Shown here: positions 1 through 64,000 of the stretch, in pieces
How the letters are laid out: each line of letters starts with the position of its first letter
Numbering within the stretch: position 1 is the stretch's first letter
Source: Nitrospinales bacterium
GTDB lineage: Bacteria > Nitrospinota > Nitrospinia > Nitrospinales > VA-1
Reading direction: 5' to 3'
Assembly: GCA_965223795.1 (NCBI GenBank)
Contig: CBDCXL010000002.1
Location: 2,436,030-2,500,029, forward strand
Length of the DNA stretch: 64,000 nt
Notes under the pieces: generated by a model
Database searches by the model: none
Told to the model about the DNA's origin: nothing
What the model saw: only the letters and a program-made list of their open reading frames with translations
Program-made: the position numbers and the translations under genes

Positions 1-740
1 CCTCACCCGCCCGCATTCTGATTTTATCTTATGTCATTCAAACAATGACGCTTTTTTCGCTTCCGATTGATAGGGGAAACATGGTTCCGTCTATACCCTC
101 TTTTTTAAAAAAGGGTTAGTTTATCACCATCCCGAATGGAGAGATGAATGTCTTATCTATGAATCCATTCGCAAACAGGGGGACAGGCTATGAACATGGA
201 ATCGGTTTTCGTCATCGGCATCCCAGTGGTTTATTTCGTGGTTTGCCTTTTGGTCTTTTGGACTCGATGGTGAAACTTATAACAATGAGTTCAAATCATG
301 CTCCAGGGATTTCGGTTTCATCGGTCTTCATGGAATGCAGGAATGAATCAGACCGTTGTGAGGCAGATCGGATATCACTGAGATGAATGAAATGCGAGAC
401 CTGGAATGGGAGAGAGTTTTGTCAGGGGGGACGACGCTTTCCCATTCCGGGTTCTCTTTCCATACAGAGCGAACGGTGCAAGCGGGCGACGCGTTTCACC
501 ACGGGTGTTCTCTCCTCATCAATGAAAGGGAGTGCCTCCGAAAACCCGTTCAGGCCAGGAACGGGGAACTATGCCTATCACTTCAGGCCCATGAAATCTT
601 CATTGAAGGGAGAGGCGCCCGTGGTGAAATGGACTGTGCCAAAATAATACAGATGTGCAATGATTTGAAAAAGAGAGTTGAGAGATAATTGCAGGCCATT
701 AAGATCCAAGGATCGTATTGCAGAAAGGAAGGGGAACATC

Positions 741-1136
741 ATGCGTCGAAGTAAGATTCTGGTGATCGATGATGAAGAGGATGTGCGTGACATCCTTCAG
801 CATCATCTTAAAAAAGAAAACTATCCGGTGTTGGCCGCGGAAAACGGCGAGGAAGCCATCGCTCTGCTGCGGCAAGAACACAATCGAGAAAATATAGGTT
901 TGATCTTTTGCGACATCCGCATGCCCAAAGTGAACGGCATCGAGTGCATCGATTTTCTGAATAAGGTATTTCCTGAGATTCCGGTGGTGGTGCTGACAGG
1001 TTATCCGGACATGGAGCTTGCGGAATCTCTGCTGAACAAGGGAGTGAAGGAATATCTGGTGAAACCGGTGGAAAGAAATATCCTGATCCGAACAACCGGG
1101 GAGCTGGTTGAAGCGGGGAGAGAAACCCCCATCTAA
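741..1136 (+). CDS. single-domain response regulator (CheY-like receiver)
   Basis: Within ORF 678..1136. The ATG at 741 is preceded by AGGAAGGGG. The protein reads MRRSKILVIDDEEDVRD..., has the phospho-acceptor context LIFCDIRMPKVNG, and ends LVKPV. There is no output domain. Confidence 0.9.
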   Translation: MRRSKILVIDDEEDVRDILQHHLKKENYPVLAAENGEEAIALLRQEHNRENIGLIFCDIRMPKVNGIECIDFLNKVFPEIPVVVLTGYPDMELAESLLNKGVKEYLVKPVERNILIRTTGELVEAGRETPI

Positions 1137-1317
1137 TTGGTTTTACCATGTCGGGATATCAGCGCCTGTAAATGAGAGGAAATGGAATAAAGCTGCGTCC
1201 GGGTTTAAGGCGAAACGAATGACACGCTTTATATTTCCTGTTCAGGTATAAAAATCCATTAAGCACCAGGATCCAGTCTGCAACGGTATTTTGTCAATCA
1301 GACCGTAGGAAAAAATT

Positions 1318-1851
1318 GTGGACATTTGTATAGATCACAACATCCACGCCCACAACATCCATGTCCACAACGCCAGACCTTGTTGTGCCTGCGTGCATGA
1401 TTCAGCGGATTCCCTGCAAATCCGCGGTATCGGCACACAACTTTCGCAGCAACATGTTCATCGGATATTTCTGGCTCTGGGTTTTAATGCGACGGTCCCT
1501 GTTTATCATGGAGTTGTGGGCAGTGCGGCGGCCTACATCACAGACTCAAAAAGCTACATAGTCTACAATCGATTTTTTTTCAATCGCTGGCATCCGATCC
1601 ATCCTGAAATTCCGGTTACATATTTTGCCCATGAGGTCGGTCACATCGTCGGCCGGCAACAAAACGTCTCCGACTCCCATGTTCGGGAGCTGGAAGCGGA
1701 CACCATCGCGGGATGGGTCATGAGGAGACTGGGAGCCACTGCGGAACAAACAGTTTTACGGTTCGATCTGTTTCCGGACAACGGGTCGGAAAGGTATCCC
1801 GACAGCATAACGCGCAGAAAGGCGACCCTTGAAGGATACTATTCCGCATAA
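1318..1851 (+). CDS. hypothetical protein with HExxH zinc-metallopeptidase motif
   Basis: 177-aa ORF with a GTG start. It contains AHEVGHIV (HExxH) followed about 15 residues later by RELEADTIAG, a spacing reminiscent of ImmA/IrrE-type peptidases. The N-terminus is His-rich (HNIHAHNIHVHN). Confidence 0.6.
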   Translation: MDICIDHNIHAHNIHVHNARPCCACVHDSADSLQIRGIGTQLSQQHVHRIFLALGFNATVPVYHGVVGSAAAYITDSKSYIVYNRFFFNRWHPIHPEIPVTYFAHEVGHIVGRQQNVSDSHVRELEADTIAGWVMRRLGATAEQTVLRFDLFPDNGSERYPDSITRRKATLEGYYSA

Positions 1852-1977
1852 GGCGGGATTTTTTCTCACAAGCGGATCTATCGATCGATCATCGGTACCG
1901 CTTTATACATTGTTTGCTCACAAGCTTATTTTTATGAGTATTTATCAACTGATGGAGCGGCTCGGGGAGGGCTCATT

Positions 1978-2205
1978 ATGAATGTTGACGAACTTCGAAA
2001 AGCCTTGCATCAATTCCAAACGGATCTGGATTTTCAAAAGAAGGTCAGTGAAGATCCCACAAAACTAGTTGAAAATGTACCTGAAGAGCAGGCTAGGCTG
2101 ATTGCGCCCATCGACAGGTTCTACGGCTATTTTTATAGACAGAGAAGCAATAATCTAGGTGGAAATGCTTCTTTTGGAGGACCGCCGTTCTACTGGCCGG
2201 GTTGA
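1978..2205 (+). CDS. small hypothetical protein with NHLP/Nif11-like leader-type N-terminus
   Basis: 75-aa ORF with a strong RBS (GGGGAGGG, 6 nt before the ATG). The N-terminus DELRKALHQFQTDLDFQKKVSEDPTKLVE resembles leader peptides. The C-terminus is aromatic/Gly-rich (FYGYFYRQRSNNLGGNASFGGPPFYWPG). Confidence 0.45.
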   Translation: MNVDELRKALHQFQTDLDFQKKVSEDPTKLVENVPEEQARLIAPIDRFYGYFYRQRSNNLGGNASFGGPPFYWPG

Positions 2206-2250
2206 TCCTGAGACTTGGTTATTAGATTGATGAAAGCAAAATCCAACTGA

Positions 2251-2286
2251 GAAAAAAGGGCACCTCTATCGTTTTTTGAGGTGCCC
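2251..2286 (-). terminator. rho-independent terminator candidate (minus strand)
   Basis: Stem GGGCACCTC (2258-2266) pairs with GAGGTGCCC (2278-2286), 9 bp perfect. Read on the minus strand it is followed by TTTTTTC (plus-strand A-run at 2252-2257). Confidence 0.45.
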
Positions 2287-2375
2287 TGCCATTTTGCTGC
2301 ATAGGGACTGATTCGAAGCTCACGGCTGTGCCGTGAATGCATTGCCTGAAAAGGCAAGACCATGATGGATTTCGT

Positions 2376-2405
2376 ATTCCGATTCCCATTCCCATTCCCA
2401 TTCCT
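2376..2405. repeat. hexanucleotide microsatellite (ATTCCC)n, about 5 units
   Basis: Read directly as attccg attccc attccc attccc attcct. It lies in a low-GC intergenic region about 370 bp upstream of the TonB-dependent receptor gene. Confidence 0.85.
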
Positions 2406-2775
2406 CAAATGGCCTGCGTTTCCTTAGATCGGATTCCCGAAACTTTGACAGGACTCCTCTCAAGTCATGAATGGATTTACCGCCACGGATCAAACTCAAA
2501 TACTTCGGCGCTTGAAACGTTCTGTTAAAGTATGAAACACGAAGACAGGTGCTTAGAGGCATAACAATTTGAGAATGAAACGAGTGGAACTTTGAATTCG
2601 GAAATATAATCCCAAGCGCAGCCATCAGCGGTGCATTTAGAAAAATATCGATCTGGGAATATGGCGAAAATAATAAATAAATTTCTATCAATATGTTGAA
2701 ATATTGTCTATATGGTCATACAATTTCCTCGCATAAAAACCCCCCGAATACAAACGAACGATTGCTGGGAACGTC

Positions 2776-4827
2776 ATGCGGCCCATCCATCGGCGAATTC
2801 GATCTGTTTTTTTTCTGGTTCCTCTCCTCTGGGTTGTCTCCGTCCACCTGAGTTATTCAGAAACATTAGATACAGATGTGATTTTTGAAATGGGCATCAA
2901 CCAGTTGATGCAGGTGGATGTGCTGGTGACTTCGGTCAGCAAGCGGCCGCAGAAGCTGCATGAAACCGCTTCTGCGATTTATGTCGTGAGCCAGGAAGAC
3001 ATCCGGCGCACCGGGGCGGTCAATATCATGGAGGCTCTTAGGATCGTGCCGGGTGTCCTGGTCTCGAAAATCAACCAGAATCGCTATGTGGTGTCGATCC
3101 GCGGTTTCAACCGCAGGTTCGGGTCGGACAAACTGCTGGTTCTTATCGACGGTCGGTCCATATACAGTCAATCGGAAGCGGGCACGTTCTGGCGGGCTCA
3201 CGACACGGTCCTGGAGGACATCGACCGGATCGAGGTGATCCGCGGCCCGGGAGCGGCTTTGTGGGGCTCCAACGCGGTGGCCGGGGTGATCAACATCATC
3301 ACAAAAAGTGCGGATCAGACTCAGGGCATACTTGCATCCGCCGGCGGCGGAACCGAGGAAAAAGCGTTTGGCACCCTGCGGTACGGGGGCAAGATCAGCG
3401 AGAAATTCTTTTACCGGATTTACGGCAAATACCGGGACCGTGATGCGGGTAAGAATGTTGACGGTTCCGATGCGTTTGATAACAAGCAAATGGGGCAGGC
3501 CGGGTTTCGAAGCGACTGGAAGTTGACCGCTAATGATCATCTGACGATGCAGGGGGATTATTACAATCTGGACTCTCAGTTCGATATTTTCCGTCTGGTT
3601 TCCATCGAGGCGGGAAGCTCAAATTTCCAGGGCGGATTGATCCACAAGGGAGGCAATTTTCTCACGCGCTGGACGCATGCATTTCAGGATGCTTCCAAGT
3701 TTAAATTTCAGTTTTATTACGATTACGTGCAAAGACAAACCACCGCTCCTTTCAATCAAAGAGCCGATACATTTGATTTTGAAACCCAGTATGATTTCAG
3801 GCTCGGAACACGTCAGAAAGTGTCACTGGGTGCGAACTACCGCCACATCAAGTTCAATTCGGAAGAGAGCAACCTCAACCGCTTTGCCGACAGCACGACC
3901 AATATCAGCAGCGACCTGTTCGGGTTTTTCGTGCACGATGAAATCACTCTCATTCCCGACCGCTGGAATGTGATTGTTGGGTCTAAATTCGAACACAATA
4001 TCTTTTCTGGTTTTGAAATCCAGCCCAATATCCGCACGACTTGGACGCCGTACCCGAACCATATGTTTTGGGGGGCCATATCACGCGCCGTGAGGCTCCC
4101 CACCGTTCGCGAAGAACGGAGGTTTTCCGATGGTCAGGTGTTCAACGTGCCCGGTTTTCCGAATCCCATTCTGGTCCGACTGCAAGGCGACGGCAGGACG
4201 GAGGCGGAAGAACTCTTGGCTTATGAAATCGGGTACCGGCGCCAGTTCCCCGCACAAAAGGTCAGTTTTGATGTCACGACCTTTCTGTTTCAATACGACA
4301 ACATCATCGACGCGGTGTTTGAACCGCCCCTGTTTTTGGAAACCACGCCGCCGGGACCGCCGCGTCTGGTCAATCTGCTGCGCAATGATAACGCCATAAA
4401 AGGTGAGGCCTATGGCGTGGAGATGAGCACGGAATGGCAGGCGTTGGAACGGCTGCGTTTCGCTATCAGTTATACGTTTTTAAAAACGGATTTGCGGCAG
4501 AAGCTGCCGGATGCGTTTATCGGGCAGGGAGACTTTGAGGCCGAGGAGGAACCGGAGCACATCGTCACTGCCCGTTCCTATCTGAACCTGCCGCACAATC
4601 TGGAATTCGACACGATGTTGTATTATGTGGGTAAGAACGTGGCCCGGGATGTGCAAAACTACCTGCGTCTGGATCTGCGTCTGGGATGGAGGCCCGTCAA
4701 AGAGGTGGAACTGTCCCTGGTGGGGCAAAACCTGCTCGACGACCAGCATTCCGAACTCAATGAACTCGATGAGGCGAATTCAGAAACCGAGCGCAGTTTT
4801 TATGTAAAGGGCACGTTTCGGTTTTAA
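2776..4827 (+). CDS. TonB-dependent outer-membrane receptor
   Basis: 683 aa with a signal peptide. The plug-domain signature reads IYVVSQEDIRRTGAVNIMEALRIVPGV...IRGF...LVLIDGRSIY...IDRIEVIRGPGAALWGSNAVAGVINIITK. A long beta-barrel region ends in a terminal aromatic residue (YVKGTFRF). Confidence 0.93.
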   Translation: MRPIHRRIRSVFFLVPLLWVVSVHLSYSETLDTDVIFEMGINQLMQVDVLVTSVSKRPQKLHETASAIYVVSQEDIRRTGAVNIMEALRIVPGVLVSKINQNRYVVSIRGFNRRFGSDKLLVLIDGRSIYSQSEAGTFWRAHDTVLEDIDRIEVIRGPGAALWGSNAVAGVINIITKSADQTQGILASAGGGTEEKAFGTLRYGGKISEKFFYRIYGKYRDRDAGKNVDGSDAFDNKQMGQAGFRSDWKLTANDHLTMQGDYYNLDSQFDIFRLVSIEAGSSNFQGGLIHKGGNFLTRWTHAFQDASKFKFQFYYDYVQRQTTAPFNQRADTFDFETQYDFRLGTRQKVSLGANYRHIKFNSEESNLNRFADSTTNISSDLFGFFVHDEITLIPDRWNVIVGSKFEHNIFSGFEIQPNIRTTWTPYPNHMFWGAISRAVRLPTVREERRFSDGQVFNVPGFPNPILVRLQGDGRTEAEELLAYEIGYRRQFPAQKVSFDVTTFLFQYDNIIDAVFEPPLFLETTPPGPPRLVNLLRNDNAIKGEAYGVEMSTEWQALERLRFAISYTFLKTDLRQKLPDAFIGQGDFEAEEEPEHIVTARSYLNLPHNLEFDTMLYYVGKNVARDVQNYLRLDLRLGWRPVKEVELSLVGQNLLDDQHSELNELDEANSETERSFYVKGTFRF

Positions 4828-4992
4828 CCATCGTCGGATAATGCGAGTCTATTTATCATCCAACAATGCTTTCCACAAGTGATAGGCTGCGGCCTTGAAT
4901 TGCCGAACCGGTTCGGTTACCCTTAACTTTTTGCATCGACCACCGAGCCGCCGCATGGTTTCTGCCGATTCATCAGCTCTTTCGGACCCGTC

Positions 4993-6801
4993 TTGATCGC
5001 CCGCCTCAAAGCAAACGATTTCTTCTGGGTTTGCATCTGGTCGCTGCTCTGCCTGCTGGCTTTTTCCTACAAACTGCATTCGGTCCCGCCTTACGACATC
5101 GACGAGTATTACTACGTCCGCTCCGTCAAGTTCATGGTGGAAAACGGCGACTACATCACGCCCCGGTTCCACGACATCGTGGCCTGGGAGGACGTGCGCA
5201 CCAAACGTTTTGAAAAGCCCATTTTGACTTACTGGGCGATCGCCCTGTCGTACAAGCTGTTCGGCGTGGATTATGTATCCGCGCGGCTTCCCTCGGTGCT
5301 GGCCGGAGCGTTGTGCATTCCTTTCCTGTACCTGCTGGGCCGCCGGCTGTTCGGACAGGGGCCGGCGTGTTACAGCGCGCTCATCTTTCCCGGCCTGCTG
5401 CTGCATTTTGAAAAATCCCGGCTCGCCCGGCCGGACATGATCATGACGCTTTTGATCCTGGCGTCGATCTACTTTTTCGTGCGCGGCTTTCAGGAACCGG
5501 AATCGCGGAAGCGGAACTTCCTCCTGTTTTACCTGTGCCTGGGACTGGGGTTTCTCACCAAGGGGCCGGTGGCGGTGCTGCTGCCGCTTTTGCCCATCGG
5601 CCTGTTTCTTACCCTGCCGAAAAACCGCCTGCCGTTCGGCCAGATGCACCTGGGGACCGGTGCGCTGGTGTTTGTCGCGGTCAATCTGCCCTGGTTCGCC
5701 GCGGTGCTCGCCATCCACGGCCAGGAATACATCGATCATGTGCTGCAGGTCGAGATCAAGGGGCGCATGCTGCATTCGGATGGGTACAAATTGTTTTACC
5801 TCTACATGCCGTTCGTCTACACCCTGCCGTGGTCCGGCTTTTTTTTGGCGGCGCTGGTTTCCATTCTGGGCGGCGGCCGTGGAGAAGAGGTGTGGACATC
5901 CGGGGAACGGCCGTTCATTCGAGAGCAATGGGCGCGCGTTGTAAACAGACTGCGAATGCTTGCGGAGCCATCCAACCGCTGGATTTTATTCTGCCTCATC
6001 TGGTTCTGCGTGCCGTTGATCTTCTTCACCGTGTTTCAGAATTACCGCGCCCGCTACATCCTCACCGTGTGCGCGCCGCTGGCGATGCTCACCGGGACGT
6101 TTCTGCACCGCATGCTGGCGGATTCGGACAGGCTCAGGTCCAGGCTGTTCAAAGGTCCCTTGTACCTGTGCTTTCTCTATTATTTCGGCTTGGCGTTCTA
6201 CCTGGGTTTCATCTATGTTTTTTTCAGCCAGGTGCTGCATGCGCCGGTCTGGGTGACCGTGTTTCCCCTGCTGCTCGCGCTGGGGCTGTTGCGGCTCATC
6301 CATCTGTACCGCAAACGGCGCGGCGTGCCGCTGGTGGTGACCCTGGGCGTGTTCCAGGTGTTGATCCTGGCTCTGGTACACGGCGACATCCTGCCCTACT
6401 ACAACCACTATCCGCTCAAGAAGCTGGCACAGGCGATTCGCGAGCAGGGGACGGGCGAAGAGGAAGTGTACATCCTGAATCTGGGGAACGACGGTCCCAA
6501 GCTGGGCGTGCAGACCCTGCACTGGGTGCGCGTGTTCGGCGATCCCCAGGTGATCGAGCGTGCCATCGAGAAGGATAAAAAGATATTCGTTGTGCTCACG
6601 GAAACGGACTGGAAAGCGCATCTGCCCGATGCGCCGCTCATCGAGGTTGCCCGCGATTTCCGGTTGAAGAATATCAAGGTGAATGCCAAGCTGGTCCAGA
6701 CCGTGCGGGAGCGGGGCTTCGTCGAGACGTTTCAGGATTATCTGGAAGTGCGTATTTTGTTCGCCAACCGCCCTTTGCAACCGGTGGCGGCTTCGCCTTA
6801 A
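4993..6801 (+). CDS. ArnT/PMT-like glycosyltransferase (GT39/GT83-type, polytopic membrane protein)
   Basis: 602 aa with more than 10 hydrophobic helices. The N-terminal region FEKPILTYWAIALSYKLFGVDYVSARLPSVLAGALCIPFLYLLGRRLFG is typical of dolichyl/undecaprenyl-phosphate-sugar transferases. The start is TTG and uncertain. Confidence 0.8.
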   Translation: MIARLKANDFFWVCIWSLLCLLAFSYKLHSVPPYDIDEYYYVRSVKFMVENGDYITPRFHDIVAWEDVRTKRFEKPILTYWAIALSYKLFGVDYVSARLPSVLAGALCIPFLYLLGRRLFGQGPACYSALIFPGLLLHFEKSRLARPDMIMTLLILASIYFFVRGFQEPESRKRNFLLFYLCLGLGFLTKGPVAVLLPLLPIGLFLTLPKNRLPFGQMHLGTGALVFVAVNLPWFAAVLAIHGQEYIDHVLQVEIKGRMLHSDGYKLFYLYMPFVYTLPWSGFFLAALVSILGGGRGEEVWTSGERPFIREQWARVVNRLRMLAEPSNRWILFCLIWFCVPLIFFTVFQNYRARYILTVCAPLAMLTGTFLHRMLADSDRLRSRLFKGPLYLCFLYYFGLAFYLGFIYVFFSQVLHAPVWVTVFPLLLALGLLRLIHLYRKRRGVPLVVTLGVFQVLILALVHGDILPYYNHYPLKKLAQAIREQGTGEEEVYILNLGNDGPKLGVQTLHWVRVFGDPQVIERAIEKDKKIFVVLTETDWKAHLPDAPLIEVARDFRLKNIKVNAKLVQTVRERGFVETFQDYLEVRILFANRPLQPVAASP

Positions 6802-6809
6802 ATTTTAGC

Positions 6810-6930
6810 TCTTTGCATAAGTTCAAGTCTGTCATGCTGAGCTTGTCGAAGCATGATTCAATGCACCCTTCGACAGGCTCAGGGTGACAATGTGAGACCC
6901 GGATTCTCGTGCGATTGACTTATGCAAAGA
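6810..6930. repeat. nested inverted-repeat element (structured, MITE/REP-like)
   Basis: An outer 13-bp stem pairs 6810-6822 with 6918-6930 (tctttgcataagt / acttatgcaaaga). An inner 22-bp stem pairs 6830-6851 with 6868-6889, with 1 mismatch and 2 G-U pairs, around a 16-nt loop. Confidence 0.7.
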
Positions 6931-6981
6931 TCTGTTAATACGAGAGAGCGCGGTGTTTGCATTGAATCCAGAGGCGAAACC

Positions 6982-7485
6982 ATGAGCGTCCTATCGGGCA
7001 AATTGATTCTGGTCGCCATTCCCAAAAGCCAGTTTGAGGAAGGGGAGCTGTTGCCGCTGCGCGAGATCCTGATCGGCGCCGGGGCGCGGGTGTTCGTGCT
7101 TTCCAAAAGCGGGCAGGCGGCGCGGGGGATGGAAAAAACCTCTTTTCAGCCCGACGGGACCATCGTCGATTGGGACAAGCAGCCGGGAGTGGTTGGGAAA
7201 TACCATGCCGTCGTGGTGCTCGGCGGCCGGGGCGCGTCCAAGTCCCTGTGGGAGGATCCGATCCTGCCGCAGATCCTGACCGATCACTTCCGGGCGGAGC
7301 GGATCGTCGCCGCGATGGGGGAGGGCGCGCCGGTGCTGGTGCGCGCCGGGCTGTGCGGCGAAGACGATCTGCCCGAACCGGGATCGAGCGAGGCTTTGGT
7401 GGTGTCCGGCCGGGTGTTGCTGGCGGCGGGAAAAAACGCGATGGCGTCCTTTCTGGCGGCGCTGACCCGCCTGTTGACGGAGTGA
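6982..7485 (+). CDS. DJ-1/PfpI-like (class I glutamine amidotransferase-like fold) protein
   Basis: Within ORF 6922..7485, ATG at 6982. The layout GKLILVAIPKSQFEEGELLPLREIL..AGARVFVLS...YHAVVVLGG...IVAAMGEGAPVL follows the DJ-1/PfpI pattern. No nucleophile Cys is visible at the elbow. Confidence 0.55.
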   Translation: MSVLSGKLILVAIPKSQFEEGELLPLREILIGAGARVFVLSKSGQAARGMEKTSFQPDGTIVDWDKQPGVVGKYHAVVVLGGRGASKSLWEDPILPQILTDHFRAERIVAAMGEGAPVLVRAGLCGEDDLPEPGSSEALVVSGRVLLAAGKNAMASFLAALTRLLTE

Positions 7486-8732
7486 CTGCTGTGTGCTTTT
7501 CGAACCGCTGGATCTGGATGTTCATTTTCTTCGTCGCCGGTGTCCACTGCGCGCCCGCCCCACTGAAAGAGAGCGATTCCGTCCAATTGCCGCAGGTCGT
7601 CTTTGTGCCGGGTTATTACGGCAGCACGCTGATCCGGGAACGGGACGCCAGGACGATCTGGTTCACGGCGGCGCAGGCGTTGTTCGGCGATCAGACCCTG
7701 GCGCTCGATGACGGGGGAATCCGTATTCCCGGCGCCGCGACCATGCGGGTGGGGGAGGTGTTCCGCTCACTGGGTGTCTTGAAGGAGGTGTACGGACCGG
7801 TGCTGGACGGATTGCAGGCGCGGCTTTCCGGCCGGGCCGACGTGGTGCCGTTCGCGTACGACTGGCGGCAGGACATCACGCACAGCGCCGCAAGGCTGGG
7901 CCAACGGGTGGACGCGCTGAATGCCAAAGGGGCGCTCAAAGTGGCGGTGGTCGCGCACAGCATGGGCGGTCTGGTCACCGCGCATTACCTGCTATACGGC
8001 GGCCAGCCACAGGAAAACGCGCGCCTGAACCTGGCCGGGGCGGACCGGCTGCACGCGGTGGCGATGGCGGCCGCGCCGTTTGCGGGCACGCTGGCGGTGT
8101 TCCGCAATATGCAGCACGGCATCCGGTTCGGGCTCAACGCTCGGGCTCTGGAAGGGTTGGCGGTGGCTTCGTTCCCGTCCAGCTATCAGATTCTGCCGCA
8201 GTATCCCAATGCTCTGGTTGCGCGCGGCGGTGCGGATCTGTCGGACTGGATCTTCGATGCGGCGCGCTGGCAGGAACGGGAATGGAGCCTGCTGAAAAAT
8301 GCGGACGCGCTCGATCCAAAGACGCGCGAGAACCGCGAACGCACCACCCGCGCCCTGCTGGATGCGGCGCGGGCGTTTAATGAAAGCATGCGTCCCGCTG
8401 CATCGGATAGGGAAAGCGATCTGCCGTTTTTGTATTATTACAGCGATTCGGTGCCGACGGTGGAGCGCGCCCAATGGCACGAAAAACAGCGCACGCTGCT
8501 GTTTCCGGGCAGGGATGCAAAGCAATTGCAAGATCCGGCGTCCTATTATTCACCGGGAGACGGCACGGTCACACGGGCCTCGGCGCAGCCGCCGGAACGG
8601 CTCGCCGCGCTCTTTCCAGCCCTTGTGATCGAGAAAAAGCCGCAGGAGCATTTAGAGATGCTGCACGATGCGGACAACCTGAACGCCATCGTCGAATTTC
8701 TGGAAGACGCCCTGGAGCTTCCCGATGCCTGA
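7482..8732 (+). CDS. LCAT-like lipase / alpha/beta hydrolase, secreted
   Basis: This is the C-terminal 417 codons of ORF 7170..8732. The GTG at 7482 overlaps the upstream stop (GTGA). It has a hydrophobic N-terminus, VVFVPGYYGSTL, the nucleophile elbow VAHSMGG, and PFAYDWRQD, typical of the lecithin:cholesterol acyltransferase family. The start is uncertain (an ATG near 7518 is possible). Confidence 0.75.
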   Translation: MTAVCFSNRWIWMFIFFVAGVHCAPAPLKESDSVQLPQVVFVPGYYGSTLIRERDARTIWFTAAQALFGDQTLALDDGGIRIPGAATMRVGEVFRSLGVLKEVYGPVLDGLQARLSGRADVVPFAYDWRQDITHSAARLGQRVDALNAKGALKVAVVAHSMGGLVTAHYLLYGGQPQENARLNLAGADRLHAVAMAAAPFAGTLAVFRNMQHGIRFGLNARALEGLAVASFPSSYQILPQYPNALVARGGADLSDWIFDAARWQEREWSLLKNADALDPKTRENRERTTRALLDAARAFNESMRPAASDRESDLPFLYYYSDSVPTVERAQWHEKQRTLLFPGRDAKQLQDPASYYSPGDGTVTRASAQPPERLAALFPALVIEKKPQEHLEMLHDADNLNAIVEFLEDALELPDA

Positions 8733-9699
8733 TTATCCGACCTTGGAGGAGATCGAAGCGGCGCGCGAGCGGCTGGCGCCTTTCATCGTCGAAACGCCCA
8801 CCCAGCGCTGGACGGACCCGGACGGCAGCGAGGCGCTGGGAGCGGAAGTCCACGTCAAGCTGGAGCTGTTCCAGGTGACGGGAACCTTCAAGCCGCGCGG
8901 CGCGCTCAACAACATGCTGCACCTCACGCAGCAGGAGCTCAAACGCGGCGTCACCGCGGTGAGCGCCGGCAACCACGCCATCGCCACCGCCTATGCAGCG
9001 AAGGTATTGGGCAGCTCGGCGAAAGTGGTGATGCCGAAAAACGCCAATCCTCTGCGTAAACAGCGGGCGCGGGCGCTGGGCGCGGACATCGTCGAGGCGG
9101 ACGATTCGCACGACGCGTTCGCCAAAGTGGAAGCGATCGAACGGAACGAGGGCCGGCGCTTCGTCCACCCCTTCGAAGGCCCGATGACGCTTGCGGGCAC
9201 CGCCACCGCCGGGCTGGAGATGACGCGGCAGGCTCCGAAGCTCGACTGCATGATCCTGCCGATCGGCGGCGGCGGGCTGTGCGGCGGCTTCGCGGCGGCG
9301 CTCAAACAGGTGTGGCCGGGCATCCGTGTCTACGGGGTGGAACCGCAAGGGGCCGCCTGCATGAGCGAAAGTTTCCAGGCGGGAAAACCGGTGGCGCTGA
9401 CGCGCATCGACACGATCGCCGACAGCCTGGCCCCGCCCCGGGCGGAGCCTTACACCTATGCGGTGTGCCGCCGGTTTGTGGACGACATCGTCACGGTGGG
9501 CGATGCGGAGCTGAAGGTGGCCATGCGGCGGCTGTTCTACGGCATGAAGCTCGCGGTGGAGCCCGCGGGCGCGGCCGCGGCGGCGGGGCTTTTAGGTCCG
9601 CTCCAGGACAGGGTGCGGGGTAAAAAGGTGGGGATCATCGCCTGCGGCGCCAACATCGGCCTCGCCGATTTCTGCGGCCTGGTGGCCGGCGGCGGGTGA
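8725..9699 (+). CDS. PLP-dependent threonine/serine dehydratase family enzyme
   Basis: 324 aa. It contains the PLP-lysine motif TGTFKPRGA, SAGNHA, and the glycine loop PIGGGGL. It overlaps the upstream gene by 8 nt. Confidence 0.85.
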   Translation: MPDYPTLEEIEAARERLAPFIVETPTQRWTDPDGSEALGAEVHVKLELFQVTGTFKPRGALNNMLHLTQQELKRGVTAVSAGNHAIATAYAAKVLGSSAKVVMPKNANPLRKQRARALGADIVEADDSHDAFAKVEAIERNEGRRFVHPFEGPMTLAGTATAGLEMTRQAPKLDCMILPIGGGGLCGGFAAALKQVWPGIRVYGVEPQGAACMSESFQAGKPVALTRIDTIADSLAPPRAEPYTYAVCRRFVDDIVTVGDAELKVAMRRLFYGMKLAVEPAGAAAAAGLLGPLQDRVRGKKVGIIACGANIGLADFCGLVAGGG

Positions 9700-9894
9700 A
9701 TTCATGGAAAATGCGGGAAAAATCAGCATTTTAAATGCCCTGAAACCCCACGCCGAAAATTAAAAAAATTAATTTTTACAACGGCTTGACACTCCCACTG
9801 GCCGGTTTTATTTGACTCCCAGAGAGCTTGGGCTTCCTCGTAGAAGTACCCGGCGACAATTCATCAAATTCATTTGAAAGAAAGGAGGTCGTTT

Positions 9895-10404
9895 ATGAGA
9901 ACGACGCAAATGGCCCCCCATCCTTTGAATGGCAATGGTGAGGCCGCCCGTTCAACCGCCGAGTCGGATTTTTCCTGGTTTTCGAAGGAGTTCGATCGGC
10001 TATTCAATCATTTCCCTCCCAGAATCGCCGATTTTTTCAACAAACGGACGCTCCTGGATTCTCCGTCGCTGCAACCGGTCATGGATGTGCGCGAGATGAA
10101 GGACCACTGGCGCATCGACGCGGAACTGCCCGGTGTGGACGAAAAAGACCTGGAGGTCACCGTTTGCGACGGCGTTTTGATCCTCAAAGCCGAAAAACGG
10201 CCCGTGGACCTGAGTGACGCGGAATGCCGGATTTACAGGCAACAGAGGGTGTTCGGTCCGATTCATTCGACGCTGCCGCTGCCAGCAGAAATCGATCCGG
10301 ACAAGGTCAAAGCCCGGCTCCATCAGGGTGTCCTGACCGTCACCGTACCCAAAACCAAAAAAGCACAAGAGAGCAGACGAAAAATCGCTATCGGCACCGG
10401 CTGA
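9895..10404 (+). CDS. small heat-shock protein, Hsp20/alpha-crystallin family (cytoplasmic type)
   Basis: The ATG at 9895 follows AAAGGAGG. The alpha-crystallin domain reads PVMDVREMKDHWRIDAELPGVDEKDLEVTVCDGVLILKAEK...RQQRVFGPIHSTLPLPAEIDPDKVKARLHQGVLTVTVPK. Confidence 0.9.
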   Translation: MRTTQMAPHPLNGNGEAARSTAESDFSWFSKEFDRLFNHFPPRIADFFNKRTLLDSPSLQPVMDVREMKDHWRIDAELPGVDEKDLEVTVCDGVLILKAEKRPVDLSDAECRIYRQQRVFGPIHSTLPLPAEIDPDKVKARLHQGVLTVTVPKTKKAQESRRKIAIGTG

Positions 10405-10516
10405 TTGTTCGCTGTTCGACTCAATCGTTTAAATCGCATCGCTCCCGGTATGCGCCGCGAGGCGTCCGGCTGCGATGAATTCATATTCAACCTTTGTATT
10501 TTTTCGGAGGTGTGTC

Positions 10517-10609
10517 ATGGAACCGACTTCCTTGCTGATGGCTGTTATGGCAGGAGTCGCTGCCATCGGCTTCGTGAGTTTTTTCAGCACGGGTCTTTTC
10601 AACGAATGA
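10517..10609 (+). CDS. possible 30-aa single-helix membrane peptide
   Basis: Not in the ORF track because it is under 60 aa. GGAGGT lies 5 nt before the ATG. The product MEPTSLLMAVMAGVAAIGFVSFFSTGLFNE is followed by a 10-bp hairpin. Confidence 0.35.
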   Translation: MEPTSLLMAVMAGVAAIGFVSFFSTGLFNE

Positions 10610-10619
10610 CCCGGACTCA

Positions 10620-10645
10620 GGCGGCTTCCTGCATGGGAAGCCGCC
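10620..10645 (+). other. strong GC hairpin without a U-tract
   Basis: GGCGGCTTCC (10620-10629) pairs with GGAAGCCGCC (10636-10645), 10 bp perfect with a 6-nt loop. No T-run follows it. Confidence 0.4.
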
Positions 10646-10958
10646 GCATCGATGCCGCCATTCCATGACATGTTTCGAATCAATAGGAGTCCGATACCAA
10701 TGCCTATGTCTGCTGAGAATGAATTTCCCGCTCAAGTTGAAAACGAAACCCGCTCCGCGTTCGGCAGCGAATACCCGCAGTCCTTTCGCATCCGCAGACC
10801 CGCAGGCTCATCATTGTGGCTCAAGCGCAACGCAAGGCGCAATCCGGCGGGCTACCGGCACTGGAAAGATTATGTCAGCCGGTTTGAAGCGATGGCGGGA
10901 TGAAGGAGTGCGCGGTCGAACCGGCGTAAAAATGGAGTTCAATTCAATGGGGGCCACC

Positions 10959-11453
10959 ATGAAAACAATCACAGCCATGTTTGCCGGCGTCCTCATCATG
11001 ATGAGCGCCGGTGCCGTCCAGGCGGAAACCGCACGCCCGGTTGCGTATGGACCGGATGTTTTGTGCCAGGAATCGGGATTCAACGACTCCCTGGCGGGTT
11101 TACCGATCGGCTATTTCGGCGGGACCCTGCCTCGCGTCGACGTGAGGGAAACCCCCGAACGCATTCAGGTGTTCGCCGAAGTTCCCGGGTTGGGCAAAGA
11201 AGATATCGAGTACTTCATTCAAGACAACAAACTGACCCTGCGCGGTCAAAAGCCACGAGTGCCGGAGTCTTCGTCCGTAGAGAAATGGCATGCCTGCGAG
11301 CGGGCGTTCGGAGGCTTCGAGCGGATCGTTCCCATGCCGGTTCCCGTGGATGTGGATTCCATCACCGCTTCCATCGAAAAGGGAGTGATCCAGATAGACA
11401 TTGTCAAATCCATGCAGGCCCACGCGCAAACCAGGGCGGAGTCCCGGCGGTAG
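10959..11453 (+). CDS. Hsp20/alpha-crystallin family protein with N-terminal signal peptide (predicted exported)
   Basis: Within ORF 10665..11453. In-frame ATGs occur at 10932, 10947 and 10959. MKTITAMFAGVLIMMSAGAVQA|ETAR is a Sec-type signal. The ACD reads PRVDVRETPERIQVFAEVPGLGKEDIEYFIQDNKLTLRGQK...ERAFGGFERIVPMPVPVDVDSITASIEKGVIQIDIVK. Confidence 0.8.
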   Translation: MKTITAMFAGVLIMMSAGAVQAETARPVAYGPDVLCQESGFNDSLAGLPIGYFGGTLPRVDVRETPERIQVFAEVPGLGKEDIEYFIQDNKLTLRGQKPRVPESSSVEKWHACERAFGGFERIVPMPVPVDVDSITASIEKGVIQIDIVKSMQAHAQTRAESRR

Positions 11454-11531
11454 TGCGGGCCGTAAACGTTAAACAGGGAATCCTGTCATCTCATGCCATC
11501 CGTTCCGTGAATGAGTGAAAGGAGAGGTGTC

Positions 11532-11894
11532 ATGAAGAAGCGAGCGATTTTATTTTATGCATTTCTGATTTTTTTCTTAATGGCGGGCGCGGTTCAAGCC
11601 GGAGGGCCGGATGTGAATCCGGCTGCACAGAATCCAGCGGCTGCCGAGATTGAGCAGGGCAAACCGTGCGCCATGAGTTCTATAAAAAGCGCGTCCTGGG
11701 AAAATGTCGATCCCGAACTTCCGTATCTTTTGCAGCAGGATCTGAAAAGCTGCCTGGACAAATGCACTCAGGAATTCAATTCCTGCATGAACGGCGCGGG
11801 CGACAGCGATTCGGCGCAGTTTCGTTGCGGTGAAAAGCGCTGGATGTGCACCCGCAGTTGCGACAATCAGTGGGAGTCCAAACTGGAATCATGA
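11532..11894 (+). CDS. secreted cysteine-rich small protein (hypothetical)
   Basis: The ATG at 11532 follows AAAGGAGAGG. The signal peptide is MKKRAILFYAFLIFFLMAGAVQA. The mature part has 7 Cys, including the C-terminal run CLDKC..C...C...C..C. Confidence 0.6.
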   Translation: MKKRAILFYAFLIFFLMAGAVQAGGPDVNPAAQNPAAAEIEQGKPCAMSSIKSASWENVDPELPYLLQQDLKSCLDKCTQEFNSCMNGAGDSDSAQFRCGEKRWMCTRSCDNQWESKLES

Positions 11895-11975
11895 AAGCAA
11901 GAGCACGCATTAAAACGTTCAAGGGCAATTTGGGGATGACAGGGTTTTCGTTTCACTTTCAAGGAGTGAGAAGCG

Positions 11976-12617
11976 ATGAAACATTTTTACAAGCACATCA
12001 ATAAATATCTGCTGGGTCTGGTGGTGTGTCTCAGTCTGCTGGTTGGATTTCAGGCGGCGCTGCTGTACAAAAAGCCGGAGCCGCTGGCCGTGGTCACGAT
12101 GGCCCCGAAGAAAGCGGATGCAGGAATGTCCACGGGGAAACCTCCCTCCATTGCGTGGGACCCCGACCGGCAGTTTGAAATGATGCGGAAACGCATGGAC
12201 GCCATCCACGAAAACATGGAAAAGATGATGGCGCGTCCGTTCTCCGGTTTCGGCGGCAAGAATGCCGGATGGCAGGCGTTCTCCTTTGAAAATCCCTTCG
12301 CCGAGAACCTGCATTTGAAGGACGAAGGGGACCGCTACCGGGCGACGCTGAACATGCCGGGCCTGGATGATATGAGCGTCGACGTGAACGTGGAAGATCA
12401 GAGCCTGCGCATTTCCGGGACTCTGGATCACGAAGAGAAGAAACAGGACGACAAGGGCACGCGCATGCAGAGTTTTCACAAGGGGAAGTTCGAACGCTCG
12501 GTCAGCCTGGCGCATCCGGTGAAGCCGGAATCGCTCAAGGTCACGCGCGATGGCGGAAAACTCACGATCGAGGTCGAAAAGGAAACCGCTGCGTCATCGA
12601 ACCTGCCCACCGGCTGA
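11976..12617 (+). CDS. Hsp20/alpha-crystallin family protein with N-terminal membrane anchor or signal
   Basis: 213 aa with a hydrophobic N-terminal helix (YLLGLVVCLSLLVGFQAALL). The ACD reads ENLHLKDEGDRYRATLNMPGLDDMSVDVNVEDQSLRISGTL...GKFERSVSLAHPVKPESLKVTRDGGKLTIEVEK. Confidence 0.8.
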   Translation: MKHFYKHINKYLLGLVVCLSLLVGFQAALLYKKPEPLAVVTMAPKKADAGMSTGKPPSIAWDPDRQFEMMRKRMDAIHENMEKMMARPFSGFGGKNAGWQAFSFENPFAENLHLKDEGDRYRATLNMPGLDDMSVDVNVEDQSLRISGTLDHEEKKQDDKGTRMQSFHKGKFERSVSLAHPVKPESLKVTRDGGKLTIEVEKETAASSNLPTG

Positions 12618-12637
12618 CGGTCCGGGGGTGAGCGGCG

Positions 12638-14410
12638 TCAGTGGTGGTAGGCGCGGCCCGCTCCCTGCGGGATGCGGATGTCGTCCACCAGATCCTGGAT
12701 GTTTTCAGGCGGCGGCGGGGTGAACCGGCACACCAGAAGCGAAGCGGCGAAGTTGAACACCATGCCGAGGGTGCCGATGCCTTCCGGCGAGATGCCGAAC
12801 CACCAGTTCTCCGGATTGCTGGCCGCGGGGTTGATGAATTTGAAGTAGATGATGTAGGCCAGCGTGAAGGTGAGTCCGGTGATCATGCCGGTGATCGCGC
12901 CTTCGCGGTTCATGCGCTTGTAGAAAATCCCCATCAGGATGACGGGGAAAAACGACGAGGCGGCGAGCCCGAAGGCGAACGCCACCACCTGGGCGACGAA
13001 GCCGGGCGGGTGAATGCCGAACCAGCCCGCGATGCTGACGGCGCAGGCGGCGGAAAGGCGCGCGAACATCAGCTCCTGTTTGTCGGTGATGTCCGGCAGG
13101 ATGACTTTTTTCATCAGGTCGTGCGAGATCGAGGTGGAGATGACGAGCAAGAGCCCCGCCGCCGTGGACAGCGCCGCGGCCAGTCCGCCCGCCGCCACCA
13201 GCGCGATGACCCAGGCCGGCAGTCCGGCGATCTCGGGATTGGCGAGCACCATGATGTCGCGGTCGATGTACAGCTCGTTGCCGTTTCCGGTCGGCGCATT
13301 GTCGATCAGCCGCTCGCCGTTTTCGCCGCGAACGCCGAGGAACTGCGGTTTCCCCTCGAAGGCGGGTCCGGCGATGTATTGAATCTTTCCGTCCCTGTTT
13401 TTATCGGTCCAGGCGATCAGGCTGGTGTTCTCCCAGTTTTTGAACCATTCGGGGGTGGCCTTGTACTCCGCTTCCTGCACGGTGTCGAGCAGGTTGACGC
13501 GGGCGAACGCGGCGACGGCCGGGGCGGTGGTGTAGAGGATGGCGATGAACACCAGGGCGTAGCCCGCCGAGATACGGGCGTCGCGCACTTTGGGCACGGT
13601 GAAAAAGCGCACGATGACGTGCGGCAGCCCGGCGGTGCCGATCATGAGCGCGGCGGTGATGAAGAACACATCGACGGTGGATTTTTTGCCGACGGTGTAC
13701 GCGCCGAAGCCGAGCTGCTCGGACAGACCGTCGAGCTTGTCGAGCAGGTACACGCCCGACCCGTCCGCCAGTGGACTGCCGAAGCCGATCTGCGGGATGG
13801 GCTGGTTCGTCATCATCAGGGAGATGAAGATCGCGGGCACCATGAACGCGAAGATGAGCACGCAGTACTGCGCCACCTGGGTGTAGGTGATGCCCTTCAT
13901 GCCGCCGAGCACGGCGTAGAAAAAGATGATGGCCATGCCGATCAGCACGCCGGTGTCGATGTCCACCTGCAAAAAACGCGAGAAGACGATGCCCACGCCG
14001 CGCATCTGTCCGGCGACGTAGGTGAAGGAGATGAAGATCACGCAGACCACGGCCACCAGCCGCGCCACGTCCGAGTAGTAGCGGTCGCCGACGAAATCGG
14101 GCACGGTGTACTTGCCGAATTTGCGCAGGTAGGGCGCGAGCAGCAGCGCCAGCAGCACGTAGCCGCCGGTCCAGCCCATCAGGTAGACCGATCCGTCGCG
14201 GCCGACGAAGGAGATGATGCCGGCCATGGAGATGAACGAGGCGGCCGACATCCAGTCCGCCGCGGTGGCCATGCCGTTGGCCAGCGGGGACACGCCGCCG
14301 CCGGCCACGTAAAAGTCATCGGTGGACCCGGCTCTCGCGCGGATGGCGATGCTGATGTACAGGGCGAAGGTGACGCCGACGAAAATGTAGGTCAGGGTCT
14401 GGACATCCAT
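12638..14410 (-). CDS. sodium:solute symporter family transporter, large subunit (ActP-like cation/acetate symporter type)
   Basis: 590 aa and polytopic. The N-terminal signature is DDFYVAGGGVSPLANGMATAADWMSAASFISMAGIISFVGRDG...LAPYLRKFGKYTVPDF. It is paired with the small DUF4212-type subunit upstream. Confidence 0.93.
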   Translation of the reverse strand: MDVQTLTYIFVGVTFALYISIAIRARAGSTDDFYVAGGGVSPLANGMATAADWMSAASFISMAGIISFVGRDGSVYLMGWTGGYVLLALLLAPYLRKFGKYTVPDFVGDRYYSDVARLVAVVCVIFISFTYVAGQMRGVGIVFSRFLQVDIDTGVLIGMAIIFFYAVLGGMKGITYTQVAQYCVLIFAFMVPAIFISLMMTNQPIPQIGFGSPLADGSGVYLLDKLDGLSEQLGFGAYTVGKKSTVDVFFITAALMIGTAGLPHVIVRFFTVPKVRDARISAGYALVFIAILYTTAPAVAAFARVNLLDTVQEAEYKATPEWFKNWENTSLIAWTDKNRDGKIQYIAGPAFEGKPQFLGVRGENGERLIDNAPTGNGNELYIDRDIMVLANPEIAGLPAWVIALVAAGGLAAALSTAAGLLLVISTSISHDLMKKVILPDITDKQELMFARLSAACAVSIAGWFGIHPPGFVAQVVAFAFGLAASSFFPVILMGIFYKRMNREGAITGMITGLTFTLAYIIYFKFINPAASNPENWWFGISPEGIGTLGMVFNFAASLLVCRFTPPPPENIQDLVDDIRIPQGAGRAYHH

Positions 14411-14452
14411 CCCGGTTCTCCGGAAACGCAGTGTGCGCGCGGTGGGTTCAAG

Positions 14453-14746
14453 TCAATCGGCGTCGTGGTCCTCGTCCACGCCGTATTTGTGATCCAGCTT
14501 GTTCATTCGGTACGCGTAGATGAAGATGAGCGCCACGAACACGTAGATGGAACCCTGCTGCGCGAACCAGAATCCCAGGTTGAAACCGAAAAACCGGATG
14601 GCGTCCAGCTCGTTCGCGAACAGGATTCCCATGCCGTAGGAAACCACGAACCAGACGGCCAGCAGCGACAGCACGGTGCGGATGTTTTCCTTCCAGTAGG
14701 CACGGGCGTTCCGGCTGTGCGAGACGTTGTTTCCGGTTTCGTTCAT
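14453..14746 (-). CDS. DUF4212-type small membrane subunit of the solute:sodium symporter
   Basis: 97 aa with two helices. It reads AYWKENIRTVLSLLAVWFVVSYGMGILFANELD...GFNLGFWFAQQGSIYVFVALIFIYAYRMNKLD and lies immediately upstream of the SSF gene. Confidence 0.85.
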   Translation of the reverse strand: MNETGNNVSHSRNARAYWKENIRTVLSLLAVWFVVSYGMGILFANELDAIRFFGFNLGFWFAQQGSIYVFVALIFIYAYRMNKLDHKYGVDEDHDAD

Positions 14747-14804
14747 TTAAGAATCGTGGATGCTGTGGCAGGCATTTTGTGTGTTCGCTTGCAGGGCAGC
14801 GGTT

Positions 14805-15317
14805 TTAGAACTGCAGCAGAAAATCGTCATCCTGTTCTTCGTTGAGGTATTCGGGCAGGCGAGTGCTGCCGTCGATGCGCGCCGACTGGATCTGCATGGA
14901 GCTCAAGCCGGTGGCTTCGCTGAGGTCGGCGCCCGCGAGGTTAGCCTGGTCGAACAGCACATCCTCGTTGAACTGCGCCCCCGTCAGATTCGCGTTGGCA
15001 AGATCGGCGTTTTGTAAATTCGATTCCAGCAGTCCCGCGCCTTTCAGGCTCGCGTCCTTGAGGTTCGCGCTTTGCAGATTGGCTTCCTGAAGCTTGGCCT
15101 TGTCCAGCCGCGCCGCCTGCAGGTCGGCGCCGCCGAGGTGGGTGAACTGCAGCCGCGTGCCGGTGAGGCGGGCGTTTTTCAGGTTCGCCTTCTGCAGCTT
15201 GCGGCCCCTGAGATCGGCCTGGGACAGATCCGGGGTGATCTCGGGGTTGGTTTCCCGCCAGCGGTTCCAGGCCTCGACTCCCTGTTCGAGGTGTTTGAGA
15301 TGTGCTTCATCAGCCAT
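14805..15317 (-). CDS. pentapeptide-repeat protein
   Basis: Runs of A(D/N)LxX units: ADLRGRKLQKANLKNARLTGTRLQFTHLGGADLQAARLDKAKLQEANLQSANLKDASLKGAGLLESNLQNADLANANLTGAQF. I prefer the ATG at 15317 (GAGGA 7 nt upstream) over the ORF-track start at 15371. Confidence 0.85.
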   Translation of the reverse strand: MADEAHLKHLEQGVEAWNRWRETNPEITPDLSQADLRGRKLQKANLKNARLTGTRLQFTHLGGADLQAARLDKAKLQEANLQSANLKDASLKGAGLLESNLQNADLANANLTGAQFNEDVLFDQANLAGADLSEATGLSSMQIQSARIDGSTRLPEYLNEEQDDDFLLQF

Positions 15318-15429
15318 GCGTGCGTCCTCGTGCCCCGATGCGATTGTGCCATCGGGCAGCAAAGCGGTCATGATACCATTCCCGGCGGGCTTAAAGAAAT
15401 CCCTTGTGCCGAAACCGGCTGCGAGAGGA

Positions 15430-16659
15430 TTAGGGGGCGTTCTGCGGAAGGGAAGCGCCTTCTCCGGTGAAGTTGTAGGCGAAACAGCCGCTGGAACAGC
15501 GCACCATGTAATGCGGGCAGCTTTTACAGGGCTCCTTGGCCTGCGTGTCTTCGAACACGTGGCTCAGAAAGCGGGTGTGCATCTTTTTGATCGAAAGCTC
15601 GTTGACCTGGTCGAAGTCGCGCACGTTGCCCATCTTGAAGTTGTGGAAGGGGAAGCAGTTGAAGCAGTCTCCGTTGGCGTCGATGTCCATCGGGCTGTCG
15701 TCGGCGCAGCCAAAATAGAAATCCTTGTCCTGCCACTCGCGGACATCGGGAACCGACTGGCTGCCGTGATAGAGAAAGCGTTCGACCAGCGGGTACTCGT
15801 CTTCCCGGATCTCATCGAGCAGGCAGGGCGGAAACGAGCAGTCGAAGCGGAAGCTCAACTGCGGGAATTCGTTGAGCAGATCGAGCATCATCCGGCCCAT
15901 TTTGGGGTAGTGACGGATCGGCAGAGCGGTGTTGTCCTGCTCGCCCACGATGGGAAAGGCCGGGCTGACCCGCACTTTGTAGCGCTGTCCCGGCGGCAGG
16001 CCCATGTACTGGTAGATTTCGTCGATCTCACGAACCTGGGTGAACAGGTCCTGCTCGATCGAGTACAGATTGAGGCTGAACATGAGGCTGTAGCCGTTTT
16101 TTTCGATGACCGCCTCGGCCACCTCGCGGCAGCGGGCGTGGTTTTTTTCACTGATGTTTTCCATCGTCTGCCAGTTCAACAGCACAGTGAAGGTGATTTG
16201 TCTTTCCAGCGCGCCTTTCGGATCGACGGTATCCAGCAGCAGGTTGAGCGCGGAGTCGGGCATCAGTCCGTTGGTGAAGATCCCCAGATAGGAGAAGGGC
16301 TGCATGTTGTCGAGGGTGCGGTTCAAAATGTCGGTGAACCGGGGATGCAGGGTCGGTTCGCCGCCCATGAAATTGATCAGCGTGGCGCTGCGGATTCGGG
16401 GCAACAGTTCGCTCGTGAAAAAATCGAATTCCATGGATTTTCCGGGCGTCTTGACGGTCTCTTCCATGTATTCGTCCGCAAAGCAGTAGTTGCACTTCAG
16501 ATTGCAATAGCTGTTGAGAATGATGTTCAAGGCGATCCTCCTTTCAGGAGGCAGGGTGCGCTGTGTCAGGGCCGGGCCCGAAAGGTGCCGGGTTGTAAAT
16601 GCCTGCACCCAGGGGCCGGTTCGAAGGACCGCCGGGAGAAGGAATTCTGTTTCATTCAT
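15430..16659 (-). CDS. radical SAM enzyme with C-terminal SPASM/twitch-like Cys cluster
   Basis: 409 aa. The CxxxCxxC motif is NSYCNLKCNYCFADEY, followed by GGEPTL. C-terminal Cys clusters are GCADDSPMDIDANGDCFNC and CKSCPHYMVRCSSGC. Confidence 0.88.
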   Translation of the reverse strand: MNETEFLLPAVLRTGPWVQAFTTRHLSGPALTQRTLPPERRIALNIILNSYCNLKCNYCFADEYMEETVKTPGKSMEFDFFTSELLPRIRSATLINFMGGEPTLHPRFTDILNRTLDNMQPFSYLGIFTNGLMPDSALNLLLDTVDPKGALERQITFTVLLNWQTMENISEKNHARCREVAEAVIEKNGYSLMFSLNLYSIEQDLFTQVREIDEIYQYMGLPPGQRYKVRVSPAFPIVGEQDNTALPIRHYPKMGRMMLDLLNEFPQLSFRFDCSFPPCLLDEIREDEYPLVERFLYHGSQSVPDVREWQDKDFYFGCADDSPMDIDANGDCFNCFPFHNFKMGNVRDFDQVNELSIKKMHTRFLSHVFEDTQAKEPCKSCPHYMVRCSSGCFAYNFTGEGASLPQNAP

Positions 16660-16865
16660 TTTATAAGACTATTCCGGCGGAATGGATGTTTTTTCTTACA
16701 AACCGCCGGATTCCCACCGCTTTCGGAATGAGGAACCGTTCCGCATGCCGGCATTTCCGGGTTGCGCGGGATCTTGACTTGCGGCAGGAATTTCAATAAC
16801 CTTATGAATACCGCTTTACATCCCCGAGCCGGTCGGCAAGGATCGTATCCATCAACGAGGCCATC

Positions 16866-17744
16866 ATGCTAGCGTTCGCGAAAGACATCACGCACAACAA
16901 TCCGCAGCATCCTGAAGAGGAAAAAAACGACGAGCTGAAGCAATACATGGATTATCAGCGCAAGCTGGATCACGAGCGGCTGGTGTACCATTCGCTGGAT
17001 CACGCGAAAAGCTATCTGCAGCAGAACATTCAGGACAGCGCCGGAGACGCGGAAAAACTCGGAAAGTACCTCAAGCAGGCGTTCCCCAATTCCCACCGGT
17101 TCGCGGACGCCGACAGGCTGATGCTGATGCTGCGCAAGCTGGTCAACGGCCACAACTCCACCAACAACTGGTACCGCATGAACAGTTATTACCTTGCGGT
17201 GGTGTACGACAGCATGAAGCGGTTTGTGAAGATCTACAACCGCCTGCTCAATGAGTACCCGGAGAAGGCGAAGGAGTACCGGGTTTCCGAGGGGGTGGAA
17301 GTGGATTTCGACGACTGGGTGTATCTCTATTTCCCGGATCTGGATTTCCACATCGGCAAGCCTCTGGAGTACACGCATTACCCCTTCGCCAAGCGCAACA
17401 AGGCCATCGAGCAAGAAGTCGACAAAAAAGTGGCCGCGGGCGAATCCCGCGAGGAAGCCCTGAACGCCATCAAGGAAGAATACGAGATCGACAACATGTC
17501 GATCCGGCTGTTGCTCAACAAAGCGGCCGGCCCAAAAGAACTGGAGCTGTTTTACACTTCCGTCGAAAACCCCATCTACGAATACCTGATGCCCAAACAG
17601 GAAGGGCGCTGGGGATTCATGGACGGGGAATCCCTGCTGGATCATTCCTACTACATGGGCTCGCAGCTCAAGGTCTGGGTATGGAGGAAGCGGGAAGAGG
17701 TGGAAGCGATCATGGAAGAGATCAGCAAGGCGCAGAACAAGTAA
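16866..17744 (+). CDS. hypothetical acidic cytoplasmic protein (no family recognised)
   Basis: 292-aa ORF with GAGG 6 nt before the ATG. Composition is consistent with coding sequence. It is divergent from the radical SAM gene. Confidence 0.7.
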   Translation: MLAFAKDITHNNPQHPEEEKNDELKQYMDYQRKLDHERLVYHSLDHAKSYLQQNIQDSAGDAEKLGKYLKQAFPNSHRFADADRLMLMLRKLVNGHNSTNNWYRMNSYYLAVVYDSMKRFVKIYNRLLNEYPEKAKEYRVSEGVEVDFDDWVYLYFPDLDFHIGKPLEYTHYPFAKRNKAIEQEVDKKVAAGESREEALNAIKEEYEIDNMSIRLLLNKAAGPKELELFYTSVENPIYEYLMPKQEGRWGFMDGESLLDHSYYMGSQLKVWVWRKREEVEAIMEEISKAQNK

Positions 17745-18143
17745 TTCCCCCCTTTAAAATCCACGCGCTCACCCCATCGGGTGCCCCCTTTCGCGACGTG
17801 GTATTTCTACGACATCCATAGGAAGCATCGGCCAGCCTGTTTTGGCATTCCCCGCGATATTTTTTTTCCCGCCCAGGGTCTATTTTTAAAGTGTCTCAAG
17901 GATGAATGAGACTGCGGAAATGCAAAAGCGAATCCACACGCATCCGGTGCCACACCGGGAATCGTTTCCGGAAAGACACGCAGCACGGTTCACAAGTGCA
18001 TTTCGGCCGGTAAGGATATCGGACTTTAGCAATGGCAGGGCCCGCCGGTTCCGGTTCTCTAAATAATCCCGGCGGATCTTCTGAGATAAGGAATGGGCGG
18101 GTCCTCGCCAGATGAAATTCAATTCATGGATAAGGAGGGCAGC

Positions 18144-18539
18144 ATGGAAAAGGGAAAAATCATGATCGTCGATGACGAGCGGGAATCACGGGAAGCCTTG
18201 AAACTGAACCTGATGGAGGACCACTACAACATCATTGAAGCGGAAAACGGCCTGGATGCGGTGCAAAAGCTCGAATCCGGCGACAACCTGGTGAATCTGG
18301 GTCTGATCCTGTGCGACATCAACATGCCGAAGGTGAACGGCCTGGAGTGCATGCACTATATGCGCGAGAACGCGCCGGGGATTCCCATCATCGCGATCAC
18401 CGGGCACCCGGATACAGGCATGGCCACGGATTTGATCGCGCACGGCATCAAAGACTATCTGATCAAACCCGTGGAAAAGGAAACACTGCGCACCACGGTA
18501 AAAAAATGGGTGACCGCGGGAAAAGAATTCGACTACTGA
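18144..18539 (+). CDS. single-domain response regulator (CheY-like receiver), paralog of 741..1136
   Basis: The ATG at 18144 follows TAAGGAGGG. It reads KIMIVDDERESRE, LILCDINMPKVNGLECMHYM and YLIKPV, and is collinear with the 741..1136 product. Confidence 0.9.
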   Translation: MEKGKIMIVDDERESREALKLNLMEDHYNIIEAENGLDAVQKLESGDNLVNLGLILCDINMPKVNGLECMHYMRENAPGIPIIAITGHPDTGMATDLIAHGIKDYLIKPVEKETLRTTVKKWVTAGKEFDY

Positions 18540-18651
18540 GACTCGCGGGAAGTTCCGGTTCCTGCTTTCAAAATACGGGAACCGGGACGTGCCAAATTCA
18601 CAATGCAGCCTAAATTATAAATAGAGAATTATTTCGGGAGGCTTGAAGACC

Positions 18652-18870
18652 ATGAAATGCAACGTGGGAAAAACCGATCGGATTTTCAGAGTGATCGCCG
18701 GCCTGGTTTTGATCGGCGCCGGATTTTACACCGCAGGGACCGTGGGCTGGATCCTGGGCATCGTCGGCCTGGTTCCCCTTTTGACGGGAGCGACGGGGTA
18801 CTGCCCGGCCTACGCCCTGTTCAGGATCGACTCCTGCAAACGCGGGGGCAATCCCCTGCATCACGCTTGA
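18652..18870 (+). CDS. DUF2892 (YgaP-like) small membrane protein
   Basis: The ATG at 18652 lies 10 nt after GGGAGG. MKCNVGKTDRIFRVIAGLVLIGAGFY...GLVPLLTGATGYCPAYALF is the typical DUF2892 pattern. Confidence 0.75.
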   Translation: MKCNVGKTDRIFRVIAGLVLIGAGFYTAGTVGWILGIVGLVPLLTGATGYCPAYALFRIDSCKRGGNPLHHA

Positions 18871-18879
18871 GGCGCGGTC

Positions 18880-20157
18880 ATGAACATGAACGTATCCGAG
18901 CGCAATTTTCAGGAAGCGGAAACCGAAATCCGCCGCAGGACAGAGGAATACAAGGTTCTGCACGAAGTGGCGAAGATCCTGCATCACGCGGACGGCCTTG
19001 AATCGATGCTCAAAAACGCCATGATCGCTTTGACCCGGTTCAAGGAGCTGGAAGTGGAGTACAAGGCGGGCATCTTCCTGGCGGATGCGGAAAAAAGAGT
19101 GCTCAAGCTGTTCTGCACCGTGGGGGATTTCACCGAGGAGTTTCTTGAGAAGGAACGGGAGATCCCCTACGGGGCGTGCCTTTGCGGGCGCGCCGCGGTG
19201 AGCGGCGAAATGCTGATCAGCAACAGCTGTTTCAAGGATCAGCGGCACGAGCACAAATTCGACGGCATGACGGAGCACGGGCATTACATCGTGCCGCTCA
19301 AAAGTCAGGACAAACTGGTGGGCGTCCTGTTTCTGTACACCGATGAAAACCCGCCCTGGTACGTGCGCAGCGAGGAGATCCTGCTGTCGATCGGCGGTTT
19401 GATCGGCGACGCCATCGTTTCCAAGCAAAGGCAGCAGGAGATCCGCGAGAAAAACGAGGAGCTCAAGGAACTCAATGAAACGAAGAACCGGTTTCTCGGC
19501 ATCGCCTCGCACGATCTCAGAAACCCGCTGTACCTGATCCGCTCGTTCAGCGAAGTCATGCTGGAGGGCACGGTCGGGGAGGTCAACGACAGTCAGAAGG
19601 AGCTGCTGCAAAAGATCTTCAATGCCAGCGGTTTCATGCGCGGGCTGCTGAACAACCTGCTCGACATCTCCAAGATCGAAAGCGGCAAGATCGAACTGGA
19701 CCGCAAGGTGCAGGATCTCAACGCCACGGCCACGCAGCAGATCGAACTCAACCGGCTGCTGGCGGACAAGAAACAGATCGAGATCGAGGCCCGGCTCGGC
19801 GAGGTGCCGCCCGTGGCTTACGATCAGGACGCGATCACGCAGGTCATGGGCAATTTCATCGGCAACGCGGTCAAATTCTCGCCGCCCGGATCGAAAATCC
19901 AGGTGGTCACGGAGCATTGCCGGGACCGGATCCGGTTTTCGGTGATCGACGAGGGGCCGGGGCTGACGGAGGAGGACCAGAAACTTTTGTTTCAGGAGTT
20001 TCAGACTCTGAGCACGAAACCCACCGGCGGCGAAAAATCGACCGGTCTGGGGCTGGCCATCGCCAAGAAGCTCATCCATCTGCACGGCGGCGAAGTGGGG
20101 GCGGTCAGCGAGCCGGGGAAGGGGAGCACGTTCTATTTCACGCTGCCCTTATCGTGA
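18880..20157 (+). CDS. cytoplasmic GAF-domain sensor histidine kinase
   Basis: 425 aa with no TM segment. It has an N-terminal GAF-like region, the H-box FLGIASHDLRNPL, an N-box NFIGNAVKFSP, and G-boxes DEGPGL and GLGLAIAKKLIHLHGGEVGAVSEPGKGSTFYFTLP. Confidence 0.92.
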   Translation: MNMNVSERNFQEAETEIRRRTEEYKVLHEVAKILHHADGLESMLKNAMIALTRFKELEVEYKAGIFLADAEKRVLKLFCTVGDFTEEFLEKEREIPYGACLCGRAAVSGEMLISNSCFKDQRHEHKFDGMTEHGHYIVPLKSQDKLVGVLFLYTDENPPWYVRSEEILLSIGGLIGDAIVSKQRQQEIREKNEELKELNETKNRFLGIASHDLRNPLYLIRSFSEVMLEGTVGEVNDSQKELLQKIFNASGFMRGLLNNLLDISKIESGKIELDRKVQDLNATATQQIELNRLLADKKQIEIEARLGEVPPVAYDQDAITQVMGNFIGNAVKFSPPGSKIQVVTEHCRDRIRFSVIDEGPGLTEEDQKLLFQEFQTLSTKPTGGEKSTGLGLAIAKKLIHLHGGEVGAVSEPGKGSTFYFTLPLS

Positions 20158-20337
20158 AGCAGGATCGAGGGAGGAAAAACCCTTTCCCCTTTTTTCTTGC
20201 GAAAGCAAAGCGATACTGCGATCAGGAAGGCGAACTGAGCAAGGGCTGCGCGGGCGGTTTCCGCGATGCCTGCAGAACCCTAAAAAGACGCTGATTTTCC
20301 AGCGGCCTCACCCCCGAGGGGCGCGCGGAAAACAGCC

Positions 20338-20372
20338 GGGGCCCGTGGAGTGGCATCCACGGGCCCTTTTTT
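20338..20372 (+). terminator. rho-independent terminator
   Basis: GGGGCCCGTGGA (20338-20349), loop GTGGCA, TCCACGGGCCC (20356-20366), then TTTTTT (20367-20372). Confidence 0.65.
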
Positions 20373-20660
20373 ATGCTGACGCGGTGTGGCCGGTGGAGAA
20401 ATCCCGTTATCGGCTGCCAGATGCCGCGCCGCTGGCGGCAAGGTTGAAAGGCACAATGCGGGTCTGTACATCAGCGCACATCCTCGAGACGAACCGCGAT
20501 CGCCTTTGCGTTGTTTTTTTGTTCGGACAAGTGATAGAGAAATAAAGAAATAAAAGGGGGGAGCGCAAAAGCGGCTTGAAAATCGCGGCTCAATATTTCA
20601 CACTAGTCGCTCCGTTTTGACATTGAAACTTTTCATCCGCTTCACGCGCAGGACACTGGT

Positions 20661-21278
20661 ATGGATTCAGCATTGTTTTTTCTTGGAGTCGGCGGGCTGC
20701 TGGCCGTCATTTTATTTCTGGCGTTTGCCCGCTCTGAATGGAGGAACGAGACCAAGCGGGTCAACTTCCGCTATTCGCTGCTGCCTCCCGAGGAAAAACT
20801 GATCTATCTGGCCGAGCACGGCATGGACATGGGGGAGATGAACCGCCTCGTCAAGGTGGCGAGAGGCGATTACCAGAGCGCCACGGACGGAATTTCCCCG
20901 ATCATGGCGACGGTGCGCAAGCTTCCCGGACGCAAGCACGTCAACCCGCTCAGGCGCTTGAAAATCCTGTGCAAGCTGGCGCAGAGGATGCCGGAGGAGG
21001 AGCTGCGTGAAGCGCTGAACCTGCAGGATCATGAAGGCTACACGGCGCTGATGCATGCGGTGCAGAGCTCGGATGAGGAAGGCGTGCGCCTTCTGCTGTA
21101 TTTGGGGGCGGACAAGTCCCTGAAAAACAACAAAGGCGAAACCGCTTCCTCGATCGCGCAATTCCATCCCAAAATCTCGGAACTGGTGACGCAGGCCGCC
21201 GGCGAGGACCGCTCCGAAATCCTCGACCCCAAACTCGCCAAGATGCTGAAATCCTTCAAGGGCAGTCTCACCAACTGA
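20661..21278 (+). CDS. membrane-anchored ankyrin-repeat protein
   Basis: 205 aa with an N-terminal helix (LFFLGVGGLLAVILFLAF). The ankyrin unit reads DHEGYTALMHAVQSSDEEGVRLLLYLGADKSLKNNKGETA. Confidence 0.8.
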   Translation: MDSALFFLGVGGLLAVILFLAFARSEWRNETKRVNFRYSLLPPEEKLIYLAEHGMDMGEMNRLVKVARGDYQSATDGISPIMATVRKLPGRKHVNPLRRLKILCKLAQRMPEEELREALNLQDHEGYTALMHAVQSSDEEGVRLLLYLGADKSLKNNKGETASSIAQFHPKISELVTQAAGEDRSEILDPKLAKMLKSFKGSLTN

Positions 21279-21519
21279 CACGGCCGCCCCCTTCGTTTTC
21301 AATCCCTTTCCCTATGCCAGGGTTCCCGGATCCAGCGATCTGCTGATTTTTCTGCACTTTTTCAGCGAGCCCGCAGGTGACCGGTGTCACAGGCAAATGT
21401 GATACCGGTCTATTTGTTTTCAAAGGCAACGCATGTATCTTTTAAATGCCGATCTCAGATCACAATCCAAAAATACTTTTACTGTTAAAAAAATCGTATC
21501 CCCTTTTGGAATAAGGTTT

Positions 21520-22623
21520 ATGAAGACTTTTGTTGTTTCGTTTTGCTCGGGACTGGCGCTGGCCGCGATGTTTCTGGTCACGGTTCCGGGTTCTTCCCTG
21601 GCGGTGGATGCGTCCCTGCAGGGAATCACGGCGCGCAAAGCCACGGATTACCTGCATGCGGTGATCCAGGGGAGCCGGTCGTTCTACACCAAGCAGATCG
21701 TGGAGCGGCTGAACAAGGCCTTGTCTCTCAAGGCTTCGGAAAGCTGGAAAGAGGACAACACGCTGCCGCTGCCGGCCCAGTTTCTGCTGCTTTCCGCAAA
21801 GAACATCAACGACAAGGGGATGGGTCTGAAGATCCGCCTCATCGGGCTGAACCCGATCAACAAGAACAACGCGCCGGTCAGCGACCTGGAAAAACTGGGG
21901 CTGCACGGCCTGGTGTCCAACCCGGAAGAGCCGTTCACCTGGGTGGTGCAGACGGGCGGCCGCTGGAATTTTCAGTCCATCTATCCGGACATCGCGGTCA
22001 CGGAAGCCTGCGTGAACTGTCACAACAACCATCCGGATTCGCCGAAAAAGGATTTCAAGGTGGGCGACGTGCTGGGCGGGCTGGTCATCAACATCCCGCT
22101 CAGGCAGGAGGGGATCTCCGGCAAGGAGGACAATTTCCTGGTGCCTCCGGAAGTGATCTCCGACTACATCCACGCCATTCTCGATTCGGACCGGATGGTC
22201 TACGCCACGCTCATCGTCAACCGGCTGAAGCAGAAGAACATCGTCCAGGCCAAGGAAAACTGGCGCGAATCCAATTCGCTGCCGCTGCCGGCCCAGTTTC
22301 TGCTCAATTCGAGCGGGGTCGCGAGGAAGAAAAAACTGGGACTGGATTTCCGCCTGATCAGCCTGTGGCCCATCAATATCCGCAACGGAGCGGCGAACGA
22401 ATTTGAGCGCAACGCGCTGGAGGAGGTGTCCCTGCATCCGCTGCGGCCGTTCATCAGCAAGATCAAGCTGGGAAGGCGGCATTATTTCCAGGCGGTGTAT
22501 CCGGATTTCGCGGTGACGCAGGCCTGCGTCAACTGCCACAACGAGCACCCGAAGAGCCCGCGGCGGGATTTCACCCTCAACGATCTGATGGGAGCCATTG
22601 TGGTTTCGTTCCCCTATCAGTGA
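21520..22623 (+). CDS. periplasmic protein with two tandem DUF3365 (Tll0287-like) haem-c domains
   Basis: ATG at 21520, signal peptide MKTFVVSFCSGLALAAMFLVTVPGSSLA. The module LPLPAQFLL...IRLIGLNPINKNN...CVNCHNNHP...GDVLGGLVINIP occurs twice. Each copy has one CxxCH (CVNCH). Confidence 0.8.
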   Translation: MKTFVVSFCSGLALAAMFLVTVPGSSLAVDASLQGITARKATDYLHAVIQGSRSFYTKQIVERLNKALSLKASESWKEDNTLPLPAQFLLLSAKNINDKGMGLKIRLIGLNPINKNNAPVSDLEKLGLHGLVSNPEEPFTWVVQTGGRWNFQSIYPDIAVTEACVNCHNNHPDSPKKDFKVGDVLGGLVINIPLRQEGISGKEDNFLVPPEVISDYIHAILDSDRMVYATLIVNRLKQKNIVQAKENWRESNSLPLPAQFLLNSSGVARKKKLGLDFRLISLWPINIRNGAANEFERNALEEVSLHPLRPFISKIKLGRRHYFQAVYPDFAVTQACVNCHNEHPKSPRRDFTLNDLMGAIVVSFPYQ

Positions 22624-22714
22624 GCGCCATCCCGTTGCTGCAAGCCAATCCGATTTTTGAAACTGAAACGCCGCGGCCGCAAGGCCGCAACGGTCCAACA
22701 CGAGAGGAATGCCG

Positions 22715-23002
22715 ATGAGTCCGGATGAACGTGAACGAGTGAGATGCGAAATCGAAGGTGTGAAGAAACGGCTGGAGGCGACCACGCAGGAATTCATCCG
22801 CTTTGCGGTCGAGACCTATATCCGCCAGCATCACGGGGATCTGGACGCGGCGCTGAATCAGTTTCTCTGGGATGTGAAAAAACACCATTCCATGCAGGGG
22901 CCGCTTTTCAATTACATGGAGGGCCCGCACCCCAACCCGATCGAGCGGGACATCATCTCCGTGTTCCTGCTGATGAAGGACAGCACCGGACGGCCGCTCT
23001 AG
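22715..23002 (+). CDS. hypothetical small protein
   Basis: Within ORF 22709..23002. I prefer the second ATG (22715) because of its spacing from GAGAGGA. No family was recognised. Confidence 0.5.
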   Translation: MSPDERERVRCEIEGVKKRLEATTQEFIRFAVETYIRQHHGDLDAALNQFLWDVKKHHSMQGPLFNYMEGPHPNPIERDIISVFLLMKDSTGRPL

Positions 23003-23110
23003 GTTCTATTTTCGCGCGGAGGAGATATTTTCTTTGGCAATCGGCATTCGCTCATCGGGTGCGATCGTTTTTCCGCAAATTTCCTCAATCAAGAGAACAT
23101 CCTCACGCCG

Positions 23111-23140
23111 TTCCTCGCCGGAGGGGCGGTTCGCTCACAT
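23111..23140. repeat. divergent copy of the dispersed 'GGAGGG-N-TTTGCTCACGCC' intergenic repeat
   Basis: ttcctcgccggaggggcggttcgctcacat aligns with the copies at 36892, 38621, 38697 and 38729. Confidence 0.5.
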
Positions 23141-23385
23141 CGTGCAAAATTCTTTGCGGCGCTTCGAGCGTTGCCTTCGCGTGTGTCATTGTTGAAGTGG
23201 CGTCCTGCTTTTGCCATTCCCTGTTTTTGTCGAATGTATCCCCGCATTTGCCCCTGAGCCTGCACGCGCCGTTTCCTTCCGCTGGGACTCTCTGAAAAAA
23301 TAGCCTATAATCATCTGCTTTCAACCGCCGCGTCCGCTTTCGCGAATTGAAAAATGCGGGCGCGCTTCACTCTCATTGCAATCGT

Positions 23386-25110
23386 ATGATGGAAGAAATT
23401 CATGCTCTGGCGCCGGTCATCGTGCTGTTGTTGTCCGGCATCGCCGCCCTCACGCTGATGCGGCCGCTGCGCATGAGCCCCATCGTGGGGTATCTGCTGG
23501 CGGGAATTCTCATCGGACCGCACGGCCTGGGTTTGATTGAGGAAAGCGGTACGACCCACCTGCTGGCGGAGCTGGGGGTGGTGTTTCTGCTGTTCGACAT
23601 CGGCCTGCATTTCTCCATGCAGCACATCTGGGACGCCCGCCGGGAGATTCTGGGGCTGGGTCCGATTCAGGTGCTGTTCTGCACGGTGGCGCTGGCGGGG
23701 CTGGCTCTGCTGTTCGGCTTCGAGCCAGGGGTGGCCCTGCTCATCGGCACGAGTCTCGCGCTGTCCTCGACGGCGGTGGTGTTCCAGGTGCTGGCGGGCT
23801 ACAACCAGAGCCAGTGCCCGGTGGGTTCGGGCGCCATATCGGTGCTCATCTTTCAGGACATCTGCGCCATCTTCCTTCTGATCTTCGCCGGTTCCTACGG
23901 CGAGGGCAGCGCCTCTCTCGGCGCCACGCTGGGAACCGCGGCGCTGAAGGCGCTGGGGGCGTTTCTGCTGGCCATCCTGATCGCGCATTTTTTCGCGACG
24001 CCGGTGTTCAGGATGCTGGCGAAAAACAAGGACGAGGAGATCTTCACCGCGGCGGCGCTGCTGATGGTGCTGGCGACGGCGGCCGCGACCGGGGGGATCG
24101 GGCTGTCCCTCACGCTGGGGGCGTTTCTGGGCGGCATGATCATCGCCGAGACGCCGTACCGGCACATCATCAAGACGGAGGTGAAACCGTTCCGCGGCCT
24201 GCTTCTGGGATTTTTTTTCATCACCGTGGGCATGGGGCTCAACACGCACACGCTGCTCGCGTCCTGGTGGCAGGTGCTGCTGATCGTCGCGCTGATGCTG
24301 TCGGTGAAAATCCTGTTCGTGTTTTTCGCCGCGCTGGCGCTGCGCTCCCCGACGCGCACGTCGCTGCAGCTGGGCTTTCTGCTCTCCCAGGGCAGCGAGT
24401 TCGCGTTTGTTGTTTTTTCGGTGCCGGGGGTCGCGCAGGCCCTGGGGGCGGACCTGGCTTCGGTGCTGATCAGTGCGGTGGCGCTCAGCATGGCGCTGAC
24501 GCCGCCGCTGGCCGAGTTCGGCCACCGTTTCGCCGACCGCATCGCGCTCAAAAAAGCCGAGGCGCGTGTTGCCGAAGCGCGGCAGGAGACCGGCGAGGAC
24601 CGCAATGTCATCGTTCTGGGGATGGGGCCCATCGGCCGCACCGTCGCCGATGCGCTGGAAGCGCACGAAATCTCCTACCTGGCGGTGGAGATGCGCCACG
24701 ACCGCTTCATCCAGGCCAACACCGACGGCTATCCGGTGGTGTTCGGCGACCTCGCCGACTTGAGGCTGATGGAAACCGTCGAAATGGCGCACGCCGACAC
24801 GCTGGTGATCACCGAGCCGAGGCTGGAGGTCGCGAAAGAAGTGGCCCCGATCGCCAAGCAGCGCTACCCCAACCTCAGGCGGCTGGTTTCGGTGAAGGAT
24901 GAGGAACGGGCGCGGCCCTTCCGCGAGCTGTCGCTGGACCCGGTGATCGACCGCAGTTTCCCGCCGGGGCTCGATCTTTCGGTGGCCGTCCTGATGGCGC
25001 AGAACGTCTCCGATGAGAAGATCCAGAAATGGATGCAGCGCCAGCAGGCGCGCGCCCTGGATGAGAAAGCCGAGCTGGAGCCGTTCGCCTTTTCCTTCCA
25101 GAAAGCCTGA
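23386..25110 (+). CDS. CPA2 monovalent cation:proton antiporter with C-terminal RCK/TrkA-N domain (KefB/KefC-type)
   Basis: ATG at 23386. The membrane domain reads SPIVGYLLAGILIGPHGLGLI...LAELGVVFLLFDIGLHF. The Rossmann motif VIVLGMGPIGRTVADAL lies in the C-terminal domain. Confidence 0.92.
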   Translation: MMEEIHALAPVIVLLLSGIAALTLMRPLRMSPIVGYLLAGILIGPHGLGLIEESGTTHLLAELGVVFLLFDIGLHFSMQHIWDARREILGLGPIQVLFCTVALAGLALLFGFEPGVALLIGTSLALSSTAVVFQVLAGYNQSQCPVGSGAISVLIFQDICAIFLLIFAGSYGEGSASLGATLGTAALKALGAFLLAILIAHFFATPVFRMLAKNKDEEIFTAAALLMVLATAAATGGIGLSLTLGAFLGGMIIAETPYRHIIKTEVKPFRGLLLGFFFITVGMGLNTHTLLASWWQVLLIVALMLSVKILFVFFAALALRSPTRTSLQLGFLLSQGSEFAFVVFSVPGVAQALGADLASVLISAVALSMALTPPLAEFGHRFADRIALKKAEARVAEARQETGEDRNVIVLGMGPIGRTVADALEAHEISYLAVEMRHDRFIQANTDGYPVVFGDLADLRLMETVEMAHADTLVITEPRLEVAKEVAPIAKQRYPNLRRLVSVKDEERARPFRELSLDPVIDRSFPPGLDLSVAVLMAQNVSDEKIQKWMQRQQARALDEKAELEPFAFSFQKA

Positions 25111-25309
25111 TCGCCCCCTGTGGCGGCGTCATCCCAATTTTGTCAGACAGCACTGTCAAAAAAAAGCAAGTGTGCACAAATTGGTACAGGTGACGGGGTG
25201 GCCGGAATGCGGTAAACCTTTGGTAACTTGTTGATTTGTATGTGGTATTCCATTTGGCATGATGTTGGCACCTTTGAGGGTGACTGCCAACTTCAGAAGG
25301 ATGGAAACC

Positions 25310-25534
25310 ATGAAATGCGAATACTGGTTTATGAATCTGGCCCAGGAGGACAGCGAAATCGACGCCAATTTCACCATCAAGACGCTGATGGAAGCAGGCT
25401 GGGAATTTGTGGCCAACGGCGGTGAAGACAGCGGCGAAGTGCTGATATTCAAGAAAAAAGTGGACCGTCCCAACGCTCTGGAAGAGGATCTCAATGTGGG
25501 ATCGATCAACGAGATGGGCCAGCCCCTGGTCTGA
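25310..25534 (+). CDS. DUF4177-like small protein
   Basis: The ATG at 25310 lies 8 nt after GAAGGA. MKCEYWFMNL...LMEAGWEFVANGG...VLIFKKKV resembles the DUF4177 pattern. The start is uncertain. Confidence 0.5.
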   Translation: MKCEYWFMNLAQEDSEIDANFTIKTLMEAGWEFVANGGEDSGEVLIFKKKVDRPNALEEDLNVGSINEMGQPLV

Positions 25535-25713
25535 TACCCGATTTTTCCGGATTGCGTGCTTTTTTTACGCGATCCGTTGTTCCTGCTGACTGTCCGCTGT
25601 TTCGGCTTTGCGTGTGTGTGCAAAGCTTTCCCTTATGCTTCTCTTTTGAACTCCCGTTTGGATCGACGCCGGTTTTTGCGCCCGCCTGTTTCAATGAAAA
25701 CAGGCACGGGCAT

Positions 25714-27417
25714 TCACCCCGTATCGCGGGCTGAAGCGTCCGGTTTGCGCCGCTCCGTGACCGGCTGCTCTTCGTATTTGAAACCCTCCTCGATGATTCT
25801 TTGAATTCCCTGTTCCAGCCAGCGGGTCAGGTTCTCATGCGGGGCCAGACCATCACGGTTCATCTCATACGTCAGTCCCTCGAAAAATTCGTCGTAGCGG
25901 CCGCTGCCGTAGAGGCGGTTGGAGATGATGAGCGTGCGCCCGGTTTCGCTGCCTTCCTGAATGAGCGCGCGGATGTTCTTGAGCGCCTGCTCGCGTTTGT
26001 CCGGCCAGTCTTCCCGGACTGTCAGCCCCCGGATGTCCTTGAACGGGACTTCGGTGTTTTTTTGAATGTAGTCCGCGTGTATCTGCATGATGGTTTTCCA
26101 CTCGGCGTCCTTTTTGTCATCGCGCGATCCGTGCGCGATGAGCAGAACGCGTTCCCACGCAGGGTCGCGGCTTACGGCCATCACACGTTCCCGCAGGATC
26201 TCGCAGATCAGCGCATCCTCTTCATAGCCGCCGAATGTGGCGAACACCGCTCCGGAGCGCACCTGGGGCGGAGGCTCGGCTCCCCCTCTCTGGCGCGGGG
26301 GGTGGGGCGTCGATCCCAGTATGTAATCGACCTGTCCCCTGAACTGATCCTTGAGGGAATACATACGCACCACGACGACCTTGCGGATGCCTTCCCGCTC
26401 CAGCGTCTGGACCGCGTCCTGCAGCGTCCAGGCATCGGCCATGCCGTAAGCCATCTCTACGCGGTAATGCCGCTTGAGAGGCGCGATGACTTTTTCCACA
26501 GCGTCGTTGTAGGGTTTTTGCGCTCCATGCGGCATGATGACCACGCCCACCTGCTGCGGGGTTGTTGCGACATAAAGGTTGGCGGTTTTTCTCATCCAGT
26601 GCATGACGTTTGGATGCTGCAGAATCTCTTCGGAAGCGAAGGTCAGATCGTGGTCTTTGAATTTGTTCGCAAGCCAGTGGGTCAGAGACATGCGGTGAGA
26701 AAATTTGGGGCCGAGCGCAAAGGGGATCAGGATCGTATTTCCTTTTTTGGCGGCTGACTCGATGATCCGCCGGTCGGTCTCCTCGTTTTTCTGCTTGCGC
26801 AGTTTTTCCTCGGCGCCGTAGTTGTAATACAGCATCACTTCAGCTTTGCGGAACGGCAGCCGGTCTGTGGCGTATTGCAAAATGGGTTGCAGCTCCTTGC
26901 CGATGGCTTTTTCGGAGGCTGCGTCCATCGGACCCATTGCGAGTAAAATCAGCCGTTCTTTTTCAGGTTCGCGGCTCCATTGCCGGACCCGGTCGAGAAA
27001 AATCTGCGCGGTCAGATAACTGGCGGCCATCGGCTTTGCCCATTGCACTACGGGCTTGAATGCTTTTTTCGCCGCGACCAGCCCCCGCGCCACATCCAGA
27101 GCAGGATTGGAGGCGGTCAAATAAAGCGGAACGGCGACCACCCGCTCGACGTTCATGCCTGCCAGCCGGTTCATGGCTGCTTCGAAATAGGGCGCGTAAT
27201 CGCGGTCGGGCCCCCCGTAGCCCCGGCCCACGTAAGCAAGAGCGGCCGGGTAGTGGCGGGCGAATTCCGCGAACAAGGCGTCCACTTCACGGTTGCCCAG
27301 AAAGCCCCGGTCCGGCGCAACGACCAGGAATCCGGTTTTTGCAGGGGGGGCGGCAAATGAGGCACCGGTCCAGGAGAGCAGGACAGCCAGCATGGTGAGA
27401 AGAAAGGTCTTTTTCAT
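25714..27417 (-). CDS. periplasmic protein built from four CbiX/class-II-chelatase-like half-domains
   Basis: 567 aa with signal peptide MKKTFLLTMLAVLLSWTGASFA. Four repeats of the beta-strand-plus-loop pattern are present: GFLVVAPDRG, RLILLAMGPMD, VGVVIMPHGAQKP and RVLLIAHGSRDD. The last is the canonical CbiX HGS(R) motif. Each is followed by VVxVPL/VVVVRMY-type strands. Confidence 0.7.
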   Translation of the reverse strand: MKKTFLLTMLAVLLSWTGASFAAPPAKTGFLVVAPDRGFLGNREVDALFAEFARHYPAALAYVGRGYGGPDRDYAPYFEAAMNRLAGMNVERVVAVPLYLTASNPALDVARGLVAAKKAFKPVVQWAKPMAASYLTAQIFLDRVRQWSREPEKERLILLAMGPMDAASEKAIGKELQPILQYATDRLPFRKAEVMLYYNYGAEEKLRKQKNEETDRRIIESAAKKGNTILIPFALGPKFSHRMSLTHWLANKFKDHDLTFASEEILQHPNVMHWMRKTANLYVATTPQQVGVVIMPHGAQKPYNDAVEKVIAPLKRHYRVEMAYGMADAWTLQDAVQTLEREGIRKVVVVRMYSLKDQFRGQVDYILGSTPHPPRQRGGAEPPPQVRSGAVFATFGGYEEDALICEILRERVMAVSRDPAWERVLLIAHGSRDDKKDAEWKTIMQIHADYIQKNTEVPFKDIRGLTVREDWPDKREQALKNIRALIQEGSETGRTLIISNRLYGSGRYDEFFEGLTYEMNRDGLAPHENLTRWLEQGIQRIIEEGFKYEEQPVTERRKPDASARDTG

Positions 27418-27833
27418 TGGAAACCTCTAAAAATCAGGCGTGTTCGAGTTCCCTCCGATATCGGGGCCAGATTCTGTTCCTGCTCCCTTCAGGGAAAGCG
27501 AGCCGAAACCGGGCCCGTCCATGCTCGGACACGGCAGGCCCCGGGTGGAAGAGGGGGAGGTGCGGGGGGCTTTTTTAAATGAACTTGATTGTCATTTTCA
27601 AAAACTAGCACATTCTCTGCTTTTGTCAAACCTTTTTCATTTTCCCGGGCGGACGGCACCCCGCTTCAAAGGTTGCTCCCGGCTTCCAGGTTTGAGACCG
27701 GCGTGCGCGCGCCCGAGTGTTTTTTTGCTGACGCTGTCGCCCGGTTTGCGGGAGCCTGTGCGCATCAGCGCGGGTATATTCTTTATTTTTGACTTGAAGG
27801 CGGCAGGGATCGAACAACCTTAAATGCAAAAAA

Positions 27834-27854
27834 CGGAACCGGTTCCCGTTTTTT
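27834..27854. terminator. weak bidirectional terminator-like palindrome
   Basis: AAAAAACGGAACCGGTTCCCGTTTTTT has an A6 and a T6 flanking a short palindromic stem. It lies between divergently transcribed genes. Confidence 0.3.
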
Positions 27855-27925
27855 GTTCACAAGTGACTTGAAGGGTTATGCGAAGCGCAAGGCGGCAAAG
27901 GCCGTCCTCACTTTCCTGAATTCTC

Positions 27926-27934
27926 TGGTATAAT
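27926..27934 (+). promoter_or_regulatory. extended -10 promoter candidate for glnS
   Basis: TGgTATAAT at 27926-27934, about 44 nt upstream of the glnS ATG. The -35 region is weak. Confidence 0.45.
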
Positions 27935-27977
27935 CCCTCCATTCACAGCCCTTTCAACTCCATTTCTCCACACAGCC

Positions 27978-29675
27978 ATGAACGACGAGACTCCGACCGC
28001 CGAGAGCGAGACGACCCACTTCATCAGCAACCTCATCGATGAAGACTTAAAGACGAACAAATACGACGGCCGGGTCCACACCCGGTTTCCGCCGGAGCCG
28101 AACGGGTTTCTGCACATCGGCCACGCCAAGTCCATCTGCCTCAATTTCGGGCTGGCGCAGAAGTACGGCGGGGTCTGCAACCTGCGTTTCGACGACACCA
28201 ATCCGATCAAGGAAGAGGAAAAGTACATCGAGTCGATCCAGCAGGACGTCAAGTGGCTGGGCTTCGACTGGGGCGAAAAACCGTTTTACGCTTCCGACTA
28301 CTTTGATCAGCTGTACGACTACGCGGTGCAGCTCATCCAAGACGGCCTGGCCTACGTGGACGATCTCAACGCGGACGAGATCCGCGAGCACCGCGGCACG
28401 CTGAGCGAGCCGGGCAAGGACAGTCCCTACCGCAACCGCGGCGTCGAGGAAAACCGGGACCTGTTCGAACGCATGCGGGCCGGGGAATTCGCCGAAGGGG
28501 AGAAGGTGTTGAGAGCGAAGATCGACATGGCCTCGGGCAATCTCAACCTGCGCGATCCGGTGCTGTACCGCATCCTCAAGGTGGCGCATGTGCGCACCGG
28601 GGACAAGTGGAACATCTACCCGATGTACGACTGGGCGCATGGCCAGTCCGACTCGATCGAGCGCATCACCCATTCGATCTGCACGCTGGAGTTCGAAGAC
28701 CACCGGCCGCTGTACGACTGGTTTCTGGAAAAACTCAACATCTACCGGCCGCGGCAGATCGAATTCGCGCGGCTGAACCTCACCTACACGATGCTGAGCA
28801 AGCGCAAGCTCATCCAGCTGGTCAACGAGGGCCATGTGGACGGCTGGGACGACCCGCGCATGCCGACGGTGGCCGGGCTCAGGCGCCGCGGCTACACGCC
28901 CGAAGCGATCCGTGAGTTCTGCGAGCGCATCGGCGTCGCCAAGAGCAACAGCACGGTGGACCTGGCGCTCTTGGAATACTGCATCCGCGAGGACATGAAC
29001 AAAAAGGCGATGCGCGTGATGGCGGTGCTGAACCCGCTCAAGCTCGTGATCGACAACTACCCGGAAGGGCAGGTCGAGGAGCTGGAAGCGGAGAACAACC
29101 CGGAGGATGCGGGCATGGGCTCGCGCACAATGCCGTTTTCCAAAACGCTGTACATCGAGCGCGAGGACTTCATGGAAGACCCGCCGAAAAAATACTTCCG
29201 CCTCGCTCCCGGCAAGGAAGTGCGGCTCAAGCACGCTTTCATCATCAAGTGCGAAAACGTGGTGAAGGACGATAACGGCGAGGTGGTGGCCGTGCATTGC
29301 AGCTACGACCCCGAGACCCGCAGCGGCCAGGCGCCGGCGGGGAAAAAGATCAAGGGCACGCTGCACTGGGTGTCGGCCCAGCACGCGAAAACCGCCGAGG
29401 TCAGGCTCTACGACACACTGTTCACCAAAGAAAACCCGTCCGATGAGAAGGAATGTCCGGAGCTCACCTCCTGCCTCAATCCGGATTCGCTCAAGCTGCT
29501 CAAAGACTGCAAGATCGAGCCGGGCCTCGCCGCTGCGAAGCCGGGGGAGCGGTTTCAGTTTCTGCGCATGGGCTACTTCTGCGCCGACGCCACCTCGCAG
29601 GCGGACGCGCCCGTGTTCAACCGCACCGTGACCCTGCGCGACACCTGGGCGAAGATACAGAAAAAGGGCGGATGA
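27978..29675 (+). CDS. glnS: glutaminyl-tRNA synthetase
   Basis: 565 aa. It reads [62 protein letters not shown] (HIGH motif), TMLSKRKL (KMSKS equivalent), and has the C-terminal anticodon-binding domain. Confidence 0.97.
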
Positions 29676-29782
29676 TTGGATACAACGTACGCGTAAAGAA
29701 CCCTCCTATGACTTTCGATCACAAAATATTTTAATAAATCGGGACATCTGGAAAATTTTCATTTCGTAACAGGAGATCGAGG

Positions 29783-30517
29783 ATGAAGAAGTTGGTGCTT
29801 TTAATGGGAGTGCTCATGGTATCTGGAACGGTTCACGCTGGCAGCGGAACGCAGTGGGATTATTCTGGCGCGGAAGGGCCTGAAAACTGGGGCAAACTCA
29901 GCCCGGAATTCACCGCCTGTTCGCGGGGAAAGAATCAGTCTCCGATTAACCTGAGCGCTTTCGTTGAAGCCGATCTAAAGTCTATTGGAATTCACTATCA
30001 GTCTGGTGGAACGGAGGTTGTCAATAACGGCCACACGTTGCAATTGAACTATGCCCCCGGAAGTGAGATCTCCATAAATGGTCGCAAGTTTGAACTCAAG
30101 CAGTATCATTTTCACGCCCCGAGCGAGAATCACATCAATGGGAAATCCTATCCATTGGAAGCGCATCTTGTGCATGCGGATGAGGATGGAAACCTTGCTG
30201 TCATCGCTGTGATGTTTGAAGAAGGAAAACCGAACGAATCCCTCGCCAAAACCTGGGCTGAAATTCCCGACAAGGCCAACGACAAACACAAACTGTCCTC
30301 CCGTGTCACGGCTGAGGGTATTCTGCCTTCCGACAGAGACTACTACCGTTTCAACGGATCCCTCACCACGCCCCCCTGTTCCGAAGGCGTCGTGTGGCTC
30401 GTCATGAAGAAGCCCGTGACTGCGTCGAAAGATCAAATGGAGAAACTCATCCGGGTGATGCCGAAGCCGAATAACCGTCCGCTGCAGGCGATAAATGCGC
30501 GTCCGGTTTTGCAATGA
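29783..30517 (+). CDS. alpha-class carbonic anhydrase, periplasmic
   Basis: It has a signal peptide, WDYSGAEGPENWGKL, the zinc ligands QYHFHAPSENH...EAHLVH, and YYRFNGSLTTPPCSEGVVWLV. Confidence 0.95.
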   Translation: MKKLVLLMGVLMVSGTVHAGSGTQWDYSGAEGPENWGKLSPEFTACSRGKNQSPINLSAFVEADLKSIGIHYQSGGTEVVNNGHTLQLNYAPGSEISINGRKFELKQYHFHAPSENHINGKSYPLEAHLVHADEDGNLAVIAVMFEEGKPNESLAKTWAEIPDKANDKHKLSSRVTAEGILPSDRDYYRFNGSLTTPPCSEGVVWLVMKKPVTASKDQMEKLIRVMPKPNNRPLQAINARPVLQ

Positions 30518-30523
30518 GACCCT

Positions 30524-31585
30524 TTATCCAAACAACTTCATCTGCTTTTCATCGGCGTTGACGAAATGTTCGGTGGTCAGTTCCGGGCCCGGTCCGTCCA
30601 GCCCCGCCTTGCGGGCGGCCACGTCGAACATGTTTTCGATCTGCTCGGCAAAGACCCCCTCTCCGCGCATGCGCGACCCGAAGTTCGGGTCGTTCAGCTT
30701 GCCGCCGCGCAGAGCCTGTATGCGGTGCAGCACTTTGGTTTTTTTGTCCGGGTAATGCGTTTGAAGCCAGTCTGAAAAAAGATCCTTCACGCCGTAGGGC
30801 AGCCTGAGCACGGTGAAGCCCGCGGTTTCGGCTCCGGCTTCGGCGGCGGCATTCAGAATGTTCGGCAGCTCGTGGTCGGTGAGCGCCGGGATCACCGGGG
30901 CGGTCATGACGCCCACCGGGATGCCGGCCCGCTTCAGCGTTTTGAGGGCCGCCAGCCGTTGCGCGGGCAGCGAGGCGCGCGGCTCCATGTTGCGCGACAG
31001 CTCGGGATCGAGGGTGGTGATGGAGACGAACACCGCCACGCAGTTGAACTCGGCAAGCTGGGTCAGCAGGTCGAGGTCGCGGGTGACCAACTGGTTTTTG
31101 GTGATGATGCCGACCGGGTTGCGGAAGCGGAGCAGCACTTTCAGGCATTCGCGCGTGAGGCGCCATTTCTTCTCGCCCGGCTGGTAGACGTCGGTGATGC
31201 CGCTCAGGCCGATCGCCTGCGGTTTCCAGCGCGGGGCGCTCAGCTCCTGCTCCAGCAGCGACGGGGCGTTTTCCTTCACCAGGATTTTGGTCTCGAAATC
31301 CAGCCCGGCGGACAGCTCGAAATACTCGTGCGTCGGCCGGGCGTAGCAGTAGACGCAACCGTGCTCGCAGCCGCGGTAGGGGTTGAGGCCCACTTCTAGG
31401 CCCACATCGGGGCTGTCGTTGCGGGTCAGGATGCTGCGGCTGGAATCGGTGATGAAGACGGTTTCGAGGCGGGCGGGGGGCGGCGCGTCGTCCTCGGCGA
31501 TGCGTTCGCTGGGTTTGAAGCGGTTGGCCGGATTGCCGGCGGCGCCGCGGGCTTTCGGTCGTGGATTCTGGCGAGAATGGCTCAT
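30524..31585 (-). CDS. PA0069-family radical SAM protein (SplB/DNA-repair-photolyase-like)
   Basis: 353 aa. It reads GLNPYRGCEHGCVYCYARPTHEYF (CxxxCxxC), has a basic N-terminus (RQNPRPKARG), and then GLSGITDVYQPGE. Confidence 0.88.
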   Translation of the reverse strand: MSHSRQNPRPKARGAAGNPANRFKPSERIAEDDAPPPARLETVFITDSSRSILTRNDSPDVGLEVGLNPYRGCEHGCVYCYARPTHEYFELSAGLDFETKILVKENAPSLLEQELSAPRWKPQAIGLSGITDVYQPGEKKWRLTRECLKVLLRFRNPVGIITKNQLVTRDLDLLTQLAEFNCVAVFVSITTLDPELSRNMEPRASLPAQRLAALKTLKRAGIPVGVMTAPVIPALTDHELPNILNAAAEAGAETAGFTVLRLPYGVKDLFSDWLQTHYPDKKTKVLHRIQALRGGKLNDPNFGSRMRGEGVFAEQIENMFDVAARKAGLDGPGPELTTEHFVNADEKQMKLFG

Positions 31586-31769
31586 GTCCGGGCTCCTATT
31601 TTCGCTATATTTTCGCTTTTTGGGCCGGGCTTGTAAAGCAGAATTTAGCGAAACCGGAATCCCGCACCTGCCAGGCGGCTGGATGGAGATCGCGTGTATC
31701 CAGAGGGGGTTGTAATGGAAAACTTTAAGCGGATGTCGCGGAGTGAAGGGGAGCGTTCTGGCAGGCGGA

Positions 31770-32372
31770 TCAGAATCCCGCCACTCCGGTGACGGTGTCG
31801 GTGATGAGGCCCAGCGGGTCCTGCAGGAATCCCAGAGGATTGGTGTCTTCGGCGTTCTCTTCGATTTTAGGGTCGCCGCTGTGGATCTTGTAGACCACCT
31901 TCTGATTCTTCATGACGATGAAACCGACGAAGATCCATCCGCGCTTGCGGGTCTTGCGGTTGAACCGCAGAACATCGAGGATGATGTTGCCGTGGCGCTC
32001 CTTGTCGATTTTTTTCGCCGAAACGACATAGCCGTTGCAGAAGTCCTTCGCGTCCAGGCAATCCGCCAGTTCCGGGTCGAGATCTTTTTTGGTGATCGAC
32101 GGATTGGGCATGAATTTTTCGATCATTTCCAGGTAGGTGAGGACCTTGATGTTGGGCGTGTCGTAGGGATTGTAGCCCATTTTGTGGAGTTCCTGTTCGG
32201 AGGTGCGGTGCAGCTCGATGGCGTTGAAGGCGTTTTCCGCGTCCTCATAGGACTCCCACTGGGATTTATTATTTTCGTTGGTTTTGGGCAGAAACCAGTG
32301 CGAGCATCCGGCGGCACTCAGAGTCAGGCAGGCCAGTATGATGGAAACCCCTGTTTTTTTTAAGGTAACCAA
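31770..32372 (-). CDS. lipoprotein of unknown function (paralog A)
   Basis: Within ORF 31770..32408. I prefer the TTG at 32372 (AGGTGGA 5 nt upstream), which gives MVTLKKTGVSIILACLTLSAAGC with a lipobox. It is collinear with the product of 32467..33081. Confidence 0.75.
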   Translation of the reverse strand: MVTLKKTGVSIILACLTLSAAGCSHWFLPKTNENNKSQWESYEDAENAFNAIELHRTSEQELHKMGYNPYDTPNIKVLTYLEMIEKFMPNPSITKKDLDPELADCLDAKDFCNGYVVSAKKIDKERHGNIILDVLRFNRKTRKRGWIFVGFIVMKNQKVVYKIHSGDPKIEENAEDTNPLGFLQDPLGLITDTVTGVAGF

Positions 32373-32466
32373 TTGCTTCCACCTTTCGAGGACGCATTGC
32401 GCAAACAACTCCTATTATAGGATAACCGAAGTGATCCTGTTTGCCTTATGAATTTTTTAAGGTGCG

Positions 32467-33081
32467 CTAGAAAAGCAGTCCGGTGGTGGCGTTGGAAAGA
32501 TCGGAGAGGATGGATTCCGGTTCCTGCAGAAATCCCAAAGGATTGAAATTTGCCTGGTTTTCCTCGACGTTGGGCCGGCCGCTCCAGATTTTATAGACCA
32601 CCACGTCGTGCTTGAGCGCCAGAAATCCCTTGAATTCCCAGCCGGTCTTGCGTGTTTTGCGCTGAAAACGCAGGATGTCGAGGACGAAGTTGCCGTGCCG
32701 CTGGGAATGGATGCGCCGCACGGCCAGGCTGTACGCCTTGCAGCCCTTTTTGACTTTGAGGCAGTCGGCCAGTTCCTCGTCGAGGTCCTCCTTGGTGAAG
32801 CTCTGGTTGGGCATGATGGAGCTGATGATTTCCAGGTGGGTGAGGATGCGGATGTTGGGCGTGTTGAAGGGGTCGTAGCCCATTTTGTGCAGTTCCTCGA
32901 CGCGCGTGCGGTGCGGGACGATGGCTTCGAAGGCGTTTTTGGCGTCCTCGAAAGTCTCCCAGGAGGACTTCATGTTTTCCTTGGCGGTGGGAAGCATCGT
33001 CGCGCAGCCGGAAGCGAGCAGGGCCGCCCAGACGGTGCACGTCAACTTGAATGAGAGACTCACGGGAAAGGAAAGAAGCAA
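32467..33081 (-). CDS. lipoprotein of unknown function (paralog B)
   Basis: 204 aa with lipobox LLASGC. It shares blocks with paralog A: W.(S/T)(Y/F)EDA.NAF.AI.(L/P)HRT...ELHKMGY(N/D)P(Y/F).TPNI..LT(Y/H)LE, LADCL, RHGN..LD(V/I)LRF.RKTRK.GW.F.GF, and NPLGFLQ(D/E)P. Confidence 0.75.
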   Translation of the reverse strand: MLLSFPVSLSFKLTCTVWAALLASGCATMLPTAKENMKSSWETFEDAKNAFEAIVPHRTRVEELHKMGYDPFNTPNIRILTHLEIISSIMPNQSFTKEDLDEELADCLKVKKGCKAYSLAVRRIHSQRHGNFVLDILRFQRKTRKTGWEFKGFLALKHDVVVYKIWSGRPNVEENQANFNPLGFLQEPESILSDLSNATTGLLF

Positions 33082-33241
33082 AGCGCTGCCTCAATCAGCG
33101 TGATTCGATGGAATTTCAGGATCAGCCGATGATAACAGACCGGATGCGGTCTGACTTTATTATTTCACAAAAAATATGAACAAATGCCGGGTAAGTTCAG
33201 GCGTGCTTGCGAAATGAGGGCGAAGTGCGCGGTTCAAACCA

Positions 33242-33733
33242 TCACACGCTGCCGGGGGTTGCGGGCCGGGTGAGGGGCCATTCGCGCGTCAGGACAGGCG
33301 GCTTTGCAGGGTCGAGGTAGGCTTTGACGACGATTATCCCCTTCGCGTCGTCGGACTGCACGACCAGCTGCTTTTTCAAATCGGGATTGGATTGGCGCGG
33401 CACCAGGGCCACGTTTTTGGGGATGATGGGAGCGCGGATCGAGCGCGCCTGTTCCAGCTCGTAGGGATCGGCCGTGTTCTCGGAAGGCGGCCATTCGGCG
33501 GTGCCGAATGCGGAAAACATCCAGTTCACAAACTCGGACGGCCTGCCGTCCGGGTACAGGACCCAGAACGAAGAACGCTGAAGCTGTTTTTTGGCCGAGA
33601 GATAACGCACCACATGCGCCGCCCGGTCCAGTTCCGGCGGCGCCGAATTCCCGCACGACGCGATGAAAAAAGCCAGCAGGCAGGCGATGAAACAGCGCGG
33701 GTTTCGTTTTAAGCTTAAGGCAATGACGTTCAA
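33242..33733 (-). CDS. lipoprotein of unknown function
   Basis: 163 aa. The N-terminus CFIACLLAFFIASCGN carries a lipobox. Confidence 0.65.
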   Translation of the reverse strand: MNVIALSLKRNPRCFIACLLAFFIASCGNSAPPELDRAAHVVRYLSAKKQLQRSSFWVLYPDGRPSEFVNWMFSAFGTAEWPPSENTADPYELEQARSIRAPIIPKNVALVPRQSNPDLKKQLVVQSDDAKGIIVVKAYLDPAKPPVLTREWPLTRPATPGSV

Positions 33734-33743
33734 AGCCGCTCTC

Positions 33744-33845
33744 CTAGGGGTTCATGGCGTTCAGGAACAGGGCCTGCAGTCCCATGGCGATGGCGACCAG
33801 AATGGCCAACGCCAACAGGGCGTTTTTTCCTCTGCGATCGTTCAT
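33744..33845 (-). CDS. possible 33-aa single-helix membrane peptide
   Basis: Below the ORF-track cutoff. AGGAGA lies 6 nt before the ATG. The product is MNDRRGKNALLALAILVAIAMGLQALFLNAMNP. It ends 10 nt before the start of the downstream lipoprotein gene. Confidence 0.4.
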   Translation of the reverse strand: MNDRRGKNALLALAILVAIAMGLQALFLNAMNP

Positions 33846-34290
33846 GGGCCGTCTCCTACTTGTTGTGCGGGTTTCCACCTATTGGGAAGCAACCCCCGTT
33901 CCAAACGGTCAACATTCGGGATATCAGGGATTTTAATTTTCGGCCGGTTGGCACAGACCCGTTCGCCTGGTCACATTTGTGATCACCGCATTGCGTCTTT
34001 TCGGATCGGTCGAGCCGGTTTCAAGGCAACCGGCCGGTGGAGGCTGGAAGCGGCGGGTTCTTGCTCGGAATTTCACCGTAATTCCCTAATTTTTTAGTGC
34101 ATTTTTCAGTTTCATCCATTAATTTAGAACTTAGGAGAAAAGTGGTTGCGGAAGAGAAATCAGGCGGTTCGTTCCTGCCTTTTTCTCACGCAAAGTATAT
34201 TCGAATCCAATTTCAATCGGAGCTGTTTGCCTTTTTTCGCAGACGGATTGCCGGTTTCCCCCTCATTCTTGAACTTCGTGGTGATCTGAA

Positions 34291-36783
34291 ATGAACAAAC
34301 CCGAGCTGCCGCACGTGGACGACCCGACCAACGGAAAAAACGCCGAGGCCCTGAAACGGTCCTTCAACACCCACCTCAAATACACGCTGGCCAAAAACAA
34401 GAACCGGGCCACCAAACTCGACCTTTTCAAGAGCCTGGCTCTGGTGGTGCGGGACCATCTGGTGGAGAAATGGATCGACACCAAGAACCGGCAGTACGGT
34501 GAAGACGCGAGGCGGGTGAATTACCTGTCGATGGAATACCTGGTCGGACGGGTGCTGCGTCAGAACATGGCCAACCTCGGCCTGATGGATGAATTGCGTA
34601 AGGCCGTCGCCGAGCTGGGCTACGATTTTGAGGAGCTGGAAGCGATGGAGGTGGAAGCGGGGCTTGGCAACGGCGGCCTGGGACGGCTGGCTTCCTGCTT
34701 TCTGGAGTCGATGGCGACGCTCGATATTCCGGCGAACGGCTACGGCATGCGTTACGAGTTCGGCATCTTCCACCAGCGATTCGCCAACGGCTACCAGGTG
34801 GAGGAGGCGGACAACTGGCTCAGGCTCGGCAACCCCTGGGAGATCCCGCGGCCCGAGCACGTGTATCCGATCAAATTCTACGGCCGGGTGCAGCACGTCA
34901 CGCTGGCGGACGGGACCGAGACCTACGAGTGGGTGGACACGCACGACAACGTGATGGCGATGGCGCACGACATCCTCATTCCGGGATATCAGAACGACAC
35001 GGTGAACAGCCTCCGGCTGTGGGGCGCCCGCTCGATGAACGATTTCGATTTTCAGCATTTCAACGAGGGGGATTACATCCAGGCGGTGAGCGAAAAGCAG
35101 GACACCGAAACGATCTCCAAGGTGCTGTACCCCAACGACAAGTCGATCCAGGGACGCGAGCTGCGTCTCAAGCAGGAATATTTTTTCGTTTCCGCTTCGT
35201 TGCAGGACATCCTCGCGCGCTACAAACGCAGGCATTCCACGTTCGATGCGTTCAGCGACAAGGTCGCGGTGCAGCTCAACGACACGCATCCCTCGCTCGC
35301 CATACCGGAGTTGATGCGCATCTTCGTGGACGAGGAACGCATGACCTGGGACAAAGCCTGGGAGATCACCTGCCGGACGATGGGCTACACCAACCACACG
35401 GTGCTGCCCGAGGCGCTGGAAAAATGGTCGGTCGATCTCATCGGCCACGTCCTGCCGCGGCACCTGCAGATCATCTACGAGATCAACCACCGCTTCATGC
35501 AGCAGGTGGCCGACCGGTTCCCGAACGATCCCGAACGGCTGGCGCGCATGTCGATCATCGAGGAAGGGCCGACGAAGTTCGTGCGCATGCCGCAGCTTTC
35601 GATCGTCGGCAGCCGCGCGGTCAACGGCGTTGCGGCGCTGCACACGGAGATTCTGAAAACCAGCCTGTTCAAGGATTTTGAGGAGATGTATCCCGGCCGC
35701 ATCCACAACATGACCAACGGCATCACGCCGCGGATCTGGCTCAAGGAATGCAACCCCGAATTGTCCCAGCTCATCACCGACACGATCGGCCCTGGCTGGG
35801 TGCGCGACCTCTCGCGGCTCAAGCAGCTTCTGCCCTATGCCAAGGATCTGGCGTTCTGCGAACGCTGGGATCAGGTCAAGGAGAACAACAAGAAACATCT
35901 CGCCGCCTACATCGAAAAAACGCAGGGCATCCGCGTCAATCCGGATTCGATGTTCGACGTGCACATCAAGCGCATCCACGAATACAAGCGGCAGCTCTTG
36001 AACATCCTGCACGTCGTCACGCTGTACACGCGCATCAAGAAGAACCCGGCGGGCGACCACCTGCCGCGCACGGTGATCTTCTCGGGTAAGGCCGCTCCCG
36101 GTTACGCGATGGCCAAGCTCATCATCAAGCTGATCAACAGCGTTGCGAAAACCGTCAACGCCGACGCGGAGGTGGGCGACCGGCTCAAGGTGGTGTTTCT
36201 GCCCAACTACTCGGTGTCGCTGGCGGAAAAAATCATTCCCGCGGCGAACCTGTCGCAGCAGACCTCCACCGCCGGCATGGAGGCTTCCGGCACGGGCAAC
36301 ATGAAGCTTGCGCTCAACGGTGCGCTGACGATCGGCACACTGGACGGCGCCAACATCGAGATCCTCGAGGAAGTGGGCGAGGACAACATCTTCATCTTCG
36401 GGCTCAAGGCCGGCGAGGTGGGCGCCATGCAGGCGAACGGCTACCGGCCCAGGGATCTCTACCTGAAGTACCCGGAACTCAAGCAGGCCCTCGACATGAT
36501 CCAGGAAGGGTTTTTCACGCCCGAGGAACCGCAGGTGTTCCGCCCGCTCATCGAATCGCTGCTCGATCACGGCGACCGCTTCATGGTGCTGGCGGATTTT
36601 CATTCCTACAGCCAGACGCAGCAGAGGATCGAAGAGGAATACCGCGATCCTTCCCTGTGGACGGAAAAATCCATCATCAACGCCGCCAACATGGGGAAAT
36701 TCTCCAGCGACCGCACCATCAGCGATTACGCGCGCGATATCTGGAAGGTGCCGGTCAGGCAGCCCGAGACGTCAGATCCATAG
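34291..36783 (+). CDS. glgP: glycogen/alpha-glucan phosphorylase
   Basis: 830 aa. It contains LGNGGLGRLASCFLESMATL and the PLP site EASGTGNMKLALNGALTIGTLDGANIEI. Confidence 0.97.
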   Translation: MNKPELPHVDDPTNGKNAEALKRSFNTHLKYTLAKNKNRATKLDLFKSLALVVRDHLVEKWIDTKNRQYGEDARRVNYLSMEYLVGRVLRQNMANLGLMDELRKAVAELGYDFEELEAMEVEAGLGNGGLGRLASCFLESMATLDIPANGYGMRYEFGIFHQRFANGYQVEEADNWLRLGNPWEIPRPEHVYPIKFYGRVQHVTLADGTETYEWVDTHDNVMAMAHDILIPGYQNDTVNSLRLWGARSMNDFDFQHFNEGDYIQAVSEKQDTETISKVLYPNDKSIQGRELRLKQEYFFVSASLQDILARYKRRHSTFDAFSDKVAVQLNDTHPSLAIPELMRIFVDEERMTWDKAWEITCRTMGYTNHTVLPEALEKWSVDLIGHVLPRHLQIIYEINHRFMQQVADRFPNDPERLARMSIIEEGPTKFVRMPQLSIVGSRAVNGVAALHTEILKTSLFKDFEEMYPGRIHNMTNGITPRIWLKECNPELSQLITDTIGPGWVRDLSRLKQLLPYAKDLAFCERWDQVKENNKKHLAAYIEKTQGIRVNPDSMFDVHIKRIHEYKRQLLNILHVVTLYTRIKKNPAGDHLPRTVIFSGKAAPGYAMAKLIIKLINSVAKTVNADAEVGDRLKVVFLPNYSVSLAEKIIPAANLSQQTSTAGMEASGTGNMKLALNGALTIGTLDGANIEILEEVGEDNIFIFGLKAGEVGAMQANGYRPRDLYLKYPELKQALDMIQEGFFTPEEPQVFRPLIESLLDHGDRFMVLADFHSYSQTQQRIEEEYRDPSLWTEKSIINAANMGKFSSDRTISDYARDIWKVPVRQPETSDP

Positions 36784-36891
36784 CCCACCCCGTGCGCAGG
36801 CGCTGCGCGCGCCGGATGGGCCCGCGATCTCTCCTTTGAGGATGCCCATCGCGAAACCGCCGGTGATCCCGTTCGCGATCCCCTTCCGCTC

Positions 36892-36922
36892 CTCCCGCGC
36901 GGAGGGCGCGTTTGCTCACGCC
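36892..36922. repeat. dispersed intergenic repeat copy (CTCCyGCGCGGAGGG-N4-TTTGCTCACGCC)
   Basis: ctcccgcgcggagggcgcgtttgctcacgcc lies 110 nt after the glgP stop. It has a short CCTCC/GGAGG hairpin at its 5' end. Confidence 0.65.
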
Positions 36923-37199
36923 GCGCACCGGTCCCTGATATCAATCCGAACGTTTTCGTTCCGTCCGCAGTCTTTTCGCAGGGCGGATTTTTTTGAATAG
37001 CGGATCTGTGAGCCTGGAGTGCTGCCGGGATGCGCTGGCAGCGAACCCGCAATGCCCGCTCCCCAGCGTGGTCATCGGATGTTACAATGTGCGATCGAGG
37101 TTTGCGAGACTGCGTGATGCCTGCGTGCCCGTGCGGGTCCGTATTTTCGGAAGGCGTGAATCTGAGTCATGCGATTGAACTAGAGTGTTTGAGGTTGCG

Positions 37200-37709
37200 A
37201 TGATCGAATGCCCGTGCGGGTCCGTATTTCCCTACACCGACTGCTGCGCGCCGCTGATCCGCGGCGTGAGCCACGCCGACACGGCGGAGGACCTGATGCG
37301 TTCGCGCTACACGGCGTTCACGCAGCAGAACTGGCTGTACCTGCGCGACTCCTGCCACCCGGACGACCGGCCGGAGCTTGCGGAGCTGGAATCGGGAGGC
37401 GGCCTCAAATGGCAGCGCCTGGAGATTCTGGAGAGCAAGGGCGGCGGCCGCGGCGATCAGGAAGGCACGGTGCGGTTTCAGGCGTTCTTCAAAAAGGACG
37501 GCGAGGAGAAGGTCCTGCGCGAGGCCTCGAAGTTCATCCGGGAAGGCGGCCGGTGGTATTATTCTCCCAAAGACTCGCATGCCGAGCCCCAGCGCACCGA
37601 GGCGGCGCCGTCCGGCAAACCCTTCGTGCGGGAGAAAGCCAAGGTGGGGCGCAACGATCCGTGTCCCTGCGGCAGCGGCAAGAAATTCAAGAAATGCTGC
37701 GGCAAATGA
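37200..37709 (+). CDS. ychJ: YchJ-family (UPF0225) protein with SEC-C metal-binding motifs
   Basis: The ATG at 37200 follows GAGGT. The N-terminus is [19 protein letters not shown], followed by MRSRYTAF, and the C-terminal SEC-C motif is [18 protein letters not shown]. Confidence 0.88.
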
Positions 37710-37913
37710 AAATTCTGTTTGCGTGAAATGATGAAAGACGAGAAAAAGAAACCCGGTCCGCCGCCGGAAGAGGGCGGCAAACCCGGCGACAGCGAAGAGA
37801 AGGACGGCAAATCCCCGCCGGATGAAAAGGACTCGCGTCTGGCGCCGCGTTCCGGTCAGCGGCCGGCGCTGCCGTTCAAGCGCAAGCCGCCGTCGGTGAA
37901 ATGAATCCGTGCG

Positions 37914-38537
37914 TCACGGTGCGTTGAGCAGGGCGACGATGGCCGCTTCGGTTTCCTTGTAGCGGCCTTCGCCGAAATGGGTGAAGCGCACCACGCCGTC
38001 TTTGTCGATCAGGTACTTCGCCGGCCAGTAACGGTTGCGGTAGGCCCGCCACAGTTTGAAGCCGTTGTCCATCGCGATCGGGTACTGCAGTTCGTAATCC
38101 TTCACCGCCTTGACGACGTTTTTGGGAATGCGCTCGAACTTGAACTCGGGCGCGTGCACGCCGATGACCACCAGCCCCTTGTCGGCGTATTTTTTATGCC
38201 ATTTTTTCACGTAGGGCAGGGTGTTGATGCAGTTGATGCAGGAATAGGTCCAGAAGTCGATCAGCACGACCTTGCCGCGCAGTTTCTGCATGGACTCGAT
38301 GGGTTGGGTGTTCAGCCAGTTGGTGAGCCCGCGGAACTCGGGCGCTTCGTACAGGGTGGGCAGCTTCGCCTCGCCCGAAACGTTTGCCGGCGTCACGGAA
38401 AACACCACCGCCAGAATCACCGCCGCCAGCAGGCCGCATTGCAGGACAGGGGTCTTCTCCTGCAATGTTGACAGCAGACCGTTTTGTTTCCCGATCGGTT
38501 TGACGGCGCGTTGCGTTCGATTCCCGGGGCTGTGCAT
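37914..38537 (-). CDS. membrane-anchored thioredoxin-fold thiol:disulfide oxidoreductase (TlpA/DipZ C-terminal-domain-like)
   Basis: 207 aa with one N-terminal helix. It reads GKVVLIDFWTYSCINCINTLPYVKKWHKKYADKGLVVIGVHAPEF, where CINC is the CxxC motif. Confidence 0.85.
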   Translation of the reverse strand: MHSPGNRTQRAVKPIGKQNGLLSTLQEKTPVLQCGLLAAVILAVVFSVTPANVSGEAKLPTLYEAPEFRGLTNWLNTQPIESMQKLRGKVVLIDFWTYSCINCINTLPYVKKWHKKYADKGLVVIGVHAPEFKFERIPKNVVKAVKDYELQYPIAMDNGFKLWRAYRNRYWPAKYLIDKDGVVRFTHFGEGRYKETEAAIVALLNAP

Positions 38538-38620
38538 GCGTTCCTCCTCTTAGGGTGACGGCGGAAAATTGTCGATCGTTGCGGTTGGTGTCTGGATTCG
38601 GCCGCGAACCTTACATCCTC

Positions 38621-38759
38621 CTCCTGCGCGGAGGGCGAATTTGCTCACGCCGTGCGGCGTTTTCCGGCCTGAGCCACAGATTTTCCGCCGCATTGTCTCC
38701 TGCGCGGAGGGTGGGTTTGCTCACGCCGCTCCTCGCCGGAGTGGCGGTTTGCTCACGCC
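38621..38759. repeat. cluster of three copies of the dispersed repeat (CTCCTGCGCGGAGGG-N4-TTTGCTCACGCC)
   Basis: Copies lie at 38621-38651, 38697-38727 and 38729-38759. The last one is a variant (ctcctcgccggagtggcggtttgctcacgcc). The cluster sits in the intergenic region between divergent genes. Confidence 0.7.
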
Positions 38760-38935
38760 GGGCGGTGTTTTCTGATTGGCTCAAAATATTTTTGCCGCTT
38801 CGGCTTCTGCGTGGAGAGCCGGTCCTCCCGACACCGAAATTTAAATAAATTAATTGTAATTTTCTGATTGTATCGCATCGTTGCGGCGGGACAAGGGGTG
38901 CGCGTAAAAATTTTTTGTGAGCTTGGTCGGGTTTC

Positions 38936-39868
38936 ATGAAAACGCAAATAAAATCGGCGTATCTTGCAAGCGAGGGGTTTGAGGCGGCGCTGGTCCAGGA
39001 GCTTTCCGGCGGGGTGACGGTGCACGGGCGGCTGGTGCTCTCGGACCGCGCGGCGCAGCCGGTCTGCTGGGCGCAGAATGTGTGGCTGAATCCGGAAACG
39101 ATCGCCATCGACTCGATCTCCGACGCGGCGAAAAAGCTGAAGGCGCGGCAGCGCAACTGGTGCCTGTATTCGTATCAACTGCACCGGCGCGCGGCGCTGA
39201 TCGAAGAAAAACTGCCGCACGTTTCGGGAAAGGCGCTGCATTTTCCCGCGCCGCTGCCCGCCTCGCCGCTCGGGTCCTGGACGCTGCTGGACGCGGACAC
39301 GCTGCTGGCGGCGGGCGAGTGCTCCAGCCTGTTTCCCAACGGCGCGCTGCGTTTTGCCGAGGACAAGGATGGGCCGCCCAATCGGGCGTATCTAAAACTG
39401 TGGGAAGCGTGGACGCTGCTTCAGCGCCATCCGGAGCCGGGCGCTTTCTGCATCGACGCGGGCGCGAGCCCCGGCGGCTGGACCTGGGCCGCGGCGAAGC
39501 TGGGCGCGAACGTGCTGAGCGTGGACCGCGCGCCGCTGGATGCATCGCTATCCGGTCTCGACAACGTGACGTTTCGCAAGGGGGACGCGTTTGCGCTCAA
39601 GCCTGAGGATTTTTCCGGCCGGAACGTGGACTGGCTGTTGTGCGATGTGGTGTGCTACCCGGACAAGCTGTGGCAGTGGCTTGAGGCCTGGATCGCATCG
39701 GGGCTGTGCCGCAGCGTCGTGTGCACGATCAAGTTTCAGGGCGAAGGCGAATACGGGATCGTTGAGCGGTTTCAAAGTGTGCCGGGCAGCCGGGTGGTGC
39801 ATCTTTTTCACAACCGGCACGAACTGACGTTTCTGCTGCAGGAAGAGGGAATCACCCGTCCAGGGTGA
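38936..39868 (+). CDS. rlmM: RlmM-like 23S rRNA 2'-O-ribose (C2498) methyltransferase
   Basis: 310 aa. It reads PNRAYLKLWEAW, has the SAM motif CIDAGASPGGWT, then SVDRAPL and WLLCDVVCYPDK...VCTIKFQG, collinear with E. coli RlmM as I remember it. Confidence 0.78.
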   Translation: MKTQIKSAYLASEGFEAALVQELSGGVTVHGRLVLSDRAAQPVCWAQNVWLNPETIAIDSISDAAKKLKARQRNWCLYSYQLHRRAALIEEKLPHVSGKALHFPAPLPASPLGSWTLLDADTLLAAGECSSLFPNGALRFAEDKDGPPNRAYLKLWEAWTLLQRHPEPGAFCIDAGASPGGWTWAAAKLGANVLSVDRAPLDASLSGLDNVTFRKGDAFALKPEDFSGRNVDWLLCDVVCYPDKLWQWLEAWIASGLCRSVVCTIKFQGEGEYGIVERFQSVPGSRVVHLFHNRHELTFLLQEEGITRPG

Positions 39869-41126
39869 GGTCGGTCTTGGGCACGGAGATGCAGGTCAGG
39901 CAGGAGCGCGCTTCCGGCTTGCTGCCCGGTTCGACGACGTAGCTCACCAGGCCGCGCTTGATCGCGGTGAGGCAGGTGCCGCAGTTGCCGGCGCGGCAGC
40001 CGGACTCGAGCTGGATGCCGTTCTCCTCGGCGAAGGCGAGGATGGAGCCGGCGGCGGGGTTCCACTGCAGGGTTTTCTGGGAGCGGGCGAAGGTGACCTT
40101 GAGCGACGATTCGGTCGCGGGGTCGCCAGCTGTCAGTTTCTTGATGGTGACGGAGTTGAACGCTTCGTAGTGAATGTTTTTCTCGGACACCCCCCACTGC
40201 TCCAGATCCTGGCGCAGGGTCTCGATCATTTTCGGCGGCGCGCAGATGTAAAAGTCGAAATTGTTCGAGGGCAGCACCTCTTTCAACAGGCTGCCGGAAA
40301 TATGGCCTTCGTGATGGTAATCCTTCCCTTTCGCATCCTCGGCGCGCGGCCGGCTGTAACAGACGTTCAATTTTACATTGGGGTGGTTGCGGGCCACGTT
40401 TTCCAGGTGCTCTTTCATCATGTGCTCGGAACGGTTGCGCACTCCGAGAAAAAACCAGGTCTCTCTTTTGGACACGGCGCCGCGGGCGTCTTTTTCCGTG
40501 ATGGTGTTGAGCATGCTGAGCACCGGCGTGATGCCGACGCCGCCGCCGATGAGCACCACGGGACTGGTGCTGGCCATGTCGAGGTAGAAATGACCGCTGG
40601 GTGCCTTGACGTCGACGATGTCGCGTTCGTTGAGCATGTCGTGAAAGAAATTGGAGCCGAGCCCCGGCGGCGCGCTGTTGTTTTCGGGCGGCAGCAGGCG
40701 CTTGATGGTGACGCGGTAGTAATCCGGGTGGTTGGGGCTGTCCGACAGGGAATAGCAGCGGATCACCGGCTTCGGGTTGCCGGGAATGTTGAGTTTGAAG
40801 GTCAGGTACTGGCCGGGCTGAAACGGCGGCAGCGGTTTGCCGTCGTGCGGCGACAGGTAGAACGAGGAAACCTGATCGGTTTCCTTGACCTTGAGCACGA
40901 TCTGGAATTTGCGGAATCCGTTCCAGATCACGTTTTCGCTGCGCGAGTCCATGCGGATCCTGTCGACGATCTGGTCCACACGGGCGCGCAGCAGATCCGC
41001 TTCCAGTTCGCTGCTCCGCCGGGAAATTTTAAAGAAACGGAAATTGTTGCTGATCAGCTGGATGAGGTAGGCCATGAGGGCCAGAAGAAACGCGATAGCC
41101 GCAAGACTGATTGCAGCGTTGAGCAA
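39852..41126 (-). CDS. membrane-anchored FNR-like oxidoreductase (FAD-binding FR-type + NAD(P)-binding + C-terminal plant-type 2Fe-2S ferredoxin)
   Basis: 424 aa with an N-terminal helix (AISLAAIAFLLALMAYLI). It has RCYSLSD (RxYS FAD motif), LIGGGVGITPVLSML, and the C-terminal CRAGNCGTC...CLTC. It converges on rlmM with a 17-nt overlap. Confidence 0.9.
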   Translation of the reverse strand: MLNAAISLAAIAFLLALMAYLIQLISNNFRFFKISRRSSELEADLLRARVDQIVDRIRMDSRSENVIWNGFRKFQIVLKVKETDQVSSFYLSPHDGKPLPPFQPGQYLTFKLNIPGNPKPVIRCYSLSDSPNHPDYYRVTIKRLLPPENNSAPPGLGSNFFHDMLNERDIVDVKAPSGHFYLDMASTSPVVLIGGGVGITPVLSMLNTITEKDARGAVSKRETWFFLGVRNRSEHMMKEHLENVARNHPNVKLNVCYSRPRAEDAKGKDYHHEGHISGSLLKEVLPSNNFDFYICAPPKMIETLRQDLEQWGVSEKNIHYEAFNSVTIKKLTAGDPATESSLKVTFARSQKTLQWNPAAGSILAFAEENGIQLESGCRAGNCGTCLTAIKRGLVSYVVEPGSKPEARSCLTCISVPKTDLTLDG

Positions 41127-41205
41127 GGAGCCTCCTTAGAGAGTGTCGGACGCAATGTCACTATATTATAAACAAGGGCGTCGGAGATTCAGAACGAAAA
41201 AGTGA

Positions 41206-41733
41206 CTACGGGTCGTTGCGGGCCAGCAGCATTTCTTTTTTGAAGCCCGGTTTGTGGTGGTAAACGTGACACAGCTGACAGTCTTCTCTCACTTTTCCTT
41301 CCGAATGACATTCGAGGCAGGTTTTGCGTGTGATGGCGGAGAAGTTGCTTTTGAACACGGCCGGGTCGAACGAATCGAACGCGCCGAGGAAATCGGCCTT
41401 GGGATCGAGGACGTGGCAGTTCTTGCAGGTGTCGCCTTTGCCGAGCAGGTCGAGGTGGTTTTTATGGGAATATTTCAGGTAGGCGCGGTTGCGCGCGCCC
41501 TTGTAGCCCCAGTCGATGGTGAGCTGGCCGGGGTTTTCCGCGTCCGGTATGGCGGAAACCGCATGGCACTTGATGCAGCCGCCCACGCCTTCCTTTGAAG
41601 AGAGCATCAGGTCGCGCATCGCCTCGGCGCGTTCGCGCTTGTCGGGATCGGTCTCGGTGGCGGCGACGGTGAGCGCGAACTCGATCCAGCTTTGCGCCAC
41701 CGGGTCCTCATGGCCGGAGGGGGTGTAGCGCAC
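41206..41733 (-). CDS. multihaem cytochrome c, C-terminal part (4 CxxCH) of a frameshift-interrupted decahaem gene
   Basis: It contains CIKCH, CKNCH, CLECH and CQLCH. In this frame the reading frame stays open upstream to 41786 and reads SPAEASFGGWHADLLEVRYTPSG, joining the upstream ORF at the C5 run (plus-strand G-run 41776-41780). Confidence 0.85.
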   Translation of the reverse strand: MRYTPSGHEDPVAQSWIEFALTVAATETDPDKRERAEAMRDLMLSSKEGVGGCIKCHAVSAIPDAENPGQLTIDWGYKGARNRAYLKYSHKNHLDLLGKGDTCKNCHVLDPKADFLGAFDSFDPAVFKSNFSAITRKTCLECHSEGKVREDCQLCHVYHHKPGFKKEMLLARNDP

Positions 41734-43094
41734 TTCCAGAAGGTCCGCGTGCCAGCCGCCGAAACTGGCTTCCGCGGGGGATCGTATTCGACGTTGAGCC
41801 CCCAGGCGCAGGCCGCGCGTTTGAGTACTTCCGGGTTCAATCCCGCGAGCATTTTCTCGGCCACGGGTACGGGAGAATGCTCGTTGATCAGATCCGCGAT
41901 CGGCATCGTGCTTTCGACGGCGAGGTTGAGGATGAGGTCCTGCAGGCTTTCGCTGTAGCTTTCCGGATCGTCCTCGGGCACGTTCAAAAGATAGGCGCTG
42001 ATCAGGCTCGGCGATTCGGTGGAGATGCTGACGAATTCATCATCCTCTTCCTCAATCTTTTCGCCCCGGGTCCGCGGTAACCGGCAGGCTTCCTTCAGCT
42101 CTTCAACATCGATGCGGTTTCTGTCCAGTTCGGGCAGGCGCATGAGGACCAGCTCCTTGCGCGGAATCTGAAATTCGTGGCAGGAGGCGCAGACCCCTTC
42201 GAATTTGTCCGGGCTGACGATCTGCTCTTCCTGGGTCACTTTGTGGCAGACCATGCAGTCCTTGGGCGAGCGGTCTTCGAATTTGGGATCGACAAAGTAT
42301 TTATTCCAGTGCGAGATGTGGTCGAACTTGATCGTGTTCTTGCGGGTGTGCGGGTAGTTCTCCGGAAATTCCGGGTGCCCTTCGGTGAAGCTTTTGAACT
42401 GCTCTTCGTGACAGTGGTTGCACTGGGTGTTGTTGAAGGTGCGGATGGCCAGCCCGGGGCCGCGGTGCTCGCGGTGGCACATCAGGCAGTCGGTTTTCTG
42501 CAGCCGGGGAAACTGTCCGCGGTCGCCGTTGTGGGCGACGAGGGCCGGGCCGCCGAACAGGTGGCAGTCTTCGCATTTGGCGGAGATGTTGCCGGTGTGC
42601 AGCACCGATTTCAGCCACAGCACGGACTTGAGATTGTGGGTGGCGTGGCAGATTTCGCAGCCTTTGTTCTCGGCGAATTTGACGTGCGCGCTCGACATCG
42701 GGCCGGGATTGAAGCTCACGTGCCGGTGCTGCGCCTGGTCCACCACCCAGGAAAGGCAGAGCAAGGACACGATGGTGCCGAATGCGAGCAGGATCAGCCG
42801 GGCCCGGTAGACGCGCAGCGTGGCTTTGGGGACGCAGGGCGGGTGCCGCTGGGAGCACATCCCCTGGGGCAGCGGACCGTCGCCGCAGGGCCCGCCCGCC
42901 GCCTGGGGGCGGCTGCATTCCCAGTGGTTGCCTTTCAGCGTCGGCGCGCATTCGGCGGTGCCGCCGCAGGCGCCGTCGATGTCGGGGCCCTGATGGCAGG
43001 GTTTGAGCCAGAGCGCACCGCGGCCGCAGCGGTAGGGGAAATTCGGCCGTTCGTACTTGCTGCGGTTGTGCGCGAATTTTTTCTCATCCATCAT
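41607..43094 (-). CDS. multihaem cytochrome c, N-terminal part (6 CxxCH) with a Cys-rich cytoplasmic N-terminus and one TM helix; interrupted by a frameshift
   Basis: It contains CEICH, CEDCH, CLMCH, CNHCH, CMVCH and CASCH. The ATG at 43094 overlaps the upstream stop (ATGA). The last roughly 60 residues of the ORF (RKPVSAAGTRTFWKCATPPPAMRTRW...) look out of frame. Confidence 0.85.
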   Translation of the reverse strand: MMDEKKFAHNRSKYERPNFPYRCGRGALWLKPCHQGPDIDGACGGTAECAPTLKGNHWECSRPQAAGGPCGDGPLPQGMCSQRHPPCVPKATLRVYRARLILLAFGTIVSLLCLSWVVDQAQHRHVSFNPGPMSSAHVKFAENKGCEICHATHNLKSVLWLKSVLHTGNISAKCEDCHLFGGPALVAHNGDRGQFPRLQKTDCLMCHREHRGPGLAIRTFNNTQCNHCHEEQFKSFTEGHPEFPENYPHTRKNTIKFDHISHWNKYFVDPKFEDRSPKDCMVCHKVTQEEQIVSPDKFEGVCASCHEFQIPRKELVLMRLPELDRNRIDVEELKEACRLPRTRGEKIEEEDDEFVSISTESPSLISAYLLNVPEDDPESYSESLQDLILNLAVESTMPIADLINEHSPVPVAEKMLAGLNPEVLKRAACAWGLNVEYDPPRKPVSAAGTRTFWKCATPPPAMRTRWRKAGSSSRSPSPPPRPIPTSANAPRRCAT

Positions 43095-43894
43095 AACAGG
43101 TAGACGTGCACCACGACCATGTGCCACAGGATCACGGTCATGAGGGCGGTGGCCAGCGGAATGTGGATCATCAGCCAGCTTTTCAAAACCGTCTGCAGCG
43201 CGTAGTGCAGATCGATCTTGCGCTTAGTATCGGCCAGCGTGAACAGTTTTCTCAGGTAGCCGCGTTCCTGCACGTTGAGAAATTTTTCCAGGGTGGAAAA
43301 CTGCTGCCGCACCCAGAATTCGCCCTTGTGGCCGCCGAACAGGTAGCTGGTGAAAAACCGCGGCCGCTGGAAAAACCAGTGCAGCGATTCCAGGTAATGG
43401 GTCGCCAGGGTGTCGCGCCCGGTCTCGTGGGTGCAGGCGAGCAGTAGGTCCTTGGCCTTTTTACGCAGCTCGCTGATTTCCGCCGGGATGCGTTCGTAGA
43501 TGCACTCGAAGCCGCTCTGGGTCAGGCGGCTCGGGTAGATTTTCTGGATCAGGGTGCCGACGATGCCGGAGAGGGCGGAGGCGTAGAACAAGAACGCCAG
43601 GATCTGTTCGTACAATCCGTCGGGCCACAGCGTGCCGATGTGCAGCCAGAAAATGCCGATCGCCAGGAAGCCGCCCACGGTGTGGATGTTCAGCCAGTTC
43701 GAGGACGGCGAGAGCGGTAAAAACGGCAGCCGCTTGCGCAGATGAAACAGGGCCAGCACGATCAGGATGGAGAACAGGGTCCAGCCGGTGAGCGGCGAGG
43801 TGAACTCAAGCTGCTCATCCGCCTGGCTGGTGCGGTAGGTCATGAACACCAGAAATACGCTTGCGAAGATCCACAGGGCCCAGGATTTCACCAT
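43091..43894 (-). CDS. integral membrane protein with two His-x13-His helices (putative dihaem b-type electron-transfer subunit)
   Basis: ATG at 43894 (MVKSWALW...), AGGA upstream, 267 aa, about 5 TM helices. His71/His85 lie in NIHTVGGFLAIGIFWLHI and His244/His258 in MIHIPLATALMTVILWHM. Confidence 0.75.
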   Translation of the reverse strand: MVKSWALWIFASVFLVFMTYRTSQADEQLEFTSPLTGWTLFSILIVLALFHLRKRLPFLPLSPSSNWLNIHTVGGFLAIGIFWLHIGTLWPDGLYEQILAFLFYASALSGIVGTLIQKIYPSRLTQSGFECIYERIPAEISELRKKAKDLLLACTHETGRDTLATHYLESLHWFFQRPRFFTSYLFGGHKGEFWVRQQFSTLEKFLNVQERGYLRKLFTLADTKRKIDLHYALQTVLKSWLMIHIPLATALMTVILWHMVVVHVYLL

Positions 43895-43902
43895 CGAATG
43901 TC

Positions 43903-45618
43903 CTATCGGTCTATGCTTCCCTCGGGCCGCACGTGACGGAAATCGACCCGCTGCAGAGCTTCGTGAGAGCAGGCCTGCACGCAGGCGGGACCGGACAGTT
44001 GGCCGACGCAAAGATCGCACTTGGTCGCCTTGAGGATCGGCTTGCGCGTTTCGGCGTCGAGGATGGGTTTGCCTTTCTTGTCATTGATCTCCACCATGCG
44101 AATGTTCGAGTAGGGGCAGGAATTGGCGCAGGTCTCGCATCCGATGCAGGTGTCGTCGTTGATCACCACCGTCCCTTCGGAAAGGGTGCGGTGGATGGCT
44201 CCGGTGGGGCAGCCGATCAGGCAAACGGGATCGACACAATGCATGCAGGCGTTGGCCACCATCCAGCGGCCGAAGGTCTTGCCGTGCCGGATGAACCGGG
44301 GGTTGCCCTCATGCGCCGAGGCGCAGGCGTTGACGCAGTCGTCGCAGCGGACGCAGCGGTCCAGGTTGATCAGCATGGCCTGGGTGCCGTTGATGAACCG
44401 CTCCTGCACGGTCCATTCTACCAGAGCTTCGTCCGCCATGGTCTGTTTAAATAGATCGGTCATGCGCCTGTGGTTGCCGGTGGGCCTGTCGCTTGCGTGG
44501 CGGGTTCCGTGATGGATGGTCTCCCAATAGGGAAAGACGTATTTTTCCAGGATCTTCGCCGGGATCTGCAAAACATCTACGTAACCTAAAGCCGAGATCG
44601 ACACCTTGTAGGAGACATCCTTTTCCCCTTTCCAGGCGAGGTACAACTCATCGGCGCCGTAGAAATTGCCCATCCCCAGGTAGGTGAGGGTGTGGTCGCC
44701 GTCTTCCCGCTTGACCGAAACGCGGGCGAACCCGGCCCTGACCAGCAACAGGTCGTCGGGGTAATCGCCCTGCTTGGCGATCAGCGGCTCGTGCTGGATC
44801 CCCGCTTTGCCCATGTTGCGCAGGTTCTTGTAGGAAACCGTCCAGTCGTAGGTGCCGTAGGATTGGAAGCCGGTGTTCTGCGCCACATCGCGGAGCGCTT
44901 CTTCATCGAGATGCTCGAACAGCGAGATCTTGCGCAGAAAGGAAATGAGCGCGTTCTGGCTGTAGCGCTTTTCGATCATGCGGCGCCAGTTCTCGTCGTG
45001 TTTGCGCAGCTCGCGCAGTCCCTGCCAGCGGATTTCCAGCAGCTCGGAGTAGGTTTCGGAGAAGATCGTCGCGGTGCGCGGAATGCGCCCGAGCGCCGCC
45101 AGCTCGCCGAACAGATCGCCGGTTTCCAGGATCGCGGTCTTGTTGGCGTCGAGCACCGCGGGAATGTCCTGTAAAAACACGTGGCTTTGCGTCACGTCGC
45201 CGTTGGTGTGGATCGCCTGCTGGGTGTAGCGGGACGGGTCGCGCACTTCCGGGATCTTGCGGTTGGTGAACAGCTGCGACAGGGCTTCGAGCACGCTTTT
45301 GCGCGGCGTTTTCTTGCGGCCCAGAAGGTCGCTCGGCAGACCGGGAGACAGCACCACGCGCAGCCGGCCGTTGAGCGCGAGAAACGCGGAGTTGCCGTAG
45401 TCGCCCTCGCGGATCACGATGTCGCCGGGCTTGAATCGGACGATGCGGGTGTCGTTTTTGAGGATCCCCTCGAGCGGCGTGTCCGGCGGAAAGCGGTCCT
45501 TCTCGATCGCGGCGATCTCCGGAACCGCGAGCAGTTTCTGCACGTCGTATTCCGTCATTTCAGGACCGAAGGGGTTGTTCCACCGGTCCGGCTGTGAAAT
45601 TTGCGTGACGACTTCCAC
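43903..45618 (-). CDS. fusion protein: two cyclic-nucleotide-binding domains + four-cluster [4Fe-4S] ferredoxin (NrfC/DmsB/HybA-like)
   Basis: 571 aa with no signal peptide. The cNMP signature is GDLFGELAALGRIPRTATI, and there is a second beta-roll region. The Fe-S motifs are CVRCDDCVNAC, CMHCVDPVCLIGCP, CIGCETCANSCP and CDLCVGQLSGPACVQAC. Confidence 0.9.
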   Translation of the reverse strand: MEVVTQISQPDRWNNPFGPEMTEYDVQKLLAVPEIAAIEKDRFPPDTPLEGILKNDTRIVRFKPGDIVIREGDYGNSAFLALNGRLRVVLSPGLPSDLLGRKKTPRKSVLEALSQLFTNRKIPEVRDPSRYTQQAIHTNGDVTQSHVFLQDIPAVLDANKTAILETGDLFGELAALGRIPRTATIFSETYSELLEIRWQGLRELRKHDENWRRMIEKRYSQNALISFLRKISLFEHLDEEALRDVAQNTGFQSYGTYDWTVSYKNLRNMGKAGIQHEPLIAKQGDYPDDLLLVRAGFARVSVKREDGDHTLTYLGMGNFYGADELYLAWKGEKDVSYKVSISALGYVDVLQIPAKILEKYVFPYWETIHHGTRHASDRPTGNHRRMTDLFKQTMADEALVEWTVQERFINGTQAMLINLDRCVRCDDCVNACASAHEGNPRFIRHGKTFGRWMVANACMHCVDPVCLIGCPTGAIHRTLSEGTVVINDDTCIGCETCANSCPYSNIRMVEINDKKGKPILDAETRKPILKATKCDLCVGQLSGPACVQACSHEALQRVDFRHVRPEGSIDR

Positions 45619-45717
45619 GGTCGATGCCGCTCCTGTCAGTTTGGGTAACGATTCAATTTCTGCACCGTCTCAAGGCGCAGAACCACCCCACGCGCCTTGG
45701 CGCCTGTTTCGCTGCGG

Positions 45718-46701
45718 TTATTTGTAGTCGTCCTTTTTCGGCAGCAGCTTGCCCACCGCTTTGGACAAATCCTTGCCCTTGATGGCGGCCACCAGCTTGC
45801 GGGCGTTCTGATCGGTCGGTTTGGCGATCAGGGCCTGGGCCTCGGGTATGCCTTTCAGATGCGCCAGGGCGGCCTTGGCGTCCGCCACGCGCTTCTGCTG
45901 GGCCTGCACGTATTTTTCGTTGTCCGAGCGGGTCAGCACCGAGTTGGCCGACACCAGCTTGGCGGCCTGGCCGATGACGAAAAACTCGGCCAGCTCCTGG
46001 GGCGTCATCTCGGCGTTCACCTTCACGTTCGGCTCGTAGTAGCGGTGGCGCACCGTGCCCTGCGAGTACTTGACGATCTCGAAGTCCGGATTGATGGGAT
46101 GATCGGCCTCCAGCATCTTCGCCAGAAGCTCGGGCTTGAGATCGGGATTGGCCAGCCCGTGGCAGAACATGCAGTTGGCGGCGACGTCGTATTTCATGGT
46201 CGGCCAGATGAGACCGGCTTCGGTGGATTTTTTGATGCGCATCGCCTTGTGCTCGGGCGTCTCCTGATCTTTCTCCACATCTTTGCCGCCGTAATTGTCG
46301 TGAATCTCCAGGTAATCGGAGGAGGGCCCGTGGCAGCTTTCGCAGGACGTCCCCGATTTGGCCTTGGGTTTGTCACCGGCATCCTTCTGCACCATGGTGT
46401 AATGGCACAGGGTGCAGGTTTCGTTCTTCTTCATGTTTTTCGACCCGCCCACCGCCTTGAGGATCTTTTTCGGGGAGGGTTTCTTTTTTTCCTTGTTGTC
46501 CTTGGGTTCCCGGTGCGCGTCGCGGAAGGATTCGAAGTGCCGGGTTCCCTTCCAGACTTTGTATTCGGCTTCATGACATTCCGTGCAGACCTTCACCCCT
46601 TTGAAAAAGGGTTTGGCCGAAGCCGAAGACGCAAACAGGCAAACCAGAACAGAAAATAGCGCGATGAAAGAAAGTCGTGATGGACTCTTGATTGATTTCA
46701 T
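45718..46701 (-). CDS. periplasmic tetrahaem cytochrome c
   Basis: 327 aa with signal peptide ...VLVCLFASSASA. It contains CTECH, CTLCH, CESCH and CMFCH. The first motif context, CTECHEAEYKVWKGTRHF, is typical of cytochrome c554/NrfB-like multihaem proteins. Confidence 0.9.
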   Translation of the reverse strand: MKSIKSPSRLSFIALFSVLVCLFASSASAKPFFKGVKVCTECHEAEYKVWKGTRHFESFRDAHREPKDNKEKKKPSPKKILKAVGGSKNMKKNETCTLCHYTMVQKDAGDKPKAKSGTSCESCHGPSSDYLEIHDNYGGKDVEKDQETPEHKAMRIKKSTEAGLIWPTMKYDVAANCMFCHGLANPDLKPELLAKMLEADHPINPDFEIVKYSQGTVRHRYYEPNVKVNAEMTPQELAEFFVIGQAAKLVSANSVLTRSDNEKYVQAQQKRVADAKAALAHLKGIPEAQALIAKPTDQNARKLVAAIKGKDLSKAVGKLLPKKDDYK

Positions 46702-46919
46702 GATTTCAAGCGATTGAATTGAGCGTTTTTGCGAGTTTTGGGATCAGGATCGTCGTTTGCGGGCGGCCGCCGGGATTCCCCTATGTGCTGCCCAAATAGC
46801 GTTTTCGGTCATTCCGTACTCAAAGTTCCTAAAAAACCGCTGAAATGACAAGTGATTTTTCCAGAAATATAAGCAATTTCAGATTCGTATTTGTACTAAT
46901 TTTGACCCCAGACACAAGA

Positions 46920-46934
46920 GCAGAAAAAGTGCCA
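46920..46934 (-). promoter_or_regulatory. sigma-54-type -24/-12 promoter candidate for the minus-strand cytochrome operon
   Basis: The minus strand reads TGGCAC-TTTTT-CTGCT, with GG and GC separated by 10 nt. It lies about 220 nt upstream of the ATG at 46701. Confidence 0.35.
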
Positions 46935-47923
46935 AAAAGTGGGATACCGGCGAAAAAATTTTATTCGTGGTAAATCAATCGTTTTTAAAAGCGAGTTAAA
47001 ATAATTATAGAAAATTTGTTTAAAATCGAATAAATAAGTATCAAACGTTGTCAATGAATACAATGGATAAATGCTCCCATCACAAAGGCGTAAAGCGATT
47101 CCAGCCGAGCCTTTGACCTTTTTAAAACCCGGAAAGTGAAACAAAACCGATGCCAGCATTCTGAGATCCGTCCTGTGTGTGGACGAGCATACGACGGTGT
47201 TGGCTGGGTCGACAGTCACTGTATGAAATTAAAGACAATCCGGAAATGAATTGCTGAATTTGTGCCACGAAGGATGAAGTCCGCTTCGATTCCCTCGGTT
47301 TTCTTGCCGGCAGCAAAGAAAACACAGTTTGTTCTTTAAATTTCAATGGGTGACCCTATTCTAGCATCCTTTTTCCGTGAAACCTATCCCGCTGGTTGTG
47401 TTTTAGGTCACAGTCCGTTATTGCATTGATTCATTTCGATGCCAGCCGGGCTGCGTTCATAAATTTACATCTATGGTTAATTTATATGGGGGTTTGCAAT
47501 ATTGTGCGTTGATTCGGGGATGAAACTCTATATAAACCAATTATTTGATTTGTAGTTATCGAAAATTTGGGTAAATGAGTATAAATTCGTTATCATCGTT
47601 AAAAATGGGATAATTATCACAAAATTAACGGTGGGAATGGTTCCTGGATTGAGCTAGAATCAGAAAAGTTGATAAATAAAAATAAATTGCTACCTTCAGT
47701 GTAATTTTTCATGGCCTTCAAGTTGATGAATTCTAACTTCAACCTGATGGCTGTGGGGGAAATCTATGTTTTTCGTTCGTGAAGTGTGCGGCTATCCGGA
47801 CAGAAAAAATATTGCTAAGATTTTTAGATTTCTGGTTAAAAAAATATAAATATATTGAAGGTTTGGTTGCCAAGAATTGATGGAAAGGTTTGATAAGCCA
47901 CGACTTTAAATTTCAATTGATTC

Positions 47924-47938
47924 TGGCCTGTGTTTTGC
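47924..47938 (+). promoter_or_regulatory. sigma-54-type -24/-12 promoter candidate for the plus-strand cytochrome/porin pair
   Basis: TGGCCT-GTGTT-TTGCT, with GG (47925-47926) and GC (47937-47938) separated by 10 nt. It lies about 115 nt upstream of the ATG at 48055. Confidence 0.3.
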
Positions 47939-48054
47939 TTTGTTTTCATTATGGATACCGGAAACAAGGTAACGGCGGGGACGGGCGTTTCGCCGGTTTT
48001 GCCTTAAGGTCATAAAACAGAATCAAAGGGATGTTTTTTTGGGGAGAAAGAAAC

Positions 48055-50070
48055 ATGACCGGACAGAACAATACGATGCATTGCAGGTCTTTCATTTTTC
48101 GTGTGGCCAGCGCCGTGTGCCTGGCAGCGTTCGCCAGTGTCGCGCTGATTTCCTGTCAGACTCCGCTGATGGAAGCGGATAAGGACAAAATGGCGAACGC
48201 CGCGCTTGCCGATGGCGAAAAGAAGATGGATGGCGGGAAAATGATGGCGGACAAGATGTCCGACGGTGAAAAAATGGCCGAAGGGTCCGCAGACTCCGGA
48301 AAAATGATGGCGAAAAAGGTGATGGCGGACAAGAAAATGATGAAAGGCGAGGGCGATGCCTGGGAGGACAAGAAGGACGGCGGGAAAAAAGCCGAAACGC
48401 TTGAGGATGCGTTCGCGCAGCATGAAGCGCTGTTCGCGGAAAACCGCTATCCTTCCGCGGCCACCTGCCGGACCTGTCACCCGAAACACTATAAGGAATG
48501 GTCGGTGTCTCAGCATTCCTATGCTCAGATCAGTCCGGTCTACCTGTCTCTCAACAACAAGATCAATCAGTTGACCCAGGGCACCATGGGTGATTTCTGT
48601 CTGCGCTGTCACAGCCCGGTGGGCGCCAACCTGGGAGAATCTCCGTATCAGTCGAACCTCACCCGGCACCCGACCTCGCGCGAGGGCATCACCTGCGTGG
48701 TGTGTCACCGGCTGAACTTGGCCTACAACAAGGTCAGCGGCCGGCTGGCGCTGGAAGAGGGCGACCTGCTCACTCCGGTGTTCGGACCGACGGGCAATAA
48801 AGAGCTTTCCCGCGTTCTCGACAACAAGGACAAATACCGGGTGGTCACCAAGAAGGAAGGCAAGGGCCGCAAGATCCACACCCAGGCCAAGCAGTTCGCC
48901 GGCATCACCACGCCGACGTTCTGCGGTTCCTGTCACGACGTGACGCTGTTCAACGGTTTCCGGCTGGAGGAGGCGTTCAGTGAATACCGGCTGTCTCCCG
49001 CGGCCAAGAAGGGCGTGACCTGTCAGGACTGCCACATGGGCAAGATCCAGGGCATCCCCTCCGGTTACGAGCACGGGCCCGCGGCGGTCGTGGGCGGCAA
49101 GAAAACCAAGCCGCGCAAGATCACCAGCCACTTTTTCGCCGGTCCCGACTACTCCGTCGTGCATCCGGGCATTTTCCCGCACAATTCCGACGCCCAGGAA
49201 ATGGCGACGCTGGAAGAGTGGATCCAGTTCGACTGGAAGGCGGGCTGGGGCACCGATGATTTCGAGGACAACGTTTCCGAGGATCACAAATTCCCCGATC
49301 GCTGGCGTTCGGCGACGGACCGTTACGACGCCAGGGAGATCATCGAGTATCAGCTCAAGCGGCTGGAGCTCATCAAGGAAAAACGGATGGAAGTCCTGCG
49401 CAACGGGTTTCATCTCGGCAGCATCATGACCGAGAAAGCCGATAAGGACGGCATCCGCTTCAAAGTTCAGGTGAAAAACGCCACCGACGGCCACAACGTT
49501 CCCACCGGGTTCACCGGCGAACGGCTTGTGTGGCTGCACGTGATGGTGAAAGACAGCGACGGCACCGTGATCTTCCAGTCCGGCGACCTCGATCCCAACG
49601 GCGATCTGCGGGACCAGGAATCCTCCTACGTGCACAACGGCGAGGCCCCGCTGGATCACCAGCTGTTCAATCTGCAATCGCGATTTGTCGTCGATAACCT
49701 CAGGGGCGGCGAGCGCGAGCGCGTCATTCCCATTCCTTACCCCCAGACCGCGATCCCGTTTGTGCGGCCTTCCATTCAGTCTCTCATCCTGAGTGGCGAG
49801 CCGACTACGGAGCGCAACCACCGGAAAGGCATCGAGCCTTTGGGGCATCGCTGGGCCGAGTACAAGATCGACAAGGAAGCTCTCACCGGCAAGGGCCCCT
49901 ACATGGCTCACATCGAGCTCAAAATGGCTATGGTTCCCGCCAACCTGGTGGAAGCGATCCAGGATGTGGGATTTGATTTTCACATGACCCCCAGAGAAGT
50001 GGGCGACGCGGTGGCCGCAGGTCATGCGGTGCTCTGGGAAAGAGAAGTCGAGATCAGCGTGATCGAATAG
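48055..50070 (+). CDS. lipoprotein pentahaem cytochrome c with Met/Lys-rich linker
   Basis: The ATG at 48055 follows GGGGAGAAAG. The signal ends in the lipobox VALISC. It contains CRTCH, CLRCH, CVVCH, CGSCH and CQDCH. The C-terminal roughly 250 aa carry no haem motif (ATDGHNVPTGFTGERLVWLHV...). Confidence 0.9.
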   Translation: MTGQNNTMHCRSFIFRVASAVCLAAFASVALISCQTPLMEADKDKMANAALADGEKKMDGGKMMADKMSDGEKMAEGSADSGKMMAKKVMADKKMMKGEGDAWEDKKDGGKKAETLEDAFAQHEALFAENRYPSAATCRTCHPKHYKEWSVSQHSYAQISPVYLSLNNKINQLTQGTMGDFCLRCHSPVGANLGESPYQSNLTRHPTSREGITCVVCHRLNLAYNKVSGRLALEEGDLLTPVFGPTGNKELSRVLDNKDKYRVVTKKEGKGRKIHTQAKQFAGITTPTFCGSCHDVTLFNGFRLEEAFSEYRLSPAAKKGVTCQDCHMGKIQGIPSGYEHGPAAVVGGKKTKPRKITSHFFAGPDYSVVHPGIFPHNSDAQEMATLEEWIQFDWKAGWGTDDFEDNVSEDHKFPDRWRSATDRYDAREIIEYQLKRLELIKEKRMEVLRNGFHLGSIMTEKADKDGIRFKVQVKNATDGHNVPTGFTGERLVWLHVMVKDSDGTVIFQSGDLDPNGDLRDQESSYVHNGEAPLDHQLFNLQSRFVVDNLRGGERERVIPIPYPQTAIPFVRPSIQSLILSGEPTTERNHRKGIEPLGHRWAEYKIDKEALTGKGPYMAHIELKMAMVPANLVEAIQDVGFDFHMTPREVGDAVAAGHAVLWEREVEISVIE

Positions 50071-50133
50071 ATTCCTTTAAGCAAATCAAGGGTCTATCAC
50101 TCACAAACGTCAACGTACTGGGGGACGCAACGC

Positions 50134-51567
50134 ATGAGGTACGCCAAGCTGGAACGGGAATTTCTCTCAAAAACGGTTGCGGCGGCGATCCTGTGGCTCA
50201 TGATCGCCGCTCCGCAGGCGGCCCAGGCGGATAGCTGGTTCTCCGCGATCGGTGAAAAATCCGAGGTCAGCCGGCTTTCGGACGAGCAGATTCCGTTCGC
50301 CGGCGTGGAAGGCCTGCCGCCGCGGCCGGGACTGATCTGGGAGTTCGGCGACAATTTCCTCGACTCGGGGAACCTGTACTCCGGCTTCGAGCTGCCCACC
50401 GGAGCGGTGTGGCAGCCGCGCCTCTGGCTGTTCGCCACGCTGCGCAGCGCGGTGCAGACCTTTGACGACGGCGTCAACGACCGCAGCTCGGAATGGGTCA
50501 ACCGGCTGGATCTGTTCGCCAATCTGCAGCTCACCGGCACGGAAAAGCTGGTGTTCGGCATCCGTCCGTTCGACCGCAACCGTCCCGACCGGTTCTCCGG
50601 CTACCAGTTCGAACCCGACAACGACGACGGTTTTCAGGAAGATCTCAACGCGGACATCCGCACCTTCTTTTTCGAGGGCGATCTGGGAAGCCTGTTTCCC
50701 AATCTGGACCGGCACGGGTTCACGGCGCTCGACTACGGCTTTTCGGTGGGGCGCCAGCCGCTGCTGTTTCAGGAAGGCATCCTGATCAACGACACGGTGG
50801 ACGCGCTCGGGCTGGTGCGCAACAACATCCGCCTGCCGGGGGTGTCCAACCTCCGGGTGTCGTTCGTCTGGGGCTGGAACGAGTTGGGGCGCAGCGACGC
50901 GGTTCTGAGGGACACCACGCAGATGTTCGGGCTGTTCAACTCGGCGGACCTGAACGTCAGCACCGTCAACCTCGACATGGCCTATGTGCGCGACACCAAC
51001 CCCAACGGGCAGGACAGCTTCAACATCGGCCTCTCCTCGACCCAGCGCATCGGCCATTTGAACACCACATTCCGCGTCAACAGCTCGATCGCCGAGGACG
51101 GCGACACGCTGGCCGCTGCGGACGGGACGCTTATATCCGCGGAACTCTCCTGGACTCCCGAATCGTCCGACGACATCGTGTACCTGAACACATTTTATAC
51201 CATTGAGAACTACACCCAGGTGGGAAGGGAACCGGTCGTCGGTGGACCGCTGGGAACGCTGGGCATTCTGTTCGCCTCGCCCAGCATCGGCAACTTCCTC
51301 GCCGAACTCAATCCCTTTGCCAATGAAGTTGCCGGCGGCGCGCTCGGCTACCAGGCTTTCTGGGACAACCACAAGCGCAACCTGATTCTGGAAATCGCCG
51401 GACGCCAGGACACGAGCGGTGACAACAACTCTGATTTCGCTGTCGGTTTTCAGGTGCAGCAGCAGATCCATCAGCGCATTCAGCTGCAGCTCGACGGCCA
51501 CTACGCCATTCAGGAAGGCCGCGACAACGGCTACGGCGGACGCACGGAAATCCTGATCCAGTTCTGA
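50134..51567 (+). CDS. outer-membrane beta-barrel protein (porin-like)
   Basis: 477 aa with signal peptide ...LWLMIAAPQAAQA. It has many short amphipathic strands rich in G, Y, F, N and D, and the C-terminal signature GGRTEILIQF ends in Phe. Confidence 0.8.
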   Translation: MRYAKLEREFLSKTVAAAILWLMIAAPQAAQADSWFSAIGEKSEVSRLSDEQIPFAGVEGLPPRPGLIWEFGDNFLDSGNLYSGFELPTGAVWQPRLWLFATLRSAVQTFDDGVNDRSSEWVNRLDLFANLQLTGTEKLVFGIRPFDRNRPDRFSGYQFEPDNDDGFQEDLNADIRTFFFEGDLGSLFPNLDRHGFTALDYGFSVGRQPLLFQEGILINDTVDALGLVRNNIRLPGVSNLRVSFVWGWNELGRSDAVLRDTTQMFGLFNSADLNVSTVNLDMAYVRDTNPNGQDSFNIGLSSTQRIGHLNTTFRVNSSIAEDGDTLAAADGTLISAELSWTPESSDDIVYLNTFYTIENYTQVGREPVVGGPLGTLGILFASPSIGNFLAELNPFANEVAGGALGYQAFWDNHKRNLILEIAGRQDTSGDNNSDFAVGFQVQQQIHQRIQLQLDGHYAIQEGRDNGYGGRTEILIQF

Positions 51568-51876
51568 TCAACCCGCCCAGGGACGGGCGCGGCGCAGGAA
51601 CCCTTTCCTCGAAATCCAATCCAAAAAAATTTAGCGGCGAACCGAAGTGGGCAGGACGCTGCCATCCTGCGGTTCGGCTTTCACCGCATGCGTGTTGAAC
51701 GCTTATCTGTCGGCCTGTGCTGGCGGTTGCGAGGTTGTGGGATTTTCTGGCCCCCCGGAAAACCGGGGGCCAAAAAATAGATCCCATTCTGATGCGATGC
51801 GTTGATGCTTGCTGAATGTGAGGCAATGCCGCGAGGGTTTGTGGGCTCGCACTGCATGTTGAGTGTCGACGTTACA

Positions 51877-52122
51877 TCAACCCTCAACAAAAATCCGGGA
51901 ACGGTCCGACAACTTGAAACCCAACGCCAAAAGAATTTTTCGTTTGGTGTCCAAGCGGCAGTCGTATCCCTTTTCAATCCGATCGATCGTCTGAACGGTG
52001 ACTCCGGCTTTGCGCGCAAGCTCAGCTTTGCTCATCATCCTTGCTTCGCGTGTCTGCCGGACCTTGTTTTCCTTCTTGTCGTCCGAATCGACCCCTACTG
52101 CATTTTTAGAAAGCGTAGCCAT
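51877..52122 (-). CDS. XRE-family (Cro/C1-type HTH) transcriptional regulator
   Basis: 81 aa. MSKAELARKAGVTVQTIDRIEKG is the canonical HTH_3 motif. GGAG lies upstream of the ATG. Confidence 0.8.
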   Translation of the reverse strand: MATLSKNAVGVDSDDKKENKVRQTREARMMSKAELARKAGVTVQTIDRIEKGYDCRLDTKRKILLALGFKLSDRSRIFVEG

Positions 52123-52518
52123 AGTTTAAAACTCCAGTATCAATCCCTCCGGAATCCCCTGAGTTTTGATGGTTTTTGTTAATATTATTGAAAAAATTAC
52201 TATTAAATATCAACACCCTTTTTGGGGTAATTTTGACATCGGAAACGCGATTTATTTTTCGATTCCGAGGTGCGAAACCCGCGGTTATTCAACCTGAAAC
52301 GCAGGGGAATGACAGGTTCGCGCCGCCGGTGCGGGCAAAGTCCGCGAGCGCTGCGGAGCCCGCTGTCCGGGCGGGCTTGAGGAATGACCTTAAAAGTACC
52401 ACCTGTTATAAATTTGGATACATCCTGGCTGGAAGGGGGCGGGGCGGCCGCCGCGCGGGCTGTTTGAAAGGTGTTGAATATTTACCCTTTATTGAAAATC
52501 CCCGGCGGGGCTCCGGTT

Positions 52519-52533
52519 TGGCACTCATTCTGC
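52519..52533 (+). promoter_or_regulatory. sigma-54-type -24/-12 promoter candidate upstream of the LuxR-type regulator
   Basis: TGGCAC-TCATT-CTGCT has the same architecture as the site at 46920-46934. It lies about 255 nt upstream of the ATG at 52787. Confidence 0.3.
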
Positions 52534-52786
52534 TTATAACAGAGGGTATTCCAGCAGTTTTTTCTAAGGACATTTCATCGTGTGCGCATTGCAAGCGGCG
52601 TGGGTGGTCCACGGCAGAAAAAAAGCCTGAAAAACCGGCTTTTTTGGCTTCGGACCGGATCGGGAAAGTTCTATTTTGCCGCATCTACCCCATTCCGGCG
52701 AGTTCGGAAATCCGGTTTCGCAAAAGCGGCTGCTTTGAAAAACTGCTTTTTATCGCTGATTCGATAGGGGAAAGAAGGCCAACATC

Positions 52787-53902
52787 ATGGGAAAAATTCA
52801 ACTGCGTCCATCTCTTTCCGAGAAAGACACCGAGATTCTTGAGTCCATCGTCTCTCGACTGCAAGTCGCAGAGACGCGCGTTGCGCTCAAGGAAGTGGTG
52901 GCTTCACACATTCTGCCGCTCTTGAAAGCCGACTCGGCGCTGTACGCGTGGACCGATTCGAACCTCCTGCAACCGCAACTCATCGACTGCATTCACATTC
53001 CGGAAAAAGAGATTCCGGCGATCAAAAAATTCGTCTGCCAGGACCCGATGGCGGGTTACCTGTTGACGCACGAGTCGCCGGTGGTGGCGCGGGATGTCGG
53101 GTTGAACAACGGCAGCAAGCCCGCGACGGATCTGTTTTCGAAAGGAAAGTCCCGCATCAAAAAGGGATACAGTTATTTCAGCCTGAGCCGCTCCGAAGTC
53201 ATCACGCTGGCGCTGCGCGATCTCAACCTGGGCGCGGGTTTCCACCGCAAGCTGTCGGCGGGAAAACCCTGGACGGTGCGCGATGTGCGTCTGATGGAGC
53301 TGATCCGCCCGCACCTTTTGATGTGCATCAAGTCGATCGTGCTGAAGGAAGAGCTGGCCAAGCACCAGTCCATCGTCGAGATCCTGGCGGATTCGCCGAC
53401 AGCGATCGCGCTTGTGGATGAGGACATGCAGATCACTTACAGCAACCGCACCTGGAACGAATCGCTGGTCTACGAATCCGGGCAGAAACTGCCACAGGAT
53501 CTGACGGTGCTGCTGTTGAAAGAAAGGTACAAAACCGATTCCATGCTGGACCTCGAACCGGCGGGCGAGGAGGCGGCGAATTTCCGTTTCGGGGACCAGG
53601 ATTATCAATTGAGTTTCACGCCGGTCCGGCATCACGCCACCGGCGTCAACGGGACCTGGCTTTTGCAGCTCAAACCGGCGATCGAGCCCGATTCCAAGCT
53701 CGACGACCTGATGCGCAAGGCGGGTCTGACGCGCCGGGAGCGGGAAGCCTGCGGCCTGATCCGTCAGGGAATCGAGCTGGACGAAATCGCGAAACAGCTT
53801 TTTATCAGCCCGCACACGGTGCGGACGCATCTGAAGCGGATCCATCAGAAACTGGGTGTCCACACGCGGGCCCAGCTCATGGCCGCACTGAACCCGCGCT
53901 GA
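52787..53902 (+). CDS. LuxR/FixJ-type HTH transcriptional regulator with an uncharacterised N-terminal sensory region
   Basis: 371 aa. The C-terminus LTRREREACGLIRQGIELDEIAKQLFISPHTVRTHLKRIHQKLGVHTRAQL is a GerE/LuxR HTH. Confidence 0.88.
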   Translation: MGKIQLRPSLSEKDTEILESIVSRLQVAETRVALKEVVASHILPLLKADSALYAWTDSNLLQPQLIDCIHIPEKEIPAIKKFVCQDPMAGYLLTHESPVVARDVGLNNGSKPATDLFSKGKSRIKKGYSYFSLSRSEVITLALRDLNLGAGFHRKLSAGKPWTVRDVRLMELIRPHLLMCIKSIVLKEELAKHQSIVEILADSPTAIALVDEDMQITYSNRTWNESLVYESGQKLPQDLTVLLLKERYKTDSMLDLEPAGEEAANFRFGDQDYQLSFTPVRHHATGVNGTWLLQLKPAIEPDSKLDDLMRKAGLTRREREACGLIRQGIELDEIAKQLFISPHTVRTHLKRIHQKLGVHTRAQLMAALNPR

Positions 53903-53964
53903 GCGGAACCCGTTAAGGTAGAGCCTTAAAGAACCTCTGTTTGTCAGAAAGTGAGTGAATCAAG

Positions 53965-56829
53965 ATGTTTACCCCGATATTGAGCCGCAAGTTGAGCCTG
54001 AGCATTCTGGAGAAAACCTTCGGACCCGATCATCCCAAGGTGGCCGAGTCGCTCAGCAACCTGGTCAAGTCCTACAAACACAAGGCGGATTACGACAAAC
54101 TGGAGCCCTTGCTGCAGCGCGCTGTGGAAATGGCGGAAAAGAGCCAGGGACCCGACCATCCGGAGGTGGCGGTCGCGCTCAACGAGCTGGCGGAACTGTA
54201 TCGCAATAAGGGGGATTTCAACAAGGCGGAGCCGCTTCTGCAGCGTTCGCTGAAAATCCAGGAGAAAACCCTGGGCCCGGATCATCCCGATGTGGCCACG
54301 ACGCTCAACAATCTGGCGATCCTGTTCGAGGACATGGGCTTTTACTCCAAAGCCTATCCTCTGCTTTTGCAGTCGCTCAAGATCCGCGAAAAGTCCCTGC
54401 GTCCGGATCATCCGGCGGTGGCCGAATCGCTCAACAATCTGGCGGAACTGTATTATTACGACATGGGGGACTACGCCAAGGCGGAACCCCTGCTTTTGCG
54501 TTCCCTGAAACTGAGGGAAATGGCGCTGGGGCCGGACCATCCCGACGTCGCCTCGACCCTGACCAACCTCGCGGTGCTGTACAAGGCCATGCAGCAGTAC
54601 GACAAGGCCGAACCGCTGGTGGTGCAGGCGCTCGGGATCATCGAAAAGCAGTCCAACGATCTGGAAGTGGCGGAGGCGCTGAATTTTCTCGGCGATCTTT
54701 TGGTCGAGAAGGAGGAGTACTCGAAAGCCGAACCGCATTTTCAGCGGGCGATCAAGATCAAGGAAAAAGTCCTCGGCCCCAACCATGTGGAGGTGGCCGC
54801 GCTTCTGACCCAGCTTGCGGAAGTGTTCCGGCTCATGGGCACGTTCAAGAAGATGGAGCCCCTGCTCAAGCGGGCCCAGAAACTGTACGAGGACGCCCAG
54901 GGGATGGAGCACCCGGATGTGGCCATCGTGCTCAACCAGCTGGGCGACTATTACAAGAACCAGCAGGAATTCGGACAGGCCGAGCCGCTGTACTTGAGGG
55001 CTCTTAAAATCCGGGAAAAATCGCTCACTCCCGACCATCCGGACGTGGCCACGACGGTCAACGGCCTGGCCGGGCTGTACGACGCCCAGGGCAATCACGG
55101 CAAAGCGGAGAAACTCTACCTGCGCGGGCTGGATATCCGGGAAAAGGCGATGGGTCCGCACCATCCGGACGTGGCCCAGTCTCTGAGCAGCCTCGCCGCC
55201 CTGTACCAGGCGACGGGCGAATCCAAGAAGGCGGAGCCGATGCTGCGCCGCTCGCTCAACATCCTGGAAAAATCCCTCGGGCCGGACCATCCGTTCGTGG
55301 TCGAATCGCTCAACAACCTGGCGGAACTGCACAAAAAACTCGGCGATCTCGACAAAGTGGAGCCGCTGCTGCAGCGTTCCCTGAAAATCCAGGAGAAGAA
55401 TCTGGGCGAAAACCACGCCGACGTCGCGCAGGCGCTGCACAACCTGGCGGAACTGTATGAAGAGAAGGGCGATTTCGCCAAGGCGGAGCCGCTGTACACG
55501 CGCTGCCTCAGCGTCACCGAGAAGAACCAGGGCGCGGAACACACCGACGTGGCGTTTGCGATCGACCACCTCGCCGGACTGTACACCGCGATGGGCGATT
55601 ATGCGAAGGTGGAGCCGCTGTACCAGCGGGCGCTGAGCATCCGCGAAAAAGGGCTGGGGCCGGACCATCCGCAGGTCGCCGAATCGCTGTCCAATCTGGC
55701 GGAGCTGTTCCGCAACAAGGGCGATTTCTCAAACGCGGAGCCGCTGCTTCTGCGTTCTTTGAAGATCCGTGAAAAAAGCCTGCATTCAGACCATCCCGAA
55801 GTGGCGGTCACGCTGCACGCACTGGCGTCGCTGTACCGCAGCAAGGGCGAGCTGACGATGGGCGAGCCGCTGTTCCTGCGGGCGCTCAAGATCCGCGAGC
55901 AGTCTCTGGGCCCGGACCACTCGGACGTGGCGGACACCCTGAGCGGGCTGGCGGAACTGTACCGGCTGGGCCGCGAGTACGACAAGGCGCAGCCGCTGTT
56001 CCTGCGGGCGCTGGCGATCCATGAAAAGACGCTCGGCCCGGATCACCCGGAAGTGGTGCGCGCGCTGAACAATCTTGTGGAGCTGTACCAGTCGAAGGGG
56101 GACGTCGCGAAAACCGAACCGCTGCTCGTCCGCCTTCTGCAGATCGCCGAGCAGACGCACGGATCGGACCACATGGACGTGGCCGACGCGCTGTACAACA
56201 TGGCGCAGCATTACGGCGAAATCCAGGATTACAACAAGGCATACCCGCTGCTGCGGCGGGCGCTCAAGATCAAGGAGACGGCGCTCGGGGTGAATCACCT
56301 GGAAGTGGCGGCGGTCGTCAGCCTTCTGGGTGTGATGTACCGGGGCATGAAGGATTACAAAAAGGCGGAACCGTTGTACATCCGGGCGCAGAAAATCATC
56401 GAAAAGAACAAGGGCACGGATCATCCCGATCTGGTGGACCTGCTCAACGGCCTGGGCGAGCTGTACTACGAGATGGGCGACTACCCGAAGTCCGAACCGC
56501 TTTATCAGCGGGCGCTGGCGATCAAGGAAAACCACCTGCGCGTTTTCGAATCGAAGAACCCATCCAACGAAAAAGCTCCGGCCGTGGAGCCGCAAAAGAC
56601 CATTCAGATCGATTTTTCCGCCACAAAGGAACAGCTTTTGTCCATCCTGCCGGCGCTGGCGGAGCTTGCGGAAAAATCCGACGGCAAGACGATCAGCTTC
56701 AAAGTGGGCGCCCGGTCCGAAAACGGGTTCGACCCTTCCTGGTTGTCCTCGGACATTCAGGAACCCCTCCTGACCGCGAAGATCGAGTACGAACTGAAAA
56801 ACCAGAACGGCGGCAAAGGCAAGAAGTGA
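53965..56829 (+). CDS. large TPR protein (about 19 kinesin-light-chain-type 42-aa repeats) with a unique C-terminal domain
   Basis: 954 aa. The repeat unit is LGPDHPDVAxxLNNLAxLYxxxGDYxKAEPLxxRxLxIxEKx. The last roughly 110 aa are not TPR. Confidence 0.92.
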   Translation: MFTPILSRKLSLSILEKTFGPDHPKVAESLSNLVKSYKHKADYDKLEPLLQRAVEMAEKSQGPDHPEVAVALNELAELYRNKGDFNKAEPLLQRSLKIQEKTLGPDHPDVATTLNNLAILFEDMGFYSKAYPLLLQSLKIREKSLRPDHPAVAESLNNLAELYYYDMGDYAKAEPLLLRSLKLREMALGPDHPDVASTLTNLAVLYKAMQQYDKAEPLVVQALGIIEKQSNDLEVAEALNFLGDLLVEKEEYSKAEPHFQRAIKIKEKVLGPNHVEVAALLTQLAEVFRLMGTFKKMEPLLKRAQKLYEDAQGMEHPDVAIVLNQLGDYYKNQQEFGQAEPLYLRALKIREKSLTPDHPDVATTVNGLAGLYDAQGNHGKAEKLYLRGLDIREKAMGPHHPDVAQSLSSLAALYQATGESKKAEPMLRRSLNILEKSLGPDHPFVVESLNNLAELHKKLGDLDKVEPLLQRSLKIQEKNLGENHADVAQALHNLAELYEEKGDFAKAEPLYTRCLSVTEKNQGAEHTDVAFAIDHLAGLYTAMGDYAKVEPLYQRALSIREKGLGPDHPQVAESLSNLAELFRNKGDFSNAEPLLLRSLKIREKSLHSDHPEVAVTLHALASLYRSKGELTMGEPLFLRALKIREQSLGPDHSDVADTLSGLAELYRLGREYDKAQPLFLRALAIHEKTLGPDHPEVVRALNNLVELYQSKGDVAKTEPLLVRLLQIAEQTHGSDHMDVADALYNMAQHYGEIQDYNKAYPLLRRALKIKETALGVNHLEVAAVVSLLGVMYRGMKDYKKAEPLYIRAQKIIEKNKGTDHPDLVDLLNGLGELYYEMGDYPKSEPLYQRALAIKENHLRVFESKNPSNEKAPAVEPQKTIQIDFSATKEQLLSILPALAELAEKSDGKTISFKVGARSENGFDPSWLSSDIQEPLLTAKIEYELKNQNGGKGKK

Positions 56830-56881
56830 TCCCGGGCTGGCGTTCGATTTCATTTCACCCATTCCCAATGCGAGGTGTTCT

Positions 56882-57493
56882 ATGATGAAGCGCGCGAATC
56901 GAAAGCGGTTGTTCCCTGTTGTGCTGGCGTTCGGTATTTTTATGACGGCGCCTCAACTGAGTCCGGCCACGGCGGAAGCGCAGTGGAGCCGGGCGGGCAA
57001 GGCCGATGTGTTCGCGTTTTTCCGCCACTCCGGCGGCGACGACGTGCGGGCGCCGGTGGTCGGAACCCTGGAAGTTTCCGACTTCAATGTGTTCGGCGCG
57101 GGCGCGGGGTACAACATCAATTCGCATTTCAACGTCAACGCCAATCTGCATTATGGAGGCGCGGACTTGAAAGGGAGGGTGATCAGCAGCACCATCACCG
57201 CCGATTCCGATGTAGTCGGCGGGGATTTCAATGTGGATTTCAATGCGCTCAAAACCCGGTTCACGCCCATGTTCTCCGGCGGTATCGGGTTTCTCAACTT
57301 TCATGGCGACGTGAACGGCGTCGATTTCAACGAGACGAACTTTTCCTACAATCTGGGCGGCGGGCTGCGCTGGGATTTCACGGACAAACTGATGCTGAAA
57401 GCGCTGTACCGGCTGACCTGGACGGAGCTGGAAGACACGCGCGAAACACTTCTTCTCGACGCCGTCGAGGTGAAGGTCGGGCTCATGTTTTGA
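56882..57493 (+). CDS. small outer-membrane beta-barrel protein (OmpW/OmpA-barrel-like)
   Basis: 203 aa with a signal peptide. It has GAGAGYNINSHFNVNANL and GGGIGF strands, and the terminal VKVGLMF ends in Phe. Confidence 0.85.
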   Translation: MMKRANRKRLFPVVLAFGIFMTAPQLSPATAEAQWSRAGKADVFAFFRHSGGDDVRAPVVGTLEVSDFNVFGAGAGYNINSHFNVNANLHYGGADLKGRVISSTITADSDVVGGDFNVDFNALKTRFTPMFSGGIGFLNFHGDVNGVDFNETNFSYNLGGGLRWDFTDKLMLKALYRLTWTELEDTRETLLLDAVEVKVGLMF

Positions 57494-57564
57494 CCGGAAT
57501 ATTTTTTATACATCTTGCATGCTCCGCTGATCTGGGAAGCATGTTCAAGGAGTGAACGTAAACA

Positions 57565-58137
57565 ATGGCAAACGCCAACTTCAATCGACAGAAAGTCGAC
57601 CGCAACGGTTCCGACCGCAGGAAGTCGGAGAACCGGAAATCTGACCGGCGCAAGTCCGACCGCAGGAAATCGCGGCGCGGCGCGGCGGAACGGAGGATCG
57701 CGGACCGCAGGTCCCAGGAAAGACGGACTTCCGGCCGGAGAAAAAAGAGGGCGCTGCTGAAAACCACGCTCCAGGGACGAAACCTCAGCGGTCTGAACTT
57801 GAGCGGCAAAAACCTGAAGGGCGTGGACCTGACCGGAGCGGATCTCAGCTACGCCAATCTCAGCGGACTGGATCTGTGGAACACGGTGCTCAGGGACGTG
57901 AACCTCATGGGCGCGGATCTGACCTGGACGGATTTGAAAGGCGCGGATCTTTCCGGCGCGCAGCTTCTGGAAACCAACCTGGCCGAAGCCGATCTGCGCT
58001 TCGCAAAAAATCTCACCGCAGAACAGCTTGAAGGAGCGTTCCTCGATCTCAAAACGCAGCTTCCCGAGCGCATGGAGATCCACTGGATCAATGATGCGGA
58101 ATTTGAAGTGCGGGAAGCCGCCGCCTCGGGAACGTGA
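57565..58137 (+). CDS. pentapeptide-repeat protein with Arg-rich (DRRKS)n N-terminus
   Basis: 190 aa. The N-terminus reads DRRKSENRKSDRRKSDRRKSRRGAAERRIADRRSQERRTSGRRKKR. It is followed by LQGRNLSGLNLSGKNLKGVDLTGADLSYANLSGLDLWNTVLRDVNLMGADLTWTDLKGADLSGAQLLETNLAEADL. Confidence 0.85.
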   Translation: MANANFNRQKVDRNGSDRRKSENRKSDRRKSDRRKSRRGAAERRIADRRSQERRTSGRRKKRALLKTTLQGRNLSGLNLSGKNLKGVDLTGADLSYANLSGLDLWNTVLRDVNLMGADLTWTDLKGADLSGAQLLETNLAEADLRFAKNLTAEQLEGAFLDLKTQLPERMEIHWINDAEFEVREAAASGT

Positions 58138-58432
58138 ATTTTTCCTTTTGTTTTCTTTTTAGATCGTTCTGATTTTGCTTCTCCGATTTTTTTTAATCGG
58201 ATTCCAGCCTTTTCCTGAATCCAACCCTACCTGCATTCTTTTCATCTTCCTCGTCAAGCGGATGAAGGTTTTTCCCTGAATTCCCAATCCTTGCCTTTTC
58301 GGGCATGATTTTTTTTCTGTAATTTTGACTCAATCGTGACACGCGGTTGACGTGCCTGTGACCGTGCGGGCTTATACTTGCGCCTTGGGTCCCGGATGGA
58401 TGGACGACCTGGATACCCGGATTGGAGCAGGT

Positions 58433-59065
58433 ATGTACCCCAAACAGGCAGCGGTCCTTTTCACTTCCCTCATGTTGCTGGCGGCGTGTTCCTCGCAGGA
58501 ACCCGTTCTGGAAAACGCCGGCAACCCCGAACCCGTGCAGGCGCTCGCCACGGACGCCCAGCTCCCTGAAGAAGGCGAGGCGGCGGTCGAAACCGAGCTT
58601 GCGGCACTGCCGCCCGCGGAGACGGAATCCGTCACAGCGGATACAGAATCCATAGAACTTGAAAAAGCGCTCGATCCGATCGAGACGGTGCGCGCGGAAA
58701 TCAAGATCCTCGAAGCGGATCTCATGAAAGCGCCGTTCGATGCGGACATCCGTTTCATCCTGGCGTCGGACTACTGGCGCATCGACGAGCTGGACAAGGC
58801 GGTGGAGTATTTCAACGAAACGCTCAGGCTCGATCCGATGTACCACGCGGCGCACTGGAACCTGAGCGTGCTGCACGACCAGAGAGGGCAGGGGCCGGAG
58901 GCCATCCTGCACATGCAGGCGGCGGAACGGATTTTCTTGGAAAAAGAAGACGTGAAGTCTCTGGCCAAGGCCAGAAGGCTGCTGCGCGGGTATTTCAGCA
59001 AGTACGGGTTTGAGCCTGAGGATTTTGCAATGCCGAAGGGTTTTTTCGCGCGGCTTTTCGATTAA
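58433..59065 (+). CDS. lipoprotein with TPR-like C-terminal region
   Basis: The ATG at 58433 lies 5 nt after GGAG. It has the lipobox LMLLAAC, an acidic linker, and the TPR-like DYWRIDELDKAVEYFNETLRLDPMYHAAHWNLSVLHDQRGQGPEA. Confidence 0.7.
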   Translation: MYPKQAAVLFTSLMLLAACSSQEPVLENAGNPEPVQALATDAQLPEEGEAAVETELAALPPAETESVTADTESIELEKALDPIETVRAEIKILEADLMKAPFDADIRFILASDYWRIDELDKAVEYFNETLRLDPMYHAAHWNLSVLHDQRGQGPEAILHMQAAERIFLEKEDVKSLAKARRLLRGYFSKYGFEPEDFAMPKGFFARLFD

Positions 59066-59098
59066 GAGCGCGCACTCACTTTACAGGAGCGGGATGTC

Positions 59099-59404
59099 AT
59101 GAAGCGTCACACACTGTTCGCCGCGGCTGCGTTCGCCGCGTTCATCGGTATCGGAGTTTTTCTGACCACGGGGTTTGCGCAGGAGAAACACTACGGAGAC
59201 CGGCATTATGGCTATTCTCCGGATCTTTCCAGCTGTGTGTGTTCGGCTCCCCTGGATCTGACCACGCGGGCGAACCGCAGCGTGGGCCGCACATCGAGCC
59301 TGCGTTCGGAGCTGGAACCGAAATTTTTGATGAGCCTGTACAACTGCCAGTGCGGTCCGCTCTACTGCGCCGTTTCGGCCCAGTCGATTTCCTGCCGGAA
59401 ATAA
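59099..59404 (+). CDS. small secreted Cys-containing hypothetical protein
   Basis: 101 aa with signal peptide MKRHTLFAAAAFAAFIGIGVFLTTGFA and six Cys in the mature part. Confidence 0.5.
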   Translation: MKRHTLFAAAAFAAFIGIGVFLTTGFAQEKHYGDRHYGYSPDLSSCVCSAPLDLTTRANRSVGRTSSLRSELEPKFLMSLYNCQCGPLYCAVSAQSISCRK

Positions 59405-59445
59405 TAATTCATCACGCGGTCATTGCCTGGTGCATGGTCCGGCTG

Positions 59446-60669
59446 TCAGGGCTGGATGTCCGTTTCAGGGTTTTCGGCGGTGAGGGTTTCTTCCTGGATG
59501 TCGTCGTTGGTATTTTCCATGTTCATCCCGATGCCGCTGAACGCGTTCAGGGGAACGTTGGAGGTGAGCGTGGCTTCACCGAAAGAATCGGGCGAGGGTG
59601 AAAACGCGTCGAATTCACCGGCCTCATTATCAGGACGTGCCGCGGCTGCTTTTTCTTCATTCTGTCCGGCCTGAACCGTGTCCTCCACGGTTTCTTCGGC
59701 GGCCTCCTCAACAGCCGGTTCGGGCGCGGACGTTTCGGGAACGACCGGGTCCTCGGTCGCCACTGCGCCGCTGTCCACAGGGGCGGAACGTGAAAGAACG
59801 TCCGTTCCTTCCTTGCTTTCTCCGCTCATATCGTTCTCAACCACAGGCGGTTCCTGCGTTTCCGGTTCCAGCTTCGCCACATCGGCGGTGGATTTCTTCA
59901 GCTCGGTCACGATGCTTTTGAGCGCCACCACTTTCGGGTCGTCGGACGGGTGCGACTCTTCGGTCAAAGTCAGCAGGCGCTGGTACAGGGGCAGGGCTTT
60001 TTCGTAGGATTCCTGAATCCGGTACAGGTCGGCAAGATTATGAACGGCAATGCCGATGTGGGCGTGCCCCGGCTCCAGCACGCTTTCGAAAATCTCCAGC
60101 GAGCGCTGGTACAGCGGCTCGGCCTGGGCGTACATTTTGTTCTGTTTGTACAGCTCGCCAAGGTTGTTGAGGGTGCTGGCGACGCTCTGGTGGTCGCTTC
60201 CCAGAGTGTCTTCGCGGATGCGGATGGCCACCCGGTAAAACTGCTCGGCGCGCGAGAACACGCCGGTTTTGCGGTACACGTCTCCCAGGCTGTGCAGCGT
60301 GGACGCCACGTGCGAGTGGTTGGTGCCGAGGATCTTTTTAAACAGGTTGAGCGCTCTCAGAAAATAGATTTCCGCGTCGGAGTAGTTGTTGTCCTTGAAA
60401 TGGATTTCACCGATCTTGTTGATCGTCTTGGCGACTTCAAGGTGGTCGGTGCCGTGGATCTTGATTTTCAGTTCCAGAATGTCCGCCGCGTAGGGAATCG
60501 CTTCCTTATAGTTTCCGGTATCGTAATGCCGGGTGAGTTCCGCTTGCAGTTTTTCCAGCCGCTCTGTGTTTGCCTGCACCGTTTGAAGACTGACGAAAAA
60601 GAGGAGGATCCCGATTGTTAAAATCGTGGATGTCTGTTTTGTGTGCCGAAGAAGGATGCGGCGGGTCAT
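59446..60669 (-). CDS. secreted or anchored TPR protein (KLC-type repeats) with acidic C-terminal tail
   Basis: 407 aa with an N-terminal hydrophobic segment. The repeats read HGTDHLEVAKTINKIGEIHF..., LGTNHSHVASTLHSLGDVY... and LGSDHQSVASTLNNLGELY. Confidence 0.88.
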   Translation of the reverse strand: MTRRILLRHTKQTSTILTIGILLFFVSLQTVQANTERLEKLQAELTRHYDTGNYKEAIPYAADILELKIKIHGTDHLEVAKTINKIGEIHFKDNNYSDAEIYFLRALNLFKKILGTNHSHVASTLHSLGDVYRKTGVFSRAEQFYRVAIRIREDTLGSDHQSVASTLNNLGELYKQNKMYAQAEPLYQRSLEIFESVLEPGHAHIGIAVHNLADLYRIQESYEKALPLYQRLLTLTEESHPSDDPKVVALKSIVTELKKSTADVAKLEPETQEPPVVENDMSGESKEGTDVLSRSAPVDSGAVATEDPVVPETSAPEPAVEEAAEETVEDTVQAGQNEEKAAAARPDNEAGEFDAFSPSPDSFGEATLTSNVPLNAFSGIGMNMENTNDDIQEETLTAENPETDIQP

Positions 60670-61065
60670 GTCACTCTCCCTATATAGGATATAAAATGAA
60701 CCGGTTTAAGGTTGGGGCCTGGCGTTCGCCGGTTGCGGGCTGGGGTCCGGAAAGGCTTGGCGTTTCGGGATGGAATCAGGGTGGAGTGCGCCATGCCCGG
60801 GTGTGTCCGGAATTCCCGCCGGTTCTTGGAAAAATACATTAACTTTCAACATGTTTAAGGTTGATTATTGACACTGTATTCCTCAATATAATCCTTGTCA
60901 ATGTATTCATAATTAAATTTTTTTAAGCATTATCGGAAAGGCTGATATTTAATAAGGTAGCGGGGTTTTTATTTGCCGCCCGGTAGTGAAAATCTAATCC
61001 GGTTTTGACAAAACTGCGTATTTTTAATGCTTTTCAATCTATCTTAATGAAAAGGAAAGGAGTGC

Positions 61066-61596
61066 ATGAACCCCTGGCACGACGTTGATCTCGGCAATGA
61101 GGTTCCGTATCGGATTCCCGCCATTATCGAGGTTCCGAAAGGATCGAAAACCAAGTACGAGCTGGACAAGGACACGGGGCTGATCCGGGTGGACCGGATT
61201 CTCTACAGCTCCGTGCAGTACCCCGCAAATTACGGTTTCATTCCCAGGACGCTGTGCGAGGACCACGATCCTCTGGATATCCTGGTTCTGGGGCAGGAGC
61301 CGGTGTATCCTCTTTCCATCGTGGTCGCCAAGCCCATCGGGCTGATGAAAATGGTCGATCATGGGGAAGCGGATGATAAAATCATCGCGGTGCACGAGCA
61401 CGACCCGGAATACTCGCATTACCAGTGCATGGATGAACTGCCGCCGCACCGGATGAAAGAGGTGAAAAAATTTTTTGAGGATTACAAAGTTTTAGAGAAG
61501 AAACTTGTGGTGGTGGAAGACTTTCTCGGGCAGCAGGAAGCGCTGCAGGTGATCGACGAATCGCTCGAGATTTACCGAAACTCGGTCGCTCCATGA
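61066..61596 (+). CDS. ppa: inorganic pyrophosphatase, family I
   Basis: 176 aa. It reads [41 protein letters not shown] and [12 protein letters not shown]. Confidence 0.96.
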
Positions 61597-61680
61597 GGGG
61601 TTGAACGCCCACGCAGGTGTGGTGTTCCGGCGTGGACGGAGCGGCCCAGGATGCCGTTTCGTTCTGTTATTGCGCACACC

Positions 61681-61708
61681 CGGCCGGCATTTCCGCCGGC
61701 CGTTTTTT
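61681..61708 (+). terminator. rho-independent terminator downstream of ppa
   Basis: CGGCCGGC (61681-61688), loop ATTTCC, GCCGGCCG (61695-61702), then TTTTTT (61703-61708). Confidence 0.7.
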
Positions 61709-61723
61709 AAAGGAAGTCAATCG

Positions 61724-61990
61724 ATGGAAGAAAGTTCGTCTGAAAACCGGATCAACGATCCGGACAAGGAGCGGTTCATCCTGAAGTTTCAGGCCGCCAC
61801 CGGGTTCACGGTGGTGCTGGAGTATCCGGGGCCGAAAAAGCTGGAGGCCGACCGCAAAAGGATCGAGGAAGCGGGGCTCACCTGCGAACGCATCCCGAAA
61901 TGGCATGCCAAGTTCGACAGCGCCGACCTGTATATGGACATGCGCAGCCCGGTCTGTGCCGGTCAGTTTGAACTGGAAGACTGGATATAA
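61724..61990 (+). CDS. hypothetical small protein
   Basis: Within ORF 61601..61990. The ATG at 61724 follows AAAGGAAG, just after the ppa terminator. The 88-aa product is MEESSSENRINDPDKERFILKF.... Confidence 0.5.
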   Translation: MEESSSENRINDPDKERFILKFQAATGFTVVLEYPGPKKLEADRKRIEEAGLTCERIPKWHAKFDSADLYMDMRSPVCAGQFELEDWI

Positions 61991-62105
61991 CGTCCGGGTC
62001 TCGTTTGCCTGCCGGGATTCGACTGTTTGCGGAAACGCCGTTTTCCACTCGCGCAAAGCATTGCATGAATGGATAGCGAATTCAGAATGGATTCGTTCAA
62101 ACACG

Positions 62106-62134
62106 TTGACTTCCACCGGGTCGTTTCCGATAAT
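62106..62134 (+). promoter_or_regulatory. sigma-70-type promoter candidate
   Basis: TTGACT (62106-62111), a 17-nt spacer, then GATAAT (62129-62134). It lies about 120 nt upstream of the GTG at 62256. Confidence 0.4.
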
Positions 62135-62255
62135 TAATACAGAAGCCCGTTGTTGAGGGATTGTGTTTCCCGCCTCCGTTCTCAACTCCGCGACCGCTCT
62201 GTCATCCCTCTCAACCCCTCCAGAACTGAACCCTGCCTTTTGAAGGAGGTTTGCC

Positions 62256-63488
62256 GTGAAGCGCTTGTCCGGTTTCTTCCGTTTGGGCCTGTGTCTGCTG
62301 CTTTTTCCGGTCTGTACGCTTGCCGGGGCTCCGGCGATTGCCCTGGGGGAGGGCATTTCGGTGCCGGTCCGGGATCTCGACCGCAAGGCGGCGGATCTTT
62401 TCCGGTCCGGCCGCTACAACGAGGCGCTGCCTCTCGCTTTGCACGCCTTTCGCCTGAAAGAGAAAAAGCTGGGGCCCGGTCATCCGGATCTGGCCGCGCC
62501 GCTCATTCACCTGGGCGACCTGCACCGCAAGCTCGCGCAATACGATGCGGCGGAACCGTTGTACCGGCGCGCGCTGGAAGTGCTGAAGCCGCTGTTGTCG
62601 AAGCGCAACCCGAAACGCGCCGCGGCGATCAACAGCCTGGCGCTGATCCATTTTCAAAAGGGCGAGCACGGCAAGGCGGAAACGCTGTTTTTCCAGTCCC
62701 TGCGCATGTTCGAGCAAATCTACGGCATGCGGCACCCCAACCGCGCGGCCTCCATCAACAATCTGGCGCGTCTTTACGAGAGCATGGGCGAGTACGACAA
62801 GGCCCGCGAGCTGTACGAGCAGAGCCTCAAACTGCTGAAGCGGGCGCTGGGACCGGAACATTCTTATGTGGCGGCTGCGTACAACAACCTGGCCCTGCTG
62901 CATCGAAAAACGGGAGAGCCGGGCGCCATCGAAGGTCTCTATAAAAAAGCGATCCGCATCTATGAAAACGCGGAACTGACGGAGCACCCGCATTTCGCGA
63001 CCACGCTCAACAACCTCGCGGACCATTACCTGGCCTCCCACGTGTACGGTCCGGTCGAACCGCTGCTCCTGCGGTCGCTGTCGATCCGGGAAAAGATTCT
63101 GGGGCGGGAGCATCCCGACCTGGCGTACACCCTGGACAGCCTCGCCGCTTATTACCAGGACGTCGGCCGTTTTTCGCGGGCGAAGGCGCTGGTGACGCGT
63201 TCCCTGACCATCCGGGAAAAAGCGCTGGGCCCGCACCACCCCTATGTGGCGCGCTCTCTGGAAACCCTGGCCGCGCTGCATCAGGAACTCGGCCGCTACG
63301 AGGAGGCGGCGCCGTTGCTCACGCGTTCCTTGAGGATCAAGGAAGACGCTCTGGGGGCGGGGCATCCCGAGGCGGTTGAGGCGCTTAAAAAGCTGGCCGG
63401 GCTGTATGAGGAAAAAGGCGACCACCAGCGCGCCGAACAACTGCACTACAGCGCTCTCAAACTCCAGCGCGGCAACGAAACTCCCTGA
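62256..63488 (+). CDS. secreted TPR protein (KLC-type repeats)
   Basis: The GTG at 62256 lies 6 nt after GAAGGAGG. It has a signal peptide (MKRLSGFFRLGLCLLLFPVCTLAGAPA) and repeats LGPGHPDLAAPLIHLGDLH..., LGPEHSYVAAAYNNLALLH... and LGPHHPYVARSLETLAALH. Confidence 0.9.
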   Translation: MKRLSGFFRLGLCLLLFPVCTLAGAPAIALGEGISVPVRDLDRKAADLFRSGRYNEALPLALHAFRLKEKKLGPGHPDLAAPLIHLGDLHRKLAQYDAAEPLYRRALEVLKPLLSKRNPKRAAAINSLALIHFQKGEHGKAETLFFQSLRMFEQIYGMRHPNRAASINNLARLYESMGEYDKARELYEQSLKLLKRALGPEHSYVAAAYNNLALLHRKTGEPGAIEGLYKKAIRIYENAELTEHPHFATTLNNLADHYLASHVYGPVEPLLLRSLSIREKILGREHPDLAYTLDSLAAYYQDVGRFSRAKALVTRSLTIREKALGPHHPYVARSLETLAALHQELGRYEEAAPLLTRSLRIKEDALGAGHPEAVEALKKLAGLYEEKGDHQRAEQLHYSALKLQRGNETP

Positions 63489-63495
63489 CCGGGCC

Positions 63496-63566
63496 CCGCC
63501 CGGTGGGAACGGGTCGGGCGGCCAGGAGCGGTCTTTCCCTGTTTGCATATGGCGAAACGTTCACGC
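63496..63566 (+). repeat. 71-nt structured repeat, copy 1
   Basis: It is 66/71 identical to 63690-63760. It begins with the hairpin CCGCCCG-N12-CGGGCGG and starts 8 nt after the TPR gene stop. Confidence 0.8.
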
Positions 63567-63689
63567 CCACCTGCTCAGCCATCGGCCGGGCCATGCCCGG
63601 TGAGGACAGGATGAACCGTGAAGGCTCTTCTTTTTTTACTTCCCAGAAAAAAGCGGGCTTCAACTCCGGGTTCGGCGCTGCGCCGGACT

Positions 63690-63760
63690 CCGCCCGGTGG
63701 GAACGGGTCGGGCGGCCAGGAGCGGTCTTTTCCTATTTGCATACTGCGTAACGTTCACGC
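63690..63760 (+). repeat. 71-nt structured repeat, copy 2
   Basis: The first 41 nt are identical to copy 1, with 5 mismatches in the remaining 30 nt. A degenerate third start (ccgggcccctgccggtgg) lies at 63781. Confidence 0.8.
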
Positions 63761-63808
63761 TTGCCCGCTTAACCCTTGTACCGGGCCCCTGCCGGTGGCG
63801 TGAAGCGG

Positions 63809-63834
63809 GGCAGGGCGGGCGTCCTGCCTTTTCT
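63809..63834 (+). terminator. terminator-like hairpin after the repeat array
   Basis: GGCAGG (63809-63814), an 8-nt loop, CCTGCC (63823-63828), then TTTTCT. Confidence 0.4.
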
Positions 63835-64000
63835 CGAAGCAGTTTCTTTTTTTCTTTCCTGATAGTATCGGTTCCCCGATAGTTTGTCCGAATCCCTGCG
63901 AAAATTTTACTGTTTTGCACCGTCCCGGTTGCCTTTCCACGCGTGGTTTTCGCTCTGAAATATAAATGTCTTAAAGATTCCTTGGATTAATTTTAATTAA

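Follow-up and report, generated by a model that had tools for sequence, protein, structure and literature searches.

The closest described counterpart of the locus analysed here is the ptdABCDEFG gene cluster, named in a 2024 preprint that called its function "completely unknown". The preprint found the cluster in nitrite-oxidising bacteria, listed a Nitrospina MAG in a supplementary table, reported that the system is transcribed in oxygen-deficient zones and termed PtdB a porin (bioRxiv 10.1101/2023.11.21.568154). The PtdE described there shares its domain architecture with the protein of our window (the whole 64-kb stretch of DNA that was analysed), and its neighbours are a tetrahaem cytochrome, PtdD, upstream and the ferric-reductase-like PtdF and the decahaem PtdG downstream; the FNR-like PtdC, the pentahaem PtdA and the porin PtdB are also common to the two. 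The window protein is therefore a new member of the named but uncharacterised PtdE family, an assignment made through the relative P0108 and the shared gene context. The original prediction had allowed that this architecture might be that of a known, characterised family: it is known, and named PtdE (bioRxiv 10.1101/2023.11.21.568154), but the family is not a characterised one. The preprint counts two 4Fe-4S clusters in PtdE, whereas we count four on the basis of 16 invariant Cys, and it contains no analysis of the nucleotide cassette, the fusions, the cyclase linkage or the core module, which are new here.

Several parts of PtdE have familiar relatives. As in the HycB/HydN/DmsB/NrfC/FdnH superfamily, there are four Cys groups with matching spacing and a presumed role as electron wire. 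With respect to these proteins, PtdE has an additional N-terminal sensor extension of 410 aa, lacks a Tat signal and a catalytic molybdenum or nickel partner, and fails every NCBIfam equivalog cut-off. Its partner is a protein with five transmembrane (TM) helices and four conserved His, not NrfD, DmsC or FdnI; besides this di-haem-type membrane protein, it is accompanied by an FNR-like flavoprotein and multihaem cytochromes, with no molybdo- or nickel enzyme. Tandem cNMP-binding domains occur in PKA regulatory subunits and in PKG, and likewise in PtdE, where one of the two is degenerate. The cassette FGE-x-A-L-x4-PR-[ST]-A-[ST] of PtdE domain 1 is canonical, as in PKA/PKG-type domains; in such cassettes the Glu contacts the ribose 2'-OH and the Arg-Thr/Ser pair the phosphate, and the Gly is also conserved. 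In the MloK1 and SthK channels, and in the bacterial fusions Bd1971 (cAMP-EAL; PMC6717892) and XC_0249 (cGMP-GGDEF; PMC3770947), the receiver controls a covalently linked output, which is the logic proposed here for PtdE. Unlike in those proteins, the output of PtdE is an Fe-S electron-transfer domain and domain 1 contains a large insertion. In the literature searched, an Fe-S electron-transfer output is described for no cNMP-binding protein, and the PtdE-type architecture is found in the ptd preprint only, a 2026 preprint on electron transfer in peat making no mention of it.

At the level of the whole system, two comparisons are useful. Proteins of the NOX, FRE and STEAP families use cytoplasmic NAD(P)H and flavin, two stacked bis-His haems across the membrane and an external acceptor; the electron transfer of NOX5 and DUOX is, in addition, gated by a domain for a second messenger (Ca2+). 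In Ptd, by contrast, the parts are separate subunits, a four-cluster Fe-S wire links the flavoprotein to the haems, there are 5 TM helices in PtdF, whose similarity to Ferric_reduct is sub-threshold, and the putative messenger is a cyclic nucleotide and not Ca2+. The MtrCAB and Geobacter Pcc conduits, like Ptd, combine multihaem cytochromes with an outer-membrane porin and a lipoprotein cytochrome. The inner-membrane parts of known conduits are CymA, ImcH or CbcL; in the last of these, a b-type membrane domain and a multihaem c domain form a single protein, which PtdF plus PtdG resembles. To our knowledge, the known porin-cytochrome conduits take their electrons from the quinol pool, whereas the Ptd core has an NAD(P)H-flavoprotein and ferredoxin input of its own, together with a sensor domain, and PtdA and PtdB are absent near many ptd clusters.

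All seven ptd genes were identified within the window, in a divergent order: ptdAB is read from the plus strand and ptdDEFGC from the minus strand. The features are as follows.

39852..41126, minus strand: ptdC, membrane-anchored FNR-like flavoprotein (Pfam FAD_binding_6 and NAD_binding_1)
41206..43091, minus strand: ptdG, decahaem cytochrome c, 6 + 4 CXXCH (tblastn against the orthologues L003 and L083)
43091..43894, minus strand: ptdF, 267 aa, 5 TM helices and a cytoplasmic helical domain, with H71, H85, H244 and H258 (synteny, AlphaFold2, Pfam)
43903..45618, minus strand: ptdE, 571 aa, GTG start (ORF list; Pfam PF00027 and Fer4 families)
43933..44385, minus strand: HycB/HydN/DmsB-type ferredoxin domain of PtdE, aa ~412-562, 16 Cys in four motifs (PDB match)
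44539..44937, minus strand: cNMP-binding domain 2 of PtdE, aa ~228-360, with degenerate cassette (Pfam stretch; column frequencies)
44974..45471, minus strand: cNMP-binding domain 1 of PtdE, aa ~50-215, interrupted by an insertion (PDB alignments)
45058..45111, minus strand: phosphate-binding cassette of domain 1, FGELAALGRIPRTATIFS, with G171, E172, R181 and T184 (alignment to PKG)
45718..46701, minus strand: ptdD, periplasmic tetrahaem cytochrome c554-like protein (Pfam Cytochrome_C554, 2.3e-13)
48031..50070, plus strand: ptdA, pentahaem cytochrome, 5 CXXCH, lipobox LISC (Pfam; CXXCH count)
50134..51567, plus strand: ptdB, 477 aa, putative porin (position; homology to the gene after ptdA elsewhere)

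In PtdC the FAD and NAD domains lie behind a TM anchor and are followed by a C-terminal plant-type [2Fe-2S] domain (Pfam), and PtdD carries a signal peptide and 4 CXXCH. PtdG begins with a cytoplasmic segment with 8 Cys and one TM helix, as supported by the conservation of the Cys. PtdB matched no Pfam family. Only 8 nt separate the ptdE stop from the ptdF start. When the gene context of 82 loci was compared, PtdF was present in 81 (directly after ptdE), PtdG in 77, PtdC in 73 and PtdD in 60, while PtdA was found within 10 kb in 37 and PtdB, by BLASTP, in 36, every time adjoining ptdA. These counts define PtdC-(D)-E-F-G as the conserved core. Pfam scans of the window gave no NrfD-like, molybdopterin or NiFe subunit in the cluster, and an Rfam scan of the long AT-rich region between ptdD and ptdA gave no match.

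The PtdE sequence of the window is 100% identical to a predicted protein in public data (P0001), which a contig of 3.25 Mb encodes. The original prediction had proposed, from the letters of the DNA, a fusion of cNMP-binding domains to a four-motif ferredoxin at 43903-45618, and on this the open reading frame, the Pfam matches and the 16 Cys agree; the cNMP signature and the four Cys motifs that it quoted are all found in the protein. PF00027 (cNMP_binding) matched with an E-value of 4.8e-22 and 78.2 bits, as compared to a cut-off of 27.5, in three stretches. The best of these, aa 280-359, corresponds to what had been called a "second beta-roll-like region", which is thus a real second cNMP-binding domain. 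The cNMP-binding domains of PKG and HCN align to domain 1 in two separate blocks (aa 53-90 and 155-239 of PtdE), and a conserved insertion of ~55 aa (aa ~92-147) splits this domain. The signature FGELAALGRIPRTATI occupies aa 170-185, and the cassette aligns with FGERALLYDEPRSATI of Plasmodium PKG. Domain 2 has no cassette Arg: at the position where the wider family has Arg in 23 of 45 sequences, PtdE has S342.

In the C-terminal part of the protein, Fer4_7, Fer4_11, Fer4_10 and Fer4_9 all scored above their cut-offs at aa 453-556. The four Cys motifs are C422-x2-C425-x2-C428-x3-C432, C458-x2-C461-x4-C466-x3-C470-P, C491-x2-C494-x2-C497-x3-C501-P and C534-x2-C537-x8-C546-x3-C550, and these 16 residues indicate four [4Fe-4S] clusters, of which they would be the ligands. 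The best solved relative is HycB3, a subunit of the hydrogen-dependent CO2 reductase (7qv7_A, E-value 3e-17, aa 418-562). The NrfC/DmsB-type assignment of the original prediction was correct as far as the Cys pattern of the superfamily is concerned; as for the closer affinity, it did not hold, since the nearest relatives are HycB and HydN, the Tat signal is missing and the NCBIfam equivalog cut-offs were failed. Inspection of the N-terminus, MEVVTQISQPDRWNNPFG, gave no RR motif, no hydrophobic core and no Tat or Sec signal, and no helix-turn-helix family was matched in the Pfam scan. PtdE is thus predicted to be cytoplasmic, its tandem cNMP-binding domains being followed by a ferredoxin domain with four [4Fe-4S] clusters. 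An AlphaFold2 model, calculated from a 17-sequence alignment, had a pLDDT of 52 and a pTM of 0.45, with the ferredoxin half below 50, and was too poor for interfaces to be read from it.

The existence of the gene is confirmed by the thousands of homologues known for ptdE, which together with the conserved synteny rule a chance origin far out. The extent of the architecture, which the original prediction had left to domain searches, proved to be large: the family matched at least 424 species genomes from many phyla and comprised 565 clusters at 50% identity (E-value up to 1e-30). Planctomycetota, Verrucomicrobiota and Alphaproteobacteria, whose members live mostly as heterotrophs, make up the majority of carriers. 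Identity of the window protein to the alphaproteobacterial loci, some of which have the order A-B-C-D-E-F-G, was 44-60%; P0108, from a Rhodospirillaceae MAG with the context D-E-F-G-A-B-C, gave 60%. All 16 Cys were invariant in 45 diverse full-length homologues, with identities down to 31%, and complete in 330 of the 335 sequences examined.

The cassette G-E-R-[ST] of domain 1 was intact in 119 of 120 close homologues, in 81 of the 82 loci, which come from many phyla, and in 98 of 137 distant representatives. Its positions rank among the best conserved of the N-terminal half, where mean column identity is 38%. The original prediction had named a degenerate, non-binding cassette as the finding that would speak against it; such degeneracy is present in domain 2 only, while domain 1 retains the cassette in all loci except one. 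Glu or Arg was lost in the remaining 39 of the 137 distant representatives (28%), and these sequences keep the architecture, which suggests that in some lineages the wire works without canonical binding. The relatives P0123, P0125 and P0228 have FHA signalling domains, either attached to their N-terminal half or inserted in it, and in P0123 the FHA domain appears to sit in the insertion of domain 1.

PtdF gave an AlphaFold2 model with a pLDDT of 92.6 and 5 TM helices. H71 and H85 are located in TM3, and H244 and H258 in TM5, each pair being 14 residues apart; the four His were invariant in two sets of 26 and 49 sequences. Pfam matches to DUF4405, Ni_hydr_CYTB and Ferric_reduct were weak and sub-threshold, no significant fold match was obtained in the PDB, and the search of PDB sequences with the PtdF profile gave chance matches only. 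The four invariant His in two helices suggest that PtdF is a di-haem b membrane conduit, and it may also have a role with quinone. Natural PtdE-PtdF fusions exist (P0127, E-value 3e-38; P0150, E-value 1e-40), and for this reason the ferredoxin domain of PtdE is placed at the cytoplasmic face of PtdF.

Genes for class III nucleotidyl cyclases flank ptd in 22 of the 82 loci, in 12 of them at less than 400 bp from a ptd gene; related Pirellulales contribute many of the 22. At least six arrangements were seen, in Alphaproteobacteria, Planctomycetota, Verrucomicrobiota, SAR324 and Zetaproteobacteria. The cyclases carry CHASE2, 7TMR-DISM, REC or FHA sensor domains, the PF00211 cut-off was passed by all ten that were checked, and the cassette was intact in 22 of 22 cyclase-linked PtdE copies. 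Within the window there is neither a cyclase gene nor a second cNMP-binding protein, and in 60 of the 82 loci no cyclase gene lies within 10 kb. The original prediction had suggested direct allosteric control of electron flow by a cyclic nucleotide. The cyclase neighbours, the FHA variants and the conservation of the cassette give this circumstantial support.

The domain content of PtdE, the conservation of ligand contacts and cluster ligands, the operon structure, the PtdE-PtdF fusions and the cyclase neighbourhood are the observations with which the following scheme is drawn, and in it we infer that a nucleotide binds, in which direction the electrons flow and that they are gated. PtdE would be the cytoplasmic iron-sulfur subunit of a trans-envelope electron conduit, whose path is deduced from cofactor motifs and predicted localisation. 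Electrons would pass from NAD(P)H to the FAD and [2Fe-2S] of membrane-anchored PtdC, then along the chain of four [4Fe-4S] clusters in PtdE to the inner and the outer b-haem of PtdF, crossing the cytoplasmic membrane. In the periplasm they would be taken over by the c-haems of PtdG and PtdD and, in clusters that include PtdA and PtdB, this lipoprotein cytochrome and porin would receive them at the outer membrane. The two N-terminal cNMP-binding domains would act as receiver, with domain 1 most likely binding the cAMP or cGMP that sensor-linked cyclases of class III produce. Once bound, the ligand would shift the hinge and lid helices leading to domain 2 and the ferredoxin linker, and this movement would allow or block docking or electron transfer among PtdC, PtdE and PtdF, so that a costly, membrane-depolarising export of reducing power would run only on signal. 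That PtdE connects PtdC with PtdF as a cytoplasmic wire, and that cAMP or cGMP gates its throughput, seems to us an evenly balanced proposition. The narrower form, a switch in which the product of dedicated cyclases acts on domain 1 to open or close the wire between the NAD(P)H flavoprotein and the di-haem protein, is put forward tentatively, as somewhat short of an even chance. Domain 2 is degenerate, and the large insertion in domain 1 could alter the pocket.

The same data can be read without gating. PtdE might be a constitutive wire whose cNMP-like domains are structural, serving docking to PtdF or PtdC or oligomerisation; or else their ligand might be neither cAMP nor cGMP, for which CooA, NtcA, CprK and PrfA of the CRP/FNR family are precedents. 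The missing Arg of domain 2, the conserved ~55-aa insertion in domain 1, the 39 of 137 distant representatives that have lost Glu or Arg with the architecture kept, and the loci with no nearby cyclase gene, the window included, are all consistent with it. We nonetheless consider it rather unlikely, as the near-perfect retention of Gly-Glu...Arg-Thr/Ser across phyla would be difficult to account for if no ribose-phosphate were bound, cyclase genes turn up beside the cluster in several independent arrangements, and cNMP-like domains that bind other ligands generally lack this cassette. Gating apart, the conduit might run inward, taking electrons from nitrite (via NXR and cytochrome c), Fe(II) or Mn(II) in the periplasm or outside the cell and leading them through PtdG and PtdD, PtdF, PtdE and PtdC to the reduction of NAD(P)+, thus providing lithoautotrophs with reverse electron flow. 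The presence of the cluster in nitrite oxidisers (this window and the Nitrospinaceae locus L003) and in a Zetaproteobacteria MAG (L038) would fit this route. Inward movement of electrons is, however, opposed by the membrane potential, the step from nitrite to NAD(P)+ is strongly uphill, the conserved core has no ion-translocating or other energy-coupling subunit, and most carriers belong to mostly heterotrophic groups; the inward route, which we consider improbable, was rejected on these grounds.

The remaining readings of PtdE are contradicted by its own features. Its four Cys groups are those of the DmsB/NrfC/HybA superfamily, and NCBIfam models for DmsB, DsrO, NrfC and others did match, which would suit a periplasmic subunit of NrfC/DmsB type in a quinol-linked membrane oxidoreductase. 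The matches were all sub-threshold (66.8 vs. 214.1 for DmsB, 39.9 vs. 377.6 for NrfC and 58.7 vs. 200 for DsrO), no twin-arginine or Sec signal is visible, the best solved relative, HycB3, is cytoplasmic, as is the messenger that cNMP-binding domains sense, and a cytoplasmic site also agrees with the fusion to the PtdF N-terminus; with no NrfD-like, molybdopterin or NiFe subunit among the neighbours, such a role is very improbable. Slighter still is the chance that PtdE is a redox- and cNMP-sensing transcription factor of CRP/FNR type with the Fe-S clusters as sensor. FNR does pair a cNMP-binding-like fold with a [4Fe-4S] cluster, but in PtdE no helix-turn-helix or other DNA-binding domain was matched by Pfam, the 16-Cys region is a four-cluster ferredoxin of wire type, and ptdE is coupled in translation to a membrane protein gene, with which it is in some cases fused. 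A wire gated by a cyclic nucleotide is the reading that we prefer.

If this gating is true, PtdE would act post-translationally as a fast valve on electron export that is fed by NAD(P)H and bypasses the quinone pool. It would also be the first example in which a nucleotide second messenger governs respiratory or extracellular electron transport at a redox protein and not via transcription. Hundreds of species from the Planctomycetota, Verrucomicrobiota, Proteobacteria and Nitrospinota would possess the valve, and it would bear on how abundant marine and soil lineages, among them nitrite oxidisers, to which NAD(P)H comes at a very high cost, use reducing power outside the cell. Reduction of iron or manganese, iron acquisition and detoxification of nitrogen or oxygen species are possible uses. 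An output would also be assigned to orphan bacterial cAMP/cGMP cyclases, and a ligand-controlled electron wire would be of interest to bioelectronics. For the widespread Ptd system, a concrete, testable mechanism and the defined core PtdC-E-F-G are useful in themselves.

In the window, ptdG is split by a 1-nt deletion near 41776-41779, as revealed by tblastn against the intact genes of L003 and L083. Unless this frameshift is a sequencing error, the ptd system may be inactive in this strain. The ATG of ptdG overlaps the ptdF stop by 1 nt, and the same overlap is found in L083.

The ORF at 43903..45618 on the minus strand was recovered by ORF calling exactly where it had been predicted; it encodes, from a GTG start, a protein of 571 aa that is identical to P0001, predicted from a public 3.25-Mb contig. 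The genes around it are the following.

45718-46701, minus (same strand as ptdE): tetrahaem cytochrome c554-like gene (ptdD)
43903-45618, minus: ptdE
43091-43894, minus: 267-aa membrane protein without a Pfam family (ptdF), starting eight nt past ptdE
41206-43091, minus: decahaem cytochrome (ptdG), overlapping the ptdF stop by one nt
39852-41126, minus: membrane-anchored FAD/NAD(P)-binding reductase with a C-terminal 2Fe-2S domain (ptdC)
48031-50070, divergent from ptdE: pentahaem lipoprotein cytochrome (ptdA)
50134-51567, divergent from ptdE: 477-aa protein with no Pfam hit (ptdB)

The genes ptdD-ptdE-ptdF-ptdG-ptdC lie on one strand with short gaps. A full-text literature search found a single paper with this exact gene set, in which the matching ptdABCDEFG operon is named; in this preprint, PtdA is described as a pentahaem protein, PtdB as a porin, PtdC as an FAD/NAD(P) oxidoreductase, PtdD as tetrahaem, PtdF as a ferric-reductase-like membrane protein and PtdG as decahaem, the function of ptd "remains completely unknown", and a Nitrospina MAG is already present in the supplementary table (bioRxiv 10.1101/2023.11.21.568154). 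Since the gene set is that of ptd, the nearest named relatives of the window are Nitrospinaceae MAGs (73-76% identity) and the supplement includes a Nitrospina MAG, the window ORF is PtdE of a Nitrospina-like genome. As to whether the architecture belongs to a known, characterised family, it is named, catalogued, very widespread and recorded in Nitrospina, whereas the family is uncharacterised. To this the present analysis adds a cluster count of four, the statistics of the phosphate-binding cassette, the fusions of PtdE with PtdF, the topology of PtdF with its four-His signature, a core of C-E-F-G, and the repeated association with cyclase genes and FHA domains. When 1.84 billion cluster representatives were searched exhaustively with HMMER, 565 clusters at 50% identity came out at E<=1e-30, and the majority of the top 150 are full-length proteins; in a scan that took one genome for each species, relatives were confirmed in at least 424 genomes. 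The best 80 of these at least 424 loci belong to Nitrospinota, Alpha-, Gamma- and Zetaproteobacteria, SAR324, Planctomycetota, Verrucomicrobiota and Elusimicrobia. Labels already given to such proteins by automated annotation include "cyclic nucleotide-binding domain-containing protein".

The original prediction of a cNMP-binding signature, a second beta-roll-like region and four Cys motifs agrees with what was found in PtdE. PF00027 (cNMP_binding) matches in three stretches (E 4.8e-22, 78.2 bits vs a cut-off of 27.5), the best of which lies in domain 2 (aa ~228-360). In domain 1, FGELAALGRIPRTATI occupies aa 170-185 and pairs with FGERALLYDEPRSATI in the PDB cNMP-binding-domain alignment. Because aa 53-90 and aa 155-239 align separately with Plasmodium PKG and HCN-channel cNMP-binding domains in PDB sequence searches, domain 1 is a cNMP-binding domain interrupted by a conserved ~55-residue insertion. 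The C-terminal 150 residues are a predicted four-cluster ferredoxin, with Cys groups C422/425/428/432, C458/461/466/470, C491/494/497/501 and C534/537/546/550; several 4Fe-4S dicluster families exceed their Pfam cut-offs at aa 453-556. A periplasmic subunit of the NrfC/DmsB type is contradicted by localisation signals, NCBIfam scores and neighbouring genes, and the PDB match of aa 418-562 is HycB3 of hydrogen-dependent CO2 reductase (7qv7_A, E 3e-17). Its sequence shows neither a Tat nor a Sec signal, so PtdE should be cytoplasmic. A CRP/FNR-type regulator is also contradicted, the Pfam scan giving no DNA-binding domain in PtdE. The structure model has low confidence (pLDDT 52), and interfaces are not readable from it.

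All 16 Cys are invariant in 45 diverse full-length PtdE sequences (31-60% identity) and kept in 330/335 sequences. This near-invariance indicates four [4Fe-4S] clusters, whereas two are stated in the preprint (bioRxiv 10.1101/2023.11.21.568154). The domain 1 cassette signature, Gly171-Glu172...Arg181-Thr/Ser184, is intact in 119/120 close homologues, in 81/82 genome loci and in 98 of 137 distant 50%-cluster representatives, about 28% of the latter having lost Glu or Arg. The objection that the cassette is degenerate therefore fails for domain 1, where nearly all close homologues and loci keep it, and stands for domain 2, which has no conserved Arg (S342 in the window, Arg in only 23/45 of the wider family); the other candidate Arg position is variable. 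As often in tandem cNMP-binding proteins, domain 2 probably either does not bind or serves as a structural partner.

ORFs were called in 82 related loci and searched by BLASTP with the seven Ptd proteins of the window. The ptdF gene immediately follows ptdE in 81 loci, the sole exception being a locus that stops at a contig edge; matches were found for ptdG in 77 of the 82, for ptdC in 73, for ptdD in 60, for ptdA in 37 and for ptdB in 36. On these counts, the conserved core is PtdC-(D)-E-F-G, and the outer-membrane pair PtdA/PtdB is optional or encoded elsewhere. In two of the tested representatives, P0127 (E 3e-38) and P0150 (E 1e-40), PtdE is naturally fused to PtdF, the last ~270 residues matching window PtdF; such fusions are strong evidence that the PtdE ferredoxin domain works at the cytoplasmic face of PtdF. 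PtdF has four invariant His, paired as H71/H85 and H244/H258 on two separate helices, with a spacing of 14 residues in each pair. Its AlphaFold model (pLDDT 92.6) shows five transmembrane helices and a ~100-residue cytoplasmic helical domain; no fold match was found in the PDB, and sub-threshold Pfam matches were to DUF4405, prokaryotic cytochrome b561 and Ferric_reduct. The four-His pattern is that required by two bis-His b-haems stacked across the membrane; PtdF is a putative haem protein.

The PtdG N-terminus (window 42816-43091, minus; aa 1-92) is a cytoplasmic segment ahead of a single TM helix, with eight Cys (C22, C32, C42, C48, C59, C69, C79 and C86) conserved in 70-74 of 78 sequences, the N-termini from 77 related loci included. 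It has no Pfam match and no mention in the available part of the preprint (bioRxiv 10.1101/2023.11.21.568154), and might hold a metal or an Fe-S cluster, or dock PtdE. In the window, a 1-nt deletion within 41770-41785 breaks ptdG into two reading frames (ORFs 41607-43127 and 41206-41733); this stretch reads GATCCCCCGCGGAAGCC vs GATCCTCCGGCGGAAGCC in the 93%-related genome L083, and the orthologues in L083 and L003 are single ORFs of 629-688 aa with 10 CXXCH. Either the sequence is wrong at this point or the strain carries a genuine frameshift that inactivates the gene.

Of the 82 loci, 22 carry a class III nucleotidyl cyclase gene in their 10-kb flanks, a raw count in which many linked loci are phylogenetically related; 12 of the 22 lie less than 400 bp from a ptd gene, 10/10 checked cyclases passed the PF00211 cut-off, and the domain 1 cassette is intact in every one of the 22 linked copies of PtdE. 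The arrangement differs between lineages: the cyclase gene is divergent from ptdC in Pirellulales, encodes a CHASE2-cyclase downstream of ptdG in Verrucomicrobiota and a CHASE2-cyclase in an alphaproteobacterium, a 7TMR-DISM-cyclase upstream of ptdA in SAR324, a receiver-cyclase-phosphoesterase after ptdG in a zetaproteobacterium, and an FHA-cyclase abutting ptdG in a Tepidisphaeraceae MAG. No cyclase gene was found within the 64-kb window. In the Zetaproteobacteria MAG locus L038 (14712-16943), a single gene next to ptdG, at a distance of 252 bp from the cluster, encodes a response-regulator receiver joined to a class III cyclase and a calcineurin-like phosphoesterase (Metallophos), and its product may both make and break a cyclic nucleotide.

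The relatives P0123, P0125 and P0228 carry one or two FHA (phospho-threonine-binding) domains, N-terminal or apparently within the loop that splits domain 1; in P0125 the FHA domain is N-terminal to the sensor region and in P0123 apparently inside the insertion. An FHA-cyclase gene also abuts the cluster in locus L031, which together with these relatives suggests cross-talk with Ser/Thr kinase signalling. The presence of FHA domains there marks the N-terminal half as a hub for signalling modules.

Judged by its cofactors and their predicted sidedness, the electron path would in its simplest form run from NAD(P)H to the FAD and [2Fe-2S] of PtdC, then to the four [4Fe-4S] clusters of PtdE, the two b-haems of PtdF, the ten and four c-haems of PtdG and PtdD, and finally PtdA and PtdB at the outer membrane. 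We favour outward flow because there is no energy-coupling subunit and inward transfer to NAD(P)+ opposes both redox potential and membrane potential; reverse flow through Ptd, energetically unfavourable, is unlikely. PtdE is proposed to act as a gated wire, in which domain 1 would bind cAMP or cGMP and thereby shift the hinge and lid helices (aa ~198-230) leading to domain 2 and the linker. A conserved linker (aa ~395-412) precedes the first cluster, and the movement would alter either how the PtdC 2Fe-2S domain reaches one end of the chain or how the other end sits on PtdF. The reason for expecting a gate is that exporting electrons from NAD(P)H without one wastes reducing power and depolarises the membrane, above all in a nitrite oxidiser. 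Conceptual precedents are the Ca2+/EF-hand gating of NOX5 and DUOX and the calmodulin gating of nitric oxide synthase; literature searches found no report of a cyclic-nucleotide-controlled Fe-S electron carrier.

We infer nucleotide binding, ligand identity, flow direction and gating, and a cNMP-gated electron conduit is put forward tentatively, at somewhat less than even chance. PtdE could also be a constitutive wire whose sensor-like domains are structural or take another ligand; the degenerate domain 2, the large insertion in domain 1 and the loss of Glu or Arg in distant representatives fit this account, which we consider plausible but less likely. Cassette conservation, cyclase linkage and the FHA variants are evidence for a genuine signalling role of the sensor domains, and the intuition of the original prediction, unusual control of electron flow, stands as a hypothesis.

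Just past ptdB lie genes for a LuxR-family (GerE) regulator (window 52787-53902, +) and a 954-aa TPR-repeat protein (53965-56829, +), a pair that also adjoins the cluster in L083; both may regulate ptd transcription. A 1.3-kb intergenic region of unusually low GC separates the divergent ptdD and ptdA (46702-48030; GC 0.446 in the 46001-48000 block vs ~0.6 in neighbouring blocks); it matched no family in Rfam and gave no convincing hit in a promoter scan. The gap is of like length (1.0-1.4 kb) in the Nitrospinaceae relatives L003 and L083. The PtdA N-terminus (window 48031-48170) has a lipoprotein-type signal, …AFASVALISC, with lipobox LISC, and after it a low-complexity linker rich in Met, Lys, Asp and Gly; these fit an outer-membrane-tethered cytochrome of the MtrC or OmcA sort.

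What the first reader, a model, noticed from the sequence alone, without database searches (positions are those of the whole stretch)
48055..51567. Lipoprotein pentahaem cytochrome followed by a 477-aa outer-membrane beta-barrel: a porin-cytochrome-like pair
The cytochrome has a lipobox signal (VALISC), five CxxCH motifs and a roughly 250-aa haem-free C-terminal domain. After a 63-nt gap comes a signal-peptide protein with beta-barrel character and a C-terminal ...EILIQF.

Cytochrome-plus-barrel pairs are the hallmark of outer-membrane electron conduits (MtrAB, PioAB/MtoAB, Geobacter Pcc). This pair has a different size and haem count from the ones I know.

It lies divergent to a second, larger electron-transfer operon. 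That placement suggests a coordinated path from cytoplasm to cell surface.
Basis: partly seen in the sequence, partly recalled or inferred. Interest (0 to 1): 0.75.

Follow-up and report, generated by a model that had tools for sequence, protein, structure and literature searches.

The report
ptdAB: pentahaem cytochrome plus small porin
This gene pair is real and always inherited together. It is the ptdAB end of a seven-gene electron-transfer system already named in marine bacteria in 2024, whose function is still unknown. It looks more like a periplasmic haem enzyme docked under a small substrate pore than like a Shewanella-type electron wire through the outer membrane.

Summary
Window 48055-50070 encodes a 671-aa lipoprotein with five CxxCH motifs. 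After a 63-nt gap, 50134-51567 encodes a 477-aa outer-membrane beta-barrel.

In 78 of 78 related genome loci the cytochrome gene lies directly upstream of the barrel gene on the same strand. One organism carries them as a single in-frame fusion. Five further families, which are the divergent operon here, co-occur with them across Nitrospinota, Alphaproteobacteria, Flavobacteriales and Omnitrophota.

This is the ptdABCDEFG cluster named by a 2024 bioRxiv preprint, with function unknown and Nitrospina already listed. It is therefore a new member of a known kind.

What I add:
- The barrel is predicted to have about 18 strands (Occ/OprD/AlgE-like), against 26 in MtrB.
- PtdA is homologous to the Thermochromatium penta-haem c552 (PDB 5ZE8). 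It shares the architecture of the Geobacter polysulfide reductase MccSep/ExtKL but lacks its catalytic Cys and Sec.
- Proteobacterial PtdA has no lipobox.
- The supply chain reads NAD(P)H, FAD/2Fe-2S, 4x[4Fe-4S], di-haem b, then 10, 4 and 5 c-haems.

Best reading, at 0.45: an NAD(P)H-fed periplasmic terminal reductase docked at a dedicated pore. The substrate is unknown.

The parts
48055..50070 (+). ptdA: lipoprotein pentahaem cytochrome c. It has a signal peptide with lipobox Cys34, an approximately 85-aa Met/Lys-rich linker, a 5-haem domain at about 120-330 and a haem-free C-terminal part with an Ig-like beta-sandwich.
   Evidence: Searches give the CxxCH positions. One search gives Pfam Cytochrome_C554. 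Searches show homology to PDB 5ZE8 and architecture shared with MccSep. Searches show 60-89% identity across phyla. One search covers the lipobox and linker.
50134..51567 (+). ptdB: outer-membrane beta-barrel of about 18 strands. It has a conserved periplasmic N-terminal extension, a conserved long loop at 361-398 and a C-terminal ...IQF.
   Evidence: One search gives the AF2 model (pLDDT 82.5). One search gives Foldseek matches to 18-strand Occ/OprD, MOMP and AlgE. Searches find no Pfam or NCBIfam family. Searches show it always lies downstream of ptdA. Searches show the natural A-B fusion.
45718..46701 (-). ptdD: periplasmic tetrahaem c554-like cytochrome (327 aa).
   Evidence: 4 CxxCH; co-occurs in 58 loci.
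43903..45618 (-). ptdE: cytoplasmic protein with cNMP-binding-like domains and four Cx2Cx2-8Cx3C motifs (16 Cys).
   Evidence: cNMP_binding; DmsB/NrfC-type Fer4; motifs.
43091..43894 (-). ptdF: polytopic membrane protein with two invariant His pairs (i, i+14) on two helices. Inferred to be a di-haem b transmembrane electron carrier.
   Evidence: invariant His. (family members weakly hit DUF4405, Ni_hydr_CYTB and Ferric_reduct).
41206..43127 (-). ptdG: decahaem cytochrome with an N-terminal cytoplasmic 8-Cys domain and one TM helix. In this window a 1-nt frameshift in a C5 run (41767-41783) splits it into two ORFs, 41607-43127 and 41206-41733.
   Evidence: Orthologues are single 630-660-aa ORFs with 10 CxxCH.
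39852..41126 (-). ptdC: N-terminally membrane-anchored FNR-type FAD/NAD(P)H reductase with a C-terminal plant-type 2Fe-2S domain.
   Evidence: FAD_binding_6, NAD_binding_1, NAD_binding_6, Fer2. (Hmp reductase-domain hit, E 4e-75). (Cys pattern).
46702..48054 (.). 1.35-kb AT-rich divergent intergenic region. It carries two sigma-54-like -24/-12 elements, 46919-46934 (-) facing ptdD and 47924-47939 (+) facing ptdA.
   Evidence: (GC 0.446), (blocks conserved in L001 and L002).

Best explanation
The pair is ptdAB, the terminal module of the seven-gene ptdABCDEFG system.

PtdA is a periplasmic pentahaem protein of the 5ZE8/MccSep architecture, with an alpha-helical five-haem cap and an Ig-like stem. 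In Nitrospinota it is tethered by a lipid anchor and a long flexible linker. It sits at the periplasmic face of PtdB, a dedicated pore of about 18 strands.

Electrons come from cytoplasmic NAD(P)H and bypass the quinone pool. The route is PtdC (FAD, 2Fe-2S), PtdE (four 4Fe-4S), PtdF (two b haems across the inner membrane), PtdG (10 c haems, membrane-anchored), PtdD (4 haems) and PtdA (5 haems). PtdA then reduces a small dissolved substrate that reaches it through, or inside, the PtdB pore.

Shown here:
- gene content, cofactor motifs and topology signals;
- obligate A-B adjacency and one natural fusion;
- barrel fold class;
- homology of PtdA to 5ZE8.

Inferred:
- direction of electron flow;
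- physical docking of PtdA on PtdB;
- a catalytic rather than purely relay role for PtdA.

Unknown: the substrate. Candidates are chelated Fe(III) or other metals, iodate, sulfur or nitrogen oxyanions, and O2.
For: Identity of the cluster:
- All seven families are present.
- They match the published description of ptdA-G, which lists a Nitrospina MAG.

A-B as a unit:
- 78 of 78 loci have A directly upstream of B, while C and the DEFG block move around.
- Only these seven families are conserved among all ORFs of 80 loci.
- P0245 is an in-frame PtdA-PtdB fusion on two assemblies. GC3 is at least 0.92 across the junction. The barrel part starts at the conserved SRLSDE motif and has no signal peptide of its own. 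This places PtdA at the periplasmic N-terminus of the barrel.

Barrel:
- AF2 pLDDT is 82.5. The best PDB matches are all 18-strand Occ/OprD, MOMP or AlgE (E 5e-11 to 1e-8).
- The periplasmic N-terminal extension, the periplasmic turn 184-200 and the long loop 361-398 are the most conserved parts. The other outer loops vary.

PtdA:
- The profile hits 5ZE8 at E 4e-11, and Foldseek gives 5ZE8 as the only significant match.
- Identity is 60-70% between phyla, with about 170 invariant columns.
- The most conserved non-haem blocks, 295-312 and 477-490, align to the two active-site elements of MccSep: the C239 loop and the GHSIPDG-U325 loop.
- Proteobacterial orthologues carry plain signal peptides.

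Supply chain:
- FNR-type reductase with positive-inside anchor and 2Fe-2S.
- 16 Cys in four ferredoxin motifs and no export signal.
- Four invariant His at i/i+14 in PtdF, with weak DUF4405, cytochrome b561 and Ferric_reduct hits.

Precedent:
- The Geobacter ext cluster (porin ExtI, 5-haem ExtKL, 12-, 10- and 4-haem cytochromes, cytochrome b, Fe-S protein) was counted among putative outer-membrane electron-conduit clusters (PMC6148476, title and abstract only).
- ExtKL/MccSep is now shown to be a periplasmic polysulfide reductase, and ExtI is implicated in selenite entry.
Against: - No experiment bears on Ptd.
- The PtdA model is poor (pLDDT 49.6). The active-site mapping therefore rests on weak HMMER sub-alignments (domain E 1.4 to 600), anchored only by flanking CxxCH and GHxxPxG motifs.
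- No open-coordination haem has been demonstrated. Nine invariant non-motif His could make all five haems bis-His, which would fit a pure relay.
- A static chain of 19 c-haems reaching the outer membrane is more than a soluble substrate would seem to need, and it fits extracellular electron transfer.
- Many carriers come from Fe/Mn-oxide-rich habitats.
- Strand number is a prediction. DSSP gives 19 segments, so 20 strands are not excluded.
- FNR-type enzymes are reversible in principle.
- The window's ptdG carries a frameshift, so this copy may not be functional.
Confidence: 0.45

Rival explanations
1. A genuine trans-outer-membrane electron conduit, as the first reader and the 2024 paper suggest. 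PtdA, or a loop or haem of it, plugs into PtdB and passes electrons to insoluble or colloidal Fe(III)/Mn(IV) outside the cell. This would serve respiration, redox balancing or metal acquisition.
For: - Cytochrome-plus-barrel adjacency is obligate, and one fusion exists. This is the Cyc2-like arrangement.
- 19 c-haems could bridge the periplasm.
- Carriers are frequent in subsea-tunnel Fe/Mn biofilms, crust, sediment and oxygen-deficient-zone MAGs.
- ptdAB is highly transcribed in an oxygen-deficient zone.
Against: - The barrel has about 18 strands and a conserved in-folding loop, against 26 strands needed to sheath MtrA.
- PtdA is globular and 5ZE8-like, not MtrA-like. The TIGR03508 score is 31 against a cut-off of 192.
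- No second, surface-exposed cytochrome is conserved in the cluster.
- PtdA is a soluble periplasmic protein in Proteobacteria.
- The homologous-architecture ExtKL proved to be a periplasmic enzyme.
Confidence: 0.2
2. The chain runs inwards. PtdA oxidises a low-potential periplasmic donor such as sulfite, sulfide or polysulfide, or Fe(II), that enters through PtdB. The electrons reach PtdC and reduce NAD(P)+ for autotrophy without classical reverse electron transport.
For: - FNR-type reductases are reversible (established knowledge).
- PtdA's relatives act on sulfur compounds: MccA weakly, and MccSep.
- 5ZE8 is a low-potential cytochrome of a sulfur oxidiser, according to the title cited.
- Several hosts are autotrophs or transcribe sox genes.
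Against: - Moving electrons inwards works against the membrane potential, and only very low-potential donors could reduce NAD(P)+ (inference from bioenergetics).
- Many carriers are heterotrophic Alphaproteobacteria and Flavobacteriales.
- The reductase has the domain order of NAD(P)H-oxidising electron donors such as PaaE, Hcr, BenC and the Hmp reductase.
- No energy-coupling subunit is conserved in the cluster.
Confidence: 0.12
3. PtdB is a secretion or assembly barrel of the autotransporter or two-partner type. It places PtdA on the cell surface and is not a channel or conduit.
For: - The fusion P0245 has passenger-then-barrel order, like type V secretion.
- PtdA is a lipoprotein in Nitrospinota.
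- AlgE, one of the fold matches, is an exporter.
Against: - A haem-loaded, folded 60-kDa cytochrome is unlikely to pass an 18-strand barrel (inference).
- No POTRA or known type V domains were found by Pfam.
- A surface PtdA would be cut off from PtdD and PtdG, because no membrane-spanning haem chain exists.
- The closest characterised relative, MccSep, is periplasmic.
Confidence: 0.07
4. There is no specific partnership. PtdB is a general diffusion porin that merely sits next to an electron-shuttle cytochrome.
For: The fold resembles ordinary substrate porins.
Against: - 78 of 78 adjacency across phyla while other genes rearrange.
- An in-frame fusion exists.
- The barrel family was found only next to ptdA in the 80 loci examined.
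- The periplasmic face is conserved.
Confidence: 0.02

Closest known systems
ptdABCDEFG cluster (bioRxiv 10.1101/2023.11.21.568154, marine Alphaproteobacteria UBA11136 and others)
   Same: The same seven families are present: pentahaem with C-terminal beta-sandwich, porin, FAD/NAD(P) oxidoreductase, tetrahaem, cNMP-domain Fe-S protein, membrane cytochrome-b-like protein and decahaem. The paper's table already lists a Nitrospina MAG.
   Different: - The gene order here is divergent (cgfed<>AB) rather than ABCDEFG or ABDEFGC.
- ptdG is frameshifted.
- I count four Fe-S motifs in PtdE where the paper says two clusters.
- The paper gives no barrel size, no link to MccSep and no fusion.
Penta-haem low-potential cytochrome c552 of Thermochromatium tepidum (PDB 5ZE8)
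   Same: It is the closest solved structure, at E 4e-11 by profile. Foldseek gives it as the only significant hit. It has five CxxCH plus an Ig-like domain, and shares the WxxSxH, HPxxxEG and HxxPTG motifs.
   Different: - It is 435 aa against about 555 aa for the PtdA core, with about 18% identity.
- Its function is unknown.
- The one relative whose context I could read (L083) has no adjacent barrel.
MccSep / ExtKL with porin ExtI (Geobacter sulfurreducens extHIJKLMNOPQS)
   Same: - Same protein architecture: five-haem cap plus Ig-like stem carrying a GHxxPxG loop at the haem-2 pocket.
- Same cluster logic: a porin-like protein, a 5-haem protein, 10-haem and 4-haem cytochromes, a membrane cytochrome b and an Fe-S protein.
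- Periplasmic enzyme, with the porin implicated in substrate entry.
   Different: - PtdA has Leu304/Glu305 where MccSep has the haem ligand Cys239, and Phe486 where it has Sec325.
- NF040886 scores 33 against a cut-off of 250.
- Ext draws on a Rieske/cytochrome b module, whereas Ptd draws on an NAD(P)H reductase.
- Homology between ExtI and PtdB was not tested.
MtrAB / PioAB / MtoAB porin-cytochrome conduits
   Same: An adjacent cytochrome gene and outer-membrane barrel gene, with multihaem relays in the same locus.
   Different: - MtrB has 26 strands and sheathes a linear decahaem MtrA. PtdB has about 18 strands.
- PtdA has five haems and is globular.
- There is no Pfam MtrB_PioB hit.
- The DmsE-family score is far below its cut-off.
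Cyc2 fused cytochrome-porin of iron oxidisers
   Same: A small barrel with the cytochrome at its N-terminal, periplasmic end, thought to act only on dissolved ions inside the pore. A rare PtdA-PtdB fusion has the same order.
   Different: Cyc2 has one haem, is normally fused and oxidises Fe(II). PtdA has five haems plus an Ig-like domain and is normally a separate protein. No sequence relationship was detected.
NOX / FRE / MsrQ-type transmembrane electron export (ferric-reductase domain superfamily)
   Same: NAD(P)H, then flavin, then two b haems on paired His (i, i+13/14) across the membrane to an outside acceptor. PtdC hits NAD_binding_6, and some PtdF members hit Ferric_reduct or DUF4405.
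   Different: The parts are split into separate proteins, with 2Fe-2S and four 4Fe-4S clusters inserted and 19 c-haems added downstream. PtdF matches to these families are weak and below the curated cut-offs.

Membership tests
ptdABCDEFG | Pentahaem protein with C-terminal beta-sandwich (PtdA) | tested here: met
   Five CxxCH. Beta-sandwich at 452-667 in the AF2 model and the Ig-like domain of 5ZE8.
ptdABCDEFG | Adjacent porin (PtdB) | tested here: met
ptdABCDEFG | FAD/NAD(P) oxidoreductase, tetrahaem, cNMP-domain 4Fe-4S protein, ferric-reductase-like membrane protein and decahaem in the same locus | tested here: met
   The decahaem is interrupted by a frameshift here. PtdF matches Ferric_reduct only weakly, in 3 of 33 members.
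ptdABCDEFG | Sequence orthology to the published Ptd proteins | tested here: inconclusive
   No direct alignment to the paper's accessions was possible. Indirect support: JGI names, the same architecture, and Nitrospina Saanich Inlet MAGs in both sets.
MtrAB/PioAB/MtoAB | MtrB/PioB-family barrel of about 26 strands | tested here: not met
   No Pfam hit. About 18 strands, with Occ/AlgE-like fold matches. MtrB has 26 strands.
MtrAB/PioAB/MtoAB | MtrA/DmsE-family decahaem inserted in the barrel | tested here: not met
   PtdA has 5 haems. TIGR03508 scores 31.2 bits against a cut-off of 192.2.
Geobacter Pcc (OmaB-OmbB-OmcB) | Periplasmic octahaem, porin and surface dodecahaem lipoprotein trio | tested here: not met
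   Only one cytochrome is adjacent to the barrel. No surface multihaem family is conserved.
MccSep/ExtKL | Five CxxCH plus Ig-like stem | tested here: met
MccSep/ExtKL | Haem-2 distal ligand Cys239 | tested here: not met
   It aligns to Leu304/Glu305. PtdA has no Cys outside the CxxCH motifs. The alignment is weak.
MccSep/ExtKL | Sec/Cys325 after GHxxPxG | tested here: not met
   PtdA has an invariant Phe486 at this position.
MccSep/ExtKL | NCBIfam NF040886 above its cut-off | tested here: not met
   33.4 bits against a cut-off of 250.
NrfA cytochrome c nitrite reductase | CxxCK (or equivalent) catalytic haem and Pfam Cytochrom_C552 above its cut-off | tested here: not met
   No CxxCK. PF02335 scores 16.4 against 24.1, over 23 residues only.
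Occ/OprD or AlgE porin families | Sequence membership (Pfam OprD / Alginate_exp) | tested here: not met
   No hit for any of 57 family members at E up to 1. Fold similarity only, at 9-12% identity.
Cyc2 | Single polypeptide with a monohaem cytochrome fused to a porin | tested here: not met
   Separate genes here, with five haems. A fused variant exists elsewhere.
Bacterial lipoprotein | Lipobox with invariant Cys at the signal-peptide end | tested here: met
   The window has ALIS-C34-Q. The lipobox is shared by Nitrospinota orthologues and absent from proteobacterial ones. Acylation is not testable here.

The most novel reading that the evidence does not exclude
Ptd is a quinone-independent, NAD(P)H-driven electron export line. 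In effect it is a split NOX/FRE-type reductase extended by 19 c-haems to the outer membrane. It ends in a catalytic pentahaem docked under a small dedicated pore.

This would let aerobic marine bacteria, including the main oceanic nitrite oxidisers, deliver very low-potential electrons to a dissolved extracellular species. Examples are strongly chelated Fe(III) or Cu(II) for uptake, iodate, or O2 to make extracellular superoxide.

This would be a new functional class of porin-cytochrome system. It could also be a candidate for the unidentified enzymes behind bacterial extracellular superoxide production or reductive metal acquisition in the sea.
Probability: 0.3. Interest if true: 0.8.

Novelty: new member of a known kind. 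Interest (0 to 1): 0.5.

Why it matters
The system is found in 260 of about 185,000 species genomes, across at least four phyla. These include Nitrospinaceae, which carry out most oceanic nitrite oxidation. ptdAB is highly transcribed in an oxygen-deficient zone. Nobody knows what it does.

If it is an NAD(P)H-fed periplasmic or surface reductase, it bears on three questions:
- how marine aerobes handle metals or oxidants;
- how Nitrospina persists where oxygen is scarce;
- how often 'porin-cytochrome' gene pairs are really enzyme-plus-channel pairs, as the Geobacter Ext case now suggests.

The present analysis gives concrete handles. These are the residues to mutate (303-306, 480-490), a natural fusion suited to structural work, and culturable alphaproteobacterial relatives.

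Tried and rejected
- **AF2 of PtdA.** A 53-sequence alignment gave pLDDT 49.6. I used the model only for a Foldseek sanity check.
- **Domain searches.** Pfam on the PtdA C-terminal domain, the PtdG N-terminal domain and the PtdB N-terminal extension found nothing.
- **PtdF versus PDB.** A PDB profile search with PtdF found nothing meaningful.
- **Intergenic region.** The Fur-box consensus had no match at up to 3 mismatches. Rfam had no hit. No sigma-70 consensus was found.
- **Extra conserved genes.** All further clusters in the 80 loci were antisense artefacts or Nitrospina-only synteny.
- **AB-only loci.** Their neighbours are unrelated housekeeping genes.
- **Second apparent fusion.** P0260 was rejected as an out-of-frame read-through, because its barrel part keeps its own signal peptide.
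- **50%-cluster search with the PtdA profile.** The best 150 were all close relatives or fragments. It did not bridge to the 5ZE8 or MccSep families, but it revealed the fusion.
- **5ZE8 fragment search.** It returned only nine short proteins, and the one readable context had no barrel.
- **Sigma-54 element as a general feature of ptdA.** Rejected; it occurs only in the three closest genomes plus one other.

Full report
**1. The observation**

ORF 48055-50070 (+) encodes 671 aa. Exactly this protein, with this start, is in the public collection on a 3,250,952-bp contig.
- It has a signal peptide ending in the lipobox ALIS-C34.
- CxxCH motifs lie at residues 138, 182, 214, 290 and 323, and there is no other mature Cys.
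- 344 haem-free residues follow the last motif.

Sixty-three nucleotides downstream, ORF 50134-51567 (+) encodes 477 aa with a signal peptide and a C-terminal ...EILIQF. Its closest relatives carry Nitrospina/Nitrospinaceae names, so the window comes from a Nitrospinales genome.

**2. Co-conservation**

A scan of 185,579 species genomes with the barrel profile found 260 relatives, and I examined the best 80 loci. By record title they are:
- 25 Nitrospinota;
- 42 Alphaproteobacteria (Hyphomicrobiales, Methyloligellaceae, Anderseniella, Kiloniellaceae, Geminicoccaceae and others);
- 6 unclassified Proteobacteria;
- 2 Flavobacteriales, 1 Methylococcaceae and 1 Omnitrophota;
- 3 unclassified.

Every locus with upstream DNA has a PtdA homologue directly before the barrel. 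That is 78 of 78 on the same strand, with a median gap of 42 nt.

I clustered all ORFs of the 80 loci. Exactly seven families are conserved: barrel 81 loci (the window's own region was included in this clustering), pentahaem 78, FNR-like 64, tetrahaem 58, decahaem 57, membrane protein 56 and cNMP/Fe-S protein 50. The next real family drops to 11 loci. Everything in between is antisense junk.

Gene order varies: ABCgfed in 14 loci, ABDEFGC in 11, ABCDEFG in 7, and gfedAB as in the window. A-B and D-E-F-G stay intact.

**3. It already has a name**

A full-text search led to bioRxiv 10.1101/2023.11.21.568154. That paper describes 'ptdABCDEFG' as follows:
- PtdA, pentahaem with C-terminal beta-sandwich;
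- PtdB, porin;
- PtdC, FAD/NAD(P) oxidoreductase;
- PtdD, tetrahaem;
- PtdE, cNMP-domain protein with 4Fe-4S clusters;
- PtdF, ferric-reductase-like membrane protein;
- PtdG, decahaem.

The paper reports that ptdAB are highly transcribed in an oxygen-deficient zone. It proposes a porin-cytochrome complex and says the function 'remains completely unknown'. Its supplementary table lists a Nitrospina MAG.

PMC11995701 notes multihaem clusters in the OFTM Nitrospinaceae MAGs, which are among my loci, with the role unclear. No other paper uses the ptd name.

**4. The barrel**

No Pfam or NCBIfam family matches it, nor any of 57 relatives at E up to 1. No PDB sequence matches either.

AF2 gives a confident barrel (pLDDT 82.5, pTM 0.77) with 19 DSSP strand segments. 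Two short segments, 138-143 and 155-158, are best read as one interrupted strand. That gives 18 strands with both termini in the periplasm, though 20 cannot be excluded.

The top 50 Foldseek matches in the PDB are almost all 18-strand barrels. They include Occ/OprD channels, Campylobacter MOMP and AlgE (E 5e-11 to 2e-8, TM 0.5-0.68 on the target, 9-12% identity). MtrB has 26 strands and encloses MtrA (PMC7198977).

Mapping conservation on the predicted topology shows a clear pattern:
- The most conserved parts are the periplasmic N-terminal extension (about 61-100), the periplasmic turn 184-200 and one long loop 361-398 (extracellular by the topology count), which I suspect folds into the lumen (not checked in the model).
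- The other outer loops are variable.

This pattern suits a specific channel with a periplasmic docking face. It is an inference, because I had no access to model coordinates.

**5. The cytochrome**

PtdA is 60-70% identical between Nitrospinota and Alphaproteobacteria, with about 170 invariant columns. This is much more conserved than PtdB (about 50%) or the relay proteins (about 30%).

A profile search of the PDB gives one clear homologue, the penta-haem low-potential cytochrome c552 of Thermochromatium tepidum (5ZE8, E 4e-11). The match covers haems 1-3 and, separately, the Ig-like domain with the H-x-x-P-T-G motif. MccA and MccSep match weakly. The AF2 model of PtdA is poor (pLDDT 49.6), yet Foldseek also returns 5ZE8 as its only significant match.

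MccSep is ExtKL of Geobacter sulfurreducens.
- It has the same 'five-haem cap plus Ig-like stem' build and is periplasmic.
- It is a polysulfide reductase whose active site is haem 2. That haem is ligated by Cys239 and approached by Sec325 from the loop GHSIPDG-U of the Ig-like domain.

In the HMMER alignment, Cys239/Cys240 fall on Leu304/Glu305 inside the invariant PtdA block HDVTLFNGFRLEEAFSEYR. Sec325 falls on the invariant Phe486 in GHNVPTGF. These two blocks are among the most conserved in PtdA.

PtdA is therefore not a MccSep. It has no Cys or Sec, and NF040886 scores 33 against 250. Even so, the pocket equivalent to MccSep's reaction centre is strictly conserved. This is the main reason I think PtdA is catalytic rather than a mere relay. 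The sub-alignments are weak, so this step is inference.

**6. Location of PtdA**

The lipobox is shared by Nitrospinota orthologues, which show motifs such as LISC, LVSC and FLYSC. Alphaproteobacterial and other proteobacterial orthologues have ordinary AxA-type signal peptides and no Cys. The lipid anchor is therefore a lineage feature, and the common denominator is a periplasmic protein.

In Nitrospinota the anchor is followed by a 60-90-residue linker rich in Met and Lys. The window's 88-residue linker has 12 Met and 17 Lys.

**7. A Rosetta-stone fusion**

The 50%-cluster search returned P0245, a 1098-aa protein.
- Residues 26-573 are PtdA, 57% identical to the window's.
- Residues 612-1098 are PtdB, 38% identical and aligned to residues 46-477.
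- The two parts are joined by a Pro/Ala-rich linker. The barrel part lacks its own signal peptide and ends in ...VQVLF.

The ORF is identical in two assemblies, and GC3 is at least 0.92 along its whole length. It is followed by PtdD-like and PtdG-like cytochromes but not by C, E or F.

This argues for a 1:1 physical complex with PtdA at the periplasmic N-terminus of the barrel, the same order as in Cyc2. A second apparent fusion, P0260, is an out-of-frame artefact.

**8. The supply chain**

| Protein | Features |
|---|---|
| PtdC | One N-terminal helix followed by basic residues; FNR-type FAD and NAD(P)H domains (Hmp reductase-domain hit, E 4e-75; also NAD_binding_6); plant-type 2Fe-2S domain |
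| PtdE | No export signal; cNMP-binding-like domains; exactly 16 Cys in four Cx2Cx2-8Cx3C motifs, as in DmsB/NrfC-type four-cluster proteins |
| PtdF | Four invariant His as two i/i+14 pairs on two helices; orthologues weakly hit DUF4405 (18 of 33), cytochrome b561 (10) and Ferric_reduct (3) |
| PtdG | In orthologues one 630-660-aa ORF with a cytoplasmic 8-Cys domain, one helix and ten CxxCH |
| PtdD | Signal peptide and four CxxCH |

PtdF is thus most simply read as a di-haem b wire across the inner membrane. No quinone-reactive module (NrfD, NapC or Rieske type) is conserved in the cluster.

The simplest reading is NAD(P)H to PtdC, PtdE, PtdF, PtdG, PtdD and PtdA. Outward electron flow is favoured by the membrane potential. 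Inward flow to NAD(P)+ would work against it.

**9. Precedent**

The Geobacter extHIJKLMNOPQS cluster has a porin-like ExtI, the 5-haem ExtKL, 12-, 10- and 4-haem cytochromes, a cytochrome b and a Rieske protein (PMC5877670). It was listed among putative outer-membrane conduits (PMC6148476, title and abstract only).

ExtKL is now known to be a periplasmic enzyme. ExtI is implicated in selenite/tellurite entry (reference list). Ptd has the same logic with a different electron source. I could not test whether PtdB and ExtI are homologous.

**10. Verdict**

The finding is real, and the idea of a coordinated path from cytoplasm to outer membrane is well supported. It is a further member of a cluster already described, although uncharacterised.

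The MtrAB-like reading is weakened by barrel size, by PtdA's fold family and by the soluble proteobacterial orthologues.

My best explanation, at 0.45, is an NAD(P)H-fed terminal reductase docked at a dedicated small pore and acting on a dissolved substrate. A true conduit to minerals stays possible (0.2). Inward electron uptake (0.12) and a surface-display role for PtdB (0.07) are less likely. The substrate cannot be named from sequence.

**11. Local features**

- The window's ptdG is split by a one-base loss in a C5 run. The reading changes at EYDPP|AEASFGGW, window 41767-41783. This is either an assembly error or a pseudogene.
- The 1.35-kb AT-rich divergent intergenic region has two sigma-54-like -24/-12 elements facing outwards, at 46919-46934 (-) and 47924-47939 (+). 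Both are conserved in the two closest genomes. This suggests joint control by an enhancer-binding protein in this lineage only.

Noticed in passing
window 41767-41783 (- strand), within ptdG 41206-43127: The decahaem gene is split into two overlapping ORFs (506 aa and 175 aa) by a 1-nt deficit in a C5 run. Orthologues read EYEPPAEAKFGGW straight through as one 630-660-aa ORF. This is either a homopolymer assembly error or a real pseudogene.
   Followed up: partly
window 46919-46934 (-) and 47924-47939 (+); also 52519-52534 (+): Sigma-54-like -24/-12 elements (TGGCAC-N5-CTGCT and TGGCC-N6-TTGCT) face ptdD and ptdA respectively. They are conserved in L001 and L002 but absent upstream of ptdA in most other loci. 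A third lies upstream of the LuxR-type regulator gene at 52787. The loose pattern occurs 8 times in the window against about 3 expected.
   Followed up: partly
window 46702-48054: An unusually long (1.35 kb), AT-rich (GC about 0.45 against about 0.60 in the flanks) divergent intergenic region. It has several blocks conserved in the two closest genomes. There is no Rfam hit, no sigma-70 consensus and no Fur box.
   Followed up: partly
window 48157-48420 (PtdA residues 35-122): A Met/Lys/Asp-rich low-complexity linker (12 Met and 17 Lys in 88 residues, with motifs such as GKMMA and KKMMK) lies between the lipid anchor and the haem domain. Similar Met-rich linkers occur in other Nitrospinota PtdA but not in proteobacterial ones. 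Met-rich tracts are typical of Cu(I) binding or oxidant scavenging. This was not tested.
   Followed up: partly
L081 6001-9297 and L082 1030-4326 (protein P0245): A natural in-frame PtdA-PtdB fusion (1098 aa), followed by a PtdD-like double-c554 cytochrome (746 aa) and a PtdG-like cytochrome (539 aa). No ptdC, ptdE or ptdF lies nearby, so the AB unit can be coupled to a different supply chain.
   Followed up: yes
window 42745-43127 (- strand; PtdG residues 1-127): A cytoplasmic N-terminal domain with eight regularly spaced Cys (34, 44, 54, 60, 71, 81, 91, 98) precedes the single TM helix of the decahaem. It is conserved in most orthologues and matches no Pfam family. It may be a metal or Fe-S site contacting PtdE.
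   Followed up: partly
window 43903-45618 (PtdE residues 422-550): All 16 Cys of PtdE fall in four ferredoxin-type motifs, which implies up to four [4Fe-4S] clusters. The published description speaks of two. Three cNMP-binding-like stretches precede them, which hints at nucleotide gating of electron flow.
   Followed up: partly
proteins P0116, P0100, P0046, P0032 (barrel homologues; e.g. L022, L007): Some PtdB orthologues are called with 120-280-residue N-terminal extensions made of low-complexity tandem repeats (for example SDSLLAEPPPAG...VQLAA...PEDxPE). I did not determine whether these are real periplasmic linkers or mis-called starts.
   Followed up: no
loci L012, L026, L031, L032, L047: Here ptdAB stands alone, with no other ptd gene within about 6-8 kb. 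The neighbours are unrelated (PEP mutase, amidohydrolase, radical SAM, methyltransferase, a CobW-type GTPase, hydantoinase).
   Followed up: yes
window 37914-38537 (-), 34291-36783 (+), 51877-52122 (-), 52787-53902 (+), 53965-56829 (+), 56882-57493 (+), 57565-58137 (+): Flanking genes not conserved with the cluster: an AhpC/TSA-type peroxiredoxin-like protein, glycogen phosphorylase, a small XRE-type HTH protein, a LuxR-type regulator, a 954-aa TPR protein, a small OMP beta-barrel protein, and a pentapeptide-repeat protein with an Arg/Lys/Ser-rich repeated N-terminus.
   Followed up: partly
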